This document shows, piece after piece, positions 1 through 64,000 of a stretch of 64,000 nucleotides of DNA. The translations under genes and the position numbers were made by a program. This stretch comes from Vulcanimicrobiota bacterium. Its GTDB lineage: Bacteria; Vulcanimicrobiota; Vulcanimicrobiia; Eremiobacterales; Eremiobacteraceae. The notes below the pieces were generated by a model. It was not told the DNA's origin. It searched no databases and was given only the letters and a program-made list of their open reading frames with translations. The stretch is from the NCBI GenBank assembly GCA_963805945.1, contig CAWDVP010000002.1, positions 288,001-352,000 on the forward strand, written 5' to 3'. Every line of letters starts with the position of its first letter. The first letter of the stretch is position 1.

Positions 1-221
1 ATCAAGTACAGCTGCGGGATCTTGGTGAGCGCCGAGACCGGTCCGATGCTCGCCCACTCGGCGGAGTCGACGGCGATCTGTGCACCCGCGGCGCGCAGAC
101 GCTGCGAGCCGATCGCCTGACAGGTCGTCTCGGGGCGCAGCCGCCGGATCTCGGCGAGCAAGAGCGCGGCTTGCAAGTCGCCCGAAGCCTCGCCGGCGCT
201 CATGAAGATGTCGGCCGGCAT
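1..221 (-). CDS. lpxB: Lipid-A-disaccharide synthase, 5' part (runs off the window)
   Basis: Manual translation from ATG 221 gives MPADIFMSAGEASGDLQAALLLAEIRRLRP; SAGEASGD is the LpxB N-terminal motif; follows lpxA. Confidence 0.85.
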   Translation of the reverse strand, partial: MPADIFMSAGEASGDLQAALLLAEIRRLRPETTCQAIGSQRLRAAGAQIAVDSAEWASIGPVSALTKIPQLYL

Positions 222-235
222 GCGCGTGCTCGCGG

Positions 236-1090
236 TTATGCCGCGCCCGGGTCGCCGTCAGCGGATGCGGGGGCGCGCGCGCCGCGCCGTGTCGCGGTCG
301 TGTAACCGCGGTCCGAATCAGCCGCGAAGAACGCCACCAGCTCTTTGCCTTCGGGCGTGCGCACTTTCTCGCGCAGGCGCTCGATGACGGTGGACAGCGT
401 CTCGTTGCCCATGTAGAGCATGCGGTAGGCGTCTTTGAGCTCCGCCTGCGCCTCCGGCGTCACCTCCTGCCGCTTCAGCCCGACGCGATTGAGCCCGCGC
501 ACGATCGCCGGGTTTCCTTCGACGAGCATGAACGGCGGACAGTCCTTGAGGATCTTGCTGCGGCCGCCGATGAACGCGTGGCGTCCGATGCGCACGAACT
601 GATGCACGCCGACCATCCCCGCGAGGTTCGCGCCGTCGCCGACGACGCAGTGGCCCGCGAGCTGCGTGAGGTTCGACATCACGACCTTATCGCCGATGTG
701 GCAGTCGTGCGCGATGTGCACGTATGCGAGCAGGTGGCAATCGGAGCCGATGGTGGTCGAGGAGCCCGGCTCCGTGCCGCGGTTGACGGTGACGTATTCG
801 CGCAGCTGGTTGCGGTCGCCGATGCGCACGTACGAGATCTCGCCGCGGAACTTCTTGTCCTGCGACGTGCCGCCGATGACCGCGAACGGATAGATGACGT
901 TCTCGCGGCCGATCTCGGTGTGGCCCTGGATGACGACGTTGGCGAGCAGCTGCGTGCCTTCGCCGATGCTCACGTGCTCGCCGACGAGGCAGTACGGGCC
1001 GATCTCGACGTCGCGGCCGATGACCGCGCCCGGGTGGACGACGGCGGTCGCGTGGAACTTCAGCGTGCGGAACCCTGCGTCTTCTCGCAT
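236..1090 (-). CDS. lpxA: UDP-N-acetylglucosamine O-acyltransferase
   Basis: Hexapeptide repeats, IGGTSQDKKF, LREYVTVNRGT, HIAHDCHIG, VRGLNRVGLKR. Confidence 0.95.
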   Translation of the reverse strand: MREDAGFRTLKFHATAVVHPGAVIGRDVEIGPYCLVGEHVSIGEGTQLLANVVIQGHTEIGRENVIYPFAVIGGTSQDKKFRGEISYVRIGDRNQLREYVTVNRGTEPGSSTTIGSDCHLLAYVHIAHDCHIGDKVVMSNLTQLAGHCVVGDGANLAGMVGVHQFVRIGRHAFIGGRSKILKDCPPFMLVEGNPAIVRGLNRVGLKRQEVTPEAQAELKDAYRMLYMGNETLSTVIERLREKVRTPEGKELVAFFAADSDRGYTTATRRGARAPASADGDPGAA

Positions 1091-1103
1091 GGCGCTGGCG
1101 GGC

Positions 1104-1580
1104 CTACATGTGCAGGACGCTGGCGTCCTGCGTGAACAGACGGGTGTCGGTGACGATGGAGAACAGCAGCTGCCCGGTGCAGACCAGTTGGTCGTCGACG
1201 CGCGCTTCCGCGCTCAGACAGCCGTAGTTGCGCCGCATCCACAGCACGCTGACTTCCATCATCAGGCGGTCTCCCGGAATCACCGGACGGCGGAAGCGCA
1301 CTTCGTTGACGCCTGCCAGATACGGCACCGAGGTCGCCGCCGCTTTCGGCTCGAGGATCACCGTGCCGCCGAGCTGCGCCATCGCCTCGATGATGAGCAC
1401 GCCCGGCATGACGGGGTTGTTCGGGAAATGGCCGGTGAAGAACGGCTCGTTGAACGTGACGTTCTTGTAGCCCGCCGCGCGCTTGAGCGGCTCGAGCTCG
1501 GTGATGCGGTCGAGCATGAGCATCGGGTAGCGATGCGGCAGCGTCTCCATGATGCGGCGGATGTCGATGTCGGTGAGCAT
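1104..1580 (-). CDS. fabZ: 3-hydroxyacyl-ACP dehydratase
   Basis: LPHRYPMLMLDR, NEPFFTGHFP, MPGVLIIEAMAQ. Confidence 0.95.
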   Translation of the reverse strand: MLTDIDIRRIMETLPHRYPMLMLDRITELEPLKRAAGYKNVTFNEPFFTGHFPNNPVMPGVLIIEAMAQLGGTVILEPKAAATSVPYLAGVNEVRFRRPVIPGDRLMMEVSVLWMRRNYGCLSAEARVDDQLVCTGQLLFSIVTDTRLFTQDASVLHM

Positions 1581-1581
1581 G

Positions 1582-2424
1582 CTAGTGTCCGGACGCCGCG
1601 GCGAGCGGCGCGCGCAGATCGCGCGCGGCGGCGACGTGCAGCGCGTGCCCCGTCTTGAGCGCGATCACCTCGCAGCGCGGGTACATGCCGATGAGCGCGA
1701 AGTCGCCGATGAGGTCGAGCGCCTTGTGCCGCACGATCTCGTCCGGGAAGCGCAGCGGCGTCGCGTAGCCGTCTTGTTCCACGATGACGGCGTTGTCGAG
1801 CGATCCGCCCTTGGCGAGGCCGCGCGCCACCAACTCGTCGATCTCCGCGCGGAAACCGAACGTGCGGTTCGGCGCGATCTCGCGCAAGAAGTATTCCGGC
1901 GTGATCGGCGGCGTCGAAAAGAACTGATGGCCGACCGGTTCGGGGAATGCGACGAAGAAGTTGAGCTTGAAATGATCCGCGGGCAGCACGACGAGCAGCT
2001 TGTCCCCGTCGCGGTGCCACGACGGCGCGCGCACGTCGAGGATGCGGCGCGGCGCCGCCTGTGCCACGAGGCCCGCGTCGTCGATCGCCTGGGCGAAGGG
2101 CAGCGCGCTGCCGTCCGCGATCGGTATCTCTTCTCCCTCGACGGTGATGAGCGCGTTGTCGACGCCCATGCCGGAGAGCGCCGCCAGCACGTGCTCGACC
2201 GTGTTGACGACGGCGGTGGACGAGGCGAGCGTGGTGCAGCGGACGGTCGATCGCACCGCATCGGGCGTCGCGCTGATCCGCGAACCATCCTCGAGGACAA
2301 ACGAAAAACCGGCGTTCGCCGGCGCGGGAGCCACGGTCACGGCGGCCCGGCAACCGGTATGAAGGCCGACGCCGCGCAACGTCCATTCGCGGGCGAGAGT
2401 GTGCTGCTTTTCCACCTTCTCCAC
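1582..2424 (-). CDS. lpxC: UDP-3-O-acyl-GlcNAc deacetylase
   Basis: GVGLHTG, TVEHVLAAL, DGSALPF, EIAPNRTFGF, RHKALDLIGD. Confidence 0.95.
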   Translation of the reverse strand: MEKVEKQHTLAREWTLRGVGLHTGCRAAVTVAPAPANAGFSFVLEDGSRISATPDAVRSTVRCTTLASSTAVVNTVEHVLAALSGMGVDNALITVEGEEIPIADGSALPFAQAIDDAGLVAQAAPRRILDVRAPSWHRDGDKLLVVLPADHFKLNFFVAFPEPVGHQFFSTPPITPEYFLREIAPNRTFGFRAEIDELVARGLAKGGSLDNAVIVEQDGYATPLRFPDEIVRHKALDLIGDFALIGMYPRCEVIALKTGHALHVAAARDLRAPLAAASGH

Positions 2425-2433
2425 GCGCCGGCG

Positions 2434-3477
2434 CTACCGGCGCTTACGCAGTTCCGAGACCGCGTCCATCAGCTCTCGCACTTGTTCGAATAATTTAGGC
2501 AGTTTTCGGAACATGACCTTCTGGGCCATCTCGTCTCGTATCGGCAGCGCAGGCGTGCCCCACACTTTCGAATCGGGCGGCAGGTCCGACGTGATGCCGG
2601 TCTGTCCGCCGGCGATCGTGCGGTCGCCGATCTCGATGTGTCCGTTCACGCCGACCTGACCGGCGAGCGTCACGATGTCGCCCACCTTCGTCGAACCGGC
2701 GATGCCGACTTGCGCGCACAGCGTCGAATCTTCGCCGATCGTGCAGTTGTGGCCGATCTGCACGAGGTTGTCGATCTTGGTGCCGCGCCCGACGATCGTC
2801 GAACCGGTCACCGCGCGATCGATCGTGCTGCACGCGCCGACCTCGACGTCGTCGCCGAGCACCACGTTGCCGATCTGCGGGATCTTGATCTGCTCCTTGC
2901 CGACGCGCACGAAGCCGAAGCCGTCGGCGCCGATGACGCAATTCGCGTGGAGCACGCAGTCGTCGCCGACGACGCACTCGTCGAGCACGCATGCGCGCGG
3001 ATGCAGCAGCGTGCGCCTGCCCACCGCAGCGGCACGGCCGACGAATGCGCCGGGCAGCAGCACCGCGTCGTCGCCGATGGTCGCGCTCGCGCACACGACC
3101 GCGCCCGCGCCGATCCACACGCGCTGCCCGAGCCGCGCGCTCTCATCGACTGCGGCGCTCGGGTGCACGAAGGGTCCGCGCGGCAGCGGCGCGGCGAACG
3201 ACCGCAAGATGGCGGCGAGCGCGGCGCGCACGTCCGCCGCGACGAGCAGTGATTTCTCTCCGCGCGGCGCCTGCGCGGCCGCTTCAGGCACGATCACCGC
3301 CGCCGCGCGGGATTCGAGGGCGCGCGTGATCCAGCGGTCATCGACCGCGAAGGTCAGCGCGCCCGGTCCCGCCTCTTCGACCGAGCTCACGCGTTCGATG
3401 AGCAGCGCGGCATCGCCCGCGAGACGCGCGCCTGCGATCGCGGCCAGTTCGTCCAAGCGCCGTGGCGCGCTCATCAT
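2434..3477 (-). CDS. lpxD: UDP-3-O-(3-hydroxyacyl)glucosamine N-acyltransferase
   Basis: IGADGFGF, KIPQIGNV, TIDRA, KIDNLVQIGHN. Confidence 0.95.
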   Translation of the reverse strand: MMSAPRRLDELAAIAGARLAGDAALLIERVSSVEEAGPGALTFAVDDRWITRALESRAAAVIVPEAAAQAPRGEKSLLVAADVRAALAAILRSFAAPLPRGPFVHPSAAVDESARLGQRVWIGAGAVVCASATIGDDAVLLPGAFVGRAAAVGRRTLLHPRACVLDECVVGDDCVLHANCVIGADGFGFVRVGKEQIKIPQIGNVVLGDDVEVGACSTIDRAVTGSTIVGRGTKIDNLVQIGHNCTIGEDSTLCAQVGIAGSTKVGDIVTLAGQVGVNGHIEIGDRTIAGGQTGITSDLPPDSKVWGTPALPIRDEMAQKVMFRKLPKLFEQVRELMDAVSELRKRR

Positions 3478-3481
3478 CCGC

Positions 3482-3901
3482 CTATTTCGGCGACGGTGAC
3501 ACCGGCGTGATGTGCAGTTCTTTCTCGACGTCCGCAGTGATGTCGTCGCCGGCGTACGCGGTGCCCTCTTTGGTGACGACCAGCACGTAGTTGCGCTGCT
3601 TGGCGATATCGGTCGCCGCCTGGCGCACTTCGTTCGTCACTTCGTCGTTCCAGCGCCGCTCTTGCTCTTGGAACTGCGCCATGGCCTTGGCCTTCTCTTG
3701 CGGACTCGTCCGGCTCGCGGCGATCGCCTGATAGTTGGCCTGCAGCTGGTTGAAGTAGTTGATGAATTTCGGCCATGTCTGCTCGAGCTCGGTGATGCGC
3801 ACGTAGGCGACGCGCGAGTGCGCGCGCGCGCAGCCGCCGAAGCTCAACGCCACGGCGACGGCGAGCAATGACATGACGATGCGTTTGTGTGACACGTTCA
3901 A
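3482..3901 (-). CDS. Short OmpH/Skp-like protein, probable lipoprotein
   Basis: Signal ending LSFGGC; VAYV strand, helical middle, C-terminal LVVTKEGTAYAGDDITADV typical of Skp. Confidence 0.7.
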   Translation of the reverse strand: MNVSHKRIVMSLLAVAVALSFGGCARAHSRVAYVRITELEQTWPKFINYFNQLQANYQAIAASRTSPQEKAKAMAQFQEQERRWNDEVTNEVRQAATDIAKQRNYVLVVTKEGTAYAGDDITADVEKELHITPVSPSPK

Positions 3902-5310
3902 CTCCTGGAAGCGGCGGAGGGCGATGAAGTGGTGGCGGGCGACGACGAGCCGGACGGCGACGAGGGCGACGGCGCGACCGGAGGCAGCGCCGCGATCGCC
4001 TTGAGCACTTTGTCGGTGAGATCGACCGCGGACCCGGCGCCGCGGACGGACGACAAGACCACCGCGATGTCGGATGAGCGCGCGATGTCGCCGACCTGCG
4101 CTTGGACCTGCTCCACGATCTTGCCATAGAGGTCTTGTCGCTGCTGGGCCAGCCGCTGCGCCTCGGCGGTGAGCTCGGCGCTGTCCTGGAACTGCATGCC
4201 CGCGATCGCGCTGTACTTGGCGACGAGGGCTTTGCGCGTCTCCTGGTACGAGGCGAGCGCGCGGTCGAATTCGAGCGTATACGCCGCCTGATTCGCGTTG
4301 TGGATCGCATCGGCTTGCGCCTTGAGCTTCGGATCCTTCTGCAGCGCGGCGTTGGCGATGGCGACCTGTTTCTGGTACTGCGTGCCGATGCCCGACATCT
4401 GGGTGCGCAGCTGGTCGTTGGTCTGCTTCTGCCGCGCGACCAGCTTCGTCTGGGTGTCCTTGAACGAGGCGGTACGCGCTTCGTTGAAACGCGCCGCCGC
4501 GTCGCGCTGCAGCGAGTCCTCATACGCGCGCAGATCGGCGTTGTCGCGCGTCTTGAGCTGGTTGATCATCGCCTCTTCGCGCGTCTCGATGTTCGACAGC
4601 TGGCTGGTGTCCTGCGCGCGCTCGTCGGCCGGCAGATTGAGGTCCTCGAGCTTCGTCTTGAGGTTGATGCGCTGCGATTGGCTCTGCTTCGCCAGGCTGA
4701 TCTGATAGTCGGTCTCCTGTTTCTCGTACTGCATGCGGCGCGCTTCGAGCTTGAGGAAGTTCTCTTGCTGCAGCTGGCGAGAGACCTCGCGCAGGTGCGC
4801 GTTATCCGACGTGAACAGCTGCTTCTGGTAATCGCCGTACGCCTTGATCGCGTCGGTCTGGATCTTCTGCGCCTGCGCGCCGTACTGCTGGCCGATCGGC
4901 GCGCTCACGCCCGAGGCCTGGCTCTGCAGCGCGCCGATAGCGGCGTTCTCGCGTTGGCTGTAGTACATGCGCCGCTGGTTGACGGCGATCTGGAACTGCT
5001 GGTCGGCGGCGGCGAGGTCGGCCTGCATGCGCTCTTGCGCCTGCTGCTGCGCGGGCGTCTGCGCCTGCGGCGCGTTCTGCGCCTGGCCGGAGAGCAGCGT
5101 GATCTGGTTCTGCAGCGAATCGAGCTCGACGTGCAGCGGATGCGCCTCGATGATCTTCTCGAGGTCGACATAGCCGACCTTAGTGCCCGGCCCGGACGTC
5201 CCCACGCCTTTGCCGCAGCCGGCGAACGCGACGGCGACCGCGGTCGCGGCGACGGCGGCGACGACGAAGCGGGCGGCGCTGGTGCGCCGCGTACGAGAGG
5301 CTCGATCCAC
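3898..5310 (-). CDS. Long OmpH/Skp-like lipoprotein with extended coiled coil
   Basis: Lipobox AFAGC; KVGYVDLEKIIEAHP at N end and VVLSSVRGAGSAVDLTDKVLKAI at C end, with Q/A/E-rich helical region between. Confidence 0.65.
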   Translation of the reverse strand: MDRASRTRRTSAARFVVAAVAATAVAVAFAGCGKGVGTSGPGTKVGYVDLEKIIEAHPLHVELDSLQNQITLLSGQAQNAPQAQTPAQQQAQERMQADLAAADQQFQIAVNQRRMYYSQRENAAIGALQSQASGVSAPIGQQYGAQAQKIQTDAIKAYGDYQKQLFTSDNAHLREVSRQLQQENFLKLEARRMQYEKQETDYQISLAKQSQSQRINLKTKLEDLNLPADERAQDTSQLSNIETREEAMINQLKTRDNADLRAYEDSLQRDAAARFNEARTASFKDTQTKLVARQKQTNDQLRTQMSGIGTQYQKQVAIANAALQKDPKLKAQADAIHNANQAAYTLEFDRALASYQETRKALVAKYSAIAGMQFQDSAELTAEAQRLAQQRQDLYGKIVEQVQAQVGDIARSSDIAVVLSSVRGAGSAVDLTDKVLKAIAALPPVAPSPSSPSGSSSPATTSSPSAASRS

Positions 5311-6115
5311 TACTTGAGCGCGGCCACGACGTCGGCGGTGATGTCGGTGCCGCCGTAGACGCGATCCGTCTGGTCGACGACGAGGATCAGCTTGCGCTTG
5401 CGGGCGACGTCGGCGATCGCCTTGTCCGTCGCGTCGGCGATCGGCTTGGCGATCCGCTTCTGCTCCGCCTTGAGCTGTTCGTTGAAGGATTGGACGATGG
5501 CGGCTTGCGCTTGGCGGTCCTTGGTGGCCGCGAGCTGCTTGTTCATGTCCTGGCCGAGGCGCTGGCGCGCCGCCATGAACTCGTCGTTGGCCGCTTTGGC
5601 CTTCGGCAGCGCGTCGATCTGCTGCTGGTCGACGAAGCCGATCTCCGACGGCGGCGGCGTGTTCACCGGCGGCACGACCTGGCCCGGCTGGTTGATCGTG
5701 TCGATGACGTCCTTCGTGATGTCATGGCCGCCGTAGATGATGATCTGTTTGTCGACGACGACGCTTAGGCTCTTGGTCGCGGCGACGAGCGCGATCGCGG
5801 TCTGCGCCCGGCCGAGCAGCGGGTCGAACATCTCGTGCTGCTTGGCCGCCATGCGCTGATTGAAGTCGGCGTAGATGCGCTGCTGCTCGGCCTGCGGCTT
5901 GCCGCGGATGGCGCCTTGGAAGTCGCGCGACATCTGATCGCGGAACTGCGCGAACTGCTGCTGCGCCGCCACGAAGGACGGCAGCGTGCCGATCGCCGCC
6001 TGGTCGACGAAGCCGACGTCCGCGACGTCGACCGCCAGCGCCTGCGGCGCGAAGCGTGACGAGCGCGATGCTCGCGAAAAGCGCAGCCGAAATGAAGTTT
6101 TCTGTGCATGTTCAA
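5310..6115 (-). CDS. Tandem two-domain OmpH/Skp chaperone (frameshifted in the signal-peptide region)
   Basis: Two copies of xGFVDQ..I..LP ... VVD..x..YGGxDITxDV; ORF 5310..5972 extends upstream in frame to DVADVGFVDQAAIGTLP. Confidence 0.75.
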
Positions 6116-6161
6116 GTGCTCTCTCTTCGATAGTCGCTCGTACGGGGCCGGTCCGGCGGAC

Positions 6162-8403
6162 CTAGAAGTCCTGGCCGAAACCGAACGAGATGTGCGTGCC
6201 CTGCTGGCCGGTCGCGAAGTCGATGCGGATCAGCTGCGGCAGCACCGGGGTGCTCAATCGGATCCCGAAGCCGAAGTCGGTCTTGATCGAGAACGGGATC
6301 TGCTTGTAGGTCACTTGGATGGGCGGCGGCGGCACCGCCGGCGCGTGCGGGCCGGACGGCGGCACCGGCGTCGGCAGCGGCGTCGCCGCGGCCACGGCCT
6401 GGACGTACGGCGCGTCGCCTGCGTCCGAGAAGAGCACGACCGTCAGCTTCTTGTCCTGCGTGACGGGCATGCGCAGCTCGACTTGTCCGAGCAGCTCGCG
6501 GTCGCCGTAGTAGACGTACTTCGTGCCGCGCAGCTGCTGGTCCGTCAGGCTGTAGAGGTTGTTATAGGGCAGCGAGGGACCATTGTCGCTCGACCAGCCG
6601 ATATTGCAGATGCGCCGCGAGCGTGGAGTGCCGCCGCACGGGATAGAAGCGCGTGAAGTCCACGTCGGCCTTGTTGTAGCGATAGTCGGAGCCGAGGAAC
6701 TTGAGCGCCGCCTGGTCGTAGAAGCGACGAGGTGCCGCCGTAGCGCGGGTTCTGGAAATCATCGCGGTTGTCGCGCACGAGGCTCCCGTTGAGCGCGCGC
6801 AGCTGCGAGTTGCCGCTCTGCGTTCCGTTCGCGCCGGTGGAGGTGTTGATCGTCGTGTTGGTGATCAGCAGCTGCCTGCGGGAAGCCCTGCGCGATGAAC
6901 TCTTGGAACAGCTTCGTGGCGGTGAGGCCGTAGTTGAGCGTCGTGTAGCTCGCGACCGGATGGCCGGTCGAGATCGTGAAACCCGATTGCCGCGAGTGAA
7001 TAGTTCGCGAACTGGCTCGAGCACGGCGACCCGTTGGCCGTGCAGGTCGAGCTGAATCCCGGCTGCGGCGTCGCGGTCAGCGGCGCGGAGACTGCCCGTC
7101 CCCGAGATCGTGTAGAACGGGTTGTTGCCCGGCTGCTTGTAGACCGGGTACGGCTGGTTGGCCACGACGTTGTTGAAGATGTTGAACGACGCGGACGACG
7201 CCTTGAACTTCTTGAGGTACGGGATGTTGATGCCGAAGTTGACGTCGCTGACGTGCGAGCCGCGCGACGCGCTGATCGACGCGCCGTTGCCGGTGCCGTT
7301 CACGTTCGCCTCGGAATACGAGATGTTGCCGGAGAGCCCTTGACCGTACGTGCCGCCGCCGCCGTAGCTCAAGCCCACGCTCGCGGTGCCGGTGCGCTGC
7401 TCGACGACCGTCCAGACGAGCGTCACATAGCCGCACTTGTCGCCGAACGGCTTTGGGCGCGAGGTCGACGCTCTTGAAGAACTGCGTGTTGTTGATCGCC
7501 TCGTAATCGCGGCGCAAGCGCGCGTCGGTGACGAGATCGCCGGGCTTGAGCAGCAGCAGGCGCCGGATGACGTAGTCCTTGGTCTTCGAGTTGCCGAGGA
7601 TCTCCACCGCGCCGACGCGCGATTCGCAGATCGTCACGGTGAGCACGCCCGCGCTGTTCGGGTCCACGCTGCCGTCGACGACCGCGGAGAAGCCGAGATC
7701 CTTGTACAGCGTCTGGATGGCCTGCAGGTCGTCGCCGAACTGCTGCTGCGAGAAGGTCGCGCCGGGCTTCGTCTTCATCACGCCGAGGATCGCCTGGCGT
7801 GTTGATGATCTTGTTGCCGGTGATGTCGATCTTGCTGATCGTGACGCCTTCTTTGACGTCGAGCGAGAGCTTGCCGTCCGGATCGATGTGGATGTTCTTG
7901 ACGTGGCGCGTGCCGGTGTAGCCGAGCTTGTCGTAATACGAATTGATCTTGGCGACGTCATCGCGCAGCGTGTTGGTGTTGAGCACCTCGCCGGCGCTCG
8001 TGTCCATGAGCGCGGTGAGGATGTCGCTGGTGACGTGCGTGTTGCCGTCGAACACGATCTTGCTCACGACCGGGTTCTCGATGACGATGAAGGTGACGCC
8101 GACGCCGCCGGGCGTGGCGCGCACGTCGGTCTTGACGTCCGAGAAGTAGCCGAGGCTGAGGATCGCGCTCTGATCGGCCGCGATCTGCTTGGTGTCCAGC
8201 GGCACGCCCGGCCGCGTCTTGACGACGGCCCCGATCTTGTCGGTTGGGACGTGCGCGTTGCCACGGATGTTGACGGCGGTGACGATGGGTGTGCTCGCCG
8301 CCGGGGTCGCCTGAGGCACGACCGCGACCACAAGGGCGGCTGCGGCGACGACCACGGCCGCACATCGTATCAAGAAACGCAACAGTAGGGGGCTCCTCGT
8401 CAC
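6162..8403 (-). CDS. bamA: Omp85/BamA outer-membrane assembly factor (split by several frameshifts)
   Basis: POTRA repeats (VTAVNIRGN, VSKIVFDGN, VGAVEILGNSKTKDYVIRR), barrel strand VVEQRTGTASVGLSY, C-terminal ISFGFGQDF; pieces 7423..8403, 7077..7961, 6545..7426, 6162..6470. Confidence 0.85.
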
Positions 8404-8497
8404 ACTCGCCCGGCGCCGGCTCGCTCGTGGCTTGGTTCGAGCAGTCGGGCTTCCCAGGTTTTGAGGGACATTCCTGCCCGAACGCCTTCGACGGGCA

Positions 8498-11400
8498 TCA
8501 CTTGAATGTGAACCGCATATCCATCAGATAGGTGACGAATCCTTGGGATGCGACGGTGGACAAGAAGTCGAGCGACGCGGTGTCGCGCAGCAGGTATGAG
8601 ACGCCGTACGCCTGCGTCACCGGCGCCGTCGTCGTCGATCGGTAGAGCACCGACACCGTCGGCGTCACGTACTTGCGCACTTCGACCACGAGATTGCTGT
8701 GCTGATCGAAACCGAGCGAGACGTCCTCCACGTTGAGCGTCTGCGCCAGCGCCGTCGAGAACGATCCCAGGATGTTGCTCGTCAGCTGTGCGCTGATGAT
8801 GCGCTGCGCCTCGCCGAGCAGGACCTGCTGGCTGCCGGCGCCGGTGAACTGGTCGAGGCTCGAGCACCCCGACGACCGATGCGAGGATCTGCTCGGGTGA
8901 CGCTCCCGCGTTCGAGGTGAACTGCGTGTTGAGATGATCGATGCGGCCGGAGAGGACGACGGTGACATGATCGCCTGAGGTGTTGGCGACCGCCTTGGCG
9001 TCGATGGTCGGCAGCACGCCTTGATCGGGATCGAAGGTCAGCGTGCCGTTCTGCAGGCGGAAGGTCGTGCCGAACGTGCTCAGCTGTCCGCGATCCGCGA
9101 TGAACTTCCCGGTGAGCTGGGGATCGCGCACGCTGCCGTCGATGGCGAGCGCGCCATGCGCCGTGAGGTCGAGCGGTCCGCCGTGCACGCGCATGTTCTG
9201 CGCGGTCGTCGTCACGGCGAGATTCACCGACGGCAGATCGAAGAGCGTCGGCGCCGGCGTGGCGAGGTCGGCCTCGGTGAGCAGATGCGGACCCGGTGCA
9301 TAGATCCCGTCGCCGTAGGCGATCATGTGGCCCGGCAGCAGGGGAGGCAGGCCAGGGATGTTCTTCGCCTGTGCCGCGCCCGATGTCTCGCCGAGCTTCG
9401 TCGCGAGTTCGTAGACCGCGGACAGCGGGATCAAGCCGTTGCGCAGGCTCAGGCTGCCCGAGAGGAACGGCGTGGCGCCCGACTTGTTCATGCTGATGTC
9501 GCCGTTCACGACCGCCGCCAGCCAGCCGGGCACGTCGAGCGGCACCGACGCGAAGGTCGAGCCGCGAATGATACGACAGGCCTGCGCTGCTGCGCAGGCC
9601 GACCGCCGGCACGACGTACGCCGCGCCGGCGCCGCTGAACGAGCCGGCACCGACCGCGCCCGAGAGATGGTCGATCGCGATCGAATCGTGCGACAGCACC
9701 GCGTTCGCTCGGATGTCGCGCAGCGGCGTGCGCTGGAACTTCGTCGTCACTTCCCCGCCTTGCAGCGACGCGGTACCGGCGAGATCGGGTTTGCCGGCGG
9801 TGCCGGTCGCCGAGGCGGTCGACGTCGAGCGAGCCGCCGAGCGTGCCGAAACCGGTCGAGCAGCGGATCGAAGACGGCGAGATCGATCTTCTGCCCGCGC
9901 AGGCGCACGTCCATCCGCCTCTCGGGCGGACCCAAAGCGAGCGGCTTCAACTGCAACGGCAGCGAACCCGCGAGATCGATGCTCCCGCCGCCGCCGCCGA
10001 GGGTGAGCGTGGTGTCGCTGATCTCGAGCGACTGTTCCGAGTACGACGCATGCGCGGACAGCCCGTCGAATGCGACGCCGAACGCGCTGCCTTTGCCCGC
10101 GCGCACGAACGCGGTGTAGCTGCGGCGCGTGCACGTCGCCCGCGATCTCAAGGTGCCGGTCGCGCTGCCGCGCAGCGCGACGGGCCGCCCGATGAGCGCG
10201 CCCACGCCGCGCAAGATCCGTGACCACGACGTCGGCGAGCGCGTGCAGCTGGCCGTTGCGGCTGAGCGATCCAGTCGCCGTCGCGCTGCCGAACGGCAGT
10301 TCCATGCTGGCTGGAGCGCAGCGTGAGGGTCGAGGGATCCGCCGACAGCGATGCCTTGCGCCGCGCGCAGCGGCACCTTGCGCACGTAGCCGTCCTGGAC
10401 CGTGAACGACGCCGTGCCTGATGTGTGACGCGGCGTGCCGCTCGCCTGCACCGATGCGTCGAGCGTGCCGCGCAGACCGACATCCTCCAAGCCGGCGAAG
10501 CGTGCCGCCAGGCCGAGGTCGGCGTGATCGACGTTGCCCGCGACCGAGAAGGCGGCGCTGCCGAAATCCGGCAGCACGCCGTGATGCCGGCGGAACGAGA
10601 CGTCGCCGATCAAGCCGCTGCTGCCCAGATCGCCGCTCTGCGCGATCACCGCATGCAGGCCGCCTCCCGTTGCGCCGCTCAGCACCGCGCCGACCGAGCC
10701 GAGCGGCACGCCGCCGGCTTCCGCGCCGTCGACTTCGAAGCCGCCCTCGCGCTCGACACGCCGCGCGCGAACGAGACCGCGACATCGCCGCTGCCGATGC
10801 CCTGCAACGCGTTGTAGCCGTCGAAGAAATCGTTCACGTCGGACAGGTCCATGCGCGGGATCGCCGCGTGCGCCGCCGCTGCATCCTGCGTGTAGCGCCC
10901 GTCGAAATCGAGCACGCTCGAGCCGAGCTGCGAATGGCCGTCGCGCACGACGAATGAGCCGTGGCGCATGTCGAACGCGGCGCTCATCTGCGTGAAGATG
11001 ACGCCGCGGACCGTGCCGGCGCCGATACCGAGATCGCCGGCGATCTGCGGATCGCGAGCGGTGCCGCGCACGCTCGCGTGCGCGTTGAGAGTGCCGGTCA
11101 GGGGCGTGCCGGCGGGCAGATACGCGCCCACGATCCCGTTGACGTCGCCGTCGCGCACCGAGCCGTCGAGGACGAGCGGTGCGCTATCGAGCGGCACCGG
11201 CGGCGATGCCGCTCATGGTGCCGTGCACGTCCGCGCGCGTGCCCGCCACGTCGACGCGGCCGTTCGCGCTCAGATCACCGCCGTCGTAGACGATGTCCAC
11301 ATCGCCGTCGAGCGGGGTGCGACGATAGCGTCCGCCGGTCAAGGCGATGCCGGCGCTAGCGCGGTGCCGTTGCGGCTCGGCGTCGCGTTGCCGATGATCG

Positions 11401-13734
11401 TCGCGGTGCCGGCATCGAGCGGCAGGCCCGCGCCGCGCATCGCGCGCACGTCGATGCCGCTCGCCCAGAGACCCGTCGCCGCGCCGAGCGCGCCCGGCCG
11501 CGCTCACCGCGCCGCCCAACGCGTCCGCGCTTGCGGCGAAACGCATCGCGTCACCGTCGCCGCCGCTCGCGATGAGCGCGACGTCGTACAGCGGCACGCC
11601 GCCCACCGACGCGGCGCCGCCGGGGAAGGTCAGCGACGGCGGCCCAGCCGCCGCTGTTGATCGCCGCTTCGAAGCCGCCAGTCGGCGCGCCCGCTCGCCG
11701 CGACGCCCGCGACTGCTGGAAGGCTATCGAGGTTGAGCGAGCCGTCGCCGCGCAGCGCGATCGAGTACGCCAGAGCTTGGCAGGCTCGATGCGCGCCGCG
11801 CCGCGTGCGCGCAGCGTCACGTCGCGGCCGGCGATCGACGCCTCGTCCACCGCGACGCGCGGTCCGGCGCCGTGCGCGCGCAACCGCACGTCGTCGAGCG
11901 CCCGGCCGGCGACCAGCATGTCGCGGCCGCGCAGGTCGACGGCGGTGAGCAGCGCTCCGCTCGCGTCGTCGGAGCCGTGCAGCACCGCGACGCCGTCGAT
12001 CGTGCCCGAGGACGCCGGGATCCAGATCGACGGGAGTGAGGCCGGGCAGCGCGACCGCGCTGCTCGACAGACGCAGCGGCGCGTGCGATGCGACGATGCT
12101 CGCGAACAACGAGCGCGCTGGGAGCAGCGGATCGGTCACGGTCGCATCAGGGGGTGCGCGCTGATACGACGTGCCGCGCGGTGATGTCGCCCTTCGGCCA
12201 CGCCACCATCGCCGCCCCGAACGCCGCTTCGCCGAAACGGCCGGCGATGGCGGTCCGCATCGTCGCCCGTTCTCCGCGGAAGGTGCGCGCGAAGACGTTG
12301 AACTCCGCAGAATCGACCGGGCCCGCGAGCGAGAGCTGCGCCTGCACGCTGCCCTGCCGATTGAGGCTGGCCGCGAGCGGCACGCTCGCGACGGGCAGCG
12401 ATGCGCCCGCACGCAGCTGGACGATCGGGACCTTCGCCGACGAAGTCGACGTCGCCGTCGCCCCAGAGCGTGCCGCCCGCATAGCCGGCCCCGGCGTGTT
12501 CCAGCGTGACGTGCCCATCATTATAATAGAAGAAAGCGTGCGGCTGCTGCAGGGGCGCTCCGCCGACGCGGGCGACCCCGCCCGACGTCACCTCTCCGGC
12601 GACCCGCGGCCCGTCGATCGGGCCGTCCACGCGCAACGTCGCGTCGAAGGGGCCCGCGAGCGGCGCATGCCGGCTCGCTTCGAAGAGCGCGCGCGCTTGA
12701 TGGAAGTCGCCCGCGGCGTGTGCCCGCAGCGTGAGCCGCAGGTCGCCGCCCAGCAGACGGATGCTGCCGTTCGCCTTGAGCGGAATGCTCGCGATGTCGC
12801 CGCGCACGGCATCGAAGCCGAGGTAGCCGCCGCGCAGATGCACCGTGCCGGCGAGATCGCGCACCGGCGCGGCCAGCGGCATGACGTGCAGTCGTCCGAC
12901 GCGGACGTCGGCGCTGCCGCTCAGTTGCCACACCGGTCCCCGCTCCGCGGTGTAGCCCGCGTCGAACGCGCGCAGCGTCACATCCGCCACCCCGCGTTCG
13001 AAGACGAGGTGTGGTGTGGAGATGAATGCGTCGAGCGGGGGCGCGAGCGCCGCCGAGGGCGCGACGACCACCAGCTCGGCGAAGCCGACCGAGTCGTCTT
13101 GCGAGAGCGCCGCGCTGATCTGCGAGGTCATGCCTTCGGCCGCGTAGCGCGCGCGCAGCGCGCCGATGTCGCGCCCGCGATGCAGCGTCGCGTCGGCGTC
13201 TATGGCGTCGATAGAGAACGAGCGGCCGGGCGCGCCGTACGCGGTCGGGTTTTCGACGTCGATGCGTCCGCCCTCGACGCGCAGCCGGCAATCGAACGGC
13301 GTACGGTTCCCCGATGGGTAGCCCGACCGCGCGGGCTGTGCGGCCGTTGCGCTGATGAATGAAGAAAGGTCGGTCGAGCCGTCCGGCAGCACGAAGATCC
13401 GCAGCACCGGCCGCTGCGCGTCGATCGCGCGCAGGCCATAGCGGCGGTCGCTGCGGCCGACGAGTCCATGCCAATCGAAGTCGACGGCGAGCCGTTGGAT
13501 CGCGAGGACGCGGCCGTGTGCATCGTCGATCTCGACGTCCGTCGCGACAAGCCTGTCAGTGGTGACTTGTAATCGGCCGGTGAAGTGCATGCCGTGCGAT
13601 GCCAGCCATATCGCGATGCCGGCGCGCACGAGCGCGCTGCGCGGGCCTTCGAAGCACAGCGCGCCGAAGAACAGCAGCGCGACGATCGCGACGGCGGCGG
13701 CGATGCGGAGGAGGGCGGTGCGAAGCGCGGCCAT
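8498..13734 (-). CDS. tamB: TamB/AsmA-like translocation and assembly protein (many frameshifts)
   Basis: N-terminal TM anchor, long beta-taco-like repeats, DUF490-like C-terminus (ALAIDGSVRDPQLTGKFIADRGQLSTFGTTFRLQNGTLTF); directly upstream of bamA. Confidence 0.75.
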
Positions 13735-13782
13735 GCCCGCTGCTTATTCCCCGATACGCGGGGTCATACCCGGAGGCCCGGT

Positions 13783-15754
<1,972 letters not shown>

Positions 15755-15774
15755 TTACATCACATGTAGCCTTG

Positions 15775-16728
15775 CTATGATAGTTTCTCGCGAGCGGGGC
15801 GCGGCGCCTTTCGCGCGGGCGGCGGTGCGTGGAGCGCGTCGGCCCATTCGCGGCCCAGCACGTCGCTCACGACGGCTTTGCTGATCGCCGACTGCGGCCG
15901 CTGCGCCACCATCATGACGTAGCTCCACGCCGTGACGCGGTCGGCCGCCTCGAGCGCGCCGCGTCGTAGGCGCGCGCGCGCGTTGTAGAGCTGTTGCTCC
16001 CACGACGTCAGCAAGCCGCGCCGCACCCGTTCGTAGCCGCCCTTGCGCATGTGGGGCAACTGCGCCGCGACTTCGGCACGGCCCAGCCACGGCGCGACGG
16101 TGAGCACGTGCGCGATCTTGCCGTCATCCGCTCGACGGAGTTCTTCGGCGCACGGCCCGCACAGAGCGCCCACACCGAGGGCTGGGCCGGGCGACCAATT
16201 ACCGCACGACGTGCAGCGCTGCCAACCATCCTGCGCACGCTGCCGATCGAGACGCGCCTTGCTCGCGGCGCAACTGCGCGACGAGACCCGCGATATCATC
16301 CCCCTCGAGGGCGCTGCCGTCAAGGGTCGTCGCGCCGCGGCAGCTCCAGTAGCGCCCGAGCGAAGTTCGGGCCTTGACCGCTTATCCGGATCCGCCGCGC
16401 CCGCGGCGCCGGCGAGCAGCGCGCGGCTTCGGCCGGTCGCGACGGTGAACTTGAGCCGGCGCACATCGATGCCCGGACAACGCTCTCGCAAGCGTTCGAT
16501 GATGGTCGGCGCGAGAAACGTGAGCTGATGGCTCCATGCGCTGCTCGGCGTGATCACCGCGAGCGTGCCGTCGCGATAGCCGGACGTCCGCGTCCGGCGC
16601 GCGACGTCGGCGCCGACCGCATCGGGCCACGCGGCCGCGAGCGCGCCCGCTTCGCCGCCGGGCTGCGCGCGTTCGCCTGCCGGCCGCCAACCTGCCAGCA
16701 GCGATCGCAAGGTCTTCGGCCCGTTCAT
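15775..16728 (-). CDS. DUF721/DciA-family protein with Zn-ribbon and C-terminal extension
   Basis: WPDAVGADVARRT, SSAWSHQLTFLAPTIIERL; CTSC..CGPC; located between recF and gyrB. Confidence 0.75.
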   Translation of the reverse strand: MNGPKTLRSLLAGWRPAGERAQPGGEAGALAAAWPDAVGADVARRTRTSGYRDGTLAVITPSSAWSHQLTFLAPTIIERLRERCPGIDVRRLKFTVATGRSRALLAGAAGAADPDKRSRPELRSGATGAAAARRPLTAAPSRGMISRVSSRSCAASKARLDRQRAQDGWQRCTSCGNWSPGPALGVGALCGPCAEELRRADDGKIAHVLTVAPWLGRAEVAAQLPHMRKGGYERVRRGLLTSWEQQLYNARARLRRGALEAADRVTAWSYVMMVAQRPQSAISKAVVSDVLGREWADALHAPPPARKAPRPAREKLS

Positions 16729-17849
16729 GCGCTCACGCCCGCTTCGACGGCAGTGATGGCTCCGGCGCGCACTTCGACGACGCGGCTGGCGTGCAGCGGC
16801 GCCGCATCGGCGAGATCGGTCGCGGTGATGAACGCCTGCTCGAAGCCGGCGATGCCGGACAAGAACGCCCGCCGTCGATCGGCATCGAGTTCGGAGAGCA
16901 CGTCGTCGAGCAGCAGCAGCGGCGCCTCGCCGGCCGCCGCATGCAAGAGCGCGTATTCAGCCGCTTTGAGCGCGAGCACGGCGGTGCGCTGCTGGCCCTG
17001 CGAGCCGTAGCGCGCCAGGGAACGGCCGCCGAGCGTGATGCCGATGTCGTCGCGGTGCGGACCGACGAGCGATACCTTGCGCGCGGCTTCTGCCGGCGCC
17101 ATCTGCACGAGCGCTTCGGCGAGGCGCGCTGCGACCGCGCCGGGCGATTCATCGGGCTGCGCCGGCGACGGCGCGTAGTGCACCTCGAGCTCCTCGTGGC
17201 TGCCGACCCAGCGCGCATGCGCGGCCGCGGCTTCGTGCGTCAACCGGCGCACGTACGGCGCACGCGCGCACACGAGCCGTGTGCCGAGTTCGACGAACTG
17301 CTCGTTGTACGTCGCGAGCAGCGCGCGGTCGCCGGCGTCGCGCGATCGCAAGAACGCGTTCTTCTGCGCGAGCACCTTGACGAAGGCCGCGAGGTCGCCG
17401 TAATAGCCGCGATCGGTCTGCGAGATGGTCGCGTTGATGAGCCGGCGCCGCAGACTCGCGGGGCCGGTGATGAGGCCGAGGTCCGCCGGCACGAAGGTCA
17501 CCGCGGTGACGCCGCCGAGGAAATGTGCATACGAAACGCCGCGGCCGTTGCGCACGAAGCGTTTGCGCGCGCCTTCGCCGGCACGCGTGATGAAGCAGCC
17601 GGCGGTCGTCTCGCCCATGCGCGTGCGCACGCGCGCGGTCACGCTCGCGGCGGGCGCGTCGAAGCGTATGAGATCGGCCTCGCGACCCGGACGAAACGAT
17701 TTGCCGAGCGCGAGCAGCGCGAGCGCCTCGAGCAGATTGGACTTGCCTTGTGCGTTCGCACCCGTGAGGACGCACGCGCCCTCCGGCGGTTCGAAGCGGA
17801 GGGCGGCGTAGTTGCGGAAGTTCGACAGTTCGAGCGAGAGGACGCGCAC
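16725..17849 (-). CDS. recF: DNA replication/repair protein RecF
   Basis: GTG start 17849; LSNFRNY, GANAQGKSNLLEA, GPHRDD, SQGQQR, LLLDDVLSELD. Confidence 0.95.
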   Translation of the reverse strand: MRVLSLELSNFRNYAALRFEPPEGACVLTGANAQGKSNLLEALALLALGKSFRPGREADLIRFDAPAASVTARVRTRMGETTAGCFITRAGEGARKRFVRNGRGVSYAHFLGGVTAVTFVPADLGLITGPASLRRRLINATISQTDRGYYGDLAAFVKVLAQKNAFLRSRDAGDRALLATYNEQFVELGTRLVCARAPYVRRLTHEAAAAHARWVGSHEELEVHYAPSPAQPDESPGAVAARLAEALVQMAPAEAARKVSLVGPHRDDIGITLGGRSLARYGSQGQQRTAVLALKAAEYALLHAAAGEAPLLLLDDVLSELDADRRRAFLSGIAGFEQAFITATDLADAAPLHASRVVEVRAGAITAVEAGVSA

Positions 17850-17854
17850 GGGCG

Positions 17855-18967
17855 TTACTGGCGCAGCGGCATGAGGATGTAGAGCTGGCGTTCGGCGAGC
17901 TCGCCCGTGGCGGGGCGCAACGCGCCGGGATTGAGCGCGCCCTGGAAGCTCATCGCGACGGTGTCGCTTGCCACGTGATTGAGGATCTCGACGAGATACT
18001 TCGCGTTGAAGGCGATGGTGAGCGCCTCGCCGGTGCGCTCGACGTCGATCTCCTCGTACGCCGTGCCCGCGGTGTCCGAGCTTGCGGTGATGACCAGGCT
18101 CGTGCCGTCCATGGCGAGCTTGACCATGCTGGCGCGATCGCCGGCGATCTGCTCGGCGCGTTTGAGGCTGCCGAGCATCTGCTCGGTGCTCGCGATGACG
18201 CGCTTGTCGAACTCCTTGGGGATGACTTGTTGATAGTTGGGATACTGCCCGTCGATCAGCCGCGCGATCACCTTGACGTCGCCCGTGTTGAAGACGAGCT
18301 GATTGGACTGGCCGCCCAAGACGGTCGCTTCGATGATGCCGCCGCTGGCCGCGCGCACCACTTCGCCCAACGCGCGCGCCGGCACGATGAGCTTCGCGGG
18401 CGTCTTGATGGGCTCGGCGAGCGCGAGCGAATAGCGCGCCAGCCGGTAGCCGTCGGTGGCGACCATGGTGAGCGAACTGCCTTCCAGTTCCAGCAGCGTG
18501 CCCATGAGCACCGGGCCGCGCGCCTCTTCGCTCGAGGCGGCGAACGTCACCGCAGACGCGGCGTCGCGGAACGCTTTGGCGTCGATGCGGAACTGATCCG
18601 CGGACTTGCCCTCGGGCAACGGCGGAAATTCTTCCGGTGGCAAGGCGAAGAACTCGTAGTTGGAGCGCGCGCACTTGACGCTGGCGCGGCTCGCCGTGCC
18701 TGCCATCTCAAGCGTGGCCGCCGGCAGGTTGGCGAGATAGCCGGAGAACAGCCGCGCCGGCACGGTGCACTGCCCTTCCTCGGTCACTTCGGCGGTGAAC
18801 GCGTTCTCCAGCGTCAGCTCGAGGTCGGTGGCACGCACGCTCACCCGGCCCTTGCGCGCCGACAGCAAGACGTTGCCCAAGATCGGCATGGTCGTATGCG
18901 CGTTGACCACTTTGCTGGCCGCGGCGACGGCGCCCGCGATCTCCTTCGCGTTGCAGCTGAACTTCAT
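17855..18967 (-). CDS. dnaN: DNA polymerase III beta clamp
   Basis: MKFSC start, PILGNVLL, ATDLEL, VATDGYRLA, RLIDGQYPNY, ILMPLR. Confidence 0.95.
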   Translation of the reverse strand: MKFSCNAKEIAGAVAAASKVVNAHTTMPILGNVLLSARKGRVSVRATDLELTLENAFTAEVTEEGQCTVPARLFSGYLANLPAATLEMAGTASRASVKCARSNYEFFALPPEEFPPLPEGKSADQFRIDAKAFRDAASAVTFAASSEEARGPVLMGTLLELEGSSLTMVATDGYRLARYSLALAEPIKTPAKLIVPARALGEVVRAASGGIIEATVLGGQSNQLVFNTGDVKVIARLIDGQYPNYQQVIPKEFDKRVIASTEQMLGSLKRAEQIAGDRASMVKLAMDGTSLVITASSDTAGTAYEEIDVERTGEALTIAFNAKYLVEILNHVASDTVAMSFQGALNPGALRPATGELAERQLYILMPLRQ

Positions 18968-19009
18968 CCGTGTCCCTCGTGTCGTGCGTTGTGGAGCGGG
19001 CGAGTTCAC

Positions 19010-19283
19010 TCGACCGTGTGGGTCGTAGTTATTCGCAACGTCTCCGAGTTCATCCCGAGTCCTTATAAGATTTCTTTATGTCATCGTCTTCATAGTAGAG
19101 CGGTGCACACTGGGGATGGAGCATCGCCACCTGCGGCGGCGGGGCTTTGCGCGTGTGGCCGGCTGTGGAGCGGAACGCTGCACCATGCACCGATCGCACA
19201 GCGGGCGCGCCGGCACGGCGCTGGCCCTGTAGTTGTCCACCCCATCCGCAGCCTATCCACGGGCGGGATGAAACGCCGCCCGT
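19010..19283. other. oriC, dnaA-dnaN part with the probable unwinding element
   Basis: Degenerate DnaA boxes (ttgtccacc near 19234, ctatccacg near 19253, tggggatgg 19111), TAGTAG trio-like run at 19093-19098, AT-rich 19061-19080. Confidence 0.7.
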
Positions 19284-20663
19284 CTAGCCGTCTTGGCTGA
19301 TCGTCGCGACCACGGATTTCAGCTTGCTGCGGAACTCCGGATCATGCTCCATCTGATCTTTGACCTTGTTGCGCGCGTACATCACGGTGGTGTGGTCTTT
19401 CTTGCCGAATTCGCGCGCGATCTGCGGCAGCGACGCGTTGGTGAGGTCGCAGGCGAGATACATCGCGATCTGGCGCGGCACGGTGAGGCGGTGGTCGCGG
19501 CGCTGGCCCTCGAGCTCCTTGAGCGTGATGCCGTGGAAGCGGGCGACCTTCTCCTTGATGAGGGCGATGGTGACCTTGCGCAGCGGCACCTCTTGGATCT
19601 CGTTGCGCAGCACTTCGGTGGCCAGCTCCACGGTGATGGGCTTCTTATAGAGCGAGGCGTAGGCCGTCAGCTTGATGAGCGCGCCCTCGAGCTGGCGGAT
19701 GTTCGACGGGATGATCTTGGCGATGTACGAGGTGACCTCGTGCGGCACATCGATGTGGTCGCTCTCGGCCTTCTTGCGCAGGATCGCCTCGCGCGTCTCG
19801 AGATCGGGCTGCTGGATGTCGGTGAGCAGGCCCCATTCGAACCGCGAGCGCAGGCGGTTCTCCAGCGTCTGGATGTCCTTGGGCGGGCGGTCGCTCGAGA
19901 TGACGAGCTGCTTGCTGGCCTCGTGCAGTGTGTTGAAGGTATGGAAGAACTCTTCTTGCGTCTGCTCTTTGCCCTCCAGGAACTGGATGTCGTCGATGAG
20001 CAGCACGTCGACCGTGCGATAGCGGTTGCGGAACTCCACCGTCTGGTTGTTCTTGATGGCGGTGATGAACTCGTTGGTGAACGTCTCGGAAGAGACGTAG
20101 ACGACGCGCGCTTTCGGATCGGACATGATGACGCGATGGCCGATGGCGTGCATGAGGTGGGTCTTGCCCAGTCCGACCGCGCCATAGATGAAGAGGGGAT
20201 TGTACGCGCGCGCCGGCGAGTCGGCCACCGCCTGGGCGGCCGCGTGCGCGAAGCGGTTGGTGGCGCCGACGACGAACTGCTCGAAGGTGTAGCGATCGGT
20301 TAGCCCGGTGAGCCGGAAATCGTCGTTGACCGGCTCCGGCGCGGCAGCCGTTTCCGTGGCCGGCTGGGCCGCCTGTCCCGTTCCTTGGTCCACGACGTCC
20401 TCGATGACGAAGCGGACGTTCATGGGTGCCCCCATGATCTCGGTGAGCGTCCCCAAGATGGTGCTCTTCAACCGGTTCTCGGCCCAATCTTTGGCAAAGG
20501 CGTTCTGCACGGTGAGGGTGATCTCGTCAGGCGTCATGCGCGTGACGCGCATCGGCTTTATCCATGTCTCGAAGATCGGTTTGGTGAATCGATTTTCCAG
20601 CGCGCCCAGACAGCTCTGCCACAGATATTCTTCGTTGGTGCCGATGACGGTTGCCACTTCCAT
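19284..20663 (-). CDS. dnaA: Chromosomal replication initiator
   Basis: YNPLFIYGAVGLGKTHL, LLIDDIQFL, RLRSRFEWGL, KKDHTTVMYA; start probably ATG 20663. Confidence 0.97.
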   Translation of the reverse strand: MEVATVIGTNEEYLWQSCLGALENRFTKPIFETWIKPMRVTRMTPDEITLTVQNAFAKDWAENRLKSTILGTLTEIMGAPMNVRFVIEDVVDQGTGQAAQPATETAAAPEPVNDDFRLTGLTDRYTFEQFVVGATNRFAHAAAQAVADSPARAYNPLFIYGAVGLGKTHLMHAIGHRVIMSDPKARVVYVSSETFTNEFITAIKNNQTVEFRNRYRTVDVLLIDDIQFLEGKEQTQEEFFHTFNTLHEASKQLVISSDRPPKDIQTLENRLRSRFEWGLLTDIQQPDLETREAILRKKAESDHIDVPHEVTSYIAKIIPSNIRQLEGALIKLTAYASLYKKPITVELATEVLRNEIQEVPLRKVTIALIKEKVARFHGITLKELEGQRRDHRLTVPRQIAMYLACDLTNASLPQIAREFGKKDHTTVMYARNKVKDQMEHDPEFRSKLKSVVATISQDG

Positions 20664-20778
20664 CACATCTTTCTCTCGTTCGTAAAGGAATGGTCGTCCG
20701 AGTCGAGACACGGAAACGGACGGGCTCGCCGCTTTAGGGAGCGCAACGCCTTATTCCTTCGAGGTTTGCGCGGTTTTT

Positions 20779-21125
20779 CTATGCACATATCCACAGCAAA
20801 AGCACGGACGATGTGCATGGCTTTCGGACGTGTGCGCGCGAGTCCCCGCACTGTCTGCCCGCGCGCGTCCGGCGACGCCGTTTCTTGCGCGCGCGCGTGC
20901 CGTATGACGATGCGGGCGATCGGGGCGCTCAAAATCGCCGAAAAACGCGCAAGTCGAGGCTGCACGGGAGCCGGCGCCACCCCTGATTCCTATGCACAAC
21001 GTTATCCACAGGTGTGGATGAGGCGCTATCCTCGCCGGCTCGGATCGCATGAAGCCAGGAAAGACATAGCTTTGCGGCCTTTTTCAGCGCGCCGCCCCCG
21101 CGCGCTCATGCACCGCTTGTCCACC
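20779..21125. promoter_or_regulatory. DnaA-box cluster between dnaA and rpmH
   Basis: Perfect TTATCCACA 21002-21010; near matches ctatgcaca 20779 and 20990, atatccaca 20787, tgtggatga 21013, ttgtccacc 21117. Confidence 0.85.
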
Positions 21126-21198
21126 CCCTGGGCGGCGGACACCCATGCGGGGCTCCCAGGCGCCTGCCCCACGAGTCGCAGCGCGCCGCCTGGCTTTC

Positions 21199-21228
21199 TT
21201 GACGGTTCCGCGCCGGAGCCGCTATAAT
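21199..21228 (+). promoter_or_regulatory. Sigma70-type promoter of rpmH
   Basis: TTGACG-N18-TATAAT about 70 bp upstream of rpmH. Confidence 0.7.
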
Positions 21229-21300
21229 TACCGTTCATCGCCGAATTTCGCTCAAGTGCCGCCCCGCGCGGCACTTGCAATGTAGGAGTCCCTGGAAACT

Positions 21301-21438
21301 GTGAAACGTACTTTTCAGCCGCACAACCGCCGGCGCAAGCGGACCCATGGGTTCCGCTCCCGCATGGCCACCGCCAACGGCCGGCGCGTGCTCGCGGCGC
21401 GGCGCCGCAAGGGGCGCCAGCGCCTCACGCCGGACTAG
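21301..21438 (+). CDS. rpmH: 50S ribosomal protein L34 (not in ORF track)
   Basis: GTG start: [45 protein letters not shown]. Confidence 0.97.
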
Positions 21439-21452
21439 GTCCTCGCACGACG

Positions 21453-21826
21453 TTGGCCGTGCGCACATTCGACAGCTTGCGCGGCCGGCGAGAATTCACG
21501 ACTAGTGATCCGCCGCGGCACGGCGGCCGCGGCAAACGCGCTCACGGTGTTCGGCTTCGCGCCGCGACCAGAAACGCGCCGCACGAAAGTGGGCATCGTC
21601 GTGCCGAAGACCGTGGGCAAAGCGGTCGATCGCAACCGGCTGCGTCGCCGGTGCAAAGCGATCCTCGATCGCGCGGCGCTCGGTGCGCCGCATCGTTGGT
21701 ACGTCATCCAGTGCCGGCCCGGGGCGGCCGCGACTGACATTTGAAGAGTTGGGCAGACATCTCATGAGCGCTTTGGCTCGCTCGCAACGCCCGCGGCCGG
21801 CGGGGAACGCCCGGAGCCGCACGTGA
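21453..21826 (+). CDS. rnpA: RNase P protein component (frameshifted)
   Basis: [30 protein letters not shown]; between rpmH and yidD. Confidence 0.85.
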
Positions 21827-22029
21827 ATCCGCTGGTCGTCGCGATCCGCGCCTATCAGCGCACGCTGTCGAAGATGTTGCCGAGCGCGTGCCGCTTCACG
21901 CCCTCGTGCTCGGAGTACGCCGCGCAGGCGATCGAGCGCTACGGCAGCGCGAAGGGTTCGGCGCTCGCCGCCAAGAGGCTGCTGCGCTGTCAGCCCTGGC
22001 ATCCCGGCGGCCACGATCCGGTCCCGTAG
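21823..22029 (+). CDS. yidD: Membrane protein insertion efficiency factor
   Basis: [28 protein letters not shown]. Confidence 0.95.
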
Positions 22030-22049
22030 ACGTTAGATAAAGAAGAGGC

Positions 22050-23024
22050 ATGTTGATAGTCGCGAGTCTTGCTCACAGCGCGTTGTTCGGAGTGCTCGGG
22101 TTCGTCAACCCGTTCGGCGCCGCATTCGACTCGTTGGCCCATCTCATCGGCAGCGGGTTGGATTGGATCAACGGCATCACCCACAACTACGGCTGGTCGA
22201 TGCTCGTCTTCGCGCTCGCCGTCCGCGTCGCGCTTATCCCGCTCTTCTTGCAGCAGTTCAAGTCCATGAAAGAGATGCAGGCGCTCGCGCCCTACCTCAA
22301 GCGGCTGCAGACCAAGTACAAGGACAACAAGACCAAGCTCCAAGAGGAGACGATGGCGCTGTATCGCGAGCACGGCGTCAACCCGCTCGGCGGCTGTCTG
22401 CCCATCCTCGTGCAGATGCCGATCCTGTTCGCGGTGTACCGCGCGATCACGCTCCACAACGAGCAGTTCAAGAGCGCGACCTGGGCCTGGATCGGCTCGC
22501 CGATGTCGCATCAGTACTCGCACATCCTCGCGACCAATCTCTTCCAGCCCGACAAAGTGCTGCTGTTCGCTTATGCGGTGTCGCTGTATTTCTCGATGCG
22601 TCTCACGCCGACGGGGTCGATGGAGCCGTCGCAGCAGCAGATGATGAAGATCCAAGCGCTCATGATGCCGGTCGTCTTGTTCTTCATCGGGCAGGGCTGG
22701 TCGTCGGCGTTCGTGCTCTACTGGCTGGGCTTCAACCTCATCAGCATGCTGCAGCAATGGCTCATCATGCGCGCGCCCTCGCGCATCGGCCAGCCGCCCG
22801 CCGAGACGCCCGCGACGCTGGCCGGCTATCCGCTGGACTGCCCGTCGTGCAACGAGCGGCTCGTCGTGGTCAAGGGCAGCAAGTGCGAGAAGTGCGGCGC
22901 CAAGGTGCGCAAGCTCGCGCCCGGCGCCAACGGGGCTGCCGCGGCGCCGACATTTCAGATTTCCGGCGGCGCACAGCCCGCCGGCAACGGCAAACAGACT
23001 GGGGGAGGCGCGAGGAACTCATGA
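22050..23024 (+). CDS. yidC: YidC/Oxa1 membrane insertase, short type, with C-terminal Cys4 tail
   Basis: NYGWS, MALYREHGVNPLGGCLPILVQMPI, LYWLGFNLISMLQQ. Confidence 0.9.
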   Translation: MLIVASLAHSALFGVLGFVNPFGAAFDSLAHLIGSGLDWINGITHNYGWSMLVFALAVRVALIPLFLQQFKSMKEMQALAPYLKRLQTKYKDNKTKLQEETMALYREHGVNPLGGCLPILVQMPILFAVYRAITLHNEQFKSATWAWIGSPMSHQYSHILATNLFQPDKVLLFAYAVSLYFSMRLTPTGSMEPSQQQMMKIQALMMPVVLFFIGQGWSSAFVLYWLGFNLISMLQQWLIMRAPSRIGQPPAETPATLAGYPLDCPSCNERLVVVKGSKCEKCGAKVRKLAPGANGAAAAPTFQISGGAQPAGNGKQTGGGARNS

Positions 23025-23773
23025 GCGGTTACGGTTCGAACTACGGCGGGCGCGGCGATCGGCCGCGCGGTGGCGGTTCGCGGGTACGCGCTGGCGGCGG
23101 CTCGCGCGGCGGGCCGCGTTCGGGAGGCTACGGCCGTGACGGCGGGCGCAACGGCGGCTACCGCGAAAGCGCCGGCCGGCCGGTGAAGCAGACATGTCCG
23201 CCCGAGCTGCGCGATTCGTTCTTGGAGGCGCGCGATTTCTTAGCGGGCCTCATCTCGGCGCTCGGCTTGCCCGCGCGCATCTCGTTCGGCGGCATCGAGC
23301 CGGCGCGCGACGGACGCCAGGTGATGATCGACGTGCGCGGTTTGCGCCCGGGCGCGCCGCCGGACCGCTTCCGGCGCGACGAAGAGCCCGATGACGACGA
23401 TCTCGGCATCTTGATCGGCAAGCACGGCGCGATGATCGACGCGCTCACCGCGATCACCAACGCGATGATGCACCGCGGCGAATCCGAAGGGCTGTTCTTC
23501 GCGGTCGACGTCGAAGGCTATCGTTCGCGGCGTCTCGCGACGCTGCGCTCGATCGCGCAGCGCAGCGCGGATCGCGTCTTGCGCGAAGGCGTGGCGCTCG
23601 AATTGGCGCCGATGCCGCCGTCGGAACGGCGCATCGTGCACATGACGCTCGCCTCGCACCCGAGCCTCGCCACCGAATCGACCGGCAGCGGGATCAACCG
23701 GCGCGTCGTCATCGTGCCGCGCGGCCGCGTTGCGGCGCCCGCCGATTATCCGCCCGAAGAGTCCGACTACTAA
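23021..23773 (+). CDS. jag: Jag/KhpB (EloR) RNA-binding protein, KH plus R3H
   Basis: ATG 23021; LGILIGKHG, VDVEGYR, PMPPSERRIVHMTL, TESTGSGINRRVVI. Confidence 0.85.
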   Translation: MSGYGSNYGGRGDRPRGGGSRVRAGGGSRGGPRSGGYGRDGGRNGGYRESAGRPVKQTCPPELRDSFLEARDFLAGLISALGLPARISFGGIEPARDGRQVMIDVRGLRPGAPPDRFRRDEEPDDDDLGILIGKHGAMIDALTAITNAMMHRGESEGLFFAVDVEGYRSRRLATLRSIAQRSADRVLREGVALELAPMPPSERRIVHMTLASHPSLATESTGSGINRRVVIVPRGRVAAPADYPPEESDY

Positions 23774-23798
23774 CACCGCGTCGCCCGGGAGCGACCGC

Positions 23799-25185
23799 AT
23801 GGATGCTGCTGCGCCGCACGACGACGACACGATCGCCGCGATCGCGACGCCGCCTGGCGTTTCGGCCGTGGCGATCGTCCGCATCTCGGGTTCGCGCTCT
23901 TTGGCGGTCGCGTCGGCGTGTTTCGAAGCATCGCGCTCTGGTACGTTACGCCATGCGCGCGCGCGGCGCGGCTGGGTGCGCGATCCTTCCTCGGCCAACG
24001 GTTTGACGACGCGCTCGCCTTAGCTTTTCTCGCGCCGCATTCGTATACCGGAGAAGATGTCGTCGAATTGCAGGTGCATGGCGGTGCGGGCGTCGTCGCT
24101 TCCGTGCTCGCAAGCTCGCTTGCAGCTGGGGCGCGCCTCGCAGCGCCGGGAGAATTCACGCGGCGCGCGTTCGTCAACGGCAAGCTCGACCTCGCACAGG
24201 CCGAAGCGGTCGCCGATCTCATTGATGCGCAGTCGCGCCAGGCCGCGGCCGCGGCGGCGGTGCGGCTCGAGGGTGCACTCGGTCGCGCGCTGCGCGAATA
24301 CCGCGAAACGCTCACCGCGCGGCTCGTCGAGATCGAGGCGCACGTCGACTATCCCGATGAAGTGCCGGCGCCGGATAGCGCCGCGTTGGCGCGCGTCGTG
24401 CGCGAACAGCGCGAGGGCGTGGACGCGCTTTTGGCGGGCTCAGGTGCGGCGCGCGTTTTGCGCGACGGGCTCGACTGCGTCATCGCCGGGCCGCCCAACG
24501 CCGGCAAGTCGTCGCTGCTCAACGCGCTCGTGGACGCGGAGCGCGCCATCGTTTCGGAGACGCCCGGCACGACGCGCGATATCGTCGAGGAACACGTCGC
24601 CGTCGATGGCGTCGTGCTGCGTCTGCGAGATACCGCCGGATTGCGCATCACCGCGGACGCCGTCGAAGCCGAGGGTGTCGCGCGCGCCAAGCGCGCGATC
24701 GGCGATGCCGAGCTCGTCGGTAATCGTGCTCGACGGTTCGCGTGCGATCGATAGCGAGGCGAGCGATCTGCTTGCCGCGAGCGCCGGCCGGCCGCGGCTC
24801 GTACTGCTCAACAAACTTGATCTCGGCGATGACGGTGCGCGCGCATTCGCACGAACGTCTTCGGATATCACGTTCATCGGCGGCAGCGTGCGCTGGCCGA
24901 AGACGGTGAGCGCGCTGCGCGCGGAGATCGCGCGACTGGGTTGGGGCGGCGGTGCGATCGCGGCGAACAATGTCTTGGTGGCGAATGGGCGTCAGATCGA
25001 GGCGCTCACGCGCGCCCGTGAAGCGCTCGCGCATGCGCAGGCGACGCTCAATGCAGGCGTGCCCATCGATATGCTGGCCGGCGACATGCGCGCGGCGATC
25101 GCGGCTATATGGCGAGGTGACAGGCGAGACGGTGACCGAGGACGTGCTCGACGGGATCTTCTCTCGCTTCTGCGTCGGCAAGTAA
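23799..25185 (+). CDS. mnmE: tRNA modification GTPase (frameshifted)
   Basis: DTIAAIATPPG, SYTGEDVVE, GEFTRRAFVNGKLDL, GPPNAGKSSL, PGTTRD, DTAG, IFSRFCVGK. Confidence 0.93.
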
Positions 25186-25284
25186 GAAGGTTGGTTAGCG
25201 TCCGAGCGCATGGTAGTCGAACACGACCCATTTACACAACGCGCGCAACAGACAAAATACGAATGTTAGAAGGTTGAGTTAGAC

Positions 25285-25698
25285 TTGGCGGTCGATATTG
25301 TTCAGCTGCAAGACTTCTTGGCGGCTGCGATTTACGGTCTTCTACACGGCGAGACGGCCGTTGCTAGAACGGTGACCATCTGGATTCTCTCCTGGGTTTC
25401 GCGAAGATCCAAGCTTCACTTTGCGAAATCAGTCGAGTTCACTGCGCTTGCTCGACGCTGTTCAACAGCGATGGTGCAGCGGGGAACGTTCTCCGCCCCG
25501 ATGGGGCAGTGCTCGACAAGAATGAACTCATCGTTTGCGACTGAACCTGATTATGTCGCGTTTAAAGTTGATTTCGCAAGACCGGTTATTCTTCGCTCAG
25601 TCGGCCCCGAACGTTTGAAAGGGGATCCCGGCTCGACCTTGGCAGAGTTTCTGGCTTGGAGCGGTTTGGGTACCGCATCCAATACAGCGTTAGGATAG
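25285..25698 (+). CDS. Hypothetical protein in a lower-GC islet
   Basis: ORF only; atypical composition; no recognised motif. Confidence 0.35.
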   Translation: MAVDIVQLQDFLAAAIYGLLHGETAVARTVTIWILSWVSRRSKLHFAKSVEFTALARRCSTAMVQRGTFSAPMGQCSTRMNSSFATEPDYVAFKVDFARPVILRSVGPERLKGDPGSTLAEFLAWSGLGTASNTALG

Positions 25699-25725
25699 CC
25701 CGCCGGAGCAAAGGAATGCGATGAT

Positions 25726-25950
25726 ATGCTAGGATTCGAGCAACCAAAGCCCACATTTCTCAAGGCCTGGTTGTCAAGTCTGTTCATCGCGATCCCGGGC
25801 GCGCTAATCGCGATCTACGGGTTTCACACGGCTGTGCTCGGGACCGTCTTGGTAGCATTTTTGGGAAGTCTCATCATGGCGTACAGCATCAACCAGCGCG
25901 TGAGCAATGACTGGCGCGCGAAGGACACGCTCGATAGGTACAAGCGCTAG
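25726..25950 (+). CDS. Small two-TM membrane protein
   Basis: AAGGA upstream; two hydrophobic segments. Confidence 0.55.
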   Translation: MLGFEQPKPTFLKAWLSSLFIAIPGALIAIYGFHTAVLGTVLVAFLGSLIMAYSINQRVSNDWRAKDTLDRYKR

Positions 25951-26003
25951 CGAAGTCCGCGACTAGGACCGCCGAGCGCATCCGCGAACCAACCGCATCG
26001 GAT

Positions 26004-27867
26004 ATGAAGAACGATTTCGACGTCATCGTCATCGGCGGTGGCCACGCCGGCTGCGAAGCCGCGCTCGCATCCGCCCGCATGGGGGCGCGCACGCTCGTCG
26101 TCACCGGCAGGCTCGACACGATCGGGCTCATGCCGTGCAATCCGTCGATCGGCGGACCGGCCAAGGGCCAGCTCGCGCGCGAAGTGGATGCGCTCGGCGG
26201 CGAGATGGGCCGCGCCATCGACGACACATATCTTCACGTGCGCTGGCTCAACGAGAGCCGTGGCCCCGCCGTGCGGGCGTTGCGCGCGCAGGCCGACAAG
26301 GCGGCATACGCCGCGCGCATGCGGGCAGCGCTGGAAGCGCAGCCGGATCTCTTCTTATTGGAAGCTTTTGTCGTCGACCTGAAGACCGACGCCGGTGGCA
26401 TCATAGGTGTTGTGCTCAAGGACGGTTCGTTCCTTAGAGCGGGACAAGTCGTGCTATCGGCCGGCACCTTTATGAGCGGCAAACTGTTCGCGGGTGAGCG
26501 ATCGACGGCCGGCGGTCGCGTCGGCGAGGCGCCCAGCATCGGGTTGTCTGACGCGTTGCGTCGACTCGGCTTTCCGACGGTGCGTCTGAAGACCGGCACG
26601 CCGCCGCGCGTGCACGCGGACTCGATCGATTTCACAAAGACGGAAACGCAGCCGCCGAGTCCGGTGCCGCTCGCCTTCTCCTATCGCAGCGTGCCGAAAT
26701 TTCCCGGACCGCAACTCGCGTGCCACATCACGAGCACCAACGATGCGACGCACGCGCTGATCCGCGCAAATTTGCATCGCTCGCCGATGTACGGACTCGG
26801 CGCGATCGAAGGCGTCGGCCCGCGCTACTGTCCGTCGATCGAAGATAAAGTGGTGAAGTTCGCGCACAACCCGAGTCATCAGATCTTTCTCGAACCGGAA
26901 GGCCGCGAAACGAAGTGGACATATGTCGGCGGATTCTCGACGTCGCTGCCGGACGAAGTGCAACTCGAGATGCTGCACACGTTGCCCGGACTCGAACATG
27001 CGGAGATGCTGCGCGCCGGGCTACGCGGTGGAATACGATTGCGTGCCGCCGACCGAACTACGCGCAACGCTAGAGACCAAGCGGGTTAGCGGGCTTTATC
27101 ACGCCGGCCAAGTGAACGGCACCTCGGGCTATGAAGAGGCCGCCGCGCAAGGCATCGTCGCCGGCATGAACGCAGCGTTGCGCGCGCAAGGTCGCGAGCA
27201 GATCACGTTTTCGCGCGCGACGTCGTACATCGGCACGCTCATCGACGATCTCATCACGCAAGGCGCAGCCGAACCATATCGCATGTTGTCGTCGCGCGCG
27301 GAGTTCCGATTGTTGCTGCGTCACGACAACGCCGACACGCGACTCATGCCGATCGGACGCGCCGTAGGTTTGGTGGACGACGCGAATTGGCGCGATTTCG
27401 AGTGGCGCATGGCGACGATGGAGCGCGAGCGCGCGCGTCTCGAAGCGACGCGAGCGAGCGCCGACATGCGCGCTCGCTTCGACGCCGAGCCCGGCGCGAC
27501 GCTGGCACAGTTGCTGCGCCGTCAGGATTCGGAGTACGCCGCGATCGCGGGGGACGACGCGATTGATCCGGAGCTCGGCGAGCGGTTGGTCACCGAACTG
27601 CGCTACGAAGGCTATATCCGCCGCCAGGCACAGGCGGTCGAGCGCCTCGCCAAGGCCGAACATGCCAGGATCCCCGCTGATTTCGACTACGGCTCGTGCC
27701 GCGGGCTCTCGCGCGAAGCGACCGAGAAGCTGGGAGCGCTGCGGCCCGAGACGGTCGGCCAGGCCGGGCGCATCCCGGGCGTGACGCCGGCAGACGTGGC
27801 GGTCGTGTCGGTCTACCTGCGCCGCTGGCGCGAGGCCCCGCCCGCGCTCGCCGGCGCCGCGGTGTGA
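26004..27867 (+). CDS. mnmG: tRNA uridine carboxymethylaminomethyl modification enzyme (frameshift near 27020)
   Basis: [56 protein letters not shown]. Confidence 0.95.
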
Positions 27868-28529
27868 GCTCGGAAGAGCCGCTCGATCGGCTCATCGATG
27901 GGCTGCGGACGCTCGGCTTCGAGCACCCCGCCCGCCTCGCGGGCCGTCTGGCCGAGTTCTCCGGCCTTCTGCTCGAGGCCAACACCCGGACCAATCTCGT
28001 CGGCGCAAAGACGCTCGAAGGCCTCGTCGCGCCGCACCTGCTCGACAGCCTGGCGCCCCTGGCCGGGCTGCGCCTGGCCTCGCCGGTGGTGGATGTGGGC
28101 AGCGGCGGGGGAATGCCCGGCATCCCCGCGGCGCTTGCCTTTCCCGCGAGCCGCTTCGTGCTGCTCGAGCCCAGGGCCAAACGGGTGGCGTTTCTCAAGG
28201 AAGCAGTGGCCGCGTTAGGGTTGAGCAACGTCGAGATCGAGCAGACCTCGGCGCAGACAGCCTGCAAGACGACCTTGCGGCGGGCGCCGGGACGCTGCTG
28301 GTCCGGGCCCTCGCCAAGCCGGCCGAAACCCTAGAGCTGGCCTTGCCGCTTCTCGCCCCGGCGGGCCGGTCTGATCCTCTACCTGGGGCGCGCGGCGACG
28401 CCCACCATGGCCGAGGTCGCGACGATGAAGCGCCTTGGGGCGCGGCTGGCAGAGGCCCGCCGCCTTCAGGTTCCGTACCTTGAGGCGCAACGGCACGTCT
28501 GGATCATCAAGAGAATAACGGTCGAATAA
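27864..28529 (+). CDS. rsmG: 16S rRNA m7G methyltransferase (frameshifted)
   Basis: [29 protein letters not shown]; follows mnmG. Confidence 0.88.
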
Positions 28530-28566
28530 ATTCGACCGCTCCATGACGCCGAGAAGGGTCGGAAAA

Positions 28567-28582
28567 GGTTTCACGTGGAACA
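28567..28582. other. parS centromere-like site
   Basis: GGTTTCACGTGGAACA; reverse complement TGTTCCACGTGAAACC matches TGTTNCACGTGAAACA at 15/16; 1.4 kb upstream of parA. Confidence 0.85.
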
Positions 28583-28584
28583 TT

Positions 28585-29961
28585 ATGGCTGACTTCGAGC
28601 GCCTGCTCGTCGAGGCACTGCCCGAGGCCGGGGTGTATGCCGTCGGCGGCAGCGTGCGCGACGCCGTGCTCGCGGAGCTTGGTAAGCCCCAGCCCAACGC
28701 GCCGGACCTCGATTACCTGGTCACCGGGCTGCCGCTCGAGACGCTCTTGGAGCGGCTCCGGCCGCTGGGCCGGGCGGAGGTCGTCGGGGCGTCCTTCGGG
28801 GTCATCAAGTTCAGCCGCGACGACGCGACGGTGGACATCGCGCTGCCCCGGCGCGAGCGCTCGACCGGCCCGCACCACCGGGACTTCGAGATCCAGTCGG
28901 CGCCGGATATCCCCATAGAAGAAGACCTGGGGCGGCGGGATTTCCGGATCAACATGATGGCGCGCGACGTCCGGACTGGGGCGATCGTCGACCCCACGGC
29001 GGCCGGGCCGACCTCGAGGCCGGCCGGCTGGACGTGCTGCGCGAGCAGGCCTTCGAAGAGGACCCGTTGCGGATCTTGCGCGGGGCCCAATTCGCGGCCC
29101 GTTTCGAGCTCGTGCCGACGCCCGCAACCCTCGCAGCCATGCGGGATGCAGCCGACAAGGTGCCCAGCGTGGCGCCCGAGCGGATCGCCGACGAGCTGGC
29201 CAAACTGCTCACCCTGGCGGAGCGGCCGAGCGTGGGTCTCGAGCTGCTGCGCGACACCGGGGCGCTGACCTACGTCATGCCGGAGCTGCTCGAGGGCTGG
29301 GGCGTCGAGCAGAACCAATACCACGCCTACTCGGTCTACGAGCACAGCCTGCGGGCGTGCGACGCGGCCCCGGCAGGAGCCGCTCGAGCTACGCCTGGCG
29401 GCGCTGCTGCACGACGTCGGCAAGCCCCGCACCAAGGAGGGTCCGCACTTCTACGGCCACGAGAAGGTCGGGGCCGACATGACCCGGGCGCTGCTCGAAC
29501 GGCTGCGCTTCGGCGGCGACCTCGTCGACCGGGTGACGGGCCTGGTCGCCAACCACATGTACACCACCGCCGACGCCGTCTCCGATGCCGGCATCCGGCG
29601 CTTCATCCGGCGCGTCGGCCGGACAACGTGGACGATCTCTTCGCCTGCGCCACGCAGACGTCGAGGCCACCGGCCTGCCGCCCCACGACGGCGGCGAGAA
29701 CGAGCGCTTCGAAGCCCGGGTCCGAGGGTGCTGGGGGCCGGCCACCCGATGAGCATCGCCGATCTGCAGATCAAAGGAGAGGAAGTCATCGGGATCATGC
29801 GTGACATGGGAGTCGTCGGAGCCGACTTCCAGGGCGACGGACGCGTCGGCGCGGCGCTGCGCGCCTGCCTTGAAGAGGTCCTCGACGACCCCGGCCGCAA
29901 TGAGCCGCAAGCGCTGCGCTCCATTGTGCGCAGCTTTTTTGATTCCAAGAAGCCCAAATAG
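28585..29961 (+). CDS. CCA-adding/poly(A) polymerase-family nucleotidyltransferase with HD domain (frameshifted)
   Basis: YAVGGSVRD, DLDY, EEDLGRRDFRIN, FEEDPLRILR, LLHDVGKP, FYGHE. Confidence 0.85.
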
Positions 29962-29979
29962 GTCTGCATAGCGGGACAA

Positions 29980-30764
29980 ATGGCTAAGCGAAAACCACAG
30001 AGCGGGACGAACCGCACCATCGCCATCGCCAACCAAAAAGGCGGCGTCGGCAAGACGACCACCGCGGTGAACCTCGCCGCCGCGCTCGCGCAGCGCGGCC
30101 GGCGCGTCTTGCTCGTCGACGTCGATCCGCAAGGCAACTCGACCACCGCGCTCGGCATCGAGAAAGCCGCGGTGAAGAAATGCATCTACGACGTGCTGCT
30201 CGCGTCGGCCGGTCTCGATGAAGCGGTGCTCGAAACGAACGTGAGCGGGCTGTCGATCGTGCCCGCGACGCTCAATCTCGCAGGCGCGGAGATCGAACTC
30301 GTGTCAGCGTTGTCGCGCGAACAGCGGCTGCGCACCGCGCTGCAGGCGAGCGCGACGACCTATGACGACATCATCATCGACTGCCCGCCGTCGCTCGGCT
30401 TGCTCACGCTCAACGCGCTCACCGCGGCGCGCTGGCTCATCGTGCCGGTGCAGGCGGAATACCTCGCGTTAGAAGGGCTCGGCCAGCTCACGCGCGTCAT
30501 CGGCCTGGTGCGCACGCATCTCGACGAGGACCTGGAGATCATGGCGTGCTCGTGACGATGTACGACGGGCGCACGAATCTCGCGACGCAGGTGGTCGCCG
30601 AAGTCGAGAGCTTCTTCCCCGGCGTGGTGTTCGCCACGCGCATCCCGCGCACGATCCGGTTGTCGGAAGCGCCGTCGTACGGCAAACCGATCGGCACATT
30701 CGACGCCAAGAGCAAGGGCGCGCTCGCATATGCGGCGCTCGCCGACGAGGTACTAGCGAGATGA
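29980..30764 (+). CDS. parA: ParA/Soj ATPase (frameshift near 30545)
   Basis: [37 protein letters not shown]. Confidence 0.95.
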
Positions 30765-31635
30765 GCAAACAGCGTGGACTCGGCCGCGGTCTGGGGGCGC
30801 TGTTCCCGGGCGCCGATGCGCGCGGGGCGGCGCGTCCAGCGACCGCACGGTGATGGCGCTCGCGCTTCCGACGTCGCGCCGAATCCCGCAGCAGCCGCGG
30901 CGCGCCTTCGAGGGCGACGCACTCGCGCTGCTCGCGCGATCGATGAAGGCGAAAGGCGTGCTGGCCCCGAGCCTGGTGCGCCCCAAACACATCGGGGCCG
31001 CGCACTACGATGACATCGCCGGCGAACGGCGCTGGCGCGCGGCCAAGCTCGCCGGCCTGCGCACCATACAGGCGCTGATGCACGACACGAAGGACGGTCA
31101 CGCGATCGAATTGACGCTGTTCGGACCTGCAGCGCACCGATCTGAACCCGATCGAAGAGGCCTCGGGCTATCGCCGGCTCATCGCCGAGTACGATTTCGC
31201 GCAAGAGTCCTGGCGCAGCGCTCGGCAAAGCGCGGCCCACCATGGCCAACGCGCTGCGCCTGCTGTCATTGCCCGATACGGTGCAGGCGATGGTCCGCGA
31301 CAGCAAGCTCTCCGCCGGCCACGCGCAGGCGCTCGCCGCGTTGCCCGATCCCAAAGCGGTGAAGCTAGCGCGCCAGACGATCGAGCACGGTTGGAACATG
31401 CACGAGCTCGAGCGCGCGGTGTCGCCGCCCGGCTATTCCAGATCGGCGCGCGGCCGCGCAGCGGCCGCCCGAGCTGTCCAGCAGATTTCGCCGAGGTCGA
31501 AAGCCGTTTGCGCTTCGCGCTCGCGACGCGCGTGGCGCTGCGTCGCGGCACACACAGCGGCAGCATCGGATCCACTACGCGGACGATGACGAATTGCAGC
31601 GCATCGTCGACCGCATCTGTCCGGAGGCATCGTGA
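30761..31635 (+). CDS. parB: ParB/Spo0J (error-rich, frameshifted)
   Basis: RGLGRGLGAL, QPRRAF, IAGERRWRAAKLAGL, DLNPIEEA, ANALRLLSLP, LSAGHA. Confidence 0.9.
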
Positions 31636-32448
31636 AACGCGTCTTCATCCCGCTCGTCGCCTGCGCGCTGGCGCTCTCCGCCGCTACGCCTAAGCCGTCG
31701 CCCGCGCCATCTCCCGATCCCGCCACCATCGCCGCCGTGACACAGTACGTAAACGCGCTCGCGCACAGCGATTTCAAAGCGGCCTACGCCATATCAAGCA
31801 CATCGCCGCAGCATTACTTCCTCAGCCCGAACAACCTCGCGTCGAATACGCAGACGACGAACTACGTCGTCAAGAAGGCGACCGTCTTCGGCGTGATCTC
31901 ACACGGCGCGATCATCGAAGTCGTCATGCGCGAAGAGGTGTCGTTCCTCGACATCGGCATCCAGAAGACCATCAAGGGCGGGATGAACGAGCCTATTTCG
32001 AGGTCCACGAAAACGGCGCGTGGCGGGTCAAACGGCTCTACCAGCCCTGGAAGTCCTACGCCCCGAACGTAACGGACAACCAGAAGGGCGTCGATGTCAT
32101 CGTCGATCGCGTCGAGTACTATGACAAGCGCGTCCGCTGGACTGCACCATCCGCAACTCGGGAACGATGCCCGTCCGGTGTTGCCCTCGGGCAAGACGAG
32201 GCTGACCATCGGCGCCGGCGCGCCGATAGCCGCGATGAACGATCCGACGTTTCCGCTCAACGATGTCGCGTACTTCGAGGGATGCGGCTCGTGCCGCAAC
32301 ACCAGGCGGTCAGGTTCGTCGACTTTCCGTTGACGGAGAAGAGAGACGAAGATCGGCAGCTCACGCTGATCGTCGCGCCTGCGATTGCGGACGCCGCCGA
32401 GCAGACGTTCAGCGTCGGCGTGGGCCCATGCTCCTTCGGCGTCTGTAG
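31632..32448 (+). CDS. Secreted hypothetical protein (frameshifted)
   Basis: Signal peptide MKRVFIPLVACALALSAA plus PSPAPSP linker; coding-like sequence continues across frames; end approximate. Confidence 0.55.
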
Positions 32449-32625
32449 CGCCAGACGGTCCGCCAGGCGGGCCGAGGCGGCCCTGGCGGTACCGGAGGAG
32501 ATGGCCGAAAGCCCTACGAACCACGTCGCTGGAGTCGGGTCGCCACACGCACCGCGCGGTCGAGCCGATTCGGGGCACTGCACGTACGTGTTGCTTCTTC
32601 GGATCGGCGTACGAGAGGGCTGGCA

Positions 32626-33137
32626 ATGCAGGTATTGCGGCGGACAGGTCTTGCACTTGGCGCAGCGGCGACGCTTTCGCGATGACCGGATGCGGCGGCC
32701 TCGGCGTCAAATTCGGGTCCGGTCCGAAAGGCTCGAGCGGCGTCGACCACGTCACCATCTTCGTGACCAGCGGCGTCAACGTCCCCACCGTCAATCGCGA
32801 CGTTCGCTCGCGCTGACGTGCGTGGCCTATGACGTCCGCGGTTATATCTCGACCACGCAGAGCTGTATATCGTCCACGTCATTCCCCGAATGCAGCGATG
32901 GTCGTGCTCGGATTCATCCTCGGTCGGCGTGCGGCGGCATCTTGGTCTTCCTCGACCCGTCATGCGTCGCGCCGACGCCGGTCAACGTCACGGTCGACCC
33001 CAGCACGTTCATCGTGACGGTGTCGACGAAGTCCGCCACGCAGGAGTCTGCCGTGCTGGGCGAGTCGCCGGGGCACCCAGGCGCTCAACGCGACCGTCTC
33101 CGGCATCACGGGGACCGTGACGGTCACGGTCGATTAG
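32626..33137 (+). CDS. Ig-like lipoprotein, tandem copy 1 (frameshifted)
   Basis: RBS GAGAGGG; reconstructed MQVLRRTGLALGAAATLxAMTG-CGG...LALTCVAYDVRG...NATVSGITGTVTVTVD. Confidence 0.55.
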
Positions 33138-33168
33138 ACGTCGGATTTCGGCGTTCTCTTCGAGAAGT

Positions 33169-33196
33169 AGGCCGGCGGCGACCGGCCTCTTTTTTT
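33169..33196 (+). terminator. Intrinsic terminator, copy 1
   Basis: AGGCCGG-cggcga-CCGGCCT followed by cT7. Confidence 0.75.
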
Positions 33197-33407
33197 CGGC
33201 TCGATCAGCCTCGCTTGCTGTCGAGGCAGGCGCGGCCGCCGTGGACGTACCACGAGTACAAACAGCAGCGCCGGAGATCGCTGAAAGCCCTACAGAACCG
33301 CGTCGCTGAAGCCGGTCCACACACGTATCGCGCGGTCGAGCCATTCGGGGCGGCGCAGACGGCGTGCTTCAGCTTCTTTGTCGGATCGGCGTACGAAAGG
33401 ACTGGCG

Positions 33408-33882
33408 ATCCAGGTGTTCCGGCGGACAGTTGTTGTCACTGGCGCCACGGGGGGAGTTTTCGCGCTCGCCGGATGCGGCGGTCTTCGACGTGGATACTCA
33501 GGTCCGGTCCGAAGGGCTCGAGCGGCGTCGACCACGTCAGCATGTTCGTGACAGCGGCGTCAACATCCCCACCGTCGATCATGGTTTGCCGCTCGCGCTG
33601 ACGTGCGTGGCCTATGACGTCCGCGGTTACATCTCGACGACGCAGGGCTGCATATGGTCCACGGCGGGCCTCCGCGGGGGCATCTTGGTCTTCCTCGACC
33701 CGCGATGCGCTCGCCCGTGCCGTTCACTGTCACAAACGACCCGGTCGACCCAGCATTTCATCGGCACGACAAAGGGCGCGACACAGGATAGTCTGCGTCC
33801 TGGGCGTCGCCGGGGGAACCCAGGCGCTGCGACGCCACGGTTTCCGGCATCACCGGCAGGGTCGACGGTCACGGTAAATTCG
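33408..33882 (+). CDS. Ig-like lipoprotein, tandem copy 2 (degenerate or error-rich; ATC in place of ATG)
   Basis: Shares GCGG, SGPKGSSGVDHV, LALTCVAYDVRGYISTTQ and GGILVFLDP with copy 1. Confidence 0.45.
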
Positions 33883-33913
33883 ACGTCGGATTCCGGCGTT
33901 CACTTCAAGAAGC

Positions 33914-33941
33914 AGGCCGGCGGCGACCGGCCTCTTTTTTT
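33914..33941 (+). terminator. Intrinsic terminator, copy 2
   Basis: Same hairpin and T-run as 33169-33196. Confidence 0.75.
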
Positions 33942-33992
33942 CGGCTCTCGCCTAGATCGACCCGCGCTCAGATAATCATCGACTTCTCGCGC

Positions 33993-35640
33993 TTGCCGCC
34001 GTCGCAACGGCAAGCCCGCTGGCGTCACCGACAGCGACGCCCTCCCCACGCCCGCCCCCACACCCGTGCCGCGCCCGGCGGCGGTCGCCATCATATCGCG
34101 TCTCGCACCGGCGCCCGTACCTCGAGAAGAGCGTGCGCACCGCGTAGTCGCGCTCGCCGCCCCCGACACGATCGCGCCGCTGCACGCGCTGCACGCGCAT
34201 CCGCGCGCGCGCTTCTCGATGGCGCTCGACGCCGATGCGCTCGACGGTCTCGCGCATGCGGCCGTCGGCGGCGGCGTGCTCGAAGAGATGGCCGCTCGTC
34301 ATCTGCACCGGCGACGTGCGCGTCGACGATCTGCTGCGATCCTCTCGCAGGTGCCCAGCATGAGCGCCGGCCTCGCGAACACGCCGGCGGCACGACGTAT
34401 ACGCGCTAGCGGCGGGCGCGCCGCTCGCGTTCTCCGGACAACGCGCGGCGCGCTTCACCGACGCCGACTCGTCGACTTCGCGGGTTCGCCGCGATCGCGC
34501 CGCTCGCCGACGCCGGCGCGCTGCGCAGACCTCACCGCTGCTGAGAAAAGCTCGCTAGGAGCGCCGAGCCAGCCGCTGCGGAGCCAGCTCGCCGCGCTCG
34601 ACGCGGGGATCCTCGACGGGCTCAAGACCGCCGCCGCTCTGGGCAGCCCGACCGGCTCGCGGACCCAGCGGAGAACCGATCCTGCCGTTGTTCATCGACG
34701 GCGGCGGCAAGAGCGGCGCGTTCGTCGTGCTCGTCGAGGCGGTGCGGACGCCGCGTATCAAGTGGACACCGCGATGCACGTCGTGAACCCCGGCGGCGGG
34801 GCGGTCGGCGTCTATTCGCCGCACGGCGCGTACGACGACAAGACGGCCGCGCTGCTCGAACAGCATCATGCGGCGTTCTGGCACTGTTCTCAGACCGCGT
34901 GCTCCGCTCGTCGCCGTCGAGCGGCTCCAGCGAAGCCGTCGCGGCGGCCGATGCTGCGGCGTTCCACGCGTACTGCTCGAGGCGGCCGAAGGCAAGCCGC
35001 TCATGACGCTGTTCTGGCATCAGGACGACGGCGCTTCGCTGTCCGTCCTGTCGACCAGACTGCCGGCGACCGCCATGGGCGCGCGCACCCTCGAATACGC
35101 CAAAGATGCCGGCGCCCGCAGCGGCGACGGCTCGATCCTCATCGTGCGCATCGAAGCTGACGGCCTGTGGAACCGCCGCGCCGACCGGCAGCAAGTCGTC
35201 GACGAGCTCGCCGCCGCGCTTGCATCCGGCGCGACGGAGTCGGTGACGATCGCCCAATACGTGCGCGAGCATCCGCCATCGACGCAGGCGTACGGCTTCG
35301 CGCCGGCGGCGGATGAAGGCGGCCTCTCCTATTGGATGGGGACGATCAATCAGGTGTCGATGTGGCGCGCGCTTGCGACCGCTCGCGTGGACGCCGGCGG
35401 CAATGGCGCGCTCGTGCGCGAGACGTCACGCCGGCCGTTGCTCGAGGCAGAGGCCTCGCACTGGTTCTTGGCGCCGCAGCTGCTCGCGCCGGCTTGGGAG
35501 ATCCAACACCAGCTCGACGGCTTCCGGCTCCTGATCGCCGACATCTATCGTGCGGCGGGACGTCCGGTGCCCCAGAACATCGCTCCGATGCGGGCAGAGC
35601 CCTCGCCGATCCTAGCCCGCGCCCTTAATCGGCCGAAAAG
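33993..35640 (+). CDS. Glycoside hydrolase family 57-like protein, degenerate (frameshifted; ends approximate)
   Basis: EPILPLFID, GVYSPHGAY, LSYWMG..Q..MWRAL..AR and LEAEASHWF resemble GH57 conserved regions. Confidence 0.5.
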
Positions 35641-35651
35641 GCAAACAAGCG

Positions 35652-35682
35652 TTCTCCACAGGAGCTGTGGATATGTGGAAAA
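35652..35682. promoter_or_regulatory. Cluster of three DnaA boxes upstream of thiD
   Basis: ttctccaca 35652, tgtggatat 35666, tgtggaaaa 35674 (last one fits TTWTNCACA exactly on the minus strand). Confidence 0.6.
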
Positions 35683-35697
35683 CTCCGAAATAGCCCG

Positions 35698-36464
35698 ATG
35701 GCGACACGTTCGAAACCCCTGATCTGCAGCATCGGATCGACAGACCCGACCGCCGCCGCCGGCATCGGTCGCGACCTCATCGTCTACGAGCGACTCGGGG
35801 CGGTCGGGGTCTTCGCGGTCGCCGCCATCACGGCGCAGAACGCGCACGGCGTCTCGGCGTCGACGCCGTCGCGCCGCGCGTCTCGCGGCGCAGCTCAAAG
35901 CGGTCTGGCAACAGCATACGCCGAAGTCATCCGCATCGGCCTGCTCCCCGACGCGAAGCTGATCGCCGTGGTCGCCGCTTCGTGCGTTCGCTGCGCAAGC
36001 GACCGCCAATCGTGATCGATCCGGTGCTGTGCGCGAGTTCGGGCGCACGCTTTCTCGGTGCCGCGGAAGTGCGGGCGCTTGAGCGCTTGCTGCCGCTGGC
36101 GACCCTCGTCACGCCGAACGTCGCCGAAGCCGAGAAGCTCACCGGCCTGCGCATCCGCGACCTCGCGAGCGCCGAGCGCGCGGCCGTACGGCTGCACGAG
36201 CGCGGCTGCGCGGTGCTGCTCACGGGCGGTCACCTGCCTGGCGCGCGCGTCACCGATATCCTCGTCGATCACAGCGGACTGCGGCGCTTCAGCGCGCCGC
36301 GCATCGAGGCGCGCATGCGCGGCACCGGCTGCACGCTCGCCGCAGCGATCGCGGTCTTTCTCGCACAAGAGCTGCCGCTCGAGCAGGCGGTGTCGCGCGC
36401 CCGCAGCTTCGTACGGCGCGAACTGGAGGCGCAGCGCCGCGCGCGGCCAAAGGGACGCGCATGA
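35698..36464 (+). CDS. thiD: Hydroxymethylpyrimidine/phosphomethylpyrimidine kinase (frameshifted)
   Basis: SIGSTDPTAAAGI, AITAQN, VIDPVL, TPNVAEAE, GGHL, RGTGCTLAAAIA. Confidence 0.85.
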
Positions 36465-37451
36465 CGACCGCGACTTCGAAGCGCCGGCGCATCATGGCGG
36501 GCATGCGCGTGTCCGGCAAACTGCACGTGGGCCATTGGCTGGGGCGCTGCAGAACTTCGTCGCGCTCACCGTCGACAACGACTGCTTCTACGAGATCGCC
36601 GACCTGCACGGCCTCACCACGAATTTCGCCCGCAGCAAAGAGATCGCCGGCGATGCGCGTGAGATGGCGATCGACTGGCTCGCGGCCGGGCTCGATCGAG
36701 GCGCTGCACCATCTTCGTGCAGTCGCGCGTGCCGGAGATCGCCGAGATGGCGCTGCTGCTGTCGATGATCGCGCCCGTGTCATGGCTCGAACGCGTGCCG
36801 ACCTACAAGGATCAGATCAACGCGCTCGGCGGCGACATCGCGACGCACGGCTTCCTCGGCTACCCCGTGCTGCAGACCGTGGACATCGTCGCCTTCAAGG
36901 GCCAGGGCGTGCCGGTCGGGCTGGATCAACTGCCGCATCTCGAGCTGTGCCGCGAGATCGTGCGCCGCTTCAACCACCTCTACGGCGAGGTGCTCGTCGA
37001 ACCGGAGGCGGTGCTGTCGAAGACGCCTGCGCTGCCGGGCCTCGACGGCCGCAAGATGAGCAAGTCCTACGACAACTCGATCTTGCTCTCCGACAGCGCC
37101 GCCGAGACGCTCGCGAAGGTCAAGACGATGATCACCGATCCGGCGAAGATCCATAAGGACGATCCCGGTCATCCCGAGATTTGCCCGGTGTTCACGTTCC
37201 AAGAGATCTTCAACGCCGGCAATGCCGCGGACATCGCACACCGCTGCCGGACCGGCAAGCTCGGGTGCGTCGCGGATAAGGCCGACATGGCCGAGCATCT
37301 CAACACAGCGCTGGCGCCGTTGCGCGAGAAGCGCCGCGAGATCGAAGCGCGGCCGAAGTATGTGGAAGAAGTGCTCGAGGCCGGAACGCAGCGTGCGCGC
37401 GAAGTGGCGCGCCAGACCCTCGCCGAAGTGAGAACCGCGATAGGGCTGTAA
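36461..37451 (+). CDS. trpS: Tryptophanyl-tRNA synthetase (frameshifted)
   Basis: LHVGH, IADLH, QSRVPE, GYPVLQ, VPVGLDQ, KMSKS. Confidence 0.93.
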
Positions 37452-37454
37452 GAG

Positions 37455-38530
37455 GTGCGCGGACGATCATCGCTGACTTCTCGTCGTGCTGACCTGCGTG
37501 GCGGCGGCGATGCTCGCGCCTTCAGGCACGCTCGCGGCCGGCGACCCGCGGGTCCAGATCAGCACGCCGCGAGACGGCCAGCAGTTCGAACCGGGCAGAT
37601 CGTGTCGGTGACCGTGACCGTTTCCGTGCCGGTGGGTGCTGGATTCCTCGGCGTCGGCGCTCCAGGCGTGGGAGTGCTGCAGGGCGTCGGCTATAATGGA
37701 TCCAGCTATCAGGCGCACTTCACGATCCCCGCAGAGTTCGCAGGCCCGCTCACGATGACGCCGTCGGTGATCACAACGGACGGCACGCCGATCGAAGGCA
37801 CGTCGGTGACTATCATCGTGCGAGCGGCCGGTCCGCCGTCGCGTCTGCGCCTGGTGGAGGCGACGTTCTTCTTGCGGCCATCGGCGTCCATGGAGAACAT
37901 CTACGTCCAGGGCGTATATCCGAACGGCATCGAGCGCGACCTGACGTCGTCCGTCACCGGGAACGACCTACCGATCGAGCGACCCGCAGGTCGTCAAGGT
38001 CGATGCGGAAGGAGCATGTCCGCGCCGTGGGCTGGGGCGCCGCGGTGGTGATCGTCAAGAACGGCGGTGCCAAAGCGTTCGCGACGGTGTGGGTCGAGGA
38101 CCCGGCCCAGCCGCTGCCGCCGGTCGACGTCACCGATCAACTCAGGGTCGAGCGTGTGCCGGCGCAGGTCACGGCCGTGGACCCGTCCGAGAGCGGCTAC
38201 GTCCAGACGCTGCGCATCAGCAATGCGAGCTCGATACCGATCCCAGGACGGCTCTATGTCGTGGTCTCAGACCTTCCGCCGAAGGCGGTCGTGACGGAAG
38301 CCGGCAGGACCAAACACGTCGAGCCGCTTGGGTCGCTGTACTTCTGGACCAGATTGCCGGACGGCCTCACGCTCCAGCCGGGCCAGAGCGCATCCGTCAG
38401 CCTGCACATGTATACGCTGACGAACACGCCCGTCGACTACACCGTGCGCGTCTTCCGCAGCTCGGTCGAGCCAGTGAGGGCTCGCTTGAGCGGCTCTGGT
38501 ACTTCGCGAGCACCGTCTTCAGGCGCGTGA
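37455..38530 (+). CDS. Secreted multi-Ig-like-domain protein (frameshifted)
   Basis: Beta-rich segments; Big_2-like YRSSDPQVVKVDA..VRAVGWGAAVVIV across frames; LTLQPGQSASVSL. Confidence 0.55.
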
Positions 38531-38599
38531 GCGCTTCGTGCAGAAGCGGGCCTGGTACTTCGCAAGCACCGTCTTGAGCCGCTTGAGCGCCTCGCGCAG
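38488..38599. repeat. 56-bp imperfect tandem duplication of the aminotransferase 3' end
   Basis: 38488-38543 versus 38544-38599, 47/56 identical by manual alignment. Confidence 0.8.
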
Positions 38600-39730
38600 G
38601 TTCTCTTCTGAATTCGCGTACGACAGCCGGATGAAGCCTTTGCCGTTCGGCCCGAACGTCGAGCCGCCGAGCACCGCGACGTTGCCTTCATCCAAGATGT
38701 AGGCGGCGAGTTTGATGTCGTCTTTCTCGATCGCCGACATGTTCGGGAACACGTAGAACGCGCCGCCCGGCATCTGGCAGGTCACGCCCGGGATCTCGTT
38801 GAGCCCCTTCACCAACAGCTCGCGGCGGCGCCGGAACTCTTCCTCCATGCGCTGCACCGGCCGGTCGTCGCAGTGGAGCGCCTTGACGCCCGCGTCCTGG
38901 ACGAAGGTCGCGGTGCATGAGACGGTGTTGAGCATGAGCGCGCCGACCGCGTCGGCGATGTACTTCGGATACACGCCGAAGCCCAGCCGCCAGCCCGTCA
39001 TCGCCCACGCCTTGGAGAATCCGTCGACCAAGATGGTGCGCTCCGGCATGCCCGCCAGCCCGTAGTACGAGGCGAAATCCGCGTCATAGCAGTGGCGGTT
39101 GTAGATCTCGTCCGTGATCACAAGGATGTCGTGCTTGCGCGAGATCGCGGCGATGCCTTCGATGTCCTCAGGCGTGAGGATGCCGCCGGTGGGATTGTGC
39201 GGCGAGTTGATCACCAAGATCTTCGTCTTGGGCGTCACCGCGGCTTCGAGCGTGTCGAGGTCGAGGCGGAACGCTTTCTTCTCGAGCAGCGGCACCGACA
39301 CGGGAACCGCGCCGACGTAGGTCACGATCGAACGGTACGCCGGATAGGCCGGATCGGGGATGATGACCTCATCGCCCGGATTGAGCAGCGCCATCAGCGT
39401 GAAGGCGATGGTCGGCTTCGCGCCTGGGCTCACCACCACCATGTCGCGCGTCACCTCGACGCCGCGCGTCCGCTTGACGTACTCCACGATCGCGTCGCGC
39501 AGTTCGGCGATGCCCGAGGCCGGCGTGTAGTGGGTGCGGTTTTCGCGGATCGAGGCGATGCCGGCTTCTTTGATGTCTTCGGGCGTGTCGAAGTCCGGCT
39601 CGCCGATCTCCAGATGGATGATGTTGCGCCCTTGCGCCTCGAGCGCTCTGGCCCGCGCGAGCACCACGAAGGCGCTCTCGGTGCCCAAACGGCTCATCGA
39701 AGCGGCGAGCGGGAATTGCGTCGTCTGCAT
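38519..39730 (-). CDS. PLP-dependent aminotransferase class I/II (aspartate aminotransferase-like)
   Basis: LEIGEPDFDTP, INSPHNPTG, DEIY, GFSKAWAMTGWRLG, GAFYVFP, IRLSYA. Confidence 0.93.
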   Translation of the reverse strand: MQTTQFPLAASMSRLGTESAFVVLARARALEAQGRNIIHLEIGEPDFDTPEDIKEAGIASIRENRTHYTPASGIAELRDAIVEYVKRTRGVEVTRDMVVVSPGAKPTIAFTLMALLNPGDEVIIPDPAYPAYRSIVTYVGAVPVSVPLLEKKAFRLDLDTLEAAVTPKTKILVINSPHNPTGGILTPEDIEGIAAISRKHDILVITDEIYNRHCYDADFASYYGLAGMPERTILVDGFSKAWAMTGWRLGFGVYPKYIADAVGALMLNTVSCTATFVQDAGVKALHCDDRPVQRMEEEFRRRRELLVKGLNEIPGVTCQMPGGAFYVFPNMSAIEKDDIKLAAYILDEGNVAVLGGSTFGPNGKGFIRLSYANSEENLREALKRLKTVLAKYQARFCTKRSRA

Positions 39731-39816
39731 AGCGCTCTCGAGTTTCGGGAGCCCGAAAGAATGTCCCTAGTGTCGCGGTTGTCGCTAGTCGTGGACGGCT
39801 GTTGCCCGCGGGGCGC

Positions 39817-40419
39817 CTACGCGCCGGGCTGCGTTTCCTCGCCCTGCATTGCGCTATCTTCCGTGGCGCGCGCCTCCCGGAGGCGTTGCCGCGCATTCAC
39901 CTGATCAAAGCCGAGTTTCTGCGCCCGCTTTATGACACCCTCATAAAGATGTTCGAAATGATCCCAAAGCTTCGGGTTCAGCGCGCGCCGATGCACCGCC
40001 ACCACGTCTGCCAGACCCTCCCACGTATCGATCACCCGGCCTGAAGCGAGGTGATGGATGAGTTCGGCATCGAGAAGCTCTTGCTCGACGTACATGCCGA
40101 CCCGCTCGAACGTCCTCAAGATGACCAACTCTTTGTGCACGTTCTCATCGGCGCGGCCGACGATTTCGAGCTCCTTGCGGAACTTCGGATCGCTCATCCG
40201 TTCCGGTAATTCGTTGAGGACGAAGCGCCGCGCATCGAGGAACGTCGGGCTGGCGAGCTCGGCGAAGATGACGTTGGCGGCGTCGAGTTGCGACGCACGC
40301 CGAAGCTGGCGAAGCTGGTCGACCGTTGTCCGCAGCTGATGCCATCCGACGACGACGGTGAAGAAGATGACCAGGCCGGTGAAGACCGTGCCGATCGCGG
40401 TGACCGCTTCCCAATTCAC
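39817..40419 (-). CDS. DUF4760-like membrane-anchored protein
   Basis: AGGAGGG RBS plus GTG; N-terminal TM, FERVGMYVEQELLD, WDHFEHL. Confidence 0.65.
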   Translation of the reverse strand: MNWEAVTAIGTVFTGLVIFFTVVVGWHQLRTTVDQLRQLRRASQLDAANVIFAELASPTFLDARRFVLNELPERMSDPKFRKELEIVGRADENVHKELVILRTFERVGMYVEQELLDAELIHHLASGRVIDTWEGLADVVAVHRRALNPKLWDHFEHLYEGVIKRAQKLGFDQVNARQRLREARATEDSAMQGEETQPGA

Positions 40420-40430
40420 GCCACCCTCCT

Positions 40431-42341
40431 TTAGTCGTGGATGCCGTTGCCGGCCGGGCCCTCGCGGCTGAGATGGAAGTAGTACTCCACGATCGCCTGC
40501 GCCACGGGCGCCGCGTTCACGGCGCCGAAACCGCCGCTCTTCTCCATGAACACGACCACCGCGATCTGCGGATGGTCGTACGGCGCGAAGCACACGAACC
40601 AGGCGTGGTTGCGGCCGTCGGGATTGTCGGGCGTGCGCACGTTCTCGACCGTGCCGGTCTTGCCGGCGTAGTGAAATCCGGGGATGGCGACGTTGTACGC
40701 CGTGCCGTACGGACTTTCGATCGCGCCGAGCATGCCCTCGCGCACCAATTGCAGGTCGGCCGCCGAGATCGGCACGTGGCCTTCGACGGTCGGCGCGACG
40801 CGCAATGCGATGTGTCCGTGCTCGTCGCGCACGTCGTTGAGCAGATACGGCCGGTACAGCGTGCCGCCGTTGGCGACCGCGGCGCCGACGCGCAGCATCT
40901 GGATGGGCGAGGCCTCGACGTAGCCCTGGCCGATCGCCATGTTCACGGTGTCGCCGGCGTACCACTGGTCGTTGTAGATGCGTTTCTTCCACGCGGGCGT
41001 GGGCAGCGTGCCGGTGGTCTCGCCCGGGATGTCGATGCCGGTGAGCGAGCCGATGCCGTACGCGCCGGCGTACTGGTCGAGCCGCGTGATGCCGAGCTCG
41101 AAGCCCACCTTGTAGAAGAAGACGTCGCACGAGCGCGAGATCGCGTCCACCACGTGCAGCGTGCCGTGGCCGCCGCGCGCGTCGTCGTTGAAGACGATGC
41201 CCAGATCGAAATAGCCCGGGCAGTAGCGCACGCTGTCGGCGGTGAGCACGCCGCTCGCGAGCGCCGCCGAGCTCGTGATCATCTTGAAGGTCGAGCCGGT
41301 CGGATACTTGCCGGCGATGGCGCGGGTGAAGAGGGGTTTGAGCGGGTCGTTGAGGTACGCGTTGTAGCGCGCCTCGCTGATGGGCAGCGCGAAGTCGTTC
41401 GGGTTGACGTTGGGCTGGCTCACCAGCGCGAGGATCGCGCCGCTGTTGACATCTTCGACGATCGCCGCGCCCGCGACCCGATGGCCGATGCGCGCCGCGA
41501 TCACCTTGATCTGGCGGTCCATCGCCGCCTCGGCCGCGCGCTGCAGCCGCCAATCGATGGTGAGATCGAGGCTGCTGCCGGGGATGGCGTCGCGCTCGCC
41601 CAGCGTCGCGACGGCTTGCCCCGCCGAGTTGACCTTGATCGCGCGTCCGCCGCTCGTGCCGCGCATGACCGAATCGTAGGTGAACTCCAAGCCTTCTTTG
41701 CCGATGGTGTCGGTCATGCCGTAGCCGAAGGCCTTGCGCGCGTCGTACTCCTCTTTGGTGATGCGTCCGACATAGCCGATGATGTGCGAGCCGACGGTGC
41801 CGTACGGATAGTGCCGCACCGGCACGAGTTCGACCGCCATGCCCGCGAGCCGGTCGGCGCGCTCCGAGAAGCGCGCGACGGTGGCGGCGTTGAGGTCTTC
41901 GGCGATGGTCACCGGGCCGAGCGGCACCGCGCCCGCGAGCGCATCGAAGCTCGCGTAGCTCACGCCGTTCTGGCGCAATAGGCGCTGCCACAATGTCGCC
42001 GCCGGGATGCGCAAGATGCCGGCGAGCTCGTCGATCTCGGCCGCCGGATCGCTCACCTGCATCGGCACGACTTGCACGACGAACGAGGGCCGGTTGCCGA
42101 CCACGATGACGCCGTGGCGGTCGTACATCAAGCCGCGCGGCGCGGTGAGCGGGATGGTGCGCAGCTGGTTCTGATCGGCGAGGGTCTCGTAGAGCGCGCC
42201 GTGCACGAGCTGGACGTCCGCGAGCCGCCACACGAGCACCCCGAGCGCGATCGCGACGCCCGCCACGAACACGATGAGGCGCGGCATGCGCGCGCGCTTC
42301 GCGTCTTCGTCGCTCTCGCTGCGTCCGACTATGCCTTGCAT
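40431..42341 (-). CDS. mrdA: Penicillin-binding protein 2
   Basis: APRGLMYDR, STFK (SxxK), SCD, KTG, NHAWF. Confidence 0.93.
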   Translation of the reverse strand: MQGIVGRSESDEDAKRARMPRLIVFVAGVAIALGVLVWRLADVQLVHGALYETLADQNQLRTIPLTAPRGLMYDRHGVIVVGNRPSFVVQVVPMQVSDPAAEIDELAGILRIPAATLWQRLLRQNGVSYASFDALAGAVPLGPVTIAEDLNAATVARFSERADRLAGMAVELVPVRHYPYGTVGSHIIGYVGRITKEEYDARKAFGYGMTDTIGKEGLEFTYDSVMRGTSGGRAIKVNSAGQAVATLGERDAIPGSSLDLTIDWRLQRAAEAAMDRQIKVIAARIGHRVAGAAIVEDVNSGAILALVSQPNVNPNDFALPISEARYNAYLNDPLKPLFTRAIAGKYPTGSTFKMITSSAALASGVLTADSVRYCPGYFDLGIVFNDDARGGHGTLHVVDAISRSCDVFFYKVGFELGITRLDQYAGAYGIGSLTGIDIPGETTGTLPTPAWKKRIYNDQWYAGDTVNMAIGQGYVEASPIQMLRVGAAVANGGTLYRPYLLNDVRDEHGHIALRVAPTVEGHVPISAADLQLVREGMLGAIESPYGTAYNVAIPGFHYAGKTGTVENVRTPDNPDGRNHAWFVCFAPYDHPQIAVVVFMEKSGGFGAVNAAPVAQAIVEYYFHLSREGPAGNGIHD

Positions 42342-42348
42342 CGCGCTC

Positions 42349-42912
42349 CTAGTAGCCCGGACGCCGGTTCGACAGCCAGCGCAGCACGACCACCGCGACC
42401 GCCGCGATAGCGCAGTTGAGCAGGATCTCCCACAGGGTCGCATGCGCGATGCGATGGTAGGTGCCGCGCTCGCCGGCGCCGATCTCGAGCACGAGATAGG
42501 TGACGGCATTGCGCACGATGGTGCCGCCCGCGACGGCGGCCACGACCACCGGCAGCGAGTCGGCGAAGAAGCGGCTGCTCAGCAAGCCGGCGAAAAATCC
42601 GACCGCGGTCGTGCCGAGCACCGCGCCGCCGCCGCCCCCGAGCGCATCCTCGAGTGCGCCGCCGAGCAGGCCGAGCCAGCCGCCGGTGGCGGGGCCGCAG
42701 CGCAGGCCCGCCCAGACGACGAGCACGGTGAGCGGGCTCGGCTGCGCGCCGCGCAGCGTCCATGCATGGCCGAAGGTCGCTTGCCAGACGACGGCGAGCA
42801 CCGCGAGCGCCAGCAGCACGCCGAAACTCGGCGCCGCCGCCGCGCCGGCATCGAGCGGCCGCTGCGGACCGAACAGCACGCGCGGCGCGCCGCGCAGACG
42901 CACGTCCATCAT
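42349..42912 (-). CDS. mreD: Rod shape-determining protein MreD
   Basis: Hydrophobic; GLLGGALEDALG; between mreC and mrdA. Confidence 0.8.
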   Translation of the reverse strand: MMDVRLRGAPRVLFGPQRPLDAGAAAAPSFGVLLALAVLAVVWQATFGHAWTLRGAQPSPLTVLVVWAGLRCGPATGGWLGLLGGALEDALGGGGGAVLGTTAVGFFAGLLSSRFFADSLPVVVAAVAGGTIVRNAVTYLVLEIGAGERGTYHRIAHATLWEILLNCAIAAVAVVVLRWLSNRRPGY

Positions 42913-43739
42913 TGCGCGACCGCCACCGTGAACACGAGCACGCGCGTGAGCGAGTGGAAGTCGACGGCCGGGTCGAGCACCGCGGTCTGATAGAGCGCGT
43001 TGTCCTTGCGATCGATCTCGCGCACGCGGCCGATCGTGATGCCGCCGGGATACACCTCGCCGCGTCCGGTCACGGCGACATCGCCGACCTGCAGCATCGC
43101 GTTCTGGTCGACGTACTTCATCTTGGCGTGCAGCCACGTGCCGGTGACGATGCCCCACGAACGCGAGCGCGTGAGGTAGGCGGGCACCGAGCTGCCGGGA
43201 TCGATGACGAGCAGCACGCGCGCCTCGTGCGGCCCTGCGCTCACGACGTGCCCGACCAGCCCGGCCCCGCTCACCACGACGCTGTCGCGATGCACGCCGT
43301 CGCGCGTGCCGCGGTCGATGGTGATCTCGCGGCCGACCGCCTCGGGCGAATAGCCGACGACGTCGGCGACCACGGAGGGCTCGGCCCGCGACTGCTTCAT
43401 CGCGAGCAGCGCCCGCAATTCGTGGTTTTCCGCCGACTCGGCATTGAGCTGCGCGTTGGCCGCGGCGAGCCGGTTCGCTTGCTCGCGCAGCGCGGCGTTC
43501 TCCGCGGCGTATTCGCCGGCGTGCGTGAGGTCATGCGCGGCCGCGCCGACGGCGGTCGCGAGGCGCGTGGCGCCGCTTTGTATCGGCGTGAAAACCGCGC
43601 CGGCGACGACGTCAAGCACGCTCTGCCGCCCGTTGCGCGCCGCGTCGAGTTCGACGAGCGTCACGAGCGACGCGACGATGATCAGCGCAACGAATACGAG
43701 GAGTTTTCTCTCATCCCAAAACGTATGGATCGCAACCAC
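42909..43739 (-). CDS. mreC: Rod shape-determining protein MreC
   Basis: TM plus coiled coil (ENAALR, ENHELR), ITIDRG, GLVGHV, YPGGITIG. Confidence 0.9.
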   Translation of the reverse strand: MVAIHTFWDERKLLVFVALIIVASLVTLVELDAARNGRQSVLDVVAGAVFTPIQSGATRLATAVGAAAHDLTHAGEYAAENAALREQANRLAAANAQLNAESAENHELRALLAMKQSRAEPSVVADVVGYSPEAVGREITIDRGTRDGVHRDSVVVSGAGLVGHVVSAGPHEARVLLVIDPGSSVPAYLTRSRSWGIVTGTWLHAKMKYVDQNAMLQVGDVAVTGRGEVYPGGITIGRVREIDRKDNALYQTAVLDPAVDFHSLTRVLVFTVAVAQ

Positions 43740-44788
43740 CTGCCGATCAGCGACGGGGGAGTCGGATAGAGCGCGCTGAAAAGTCGATCGTCTTCGAGGA
43801 TCGCCGCCCCGCCGCGCGCCACACAGAGCATCGGGTCCTCCGCGACCCGCACCGGCATGCTGAGCACGAGGCCTAGCGTGTCGGCGAGTCCCGCGATGAC
43901 CGCGCCGCCGCCGGCGAGCACGAAGCCGCCGTCGGCGATGTCGCGCACCAGCTCCGGGGGCGTGACCTCGAGCACCGACCGGATCGAATCGACGATCTCA
44001 CCGAGCTGCTCGGCGATCGCCGCTCCGATTTCTTCCTCGCGCACTTCGAACGTTCCCGGCCGCAGCGCACGGATGTCCTGGCCGGCGATGTGCGCAGGCG
44101 CACGTCCGAGCGGCCGTCCGTAATATGCGAGCGACATCTTGAGCTGTTCGGCCGTGCGCTCGCCGATGAGCAAGCCGCGCGTGGTGCGGATGTGGGCCAC
44201 GATCGCCTCGTCGAGCTTGTTGCCGCCGAGTTTGAGCGAGCGGGCGACGACGAGCCCGCCGAGCGAGAGCACCGCGATCTCGGTCGTGCCGCCCCCGATG
44301 TCGACGATCATGCTGCCGTGCGGCTCGAGGATCTGCAGGCCCGCGCCGACCGCCGCCGCGATCGCCTGCTGCACGAAGTAGACGCGCCCCGCGCCCGCGC
44401 CGACCGCCGCCTCGCGCACCGCTTTGCGTTCGATGTCGGTCGCGCTGCCCGGCACGCCGATGATGACGCGCGGCGGGATGAGCGTGTGGCCGCGCAGCGC
44501 GCGGTCGAGCAGCTGGCGCACGAGCGCTTCGGTGTACTTGTAGTTCGAGATGACGCCGTTGCGCAGCGGCCGGATGACGGCGATGCTGCGCGGCGTCTTG
44601 CCGAGCATCTGGCGCGCGCCTTCGCCGACGGTGATCACGTCGCCGGACTCGACGTCGATGGCGACGACCGTCGGTTCGATGAAGCGGATGCCGTGCCCGC
44701 GCACGTGGACGGGCGTGTTCGCGGTGCCGAGATCGATGCTGATCTCAGGCGCGATGCGCGCGTAGAGCGATTCGAAGACGCCGGGCAT
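43682..44788 (-). CDS. mreB: Actin-like MreB
   Basis: IDLGTANT, IRPLRNGVI, IVDIGGGTTE, IGERTAEQLK, AEDPMLCVARG. Confidence 0.93.
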   Translation of the reverse strand: MPGVFESLYARIAPEISIDLGTANTPVHVRGHGIRFIEPTVVAIDVESGDVITVGEGARQMLGKTPRSIAVIRPLRNGVISNYKYTEALVRQLLDRALRGHTLIPPRVIIGVPGSATDIERKAVREAAVGAGAGRVYFVQQAIAAAVGAGLQILEPHGSMIVDIGGGTTEIAVLSLGGLVVARSLKLGGNKLDEAIVAHIRTTRGLLIGERTAEQLKMSLAYYGRPLGRAPAHIAGQDIRALRPGTFEVREEEIGAAIAEQLGEIVDSIRSVLEVTPPELVRDIADGGFVLAGGGAVIAGLADTLGLVLSMPVRVAEDPMLCVARGGAAILEDDRLFSALYPTPPSLIGRWLRSIRFGMRENSSYSLR

Positions 44789-44791
44789 GGC

Positions 44792-45385
44792 TTAGAGCAG
44801 TTCGTATCCTAAAGAAGCGAACGCGCGCCCCAGGCGCGCGAGCGGCAGTCCCATCACGGTGTAGAAATCCCCGACTATGGATGCGACAAGCAGCGCGCCG
44901 CGACCTTGGATGCCGTAGGCGCCGGCCTTGTCGCGCGGCTCGCCGGTGGCGACGTAGCGCGCGATCTCGTGCTCGGCGAGCGGCTCGAAGGTCACTTCCG
45001 ATGACTCGACCCCATCTGCCTGACCGCCGCGGGCGCGGTCCACCACGGCGAAGCCGGTATGGACGGTGTGCGCGCGCCCGGCCAGCCTTTTCAGGAAGGC
45101 CGCTGCCTCGGCATCGTCGCGCGGTTTGCCGAGGACGTCGCCGTCGATGACGACCGCCGTGTCGGCAGCGACGAGCAGCGGGGGTCCGCCGGACGAAGCC
45201 TGCGCCGCCTTGCCGCGGGCGTGCGCGAGCACCATGTCGCGCGGATCGGCGCCGGCGTCGTCATGTTCGCGCTCGTCGTAGGCGCTCAGCACGAGGACGA
45301 CCTCTAAGCCGAGGCTTTCGAGCAACTGGCGGCGGCGAGGTGAGATGGAAGCGAGCGCGACCGAACGCAGTCGCGCTTCATTCAT
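44792..45385 (-). CDS. maf: Maf nucleotide pyrophosphatase
   Basis: LASISPRRRQLL, AADTAV, LGKP, DKAGAYGIQG, VMGLP. Confidence 0.93.
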   Translation of the reverse strand: MNEARLRSVALASISPRRRQLLESLGLEVVLVLSAYDEREHDDAGADPRDMVLAHARGKAAQASSGGPPLLVAADTAVVIDGDVLGKPRDDAEAAAFLKRLAGRAHTVHTGFAVVDRARGGQADGVESSEVTFEPLAEHEIARYVATGEPRDKAGAYGIQGRGALLVASIVGDFYTVMGLPLARLGRAFASLGYELL

Positions 45386-45794
45386 ACGTCTGGCCGTGCG
45401 CTTTGATCCAGCCGTTGAGGTGGCGGCCGGCGGGGTCGTGATGCGTCCAATGGATGACCGGACCGCCGGCGTCGAGCTCGAGCACGCCGCGCACGATGAC
45501 GTCGTCGTCGGCTGACACCGGCGCCTCGGGCGCGATGTCGGTGTTGTGCGCGACGAGGATCAACTGCTCGTCGCCGGTGCCCGTGTGCACGTCGAGCAGG
45601 AAGCGCTCGTGCTCGCCGGTGGCCGAGGTGCTCGGCGGCAGCACCTTGGCGACGGTGCCTTCGACGGTCACCTCTTGGCCGCCGCGATGCTCTTGGATGA
45701 ACTGGATGGCGCCGAGATTGTCGGGCGTGTCGGACGCAGAGGAGCACGCGGCGACGGCCAGTGCGATGGCGGCGAGGGCGATGAGGCGTCTCAT
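45378..45794 (-). CDS. DUF3465-family lipoprotein
   Basis: GGAGG RBS, lipobox VAAC, HERFLL, VAHNTDIAP, VIHWTHHDP..H..GW. Confidence 0.75.
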   Translation of the reverse strand: MRRLIALAAIALAVAACSSASDTPDNLGAIQFIQEHRGGQEVTVEGTVAKVLPPSTSATGEHERFLLDVHTGTGDEQLILVAHNTDIAPEAPVSADDDVIVRGVLELDAGGPVIHWTHHDPAGRHLNGWIKAHGQTYE

Positions 45795-45894
45795 GGCTCG
45801 ACCTCCGGCATGTGGTGAGCGGTTCGCGCCGGGCGATGAGTTTCGCCTGCCCGCCGGCCTGGACGGACCGCCGCCGCGTCGTGATATACTGCCG

Positions 45895-46359
45895 ATGAGA
45901 GGTCTCCACGCGCGCGCCCAATCGAGGATGCTCGTCGCGCTCATGGCCTGGGCGCAAGCGAAGGGCGTTGGACGCGTCGGCGCCGAGTGGCAATTCAAGG
46001 TGACGCCTCCGCACGAGGCGACGAGGCCGCTTGTCCCCGATGTCGCGTTCCTGTCATTCGAGCGGCTGGGATACGAGGACGAAGAAGCGGCGCAGCTTCC
46101 CTACTTGGCGCCCGACGTCGCGGTCGAGGTGCTCGCACCCGCCGACCGGCGCGCCGACATCGACGAGAAAGTGCGCGTGTATCTCGCGGCGGGCAGCACA
46201 TTGGTACTGCTCGTCGACCCGGCCGAGCGCACCTTCGTTGCGTGCGACGCCGAGGGGGCGCGCCGCTTCTCAGGTGATGAGGAATTCGTGCACCGTGCGC
46301 TGCCGGGTTTCGCCGTGCGCGTGTCTGCGATATTCGAGCCGCTCAAGCCCAAACGATAG
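45895..46359 (+). CDS. Uma2-family PD-(D/E)XK endonuclease-like protein
   Basis: LVPDVAF, APDVAVEVL, EKVRVYLAAG, LVDP. Confidence 0.8.
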   Translation: MRGLHARAQSRMLVALMAWAQAKGVGRVGAEWQFKVTPPHEATRPLVPDVAFLSFERLGYEDEEAAQLPYLAPDVAVEVLAPADRRADIDEKVRVYLAAGSTLVLLVDPAERTFVACDAEGARRFSGDEEFVHRALPGFAVRVSAIFEPLKPKR

Positions 46360-46422
46360 CCGTCAAGGCGGCATCGACCGTACGTTCGGGTTGTGGGAGA
46401 TGCCCGTGCGAGGGTATACTCG

Positions 46423-46679
46423 ATGAGCACGTGGCCGCCTGACGCCACCTCATTTTGCCGTTTGTCTCTATAAGGTTGGAAGAATTGATGGATCCGCACG
46501 AGCGCAGCGCGGGGGACGACCGCGCCTATAATGCGGCGCCGGAACTGCGCCGACTCATCCGCGCCGCAGGCAATATCCGGGTGATCCTGCTCGGCCTCCC
46601 AGGCCCGGCGGGCGCGAAACGGGCGACACGGCCGATCGCGACGGGCACCTTCTCGTTTCCGGCGCTGAGCGTCAATTAA
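46423..46679 (+). CDS. Small hypothetical protein (probable frameshift near 46455)
   Basis: ATG 46423 after TATACT; joins ORF 46455..46679; no recognised motif. Confidence 0.3.
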
Positions 46680-46706
46680 CGCCTGAGCCGAACTAAAGTT
46701 CGGCCC

Positions 46707-47309
46707 CTACAGATATAGTCTCTTCTTCTCGATATAGCGCACGACGTCGTCGGGCGTCAGATAACGTATGGGCTGCCCCGCGCGAACGCGCTCGCGCAGC
46801 ACGCTCGCCGAAATGTCCACCAGCGGCAGATCGAGCGCGACGAAGCGCTCGCGTAATTCGCCGGGCAGATCGCCGATGATGGCGGCGAGGTCCTCCACCT
46901 CCGCGCCTTCGCGCCGCACCACGTAGAAATGTTTCAGCGCGGCGGCGACTTCTTCCAAGCGCCGCCAGCGGCTCACGGTGAGCGAGTCCATCCCGGCGAT
47001 GAAATGCAATTCGTCATCGGCGTAGCGTGTGAGCAGCAGCGCCAACGTATCGGCGGTGTACACCGGTCCGGCCTGCGTCAGCGCGGTGTCGTCGAGCTCG
47101 AAGTGCTCGGCGCCGCGGATGGCGAGCTCCACCATCGCGCGGCGATCCGCTGCAGCGGCGTGTACGGCGCGATGCGCCGGCTCGCCGACCGGCAAGAACA
47201 ACACCCGCTCCAGCTTGGCGTGGGCGCGCACCGCGTCCGCGATGAAGAGATGCCCGTAGTGGATGGGATCGAACGTGCCCCCGAGCACGCCGATGCGCCG
47301 CGCGCTCAT
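46707..47309 (-). CDS. nadD: Nicotinate-nucleotide adenylyltransferase
   Basis: GGTFDPIHYGHL, YTADTL, ISASVLR. Confidence 0.93.
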   Translation of the reverse strand: MSARRIGVLGGTFDPIHYGHLFIADAVRAHAKLERVLFLPVGEPAHRAVHAAAADRRAMVELAIRGAEHFELDDTALTQAGPVYTADTLALLLTRYADDELHFIAGMDSLTVSRWRRLEEVAAALKHFYVVRREGAEVEDLAAIIGDLPGELRERFVALDLPLVDISASVLRERVRAGQPIRYLTPDDVVRYIEKKRLYL

Positions 47310-48565
47310 AGGAAGACGAACTCGCTCGCGCCGACGCGCACCTTCTGGCCCGCGCGCAGGCCGAGCTTCTCGAGCTTGCGCATGGCGCCGCTGCGCGAGA
47401 GCGCGCGGGTGAAGAACGCGCGGCCTTCATCGGTGTCGAGGTCGGTCATCGAGGCGAGGCGTTCGAGATTCGCGCCCGCCACCCGATAGGCGTCGCCCTC
47501 TTTGGTCACTTCGACCGCGCGCCGCGACGATTCTGGTTTGGGTCTGAGCACGACGGCCGCCGGGCTTTCCGCCATCGTCTTGGCGCGCGACTCGACGATG
47601 GCGGCATAGGCGGCGGCCATCAACGGCTTCACGCCGAGGCCGGTGGCGGCGGAGATGCCGAAGACCTTGGACTTCGTGGATGCCTCGACGGCGGCGAGGA
47701 CGTCCTTCGCCTCGGGCAGATCGAGCTTCGAGACCGCGATCAGCCGGTGCTTTTGGAGCAGCGCGGGATTCCACGCAGCCAGTTCCGCCTCGATCATCGC
47801 CATCTGCGCGAGCGCCTCGGCGGGCGGCAAACCGCCGTCGACCAAGTGGATGAGCACGCGAGTGCGCTCGACGTGCTTGAGGAAGCGATCGCCGAGCCCG
47901 GCGCCTCCGCTCGCGCCTTCGATAAGGCCCGGCACGTCGACGAGCACGAAGTTGGCGTCGACGTCGATCTGCACGACCCCGAGCTGAGGCTCGAGCGTGG
48001 TGAACGGATAATCGGCGATCTTCGGCCGCGCCGCCGAGACGGCCGCGAGGAGCGTCGATTTGCCGGCGTTGGGCGCGCCGACGATGCCGGCGTCCGCGAG
48101 CAGTTTGAGCTGCAGGTCGAGCTCGCGTTCCTCGCCGGGTTGGCCGCGCTGCGCGAAGCGCGGCGTCTGGTTGACCGAGGTCGCGAAGTGCTGATTGCCG
48201 AGGCCGCCGCGCCCGCCCCGCGCGACACAGACGCTGACGCCGTCCTCGCGCATGTCGGCGATGAGCTGATCGCCGTCGTACACGAGCGTACCGAGCGGTA
48301 CGGGGATGACGATGTCCACGCCGTCTTTGCCGTGGCAGTTGTCGCTGCCGCCGTTGTCGCCGGGAGTCGCGGCGAACCTGCGCTTATGGCGGAAATCGAG
48401 AAGGGTGGAGCGCTGGCTGTCGCCACGCACGAAGATCGAACCGCCGCGTCCGCCGTCGCCGCCGCTGGGGCCGCCGCGCGGCACGAATTTCTCGCGCCGG
48501 AACGCGACGACGCCGTTGCCGCCCTTGCCGCCGAGCACGGCGATATGCGCTTCGTCTACGAACAT
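47306..48565 (-). CDS. obgE: GTPase Obg with C-terminal OCT domain
   Basis: FRREKFVPRGGPSGGDGG, GAPNAGKSTL, DYPFTTL, PGLIEGA. Confidence 0.96.
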   Translation of the reverse strand: MFVDEAHIAVLGGKGGNGVVAFRREKFVPRGGPSGGDGGRGGSIFVRGDSQRSTLLDFRHKRRFAATPGDNGGSDNCHGKDGVDIVIPVPLGTLVYDGDQLIADMREDGVSVCVARGGRGGLGNQHFATSVNQTPRFAQRGQPGEERELDLQLKLLADAGIVGAPNAGKSTLLAAVSAARPKIADYPFTTLEPQLGVVQIDVDANFVLVDVPGLIEGASGGAGLGDRFLKHVERTRVLIHLVDGGLPPAEALAQMAMIEAELAAWNPALLQKHRLIAVSKLDLPEAKDVLAAVEASTKSKVFGISAATGLGVKPLMAAAYAAIVESRAKTMAESPAAVVLRPKPESSRRAVEVTKEGDAYRVAGANLERLASMTDLDTDEGRAFFTRALSRSGAMRKLEKLGLRAGQKVRVGASEFVFL

Positions 48566-48602
48566 CGCTTCATCTCAGCAGCGCGCCCACGAGCGCACAA
48601 CG

Positions 48603-48627
48603 AAAAACCCGCATCAGATGCGGGTTT
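48603..48627 (-). terminator. Intrinsic terminator after rpmA
   Basis: Minus strand AAACCCGCATC-T-GATGCGGGTTTTT. Confidence 0.65.
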
Positions 48628-48659
48628 CGCTGGACGTCGCGAAATTGACTTGCGTCGTA

Positions 48660-48953
48660 CTAGGCTTCGGAACCGGCCGGCGTCACGGCGACGACCTGGC
48701 GATCCTTGCCGCGGCGTGAGAATTCGACCTTGCCTTCGACGAGCGCGAAGAGCGTGTTGTCCTTGCCCATGCCCACGTTGGCGCCGGGATAGAACTTCGT
48801 GCCGCGCTGGCGCAGGATGATGTTGCCCGCGATCACGGCTTGGCCGCCGTAACGCTTGACGCCCAGGCGCTTGCTCTGGGAATCGCGGCCGTTGCGCGAC
48901 GACCCAAGGCCCTTTTTGTGGGCGAAACGCTGAAGATTAATATAGAAAGACAA
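48660..48953 (-). CDS. rpmA: 50S ribosomal protein L27 with N-terminal extension
   Basis: GAGGAG RBS, TTG start (48953 or 48959): [25 protein letters not shown]...RQRGTKF. Confidence 0.95.
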
Positions 48954-49015
48954 TTTCAAACGGCTCCTCGGTCGACAGATTCGGGGAAGGATTCCCGCGC
49001 GATTGGTGCTTGCGA

Positions 49016-49044
49016 AGTATACCAAACTCAGCGGGATGGGTCAA
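49016..49044 (-). promoter_or_regulatory. Sigma70-type promoter of rpmA
   Basis: TTGACC-N17-TATACT with TG extension on the minus strand. Confidence 0.75.
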
Positions 49045-49078
49045 TTTCCAGGGCTGGTTAGCCGACAAGAGATCAAGA

Positions 49079-49717
49079 TCAACCTCGTTCTGTATTGGGG
49101 GACACAATGGCCCTTGCGCGTCTTGAAGCGGCGGCTATCGCGAGCAACGCGCACACCCAAGACACCCCGAACAGTGTGCCTCCGACGACGTCTGTCAGGT
49201 AATGCGCGCCTAGCGCGAGACGCGACCAGTCCACGCCGAGCATCCACATGATGAGCACTGTGGCGCACGTGATCTTCGCCGGTTTGGGGAGCGGTGCCAT
49301 CAGCGCGATCAACAACCAGCTTCCGAAGAACACGATCGCCGTGCAGGCATGTCCGCTGGGATACGAATAGCCTGTTTCGTGATACACGAGCCAGTGCTCG
49401 GGTCGAACGCGGTGGAAGGCGTGTTTGACCAGCTCGACCACGCCCGTTGAGAAGATCTGTGAGACGAGCACGCCGATACCGAGCCAGAGCGGCATGCGCA
49501 GCGCCGCGAGCGCGCCTATGCCGACCAAGCCGATCACCGCGATCGGCAAGGTCCGCCCCGATTCGGTGAAGACGATCGCCGCCCGCGTGCCATGACCTAA
49601 GAGCGCAGCGGCGGTTGCGACATCCAGGCGCGAAAAGGGTACCATCGTCACTGCAAAGCCGAGGACCACGAAGAGCACGAGCGCAGCCGCGCTGCAGATC
49701 CAGAGTCGCGCTGCCAC
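49079..49717 (-). CDS. PAP2-family membrane phosphatase
   Basis: KHAFHRVRP, YSYPSGH, SRLALGAHYLTDV. Confidence 0.9.
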   Translation of the reverse strand: MAARLWICSAAALVLFVVLGFAVTMVPFSRLDVATAAALLGHGTRAAIVFTESGRTLPIAVIGLVGIGALAALRMPLWLGIGVLVSQIFSTGVVELVKHAFHRVRPEHWLVYHETGYSYPSGHACTAIVFFGSWLLIALMAPLPKPAKITCATVLIMWMLGVDWSRLALGAHYLTDVVGGTLFGVSWVCALLAIAAASRRARAIVSPNTERG

Positions 49718-50623
49718 CTAGTCGGCCTTGAAGCGCTTCGGAACCATCACCCTGAGCGCACGCCGATCCACCGAGAATTTCGCCGGGGTCTTCTCGAGAT
49801 AATCTCCATCGATGCAGATCGGCTGGCGCTTATCGGTCTTCACGCGGATCTTGGATGCGGAGAAATATTGCGCGTCGCTGCGCTTTGTCTGGTCGCCGCG
49901 CAAGAAAGCGATGTACGTGCCCACCTTGTCTCCGACCGACAAGCCGGTCGTCGTGAAGCATGCCAGTTCGCCGTCCGTGAGGGACGCGCTCGGCAACAGC
50001 GGCTCATCGCCGTAGAACCGTCCGTTGGCGACGATGACCTGGTGCGTCTCCAGTTTGAGCTTTCTGCCCTTCCACTTGATCACGCACGCGAACGGCTCAC
50101 GGGTGAACAGGGGGCCAGCGCCGGCGATCGCATACGCCGCGGGACCGGCCCATTTCTTCAGCGCGCGCGGCGTGCGCCGCGCGATTGCGGATGGCAGACC
50201 GATGGTGGCGAAATTGGCGAAATGCGTTCCGTTGACGACGCCGAGGTCGACCTTGGCCACTTTCCCCTTGGCGATGACGTCGACCGCATCCTCGACCGAC
50301 AGCTTGATGTCGAGGCTTCGGGCGAAGCTGTTCCCCGTTCCGGCCGGGATCACGCCGAGCACCGTGCGCGTGTGCGCGAGCTCGCCGATGATCGAGGTCA
50401 GCATGCCGTCGCCGCCGCATGCGACGATCAGCCGATGACCCGTCTTGACGGCGCTTTTGACCCGAGCGCGGAGCTTGTCGTGATCGGAGCTGGCGTACGA
50501 CTCGACGACCTCAAAACCGCGCTCATGGAGCAGCGTACGCGCCATCTTCATGTCGACCTTGCCGTGACGCGACGCAAGGCTGGCGATGATCACGGCTCGT
50601 CGCGCAGCGACCTTCTTGCCCAC
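49718..50623 (-). CDS. YegS/diacylglycerol-kinase-family lipid kinase
   Basis: CGGDG, PAGTGNSFARSL, VANGRFYG, IDGD. Confidence 0.9.
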   Translation of the reverse strand: MGKKVAARRAVIIASLASRHGKVDMKMARTLLHERGFEVVESYASSDHDKLRARVKSAVKTGHRLIVACGGDGMLTSIIGELAHTRTVLGVIPAGTGNSFARSLDIKLSVEDAVDVIAKGKVAKVDLGVVNGTHFANFATIGLPSAIARRTPRALKKWAGPAAYAIAGAGPLFTREPFACVIKWKGRKLKLETHQVIVANGRFYGDEPLLPSASLTDGELACFTTTGLSVGDKVGTYIAFLRGDQTKRSDAQYFSASKIRVKTDKRQPICIDGDYLEKTPAKFSVDRRALRVMVPKRFKAD

Positions 50624-50719
50624 ATCTATCCAGTTGGGCGCAGTATGGACCCGCCCTCTTTCCGTTCGGAAGCGGGTTTCGTGTTAGGGGACAAGACAAC
50701 CCGAATTCGGCGACGCGGA

Positions 50720-51835
50720 CTACTCGCTGTTCTGGATCACCACGTGCCAATGCGCGGGTATGACGCAGCGTCGCTGGTCGTGCCCGAACGACTCGTCGCC
50801 GCCTACGAGCATGAAAAGCACCGTATGGACGAGGGTGCCCGGCGGTGCGGGGGGCGGCGCGAGGACGAGCGCGGTGATGTCCAGAGAAGGCGTGGGCAGC
50901 GAGCTCGCGTCTCCGACATATGCAAAACCGTGCGGAAAATCGCTGAGATGCCCTAGGTGGCCGCGGAGCATGCGGCCGGTCGTGTGCACGTGGATCGCGC
51001 ACGGGCCGCCGCCGCTGACATCGACGCCGGACGGCGCCGCGACGAGAAACACCTTGTACACAGGTCTCACGACGATGTGATATCTGAGGTCGAAGAGCAC
51101 AAAGGCGCGGTACACGATGTCGCGGTGATGACCGCAGACATCGCCGGACACGCCGCCGCGTTGCTGGTCCGCGAATCCGACCGGCACGAGCCCCGCCGGG
51201 AACGTGGTCAAGAGCGGCTCCATCGGATGCGGACTCGTGCAGAAGAAGAGATCGGCGTCGGACGTCTCATCGCTGACGTAGGCGAAGGATTGGTCGTTCG
51301 CGTCGACGATGACCGGCGCCGGTCGACCGCAGGGCCCCTCGATGCACGTGATCGTATGGCCGCCCAGCGGCGTCGGTGTCGGACCCACGCCGGCACGAAT
51401 GGTGGTCACCTCGTGGAGCGGCGCATGCGTCGGCGTCGGCGCCACGCACGACACGGTGTAGCTCGTACGCGGTGTGGAATACACATCTGACTGGCCGCCT
51501 GAGATGGCGTGCACCCAGAGCTGATCCCAGCCGATCCCCGAGGCGGATTGAACGATCGTCTCCGCGGCGTTCACGTGTCCGCTCGCATCGAGCGTCACGT
51601 GGTGGACGGCGGGATCCACACCGCCGCCGCGGTTCCACTGCCAGGTGAAGCTCGCGCCGGGCGTGCCGGCGATGGAGCCTGTGAAAGACAACGTCACGGG
51701 GCATGGGCCGCTGTAGGTCGCGTGGTCGACCGAAAGCGTTGCGCTCGTCACGTTGGCGGACGCGCTGGTCGCCACGACGAGCGCACACGCGATCGCGAAG
51801 ATCCCGAGGCCAACACGTAGACGGCCGCTGACCAT
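50720..51835 (-). CDS. Secreted Cys-containing beta-rich hypothetical protein
   Basis: RBS AAGGGGG, ATG 51835, signal ending ASA, YSGPCPVTLSFTGSI, PTP linkers. Confidence 0.65.
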   Translation of the reverse strand: MVSGRLRVGLGIFAIACALVVATSASANVTSATLSVDHATYSGPCPVTLSFTGSIAGTPGASFTWQWNRGGGVDPAVHHVTLDASGHVNAAETIVQSASGIGWDQLWVHAISGGQSDVYSTPRTSYTVSCVAPTPTHAPLHEVTTIRAGVGPTPTPLGGHTITCIEGPCGRPAPVIVDANDQSFAYVSDETSDADLFFCTSPHPMEPLLTTFPAGLVPVGFADQQRGGVSGDVCGHHRDIVYRAFVLFDLRYHIVVRPVYKVFLVAAPSGVDVSGGGPCAIHVHTTGRMLRGHLGHLSDFPHGFAYVGDASSLPTPSLDITALVLAPPPAPPGTLVHTVLFMLVGGDESFGHDQRRCVIPAHWHVVIQNSE

Positions 51836-51962
51836 GTAAGCGCCCCCTTGAGAGCCGTGTTTCGGCAGCTGTTCCATGAACGGCGCAGGCGGTGCGTACG
51901 TTCCAGGGCCGCGCAACCGCTCACCCTTGAGCGCGGGACGTCCGCCCCTTGCAATCGGAGAT

Positions 51963-52010
51963 ACTTTGTGGTACAAAGTGTAACAGGCAAGTGACTTTGT
52001 GAGGCAAAGT
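51963..52010. promoter_or_regulatory. Two ACTTTG-N5-CAAAGT inverted-repeat operators
   Basis: 51963-51979 and 51994-52010, 31 bp apart, between divergent genes; TTGCAA at 51949. Confidence 0.7.
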
Positions 52011-52018
52011 AGCGATCT

Positions 52019-53206
52019 ATGGCCATGCGCATCCTCGCGCTCGTCGTCATCTTCATCGCCGCCACGTTCGCGTGGGTAGTGCTCAGCGCGACGCTCGTCG
52101 TCCGCACCGAGCAAGCCGACACGGAGCAGCGGGCCGCGCTCGGTTCGCTGTGGGGACCGCCGCAGACCCAGTGCGTCCCCGAGTTCACCTATCCGGTCCG
52201 GAAGGGCTTCCAAAGCCTGCCGCTGTCGGCCAGCCGTATCGTTGTCGACCTCGCGCTCGATCAGCGGCGCAAGGGCTTGCGCTGGTACAACACCTATCGC
52301 GTGAGTTTCTCCGGCGCATATCGAGTGGTCAACACGAGCGCAGTGGCGCAGTTGCGGTTCGCGCTGCCGCTGCCGGCGGACAACGGCGTGTACGACGACG
52401 TGCGCGTGCTCGTCGACGGACGTCCGATCGCCAACACGACCGAAGGCGGAGTCGTGCGAGCGGCGTTTCCGGTGCCGCCGGGTCGCTCTGCAGAGGTCAG
52501 CGTCGCCTACCGATCGCGCGGCATCGGCACGTGGTCGTATCGGTTCGGCATCGGCAGCAACACGATCCGCAATTTTGATCTCGTGATGCACACCGACTTC
52601 AAGGCGATCGATTTCCCCGCGGGTACGCTCGCGCCGACGAATGAACGCCAGACGGCGGACGGATGGGAGCTGCGCTGGCAGTATCGCGATCTGGTCGCCG
52701 GCGTCGGCATCGGCATGCTGTTCCCCGAACGCCTGCAGCCCGGTCAGCTGGCGCAACGCATCACGATGTGGGCGCCGCTCTCGCTGCTCTTCTACTTCTT
52801 CGTGATGTTCATCATCACCACGCTGCGGCGCATCGAACTCCACCCGATGAACTACTTCTTCTTGGCAGCGGCGTTCTTCTCGTTCCATCTGCTGTTCGCG
52901 TACACGGTCGATCGCATCTCGATATTGGCCGCGTTCCTCATCTGCTCGGTCGTGTCGATGTTCCTGACGATCAGCTACCTGCGGCTCGTCGTGGGCTTGC
53001 GCTTCGCCGCGGTGGAAGCCGGCCTCGCGCAGTTCTTCTATCTGATTCTGTTCTCGTTGGCGCTGTTCAACGAGGGCTACAGCGGTTTGGCGATCACTAT
53101 CGGCTCCATCGTGACGCTGTTCGTCACCATGCAGTTGACCGCGCGCGTGGATTGGGGCGAGCGCTTCGCCGGCCCGCTCACGCCGGCGGCGGCGGCCCCG
53201 CACTGA
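52019..53206 (+). CDS. CreD-like inner-membrane protein
   Basis: N-terminal TM, extracytoplasmic domain, several C-terminal TMs with LHPMNYFFL..FHLLFAY. Confidence 0.7.
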   Translation: MAMRILALVVIFIAATFAWVVLSATLVVRTEQADTEQRAALGSLWGPPQTQCVPEFTYPVRKGFQSLPLSASRIVVDLALDQRRKGLRWYNTYRVSFSGAYRVVNTSAVAQLRFALPLPADNGVYDDVRVLVDGRPIANTTEGGVVRAAFPVPPGRSAEVSVAYRSRGIGTWSYRFGIGSNTIRNFDLVMHTDFKAIDFPAGTLAPTNERQTADGWELRWQYRDLVAGVGIGMLFPERLQPGQLAQRITMWAPLSLLFYFFVMFIITTLRRIELHPMNYFFLAAAFFSFHLLFAYTVDRISILAAFLICSVVSMFLTISYLRLVVGLRFAAVEAGLAQFFYLILFSLALFNEGYSGLAITIGSIVTLFVTMQLTARVDWGERFAGPLTPAAAAPH

Positions 53207-53307
53207 CTCCGGCGCGGTCGGCGTCCGACCATCGGTCGTGCAGCCCCCGCCGGCCTGCAGGTCGGTCTTGGCGCCTTCACCAATGGCGCGGGCAAGGAGG
53301 GCAGCAT

Positions 53308-53607
53308 ATGCACACCATCGCCGCCATCATGTGGTTCTTCGATGACAGCAGCAACGCGATGAACGCCGCCGCAGTGGGCGGGTTCATGGCAGCGTACGGC
53401 CTCTTCGTCCTCATCCTCGTCGCCTTCGAGATCTTCCTCATGTGGAAGATCGCGACGAAGGCGGGCTATCCAGGCGCCTATAGCCTGTTGATGCTGATAC
53501 CGCTCGTCAACATCATCATCTTCATCATGTTCGCCTTCACCGAATGGCCGATCGAGCGCGACCTCAAGGCGCTGCGCGGCACCCGGGGCACAACGCTCAC
53601 ATCCTGA
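53308..53607 (+). CDS. Small membrane protein
   Basis: AAGGAGG RBS; WKIATKAGYPGAYSLLMLIPLVN..FAFTEWP. Confidence 0.75.
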   Translation: MHTIAAIMWFFDDSSNAMNAAAVGGFMAAYGLFVLILVAFEIFLMWKIATKAGYPGAYSLLMLIPLVNIIIFIMFAFTEWPIERDLKALRGTRGTTLTS

Positions 53608-53644
53608 TCGCGGCAGACGGCCGCTCGAAGTCCACACACAGCAC

Positions 53645-53672
53645 ACGAGCCCGCGCATATGCGCGGGCTCGT
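53645..53672. terminator. Perfect 28-bp palindrome between convergent genes, probable terminator
   Basis: ACGAGCCCGCGCAT-ATGCGCGGGCTCGT. Confidence 0.6.
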
Positions 53673-53700
53673 CCTCTTCTATAGTGCAAGCGCGGCGGAG

Positions 53701-54282
53701 CTACGTGTGCGCGTGCGCCTGGTGGCGCTTGCGGTAGTTGCGCGCCTTGGTCCGATTGCCGCACGTGCTCATGGTGCACCACTGGCCCGAGCGGTTCTTC
53801 GTCTCGTCGAAAAACGCCCACGAGCAGCGATCAGCCGGACATGCTTTGAGCCGGCTCCACGTGCCGCTAGCCATCGCTGCGAAGGCGATCGCCAGGAGCG
53901 TACCGAGCGCGCCATCGACGCCTGGTGCGAGCGGTTCAAGACGCGCGCCGCCATCCGCTTCGAAGCGGGCGGCCAGCTGCGCGCTGCGCGCCGCTCGATT
54001 GAGGGTTTCACGCGCGTTAGGATCCGCAGCAGCGCCGTTGTTGGCGAGGGTGAGATCGCGCAACGCCTCGCGCACGGCGGTCGCCTGCCGCACGTCTGAG
54101 TCCGTCGCCGCCGCGCCACGCTTGAGCAGCCCCGCATCCACAAGCCAGCGCGTCAAGCCGGCCGGGGTCGCGAGGTCGTCGCGGCCGCTCTCCAACTCCG
54201 CGGTATTGATGAAGGCCTGCGGCAGCAGCAGGTCGCCCGGGGCGGGCTTGCTGCCGGCATACTTGAGAAGAAAGTCTTTCAT
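53701..54282 (-). CDS. ABATE/CGNR zinc-finger transcriptional regulator
   Basis: FINT, LTRWL, RLKACPADRCSWAFFDETKNRSGQWCTMSTCGNRTK. Confidence 0.92.
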   Translation of the reverse strand: MKDFLLKYAGSKPAPGDLLLPQAFINTAELESGRDDLATPAGLTRWLVDAGLLKRGAAATDSDVRQATAVREALRDLTLANNGAAADPNARETLNRAARSAQLAARFEADGGARLEPLAPGVDGALGTLLAIAFAAMASGTWSRLKACPADRCSWAFFDETKNRSGQWCTMSTCGNRTKARNYRKRHQAHAHT

Positions 54283-54290
54283 TGCGGCCC

Positions 54291-54408
54291 ATTATACGCA
54301 CTTCGGAGGTTACTTTTCAAGCCTGCTATCCCGTAAAGTGGTACATAGTGTAACTATTTAACTGCATTGACAGGTTACGATAACTAGCGTAGAATGATGG
54401 CAGGTTAC
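54291..54408. promoter_or_regulatory. Divergent promoters with two tandem TAAC-N19-GTTA operators
   Basis: Plus strand TTGACA 54367 -N17- TAGAAT 54390; minus strand TTGAAA-N18-TATAAT (54320 to 54291); operators at 54351-54377 and 54381-54407. Confidence 0.75.
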
Positions 54409-54431
54409 CTCCCACACGAAAGGACACGACC

Positions 54432-54566
54432 ATGGTACATCAAGCTTCGCGCCTCTTCGGGCTCACTCTGGACGAGTACGAGCTGCCGGGCTCGCGCACG
54501 GATCTCGTCAGCATCCCGCGCGGCGCCTCGAGCTCGATCTTCGGCGGCTGGGGAGTCCGGATCTAA
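54432..54566 (+). CDS. Unannotated 44-aa peptide, GWG-motif family member 1
   Basis: GAAAGGA RBS; MVHQASRLFGLTLDEYELPGSRTDLVSIPRGASSSIFGGWGVRI; paralogue at 55777. Confidence 0.7.
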   Translation: MVHQASRLFGLTLDEYELPGSRTDLVSIPRGASSSIFGGWGVRI

Positions 54567-54639
54567 CGGTGGCGCCGTTAAGAGCCGTTAACCTCAGCCG
54601 ACAAGGTCACCGCACGATAACTCCGCCAACAGCGCAGCC

Positions 54640-55563
54640 ATGAACAACAGGATGTTCGTGGCTGCCTTGTCTGTCATCGCGCTCGCGTTGTCAGGTCAGT
54701 CGGCGGCGTCGCCGACCGGCGACCCGGTGATCGCCGCCGCCGGCGACATCGCCTGTGACCCCCGCCCGAGCGCCGCGCCTGAAGCCGATGAGGGCGGCGG
54801 CAGCGTCTGTCACCAGGCGGCGACCGCAAAACTCATCGAGCTCATGCACCCGGCCGCCGTTCTGGCGCTCGGCGACGAACAGTATCCCAACGGCGCGCTC
54901 GATTCGTTCACGGCGGGCTATGCGCCGTCGTGGGGCGCCTTCAAAGCGATCACGCATCCGGCGCCGGGCAACCACGAGTATCACACCCCGGGCGCGGCCG
55001 GATATTTCACGTACTTCGGCGCAGCGGCCGGCCCGCCGGACAAGGGCTACTACAGTTTCGATGTCGGCGGCTGGCACCTCATCGCCCTCAACGCCAACTG
55101 CCAGCCCGCCGGCGGCTGTGGAGCGGATTCGCCGGAGGTGCGCTGGCTCGCGCAGGATCTCGCGGCGCACAAGGGCGCCTGTACGCTCGCCTACTGGCAT
55201 CAGCCGCGCTGGTCATCCGGACCGCACCACAGCGATCCCACGTATGACGCGTTCTGGCAGACGTTGTACGCCGCGCATGCGGACGTCGTGCTCGGCGGAC
55301 ACGACCATGACTACGAACGCTTTTCGCCACAGGCGCCCGACGGCGCGTCGGATCCGGGCAAGGGCATCACAGAATTCGTCGTCGGCACGGGCGGGCGCAG
55401 CCACTATCAGGTCAAGAGCGTCGCACCCAACAGCGAGGCGCGCAGCAACGATACTTTCGGCGTGCTCGAACTCACTTTGCATGCGCACGGCTTCGATTGG
55501 CGATTCGTGCCTGAGCAGGGCAGCACGTTCACCGATTCAGGCAGCCGCGCGTGCCATGCCTAG
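54640..55563 (+). CDS. Secreted calcineurin-like metallophosphoesterase
   Basis: Signal peptide; AAGDIA, LGDEQY, PGNHEY, GGHDHDYER. Confidence 0.9.
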   Translation: MNNRMFVAALSVIALALSGQSAASPTGDPVIAAAGDIACDPRPSAAPEADEGGGSVCHQAATAKLIELMHPAAVLALGDEQYPNGALDSFTAGYAPSWGAFKAITHPAPGNHEYHTPGAAGYFTYFGAAAGPPDKGYYSFDVGGWHLIALNANCQPAGGCGADSPEVRWLAQDLAAHKGACTLAYWHQPRWSSGPHHSDPTYDAFWQTLYAAHADVVLGGHDHDYERFSPQAPDGASDPGKGITEFVVGTGGRSHYQVKSVAPNSEARSNDTFGVLELTLHAHGFDWRFVPEQGSTFTDSGSRACHA

Positions 55564-55776
55564 GTAGCTGAACCTCCAGCCCCGTTTCTGTCCCGCGACC
55601 CCCTCGTGAGCCGCTGGGAACAGGCACGCGGGCCGATTCTCCGTGCCGGGCGGCGCTAACTCCCCGTAGCTGTACCGATTCGACCCCACCCCCTGTGGCC
55701 GTACCATGGACTCAAGCGAAGGCCGGGCGAAAACGCCAGGCCTCGCACACGCGAACTGAAAGGACGTGACCACGCC

Positions 55777-55920
55777 ATGGACGCTAAGAAGAAGAACGAC
55801 TACATGATCGACGACGAGGAAGATCAAGAGAACGGCCTGCTCGACACGCACTCCACGCTGGTGCGGCTGCGCAGGGGCCCCGACACCTCGATCTTCAGAG
55901 GCTGGGGACCGAAGCTCTAA
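55777..55920 (+). CDS. Unannotated 47-aa peptide, GWG-motif family member 2
   Basis: GAAAGGA RBS; MDAKKKNDYMIDDEEDQENGLLDTHSTLVRLRRGPDTSIFRGWGPKL; followed by a terminator. Confidence 0.7.
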   Translation: MDAKKKNDYMIDDEEDQENGLLDTHSTLVRLRRGPDTSIFRGWGPKL

Positions 55921-55931
55921 TGCGGCCCCGC

Positions 55932-55969
55932 AAGAAGAGGGCGCCTGGCTAAGGCGCCCTTTCTTTCTT
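55932..55969. terminator. Bidirectional intrinsic terminator
   Basis: aagaag-AGGGCGCCT-ggcta-AGGCGCCCT-ttctttctt between convergent genes. Confidence 0.75.
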
Positions 55970-55983
55970 GGAGCGGTCGAATC

Positions 55984-56253
55984 TTACGAGCTGGTTCTGC
56001 TCCCGGTGAGCATGCGCACGATGAGCAGCAAGACCACCGCGCCGATAAAGGCGACGACGATGCTGCCGAGGTTGATCCCGGTGACGCCCGCATGACCGAA
56101 CCAATTGAAGATCCAACCGCCGAGGATGCCGCCGATCACGCCGACGATGAGATCGCCCATGAGGCCGCCGGGGCCCTCGCCCTTGACCACCATTTTGCCG
56201 AGCCAACCGCCGATGATGCCGACGACCGCCCATATGAGGAGGTTTTCTAGCAC
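55984..56253 (-). CDS. GlsB/YeaQ/YmgE-family (transglycosylase-associated) membrane protein
   Basis: VVGIIGGWLG, DLIVGVIGGILGGWIF, SIVVAFIGAVVLL. Confidence 0.88.
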   Translation of the reverse strand: MLENLLIWAVVGIIGGWLGKMVVKGEGPGGLMGDLIVGVIGGILGGWIFNWFGHAGVTGINLGSIVVAFIGAVVLLLIVRMLTGSRTSS

Positions 56254-56333
56254 TTCGATCTCCTTTCAGGATAGCGAAGCATATGTACCCTCACTTGCCC
56301 TATGCCGCGGGCGTGCTCCTGGTGCGCCCGAGA

Positions 56334-56370
56334 CAATAAAGAAGGGGCGTCGCACGGATGCGGCACCCCT
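56334..56370 (-). terminator. Intrinsic terminator downstream of the Lys-rich micro-ORF
   Basis: Minus strand AGGGGTGCCGCA-TCCG-TGCGACGCCCCT then TCTTTATTG. Confidence 0.6.
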
Positions 56371-56400
56371 CAAAAGCGGAACAACGCTTACGTTATAGCG

Positions 56401-56451
56401 TTAGTGCTTTTTCTTCTTGGTCGCTTTCTTCTTGGCTTTCTTCTTGGCCAT
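56401..56451 (-). CDS. 16-aa lysine-rich micro-protein
   Basis: GGAGGTGA SD upstream; MAKKKAKKKATKKKKH stop; terminator downstream. Confidence 0.55.
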   Translation of the reverse strand: MAKKKAKKKATKKKKH

Positions 56452-56689
56452 GGTGTGCAGGTCACCTCCATTTCGATTTTCCGGCGCTCGTGGGGCGTTG
56501 CTGTACGCCGCTTGTCTGATTCGGTTTTTCCATCCGCCGGTGCGGAGCCGTGCGGTGTGTACGCGATGCCGAAGAATACGGGGTCATCCACTGGCCCACA
56601 CGCCACACTTGTGTGTGCGCGTGACGTTCCCCTTTCGCCGTCGCGCGTCGGGCAGGAACCTCGCGCGGACGCAAACCATACTCTTCTCT

Positions 56690-57940
56690 ATGCGACTTTC
56701 GCGGCGCGTCGTCGTGACCGGACTCGGTGCGGTCACGCCGCTCGGCAACTCGGTCCCCGAATTCTGGTCGAACGTGGTCGCCGGCAAGAGCGCGGTGGGC
56801 CCGATCACGCTGTTCGACGCCGCGCCGATGCCGACGCGCTTCGCCGCCGAGGTCAAGGGCTTCGACCCGGCCGCGCTCATCGGCAAGAAAGACGCGCGCA
56901 AGATGGACCGCTTCGCGCAGTTCGCCTTCGTCGCCGCCCAGCAGGCGATCGCCGACTCCGGCCTGCAGATCAACGACGACAACCGCGACGATATCGGGGT
57001 CATCATGGGCTCGGGCATCGGCGGCCTTGCGACGATCGAGGCGCAGCACACCGTCATGATCGAGCATGGTCCCGGCAAGTTGTCGCCGTTCCTCATCCCG
57101 ATGCTCATCGGCAACATCGCGCCCGGCCTCATCTCCATCAGCCTCAAGGTGCGCGGGCCGACGCAGACGGCCGTCTCCGCCTGCGCGTCCTCGAACAACG
57201 CGATCGGTGACGCCTACCGTTCGGTGCAGCTCGGCGAGACCCAGGCGATGCTGTGCGGCGGCTCCGAGGCGCCGGTCACGCCGCTCGCAGTGGCGGGCTT
57301 TTGCGCCATGCGGGCGCTCTCGACGCGCAACGACGATCCGGCCACCGCCAGCCGTCCCTTCGACGCCGACCGCGACGGCTTCGTGGTGGGCGAGGGCGGC
57401 GGCGTCATGGTGATCGAGGAGCTCGAGCACGCGCTGCGCCGCGGCGCGCACATCTATGCGGAGATCGCCGGCTACGGCAAGTCGTCCGACGCGCACCACG
57501 TGGTCCAGCCGGATCCGGACGCGCGTGGGGTGACGCTTGCGATGCGGCGCGCGCTCCACGACGCCGAGATCGAGCCCGCGGACGTCTCCCACATCAACGC
57601 GCACGCGACGGGCACCGGCCTCGGCGATGCGGCCGAAGCGCAAGCCATCCACGGCGTGTTCGGCGAGCGCGCCAAAGCGATCCCGGTGAGCGCCAATAAA
57701 TCCATGTTCGGCCACGCGCTCGGCGCCGCGGGCGCGCTCGAGGGCATCTGCGCCATCCTCGCGATCCGCGACGGCATCATCCCGCCGACGATCAACTACC
57801 ACCACGTCGACCGCACCTGCGACCTCGACTGCGTGCCCGACGTCGCGCGCAAAGCCGACGTCGACGTCGTGCTCTCGAATTCGTTCGGTTTCGGCGGCCA
57901 CAACGCCGTGCTCGTCTTCCGCAAGTTCTCTCAAAACTGA
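56690..57940 (+). CDS. fabF: 3-oxoacyl-ACP synthase II
   Basis: RRVVVTGLG, SACASS, DRDGFVVGEG, INAHATGT, KSMFGH, SNSFGFGGHN. Confidence 0.95.
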   Translation: MRLSRRVVVTGLGAVTPLGNSVPEFWSNVVAGKSAVGPITLFDAAPMPTRFAAEVKGFDPAALIGKKDARKMDRFAQFAFVAAQQAIADSGLQINDDNRDDIGVIMGSGIGGLATIEAQHTVMIEHGPGKLSPFLIPMLIGNIAPGLISISLKVRGPTQTAVSACASSNNAIGDAYRSVQLGETQAMLCGGSEAPVTPLAVAGFCAMRALSTRNDDPATASRPFDADRDGFVVGEGGGVMVIEELEHALRRGAHIYAEIAGYGKSSDAHHVVQPDPDARGVTLAMRRALHDAEIEPADVSHINAHATGTGLGDAAEAQAIHGVFGERAKAIPVSANKSMFGHALGAAGALEGICAILAIRDGIIPPTINYHHVDRTCDLDCVPDVARKADVDVVLSNSFGFGGHNAVLVFRKFSQN

Positions 57941-58658
57941 TTGAGTGAAGGCCTCTCCCGCCGCAAATCGCTCCACGTCTTAGGCGCGCGCCTCGGCCTG
58001 AAGCGCTGCGCCGAGGGCGACTGCGTACTGCTCGATGCCGCGCTCACCCACGACTCCTACGTCCACGAGAAACGGCGCACCGCCTCGTCCAACGAACGCC
58101 TTGAATTCCTCGGCGACGCGGTGGTCGGTCTGGCGACTTCAGCCTGGCTGTACGAACGCTTCCCCGACGAGGACGAAGGACAGCTGTCGCGCCGCGCGGC
58201 AGGCGCTCGTGTCACGGGCGGCGCTGGCGGCGACCGCGACACGCCTCGAACTTGCGCCGCTCCTGCGGCTCGGCAAAGGCGAGGCCGCGGGGCACGGCGA
58301 GCGCCGGCCCTCGATCCTGGCGAGCGCCTTCGAAGCGGTGGCCGGAGCGGCGCTGATCGGCGAGGGCTACGCCGCCGCGGCGCGATTCGTCGAGCGCGTG
58401 CACTTGGCGCACGTCGCTCCCGCGGCGGCGCTCGACGCGCGCACCGAACTGCAAGAGCTCGCCCAAGCGCGCTTCAAGAAAGCGCCGCCGTATGCGCTCA
58501 CGGGCGAGAGCGGTCCGGCGCATGCCCGCGTCTTCGGCGCGACGGTTTCGGTGGGCACGATAGTGGGAACCGGCAGCGGCGCGACGAAGAAAGAGGCCCA
58601 AGCGCGGGCCGCCGCCGAGGCGCTGCGCAGACTGAAGGGGATCCCACATCTACCTTAA
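57941..58658 (+). CDS. rnc: Ribonuclease III (frameshift near 58200)
   Basis: ALTHDS, NERLEFLGDAV, TELQEL, GPAH, KKEAQARAA. Confidence 0.92.
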
Positions 58659-61600
58659 GAGTATCGATCTCTTCGGCTTCAAGACGTTCGCAGAGCGGAC
58701 GCGCCTCCTCTTCGAACCAGGCATCTCCGCCATCGTCGGTCCGAACGGTTCGGGCAAGTCGAACCTCGTCGACGCGGTCCGCTGGACGCTGGGCGAGCAG
58801 AGCGCCAAGCAGCTGCGCGGCGGCCGCATGGACGACGTCATCTTCGCCGGCAACAACCGCCGCAGGGCGGTCGGCATGTCAGAGGTCACGCTCACCTTCG
58901 ACAACAGCGACGGCATGCTGCCGGCGCCGTTCGCCGAGATCGCGGTGACGCGGCGCGTCTACCGCAACGGCGAAGGCGAGTACTTCCTCAACAAATCGCA
59001 GGTCCGGCTGCGCGACATCATGGATCTGCTGCTCGGCACCGGCCTCGGCCCCGACGCGTCGGCGATCATCTCGCAAGGCGAGATCGACGCCATGCTTTCG
59101 GCCAAGCCGATCGCGCGCCGCGAGGTGTTCGAAGAGGTCGCCGGCACGAGCAAATATCAGGCGCGCAAGCACGAGGCGCAGCGCCGGCTCGAGCAGACAG
59201 ACGCCAACGCGCTGCGCGTCAACGACTTGGTGGTCGAACTCGATCGCCAGGTGCCGGCCATCGAACAGCAAGTGCGCCGCGCGCGGCGGTATCAGAAAGT
59301 CGTCCAGCGCTTGCGCGATCTCGAGATCCTCTCGTTCGTGCGCAACACGGGCAACCGGCGCGCCGAACGGGAGCAGCTCGCGCTGACGCTCGGCGCGGAG
59401 GAGACGCAGCGCGCCGCCGGCGACGCGGCGCGCGCGAAGCTGGAAGCCGAGGTCAGCGCAGGCCGCTACGAAGAGTATCAGGCGACCCTTGCCCTCGACG
59501 AACGCACCACGGGCCGATCGCAGGCGGCGACCGCCGTGTCGCACGCCGCGGCGGCGCTCGCCACCGCACAGGCGCGCTTCGACGAAGCCGGCCGGCGCCA
59601 CGAGTCGGTCGAACGCACGATAGACGCGGCTGCGTTGGAGATCGCCCGTGCCGAGGCGCGCGTGGCCGAACTCGTCAATCTGCTCGCCGAGACGCGCGCG
59701 CTGCGCGACGAGGCGATGCACGAAGTCGAACGGCGCGCCGCGGCCGAACGCAGCGCGGCCGGCGAGTGGGAACGCGCCTACGGCGTGCTGCGATCGCTGG
59801 AGGATCGCCGCGCGACCGCCGCTGCCGCCGCGGCGGAGATCGAGGCGACCGCCCAGGCGCACCTCACGCACAAGGAGCGGCTCGCCGCGTCGGCCGCGCG
59901 TCTCGACGAAGAGCTGGCGTCGCGCGCAGACGCGCCTGGCCGGCGAGCAGCGCCGCAGCGAAGAGCTCACCTCGACGCCAGGCCGACCTCGAACGCGCTG
60001 TAGAGCGCGCCAAAACCGCCGCCGCCGCCGCCCATGAGGCGCGCGCGAACGCCGCAGCGGCGTTGGAAGCGGCACGCGACGACCTCGAACGAACGCGCGC
60101 AGCAGCGGTGGAGACCGCCGCGCGCGTCACCGCGCTGAGCGAGATCGACGCCTCAGGTCAAGGTCTGCCGCGTGCGGTCTCGATCCGTGCTCGACGCCCA
60201 CAAGGCGCGTTCGCTCAACGGCATACTCGGCGAAGTCGCCGCACCTGGTGGAGACGGACGCGGCGTACGCGCACGCCATCGACGTCGCGCTCGGCCCGCA
60301 TGCGCACGCGATCGTCACGCGGACCAGCGCCGATGCGCACGCCGCCATCGAGCATCTCAAGCGCACCGGCGCGCGGCCGCGCCACGTTCCTCGCGCTCGA
60401 GGCGGTGCGCCAGCAAGAATTGCCGCTGCTCGTGGACGTCGCACAACGCGAAGGCGTCGTCGGGCTCGCCCGCGACCTGGTGCGCTGCGCGGACGCGGTG
60501 CGCCCCGCCATCGAATACGCGCTCGCCGGCGTCGTCGTCGCCGATTCGCTACGCACCGCCCAGCGGCTCGCACGGGAGTTCTCGCACGCGACCGTGGTGA
60601 CGCTCGCGGGCGAAGTCGCGCGCGATGCGGCGATCACCGGCGGCAGCCGCGAGCGACGACAAGGCCCGCTGGCGCGGCGCGTCGCCATCGCCGATCTGCA
60701 GCGCAAGCTCGTAGGCGCGCAAGCCGCCGCCGCCGCCAGCGATGCCGCGCTCGCGCGCAGCCGCGAGGCGCACGCACATGCAGGCGACGCGGCCGAGGAG
60801 GCGGCGCGCGCGCAGAGCGAGGCGCTCGCGCGCAAGCAGGACGTGCTCGTCGGCCTCGAGCGCAGCGCGGGCGAAGCGGCCGGCTTGACGCGGCAGATCG
60901 CGTCGCTCACGGTGGAGCGCGACGCCGCCCACCTCTCGCTCGAGAAGATTGCCGCCGAATGGCGGACGCACGATGAACGGACCACGAAGGCGCGCGCGGC
61001 CGTCGAGGCGCTTGAAAAGGAGCTGCGCGAGGCCGCGGCGGTGAGCGACGCGCTTCAAGCGTCGCTGCGCGAGCTGCGCGAGCAGCATCGGACCGCGGCG
61101 CAAGAGGCCGCGGCGCTCGTCGAGCGCGTCGCCCAGACAGGCGATGACGTGGAGCAGGCGCGCGCCGCGGTCGTCGAGCGCCGCACGGTGCACGCGACCC
61201 GGCTGCGCGAAGCCGCGGACATCAAAGAAGAGCGCGAACGTGCGGACGCCGAGCTCGCGACGGCGCGCGAGCGTCGCGCGGTCGTGGATGCCGCGCTGCT
61301 GGAGATCGAGCACGCGAGCGAGGCGCTCGTGGCGCGCCGCGACGAGCTCATGACATCGGTCCGCGAGACCGAGGAGCGGCTGGCCGCACAGGTCGCACAG
61401 ATGCAGGAGCGTTCGCTCGAACTGGAGCGCACCCGCATCCGCCTCGCCGAGATCGACGCCGAGATGTCGGTGCTGCAGCAGACCTTCGCCCAGAATCCCG
61501 CCACGCCGCAGGAATGCGACGACGTCGCCGCGCGCTACGCCGCCTACCAGGACGACGCGGACGCGGACATCCGCAAGCTGCGCGACGAGCTCGCGCGGCT

Positions 61601-62204
61601 CGGCGGCGTCAACCTCAACGCGCTCGAGGACCAGAGCGCGCTGCTCGAACGGCGCGATTTCCTGCGCAAACAGCTCGACGACCTCGAAGGCGCGCGCCGC
61701 AGCATCCTCGCGGTCATCGCCGAGATCGACGCGGAATCGGTGCGCCAGTTCAACGCGGTCTTCGAGAAGGTCGCGGTCGCGTTCTCCGAGATGTTCGGCA
61801 GGCTGTTCGCGGGCGGCGTCGGCAAGATGTGGCTCACCGCCTCCGACGATCCGGCGCAGGCCGGGGTCGAGATCGCGGCCCAGCCGCCGGGCAAGAAGAT
61901 GCAGAGCCTCAACGCGCTCTCAGGCGGCGAACGCGCGCTCACCGCGGTCGCGCTCATCTTCGCGATCGTGAGCGTGCGCCCGAGCCCGTTCTACGTCTTC
62001 GACGAGATCGACGCGGCGCTCGACGAGGCGAACATCGGACGCTTCGGCACGGTGCTCACCGAATTCGCCAACCGCGCGCAGATCATCATCATCACCCACA
62101 ACAAGGCGACGATGACGCTCGCCGACCGGATCTACGGCGTCACCATGGGGGAGCCAGGAGTGTCCAATCTCCTCTCGCTGGCGCTGGAGCAGGTGGGTGC
62201 CTAG
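58648..62204 (+). CDS. smc: Chromosome segregation protein SMC (frameshifted; first codon reads ATC)
   Basis: YLKSIDLFGFKTF, GPNGSGKSN, hinge AIDVALG..RATFLAL, LSGGE, FDEIDAALD, ITHNK. Confidence 0.93.
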
Positions 62205-63772
62205 CGCCGCGAACGCGGCGGCCCTCCTCTCGCTTTCAGACCGCACCGGACTGGAGCCGCTTGCGCGCGCGCTCGCCGCACATGGCTATCGGCTGGTCGC
62301 CACGACCGGCACCGCGGCGGCGATCCGCGCGCTCGGGCTGGCCTGTGAGGAGGTCGGCGATATCACCGGCTACCCGCCGCTGCTCGACGGACGCGTCAAG
62401 ACGCTGCACCCCAAGATCATGGCGGGCGTGCTGGCGGACGAGAACGACCCGACGCACGCGGCCGATCTGCACGCGCACGACATCGCGGCGTTCAAAGTGG
62501 TCGCGGTGAACCTCTATCCGTTCGAGCGCGCCGTCGCGGCGGCCGGCGCGACCGAGCGCGACGCGATCGAGCACATCGACATCGGCGGCGTGACGCTCGT
62601 GCGCGCCGCGGCGAAGAACTACGGCAGCGTGAGCGTGCTCATGGACGCGTCGAGCTTCGAGGCGTTCACCGAGGCGCTCGAGCGCGGCGGGCCTAGCGTC
62701 GAAGAGCGGCGCCGCTGGGCGGCGACGGCGTTCGCGCGCTGCGAGCAATACGACGCGGCGATCGCGCGCTACTTCGCCGGCAGCGACGGCGCCGATGCGC
62801 TGCCCGACACGCTGCACGTCGACCTGCCGCTCGCGAGCCGGCTGCGCTACGGCGAGAATCCGTGGGCGCGCGCCGCGTTCTACGTCGGCGGCACGGTGGC
62901 GTTCCCGCGCCAGCTCTCGGGCAAGACGCTTGTCGTACAACAACCTGCTCGACGTCGACTCGTGCCTGCGGCTGCTCGCGCCGCTCGAAGAGCCGCGCGG
63001 TTTCCCGGCGTCGGCGCGTTCGTCGCGGCGCGCCGTGGCCGCCATCGTGAAGCACACCGTGCCGTGCGGCCTGGCGGCGCGCGGCAGCGCCGCCGAAGCG
63101 CTCGCCGCGGCGCTCGGCGCGGATCCGATCTCGGCGTTCGGCGGCATCGTCGCGTGCAACGCGCCGATCGACGAAGCGGCGGCGGCGCTGCTGCAGCCGC
63201 GCTTCTTGGAAGTGGTGGCCGCGCCCGAGTTCGCGCCGGCCGCGCTCGCGCTGCTGCAGAAGAAGAAGAACCTGCGCTTGCTGACGTTCGAGCGCGATCT
63301 GCCGACGCGCTTGCTGACGACCGCCAAGGTGCGTTCGGCGCTCGGCGGCGTGCTCGTCGAATATCCTGATCCGGAGGCGCAGCCCGATGAATGGCGCGTC
63401 GTCGGCGCCAAACGGCCGACCGACGCGCAATGGCGCGACCTGCTCTTCGGCTTCAACGCCGTGCGCCACGTCAAATCGAACGCGGCGGTGGTCATCGCCG
63501 ACGAGGTGACGCTCGGCGTGTGCGGCGGGCAGACGAACCGGGTCGCGGCGGTCGAGCTCGCCTGTCAGCGCGCGGGCGCAGCCGTCAAAGGCGCGGTGCT
63601 CGCGACCGACGGCTTCTTCCCGTTCGCCGACGGCATCGAAGCCGCGGCGCGCGCCGGCATCGCGGCCGTCGTGGCGCCGAGCGGCTCGATCCGCGACGCC
63701 GAAGTGGAAGCGGCGGCCGCCGCGGCGGGCGTCGCGCTCGTGTTCACGTCCCGTCGCTACTTCTTACACTAG
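62197..63772 (+). CDS. purH: Bifunctional AICAR transformylase/IMP cyclohydrolase (frameshift near 62930)
   Basis: GRVKTLHP, VNLYPF, IDIGG, LRYGENP, SYNNLLD, VKSNA, DGFFPF. Confidence 0.95.
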
Positions 63773-63781
63773 GCGCGGGTG

Positions 63782-64000
63782 CTACGCCGCCGTCACCGTC
63801 ACCGCGCTGCCGTAGCAGAGCACTTCGGTGACGCCGGGAGCGATCTCGGTCGCGTCGTAGCGCACCATGATGACGCCGTTCGCGCCCAGCATGTCGGCGT
63901 GTTTGATCATGAGCTCGTACGCGTCGATCCGCACCTTCTCGCACAGCTCCGTGTAGAGCGTGATGTTGCCGCCCACCAGCTGCTGCAGCCCGGCCCCGAT
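63782..64000 (-). CDS. YbjQ/UPF0145-family protein, 3' part
   Basis: [31 protein letters not shown]. Confidence 0.85.

Follow-up and report, generated by a model that had tools for sequence, protein, structure and literature searches.

Paired microproteins with a conserved FxGWG C-terminus at a metallophosphoesterase locus of Candidatus Eremiobacterota

Organization of the pepA-pepB locus

We analysed a 64 kb stretch of DNA (hereafter the window) containing two very short genes, pepA and pepB; all features described below lie on the forward strand unless stated otherwise. pepA (54432..54566) encodes a microprotein of 44 aa with an R-type tail ending in GGWGVRI (C-terminal sequence LVSIPRGASSSIFGGWGVRI), and pepB (55777..55920) one of 47 aa with an acidic N-terminus and a K-type tail ending in RGWGPKL (C-terminal sequence LVRLRRGPDTSIFRGWGPKL). 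Both have an unambiguous ATG start codon, and their GC3 values (0.84 and 0.87) are similar to those of the neighbouring genes. The initial annotation had reported that the two ORFs follow the same ribosome-binding site, share 10 of their last 20 residues without gaps and stop at the same distance from GWG. Reading of the ORFs agreed with all this: GAAAGGAC is found at 54418-54425 before pepA and at 55758-55765 before pepB, the 10 of 20 identities are there, and three residues separate GWG from the stop in each product. The likeness is not limited to these 20 residues, however, as it extends back over ~30. The window contains only these two copies, and we found no further one in the 104 kb searched.

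For comparison, we scanned a genome collection with the strict pattern DTSIFRGW, which matched nine stretches; four were confirmed, and two loci, L001 and L002, were obtained. This sampling follows the pepB-type pattern, leaving out pepA-type and FGGWG-type loci. Of the sequences preceding the peptide genes, GAAAGG before the pepA ATG is kept in L001 and L002, and GAAAGGACG before pepB is invariant across the window and both loci. Beyond the ribosome-binding site, the 5' leader common to pepA and pepB in the window is kept in neither L001 nor L002.

On its left side, the block conserved with L001 is bounded by a gene for a small membrane protein of ~99 aa (53308..53607), which shows 74% identity over 54 aa to the ORF L001:7601-7921; the latter has a weak DUF805 match (E 3.6e-4), under the Pfam cut-off. 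Convergent with this gene and divergent from pepA, the reverse strand encodes a protein with ABATE (PF07336, E 2.4e-16) and zf-CGNR (PF11706, E 8.7e-18) domains (53701..54282), a presumed transcription regulator 66% identical to its L002 orthologue. Its promoter-like site (54291..54320, reverse strand; TTGAAA-18-TATAAT, 11/12 matches) contains the first (54307-54313) of three AGGTTAC boxes, which start at 54307, 54372 and 54402 and form a presumed operator (54307..54408). The more general AGGTTAY has three matches in the 64 kb window, all clustered here, a count that does not exceed chance expectation (mean 1.7). Both L001 and L002 retain a pair of GGTTA boxes spaced by 65-66 nt. To judge from their position alone, the AGGTTAC boxes are presumably binding sites of the ABATE/CGNR regulator.

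As initially described, a promoter overlapped by an operator precedes pepA, a secreted metallophosphoesterase gene lies between the two peptide genes, and a terminator follows pepB; we recovered each of these elements, with the operator role presumed and the signal peptide read by eye. The promoter-like site (54367..54395; TTGACA-17-TAGAAT, 11/12 matches) would serve pepA, the phosphatase gene and possibly pepB, with TTGACAGGTTA and a TAnnAT hexamer shared by the three loci. Just past the pepA stop codon comes a TTAAs-N4-GTTAA element (54577..54592), kept in the three loci within a variable spacer. A hairpin with a 13-pair stem (54634..54665) then encloses the phosphatase start codon; the fold of 54555-54680 has a z of -2.4, and a similar ATG-covering hairpin occurs in L002 (z -3.9) and is absent in L001. 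The phosphatase gene itself (54640..55563) encodes a protein of the Metallophos family (PF00149, E 1.3e-8) with a signal-peptide-like N-terminus, 70% identical to its L001 orthologue and related to the purple acid phosphatases, one of which, 6git, is its best PDB sequence match (E 8.4e-8). The end of the unit is marked by an intrinsic-terminator-like hairpin followed by a T run (55936..55962); L001 and L002 have a hairpin and T run in the corresponding position.

The gene order (small membrane protein, CGNR, pepA, phosphatase, pepB) is the same in the window, L001 and L002, and the genes beyond it at either end are different. In all of them, pepB is followed by the terminator and a convergent gene, with no same-strand gene downstream. 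The three loci belong to rather closely related organisms (proteins 66-78% identical, synteny in general), and the association of the peptides with phosphatase and regulator may thus be confined to a single lineage.

A constrained microprotein family

With pepB as the sole query, all the candidates retrieved (18/18) were proteins of the family, one of them being pepB itself. At E<=1e-3 there were 29 representatives (among 1.84 billion), 24 of which had 39-59 aa and were matched at their extreme C-terminus, these 24 small representatives being counted at 50% identity. In terms of clusters, we found 76 at E<=1, including 72 at E<=1e-3. Family members measure 36-59 aa, and four longer calls (59-87 aa) look like early start calls. 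They have in common a conserved tail of ~23 residues, R-[ST]-x-L-V-R-x-[PR]-x-G-x-D-[ST]-S-[IL]-F-x-G-W-G-[VIP]-[KR]-[ILV]-COOH, in which F-x-G-W-G is invariant and the chain ends exactly three residues later in 89/89 aligned members; two small members, P0095 and P0102, with five and six residues after GWG, respectively, were left out of this alignment. The longer motif proposed in the initial annotation, LV-x3-RG-x3-SIF-x-GWG-x3, stands in its FxGWG part, and its R (50/89), its G (61/89) and the S of SIF (64/89) are frequent without being invariant.

The N-terminal half is variable and, in the pepB type, strongly acidic. Over the 89 members, the mean net charge is +2.9 for the last 23 residues and -2.9 for the preceding part, and the N-terminal part of the 62 K-tail members averages -4.4. 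Neither pepA nor pepB has a signal peptide or membrane span. The better conserved copy is pepB, whose tail is almost unchanged across relatives. Candidatus Eremiobacterota is the organism in all four records that name one (4/4) as well as in both fetched loci, L001 and L002, and the only organism named among 20 family proteins looked up is Candidatus Tumulicola. The family has so far been seen only in Candidatus Eremiobacterota, to our knowledge a phylum known from metagenomes only.

That the two peptides belong to no recognised family held across Pfam, NCBIfam, PHROGs, PADLOC, PDB, Rfam and the literature. pepA and pepB matched no Pfam or NCBIfam family at E<=10, and 38 family members yielded none in NCBIfam and only two single-member matches in Pfam (E 0.095 and 0.18). 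There were 0 PADLOC matches, the best PHROGs match concerned one member only (E 0.013), a profile of the 89 members matched no PDB chain at E<=10, and the ESM Atlas gave no usable match for pepA or pepB. Rfam over 53000-57000 returned 10 matches, all below the gathering score and none on the forward strand over either peptide ORF. The strings FGGWGV, FGGWGI, FRGWGP, LFGGWG and IFGGWG were absent from the literature searched, and no such peptides came up among the papers listed on CGNR/ABATE, Eremiobacterota small proteins or the GWG motif. A tblastn search of plasmids with the member P0066 gave four records (E 3-9), of which the best Streptomyces place lacks the GWG-plus-3 end and is therefore a chance match. 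Several other motifs and peptide classes (beta-clamp-binding motif, TonB box, FtsZ C-terminal peptide, ComX-type pheromone, leaderless bacteriocin, Pup/UBact-like tag) were dropped as untestable or ill-fitting. Genes of fewer than 50 codons are commonly skipped by annotation.

The resemblance between the two peptides exceeds chance. A profile made of pepB and 17 relatives found from pepB alone scored pepA at E 2.2e-5 among 2349 six-frame segments from the three loci, and the pepA orthologues of L002 and L001 at E 0.0013 and 0.015, respectively, the best unrelated segment reaching 1.7. The dN/dS values were 0.09-0.18 for pepB and 0.09-0.52 for pepA, indicating purifying selection, with synonymous change near saturation (dS ~0.7-1.65), and indels among homologues, including 3- and 6-base ones, preserve the reading frame. 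The initial proposal of paralogous microproteins selected at the protein level is thus borne out by the pepB-only profile, the dN/dS values and the frame-keeping indels: as judged from their sequences, pepA and pepB are real paralogous microproteins under purifying selection.

It would be extremely improbable that the similarity reflected instead a DNA or RNA element, or chance, the small ORFs not being functional proteins. Two 9-base runs, tcgatcttc and ggctgggga, are indeed identical between the pepA and pepB tails of the window. Nevertheless, residues are kept while synonymous differences approach saturation, all 89 divergent members stay in frame through to a stop at the same position, no Rfam match attains the gathering score, and RNA folds of the region before pepB do not outperform shuffled sequences (z 0.06, 0.28 and -0.19). 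This explanation is already contradicted by the selection data, the 89-member alignment and the pepB-only profile. We consider it very probable that the family is real and undescribed. It would represent a strongly constrained, lineage-wide and previously unnamed microprotein family in Eremiobacterota, which merits a model in protein-family databases for annotation.

Structure and possible mode of action

AlphaFold2 with alignments gave low confidence for both pepB (pLDDT 59.5, pTM 0.17) and pepA (pLDDT 56.4, pTM 0.12). For a chain of 45 residues this is weak evidence of disorder, and it suggests that the peptides may lack an autonomous fold. A complex prediction combining the CGNR protein (4-row alignment) with pepB (89 rows) scored 0.00 in two runs in which the controls did not fold, a result that weighs neither way on binding.

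Our tentative and largely inferred proposal, which we regard as the most plausible reading, is that pepA and pepB are disordered microproteins that would act in trans, docking via a free C-terminal motif, and that they would be co-expressed with the phosphatase under the ABATE/CGNR regulator. The tail would be a short linear docking motif: its invariant F, W and glycine residues and the free carboxylate three positions on might be accommodated in a pocket on a conserved partner in the cytoplasm, and only binding would order the peptide. The sigma-70-like promoter with overlapping AGGTTAC boxes would transcribe the unit, the boxes presumably being bound by the divergently encoded regulator. Since the shared unit would be transcribed under one promoter, the microproteins would be made when the phosphatase is made, and they may modulate their target in trans. 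The position of pepB in the three loci, before a terminator and without a same-strand gene beyond, argues for such trans action.

The phosphatase could itself be the target. The peptides would in that case be its dedicated cytoplasmic partners, acting as a pre-export holder or as an inhibitor of the precursor before Sec export, for which the inhibition of barnase by barstar provides a model. In each of the three loci, the peptide genes do lie on either side of the phosphatase gene within a single unit; each enzyme gene has a pair of paralogues, and the 104 kb searched contain no further copy. However, only the enzyme has a Sec-type signal peptide (by eye), and the peptides would therefore meet it only before export, when unfolded. 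In addition, the pepB tail is almost unchanged whereas the phosphatase has diverged to 70% identity between the window and L001, which counts against an inhibitor because its interface should drift with the enzyme. We thus find a role as phosphatase partner unlikely.

Conservation of the C-terminus all the way to the stop codon would likewise be expected of a peptide-derived cofactor precursor or a termination-arrest peptide. In the first case, the peptides would be precursors of a modified Trp- or Phe-derived cofactor or signal, with the C-terminal part as core and the maturases encoded elsewhere. Their size, variable N-terminus and invariant aromatic/glycine core reaching the stop codon resemble PqqA- and MftA-like precursors, and they seem to have no fold alone. 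We nevertheless hold this to be decidedly unlikely. Known cofactor precursors adjoin their maturases, whereas Pfam scans at the three loci (GC3-filtered ORFs of the 64 kb window, L001 3650-11442 and two L002 ORFs) agreed with the earlier remark that no modifying enzyme is adjacent: these ORFs included no radical-SAM, YcaO, ATP-grasp, lanthionine, lasso or peptidase/transporter gene, and no Asn-synthase-like or PqqD-like gene. None of the 38 members scanned matched a RiPP precursor model in NCBIfam or Pfam, and cysteines number only two across the 89 sequences.

Specific precursor classes fitted no better. Double-glycine leaders are defined by a conserved G-G cleavage site and a nearby peptidase-transporter. 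In our family, only 58/89 members have G ahead of the invariant G (pepB has R), so this G-G, which precedes W, does not qualify as a double-glycine leader site, and the scanned ORFs contain no C39 or ABC transporter gene. Lasso precursors have Thr at leader position -2, Asp/Glu at core positions 7-9 and an adjacent cyclase and protease. If L(-14) is taken as core residue 1, D occupies position 9 in 79/89 members, but position -16 is T in only 24/89 and the window pepA has S for D, and we rejected this class too.

In the second case, the tails would act in cis as nascent chains in the ribosomal tunnel, stalling termination when some signal is present, with pepA controlling the downstream phosphatase gene. 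The conserved last ~23-30 residues approximate the tunnel length, the invariant Trp is fixed relative to the stop, and pepA lies 73 nt upstream of the secreted-enzyme gene, which has no nearby ribosome-binding site and, in the window and L002, a start codon buried in a hairpin. However, pepB, the better conserved of the two, has no target gene, as a terminator and a convergent gene come after it in the three loci. Moreover, the hairpin, starting ~38 nt past the pepA stop, is too far off for a terminating ribosome to reach, and it is absent in L001; a C-terminal proline is lacking; and the stop codon is TAA in 5/6 peptide genes versus 17/82 long ORFs. Arrest therefore appears very unlikely to us.

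For trans-acting docking peptides, one candidate partner would be the ABATE/CGNR regulator itself. The idea that the FxGWG-tail peptides are ligands of this regulator (DUF1470) or, equally, the Trp-derived cofactor or signal precursors matured elsewhere is speculative and quite doubtful. As ligands, the peptide tails would dock in the ABATE domain upon induction, switching DNA binding at the AGGTTAC boxes; if true, a widespread but uncharacterised regulator family would gain its first ligand and its first peptide-based feedback circuit. The unit joins the peptides, an ABATE/CGNR regulator without known signal and a secreted phosphatase. Since regulator and phosphatase belong to the same unit, the discovery of the partner could reveal both a new small-protein mechanism and the signal of this regulator class, and the precisely defined C-terminal motif offers a synthesisable bait.

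Comparison with known systems

In the portion of the Jann_2411 structure report considered here (PMC2954205), a ligand-sensing ABATE domain is proposed, its ligand and molecular function are called unknown, and no peptide ligand or small-ORF partner is named for ABATE/CGNR proteins. The ABATE/CGNR gene of the window is a clear DUF1470 member, tied to pepA and pepB by position only.

TnaC, SpeFL and SecM are regulatory arrest peptides. pepA and pepB resemble them in their conserved C-terminus of tunnel length, fixed Trp-to-stop distance and variable N-terminus, and pepA in preceding a secreted-enzyme gene; they differ in lacking a terminal proline, in an ill-fitting distance to the hairpin and, for pepB, in the absence of a downstream gene. 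PqqA and MftA, the peptide precursors of PQQ and mycofactocin, adjoin a radical-SAM maturase and a peptide-binding partner. Like them, pepA and pepB are tiny lineage-wide ORFs with a strict C-terminal core up to the stop codon; unlike them, they have no maturase in the scanned ORFs of the three loci and match no precursor model.

MgrB is a small regulatory protein that feeds back on PhoQ and belongs to the regulon being modulated. pepA and pepB would likewise be microproteins of fewer than 50 residues co-expressed with the output genes of an adjoining regulator, although MgrB-type proteins are membrane-anchored whereas pepA and pepB have no membrane span or sequence similarity to them, and feedback on the CGNR protein is hypothetical.

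C-terminal docking motifs read with their free carboxylate include PDZ ligands, for example the DegS-activating Y-x-F tail of outer-membrane proteins, and the HbYX tails of proteasome activators. The pepA/pepB tails have another motif sequence, a free-standing carrier of 40-50 residues and a putative receptor, but they share with these docking tails invariant aromatic residues and glycines at fixed spacing from the end (89/89), a hydrophobic last residue and a carrier that is otherwise apparently disordered.

Two microprotein genes flank a metallophosphoesterase gene

The two small ORFs noted in the initial annotation lie where they had been reported, each with its own ribosome-binding site, on either side of a gene encoding a 307-aa metallophosphoesterase (PF00149; hereafter the phosphatase). 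The first, pepA (54432..54566, +), encodes 44 aa with the C-terminal end LVSIPRGASSSIFGGWGVRI, and the second, pepB (55777..55920, +), 47 aa with the C-terminal end LVRLRRGPDTSIFRGWGPKL. Both open with the first start codon past the upstream in-frame stop, and GAAAGGAC precedes both (54418-54425 for pepA, 55758-55765 for pepB). The best match of the phosphatase among solved structures was the purple acid phosphatase 6git (E 8.4e-8); judged by eye, its N-terminal sequence resembles a Sec signal peptide. Upstream of pepA and divergent from it lies the gene of an ABATE + CGNR zinc-finger protein (the CGNR regulator), and downstream of pepB, in convergent orientation, that of a Transgly_assoc (GlsB/YeaQ-type) membrane protein. 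Promoter-like sites were found at 54367-54395 (TTGACA-17-TAGAAT) and, for the CGNR regulator gene, at 54320-54291, while the terminator proposed after pepB corresponds to a terminator-like hairpin at 55936-55962.

Two related 20 kb loci, L001 and L002, both retrieved with a strict pepB pattern, carry orthologues of pepA, pepB and the phosphatase gene. Across the three loci TAA is the stop codon of 5/6 peptide genes versus 17/82 long ORFs, a count in which the orthologues are non-independent and which at most hints that efficient termination is selected for.

PepA and PepB belong to one microprotein family

We built a profile from pepB and the 17 relatives retrieved by pepB alone, and ran it against the window, L001 and L002, split into 2349 stop-to-stop segments. 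The three pepB genes came first, followed by the three pepA genes (E 2.2e-5, 0.0013 and 0.015), and the best unrelated segment scored 1.7. The similarity between pepA and pepB exceeds chance. The resemblance initially described for the last 20 residues is thus real by profile, but it extends over ~29 aligned residues. Neither the 64 kb window nor either of the 20 kb loci contained a third copy.

Searches with single sequences retrieved relatives in which the frame is kept: one protein (93% identical) for pepA, and 18 proteins from 18 candidates for pepB, namely itself and 17 others 64-91% identical to it. When 1.84 billion representatives were searched with a profile, 29 matched at E<=1e-3. 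Of these, 24 were proteins of 39-59 aa matching at their extreme C-terminal end; the other five (P0038, P0040, P0041, P0044 and P0045) were proteins of 282-684 aa with many internal partial matches. P0038 and P0045, the two long matches inspected, were rejected as repeat proteins without the tail. A wider profile applied via a word index produced 76 clusters at E<=1, 72 of them at E<=1e-3. Only four records name an organism (P0012, P0054, P0062, P0076); these and the two fetched loci all belong to Candidatus Eremiobacterota (Eremiobacteraceae, Tumulicola).

Conservation was assessed on 89 small members. In all of them the chain ends exactly three residues past GWG, the F, G, W and G of the tail motif are invariant, and the last three positions are [VIP][KR][ILV]; the upstream tail residues L, V and R are found in 74-83 of the 89, and cysteines number two in total. 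This alignment excluded P0002 (identical to pepB), the longer ORF calls P0063, P0078, P0080 and P0091 (the same ending by eye), the cluster members P0047-P0051 and P0104-P0126, and two exceptions, P0095 and P0102, with 5 and 6 residues after GWG. The K-tail type, that of pepB (62 members), has a strongly acidic N-terminal half (mean net charge -4.4), and the R-tail type, that of pepA (25 members), a near-neutral one. In all three loci the phosphatase gene lies between an R-tail gene upstream and a K-tail gene downstream; therefore, the duplication is older than the three genomes.

Selection acts on the protein. Pairwise dN/dS among the three loci was 0.09-0.18 for pepB and 0.09-0.52 for pepA, synonymous divergence reached ~0.7-1.65, and length differences were multiples of three bases. 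Third-position GC (0.84 and 0.87) was similar to that of neighbouring genes. Rfam gave nothing at gathering score for the peptide-gene region, and RNA folding upstream of pepB was no better than for shuffled sequence. The conserved feature is a protein, not a DNA or RNA element, and it is scarcely conceivable that the tails represent a non-coding element. The paralogous microproteins under protein-level selection postulated initially are hence well supported by the cross-retrieval and the low dN/dS.

As the initial annotation had anticipated, we recognised no known family: Pfam, NCBIfam, PADLOC and PHROGs yielded no credible match, PDB sequences no match, and the ESM Atlas none to pepA or pepB. 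The motif strings were not found in any paper searched, and further topic searches listed nothing relevant. This is very probably a real, undescribed microprotein family. AlphaFold2 with the family alignment gave no confident fold for pepB (pLDDT 59.5, pTM 0.17) or pepA (pLDDT 56.4, pTM 0.12).

A conserved block in a housekeeping region

The window lies close to the replication origin, in a stretch of housekeeping genes (dnaA, dnaN, gyrB, rnpA-yidD-yidC, a gidA fragment, parA, parB), and also holds mreBC, obg, fabF, smc and a lipid A/OmpH cluster (lpxA, fabZ, lpxC, lpxD) implying an outer membrane; the segments 236-5972 and 13877-31586 together contain the origin neighbourhood and this cluster. 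Its general gene order is shared with L001 and L002. Phosphomethylpyrimidine kinase (35698-36461), SMC (58828-62204) and parA (29980-30764) each appear as two overlapping ORFs, which suggests assembly indel errors or real frameshifts. One frameshift each splits the CGNR gene of L001 (7970-8603, -) and the phosphatase gene of L002 (8880-9860, +), which could be assembly errors or pseudogenes.

Comparison of the three loci delimited a conserved block: the genes for a small membrane protein (74% identity) and the CGNR regulator, then pepA, the phosphatase gene and pepB. To its left, the window encodes a CreD-like protein that shows no relation to the 388-aa protein found there in L001; to its right, a YeaQ-type gene versus a Cys/Met-metabolism PLP enzyme in L001 and L002. 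On the strand of the YeaQ-type gene and 148 nt upstream of it, there is a lysine-rich ORF of 16 codons (MAKKKAKKKATKKKKH; 56401-56451, -) whose ribosome-binding site, GGAGGT, is strong; the same filter yielded no counterpart in L001 or L002. Given this block, the peptides might be cytoplasmic partners specific to the phosphatase, which we consider unlikely. That they are precursors of a RiPP or cofactor matured by enzymes encoded elsewhere seems slightly less probable still; the ORFs scanned in the three loci included no RiPP-type maturation enzyme, peptidase-transporter or similar, in agreement with the initial remark that no modifying enzyme is adjacent.

Several intergenic elements accompany the block. 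Directly past the pepA stop, TTAAs-N4-GTTAA (54577-54592) is kept in L001, where it is a perfect inverted repeat, and in L002, while the remaining spacer is variable; it could give the operon a second site for protein binding. A long hairpin buries the phosphatase start codon in the window (54603-54670, z -2.4) and L002 (~8876-8936, z -3.9) and is absent in L001; no ribosome-binding site was found within 30 nt of the ATG. This buried start may point to control of the enzyme at the level of translation. Ahead of pepB, the 210-nt spacer contains three conserved GTACC-containing blocks, TTCTCCGTrCC, GTACCGATTyG and CGTACCAT (window 55640-55720; L001 ~9895-9945; L002 ~9860-9930), and no sigma-70-like promoter. 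A match to the leucine operon leader of Rfam at 53643-53773 (-) is weak (31.9 bits, with the gathering score at 50; E 7e-4). It lies between the gene for the small membrane protein and the end of the CGNR gene and is probably a terminator-like hairpin.

Possible mode of action

The invariant chain ending might also suggest that the tails are cis-acting peptides arresting termination. However, no gene lies downstream of pepB and the hairpin over the phosphatase start is out of reach for a ribosome at the pepA stop, which weakens this explanation and makes it improbable. The reading that fits best, which we hold tentatively, is that the pepA and pepB products are disordered microproteins acting in trans, whose conserved basic tail would serve as a docking motif recognised together with the free C-terminus, and which, under CGNR control, would be produced alongside the secreted phosphatase. 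The CGNR regulator is one candidate docking partner, and a conserved core machine another.

In the divergent intergenic region, all three loci keep TTGACAGGTTA, a -10 hexamer and, 65-66 nt away, a second GGTTA box, and the window as a whole has no AGGTTAY match other than the three inside this 100-bp region. We infer binding of the CGNR protein to these boxes. For the ABATE/CGNR class, the structure paper proposes that the zinc finger binds DNA and that the ABATE domain has a ligand, as yet unknown (PMC2954205).
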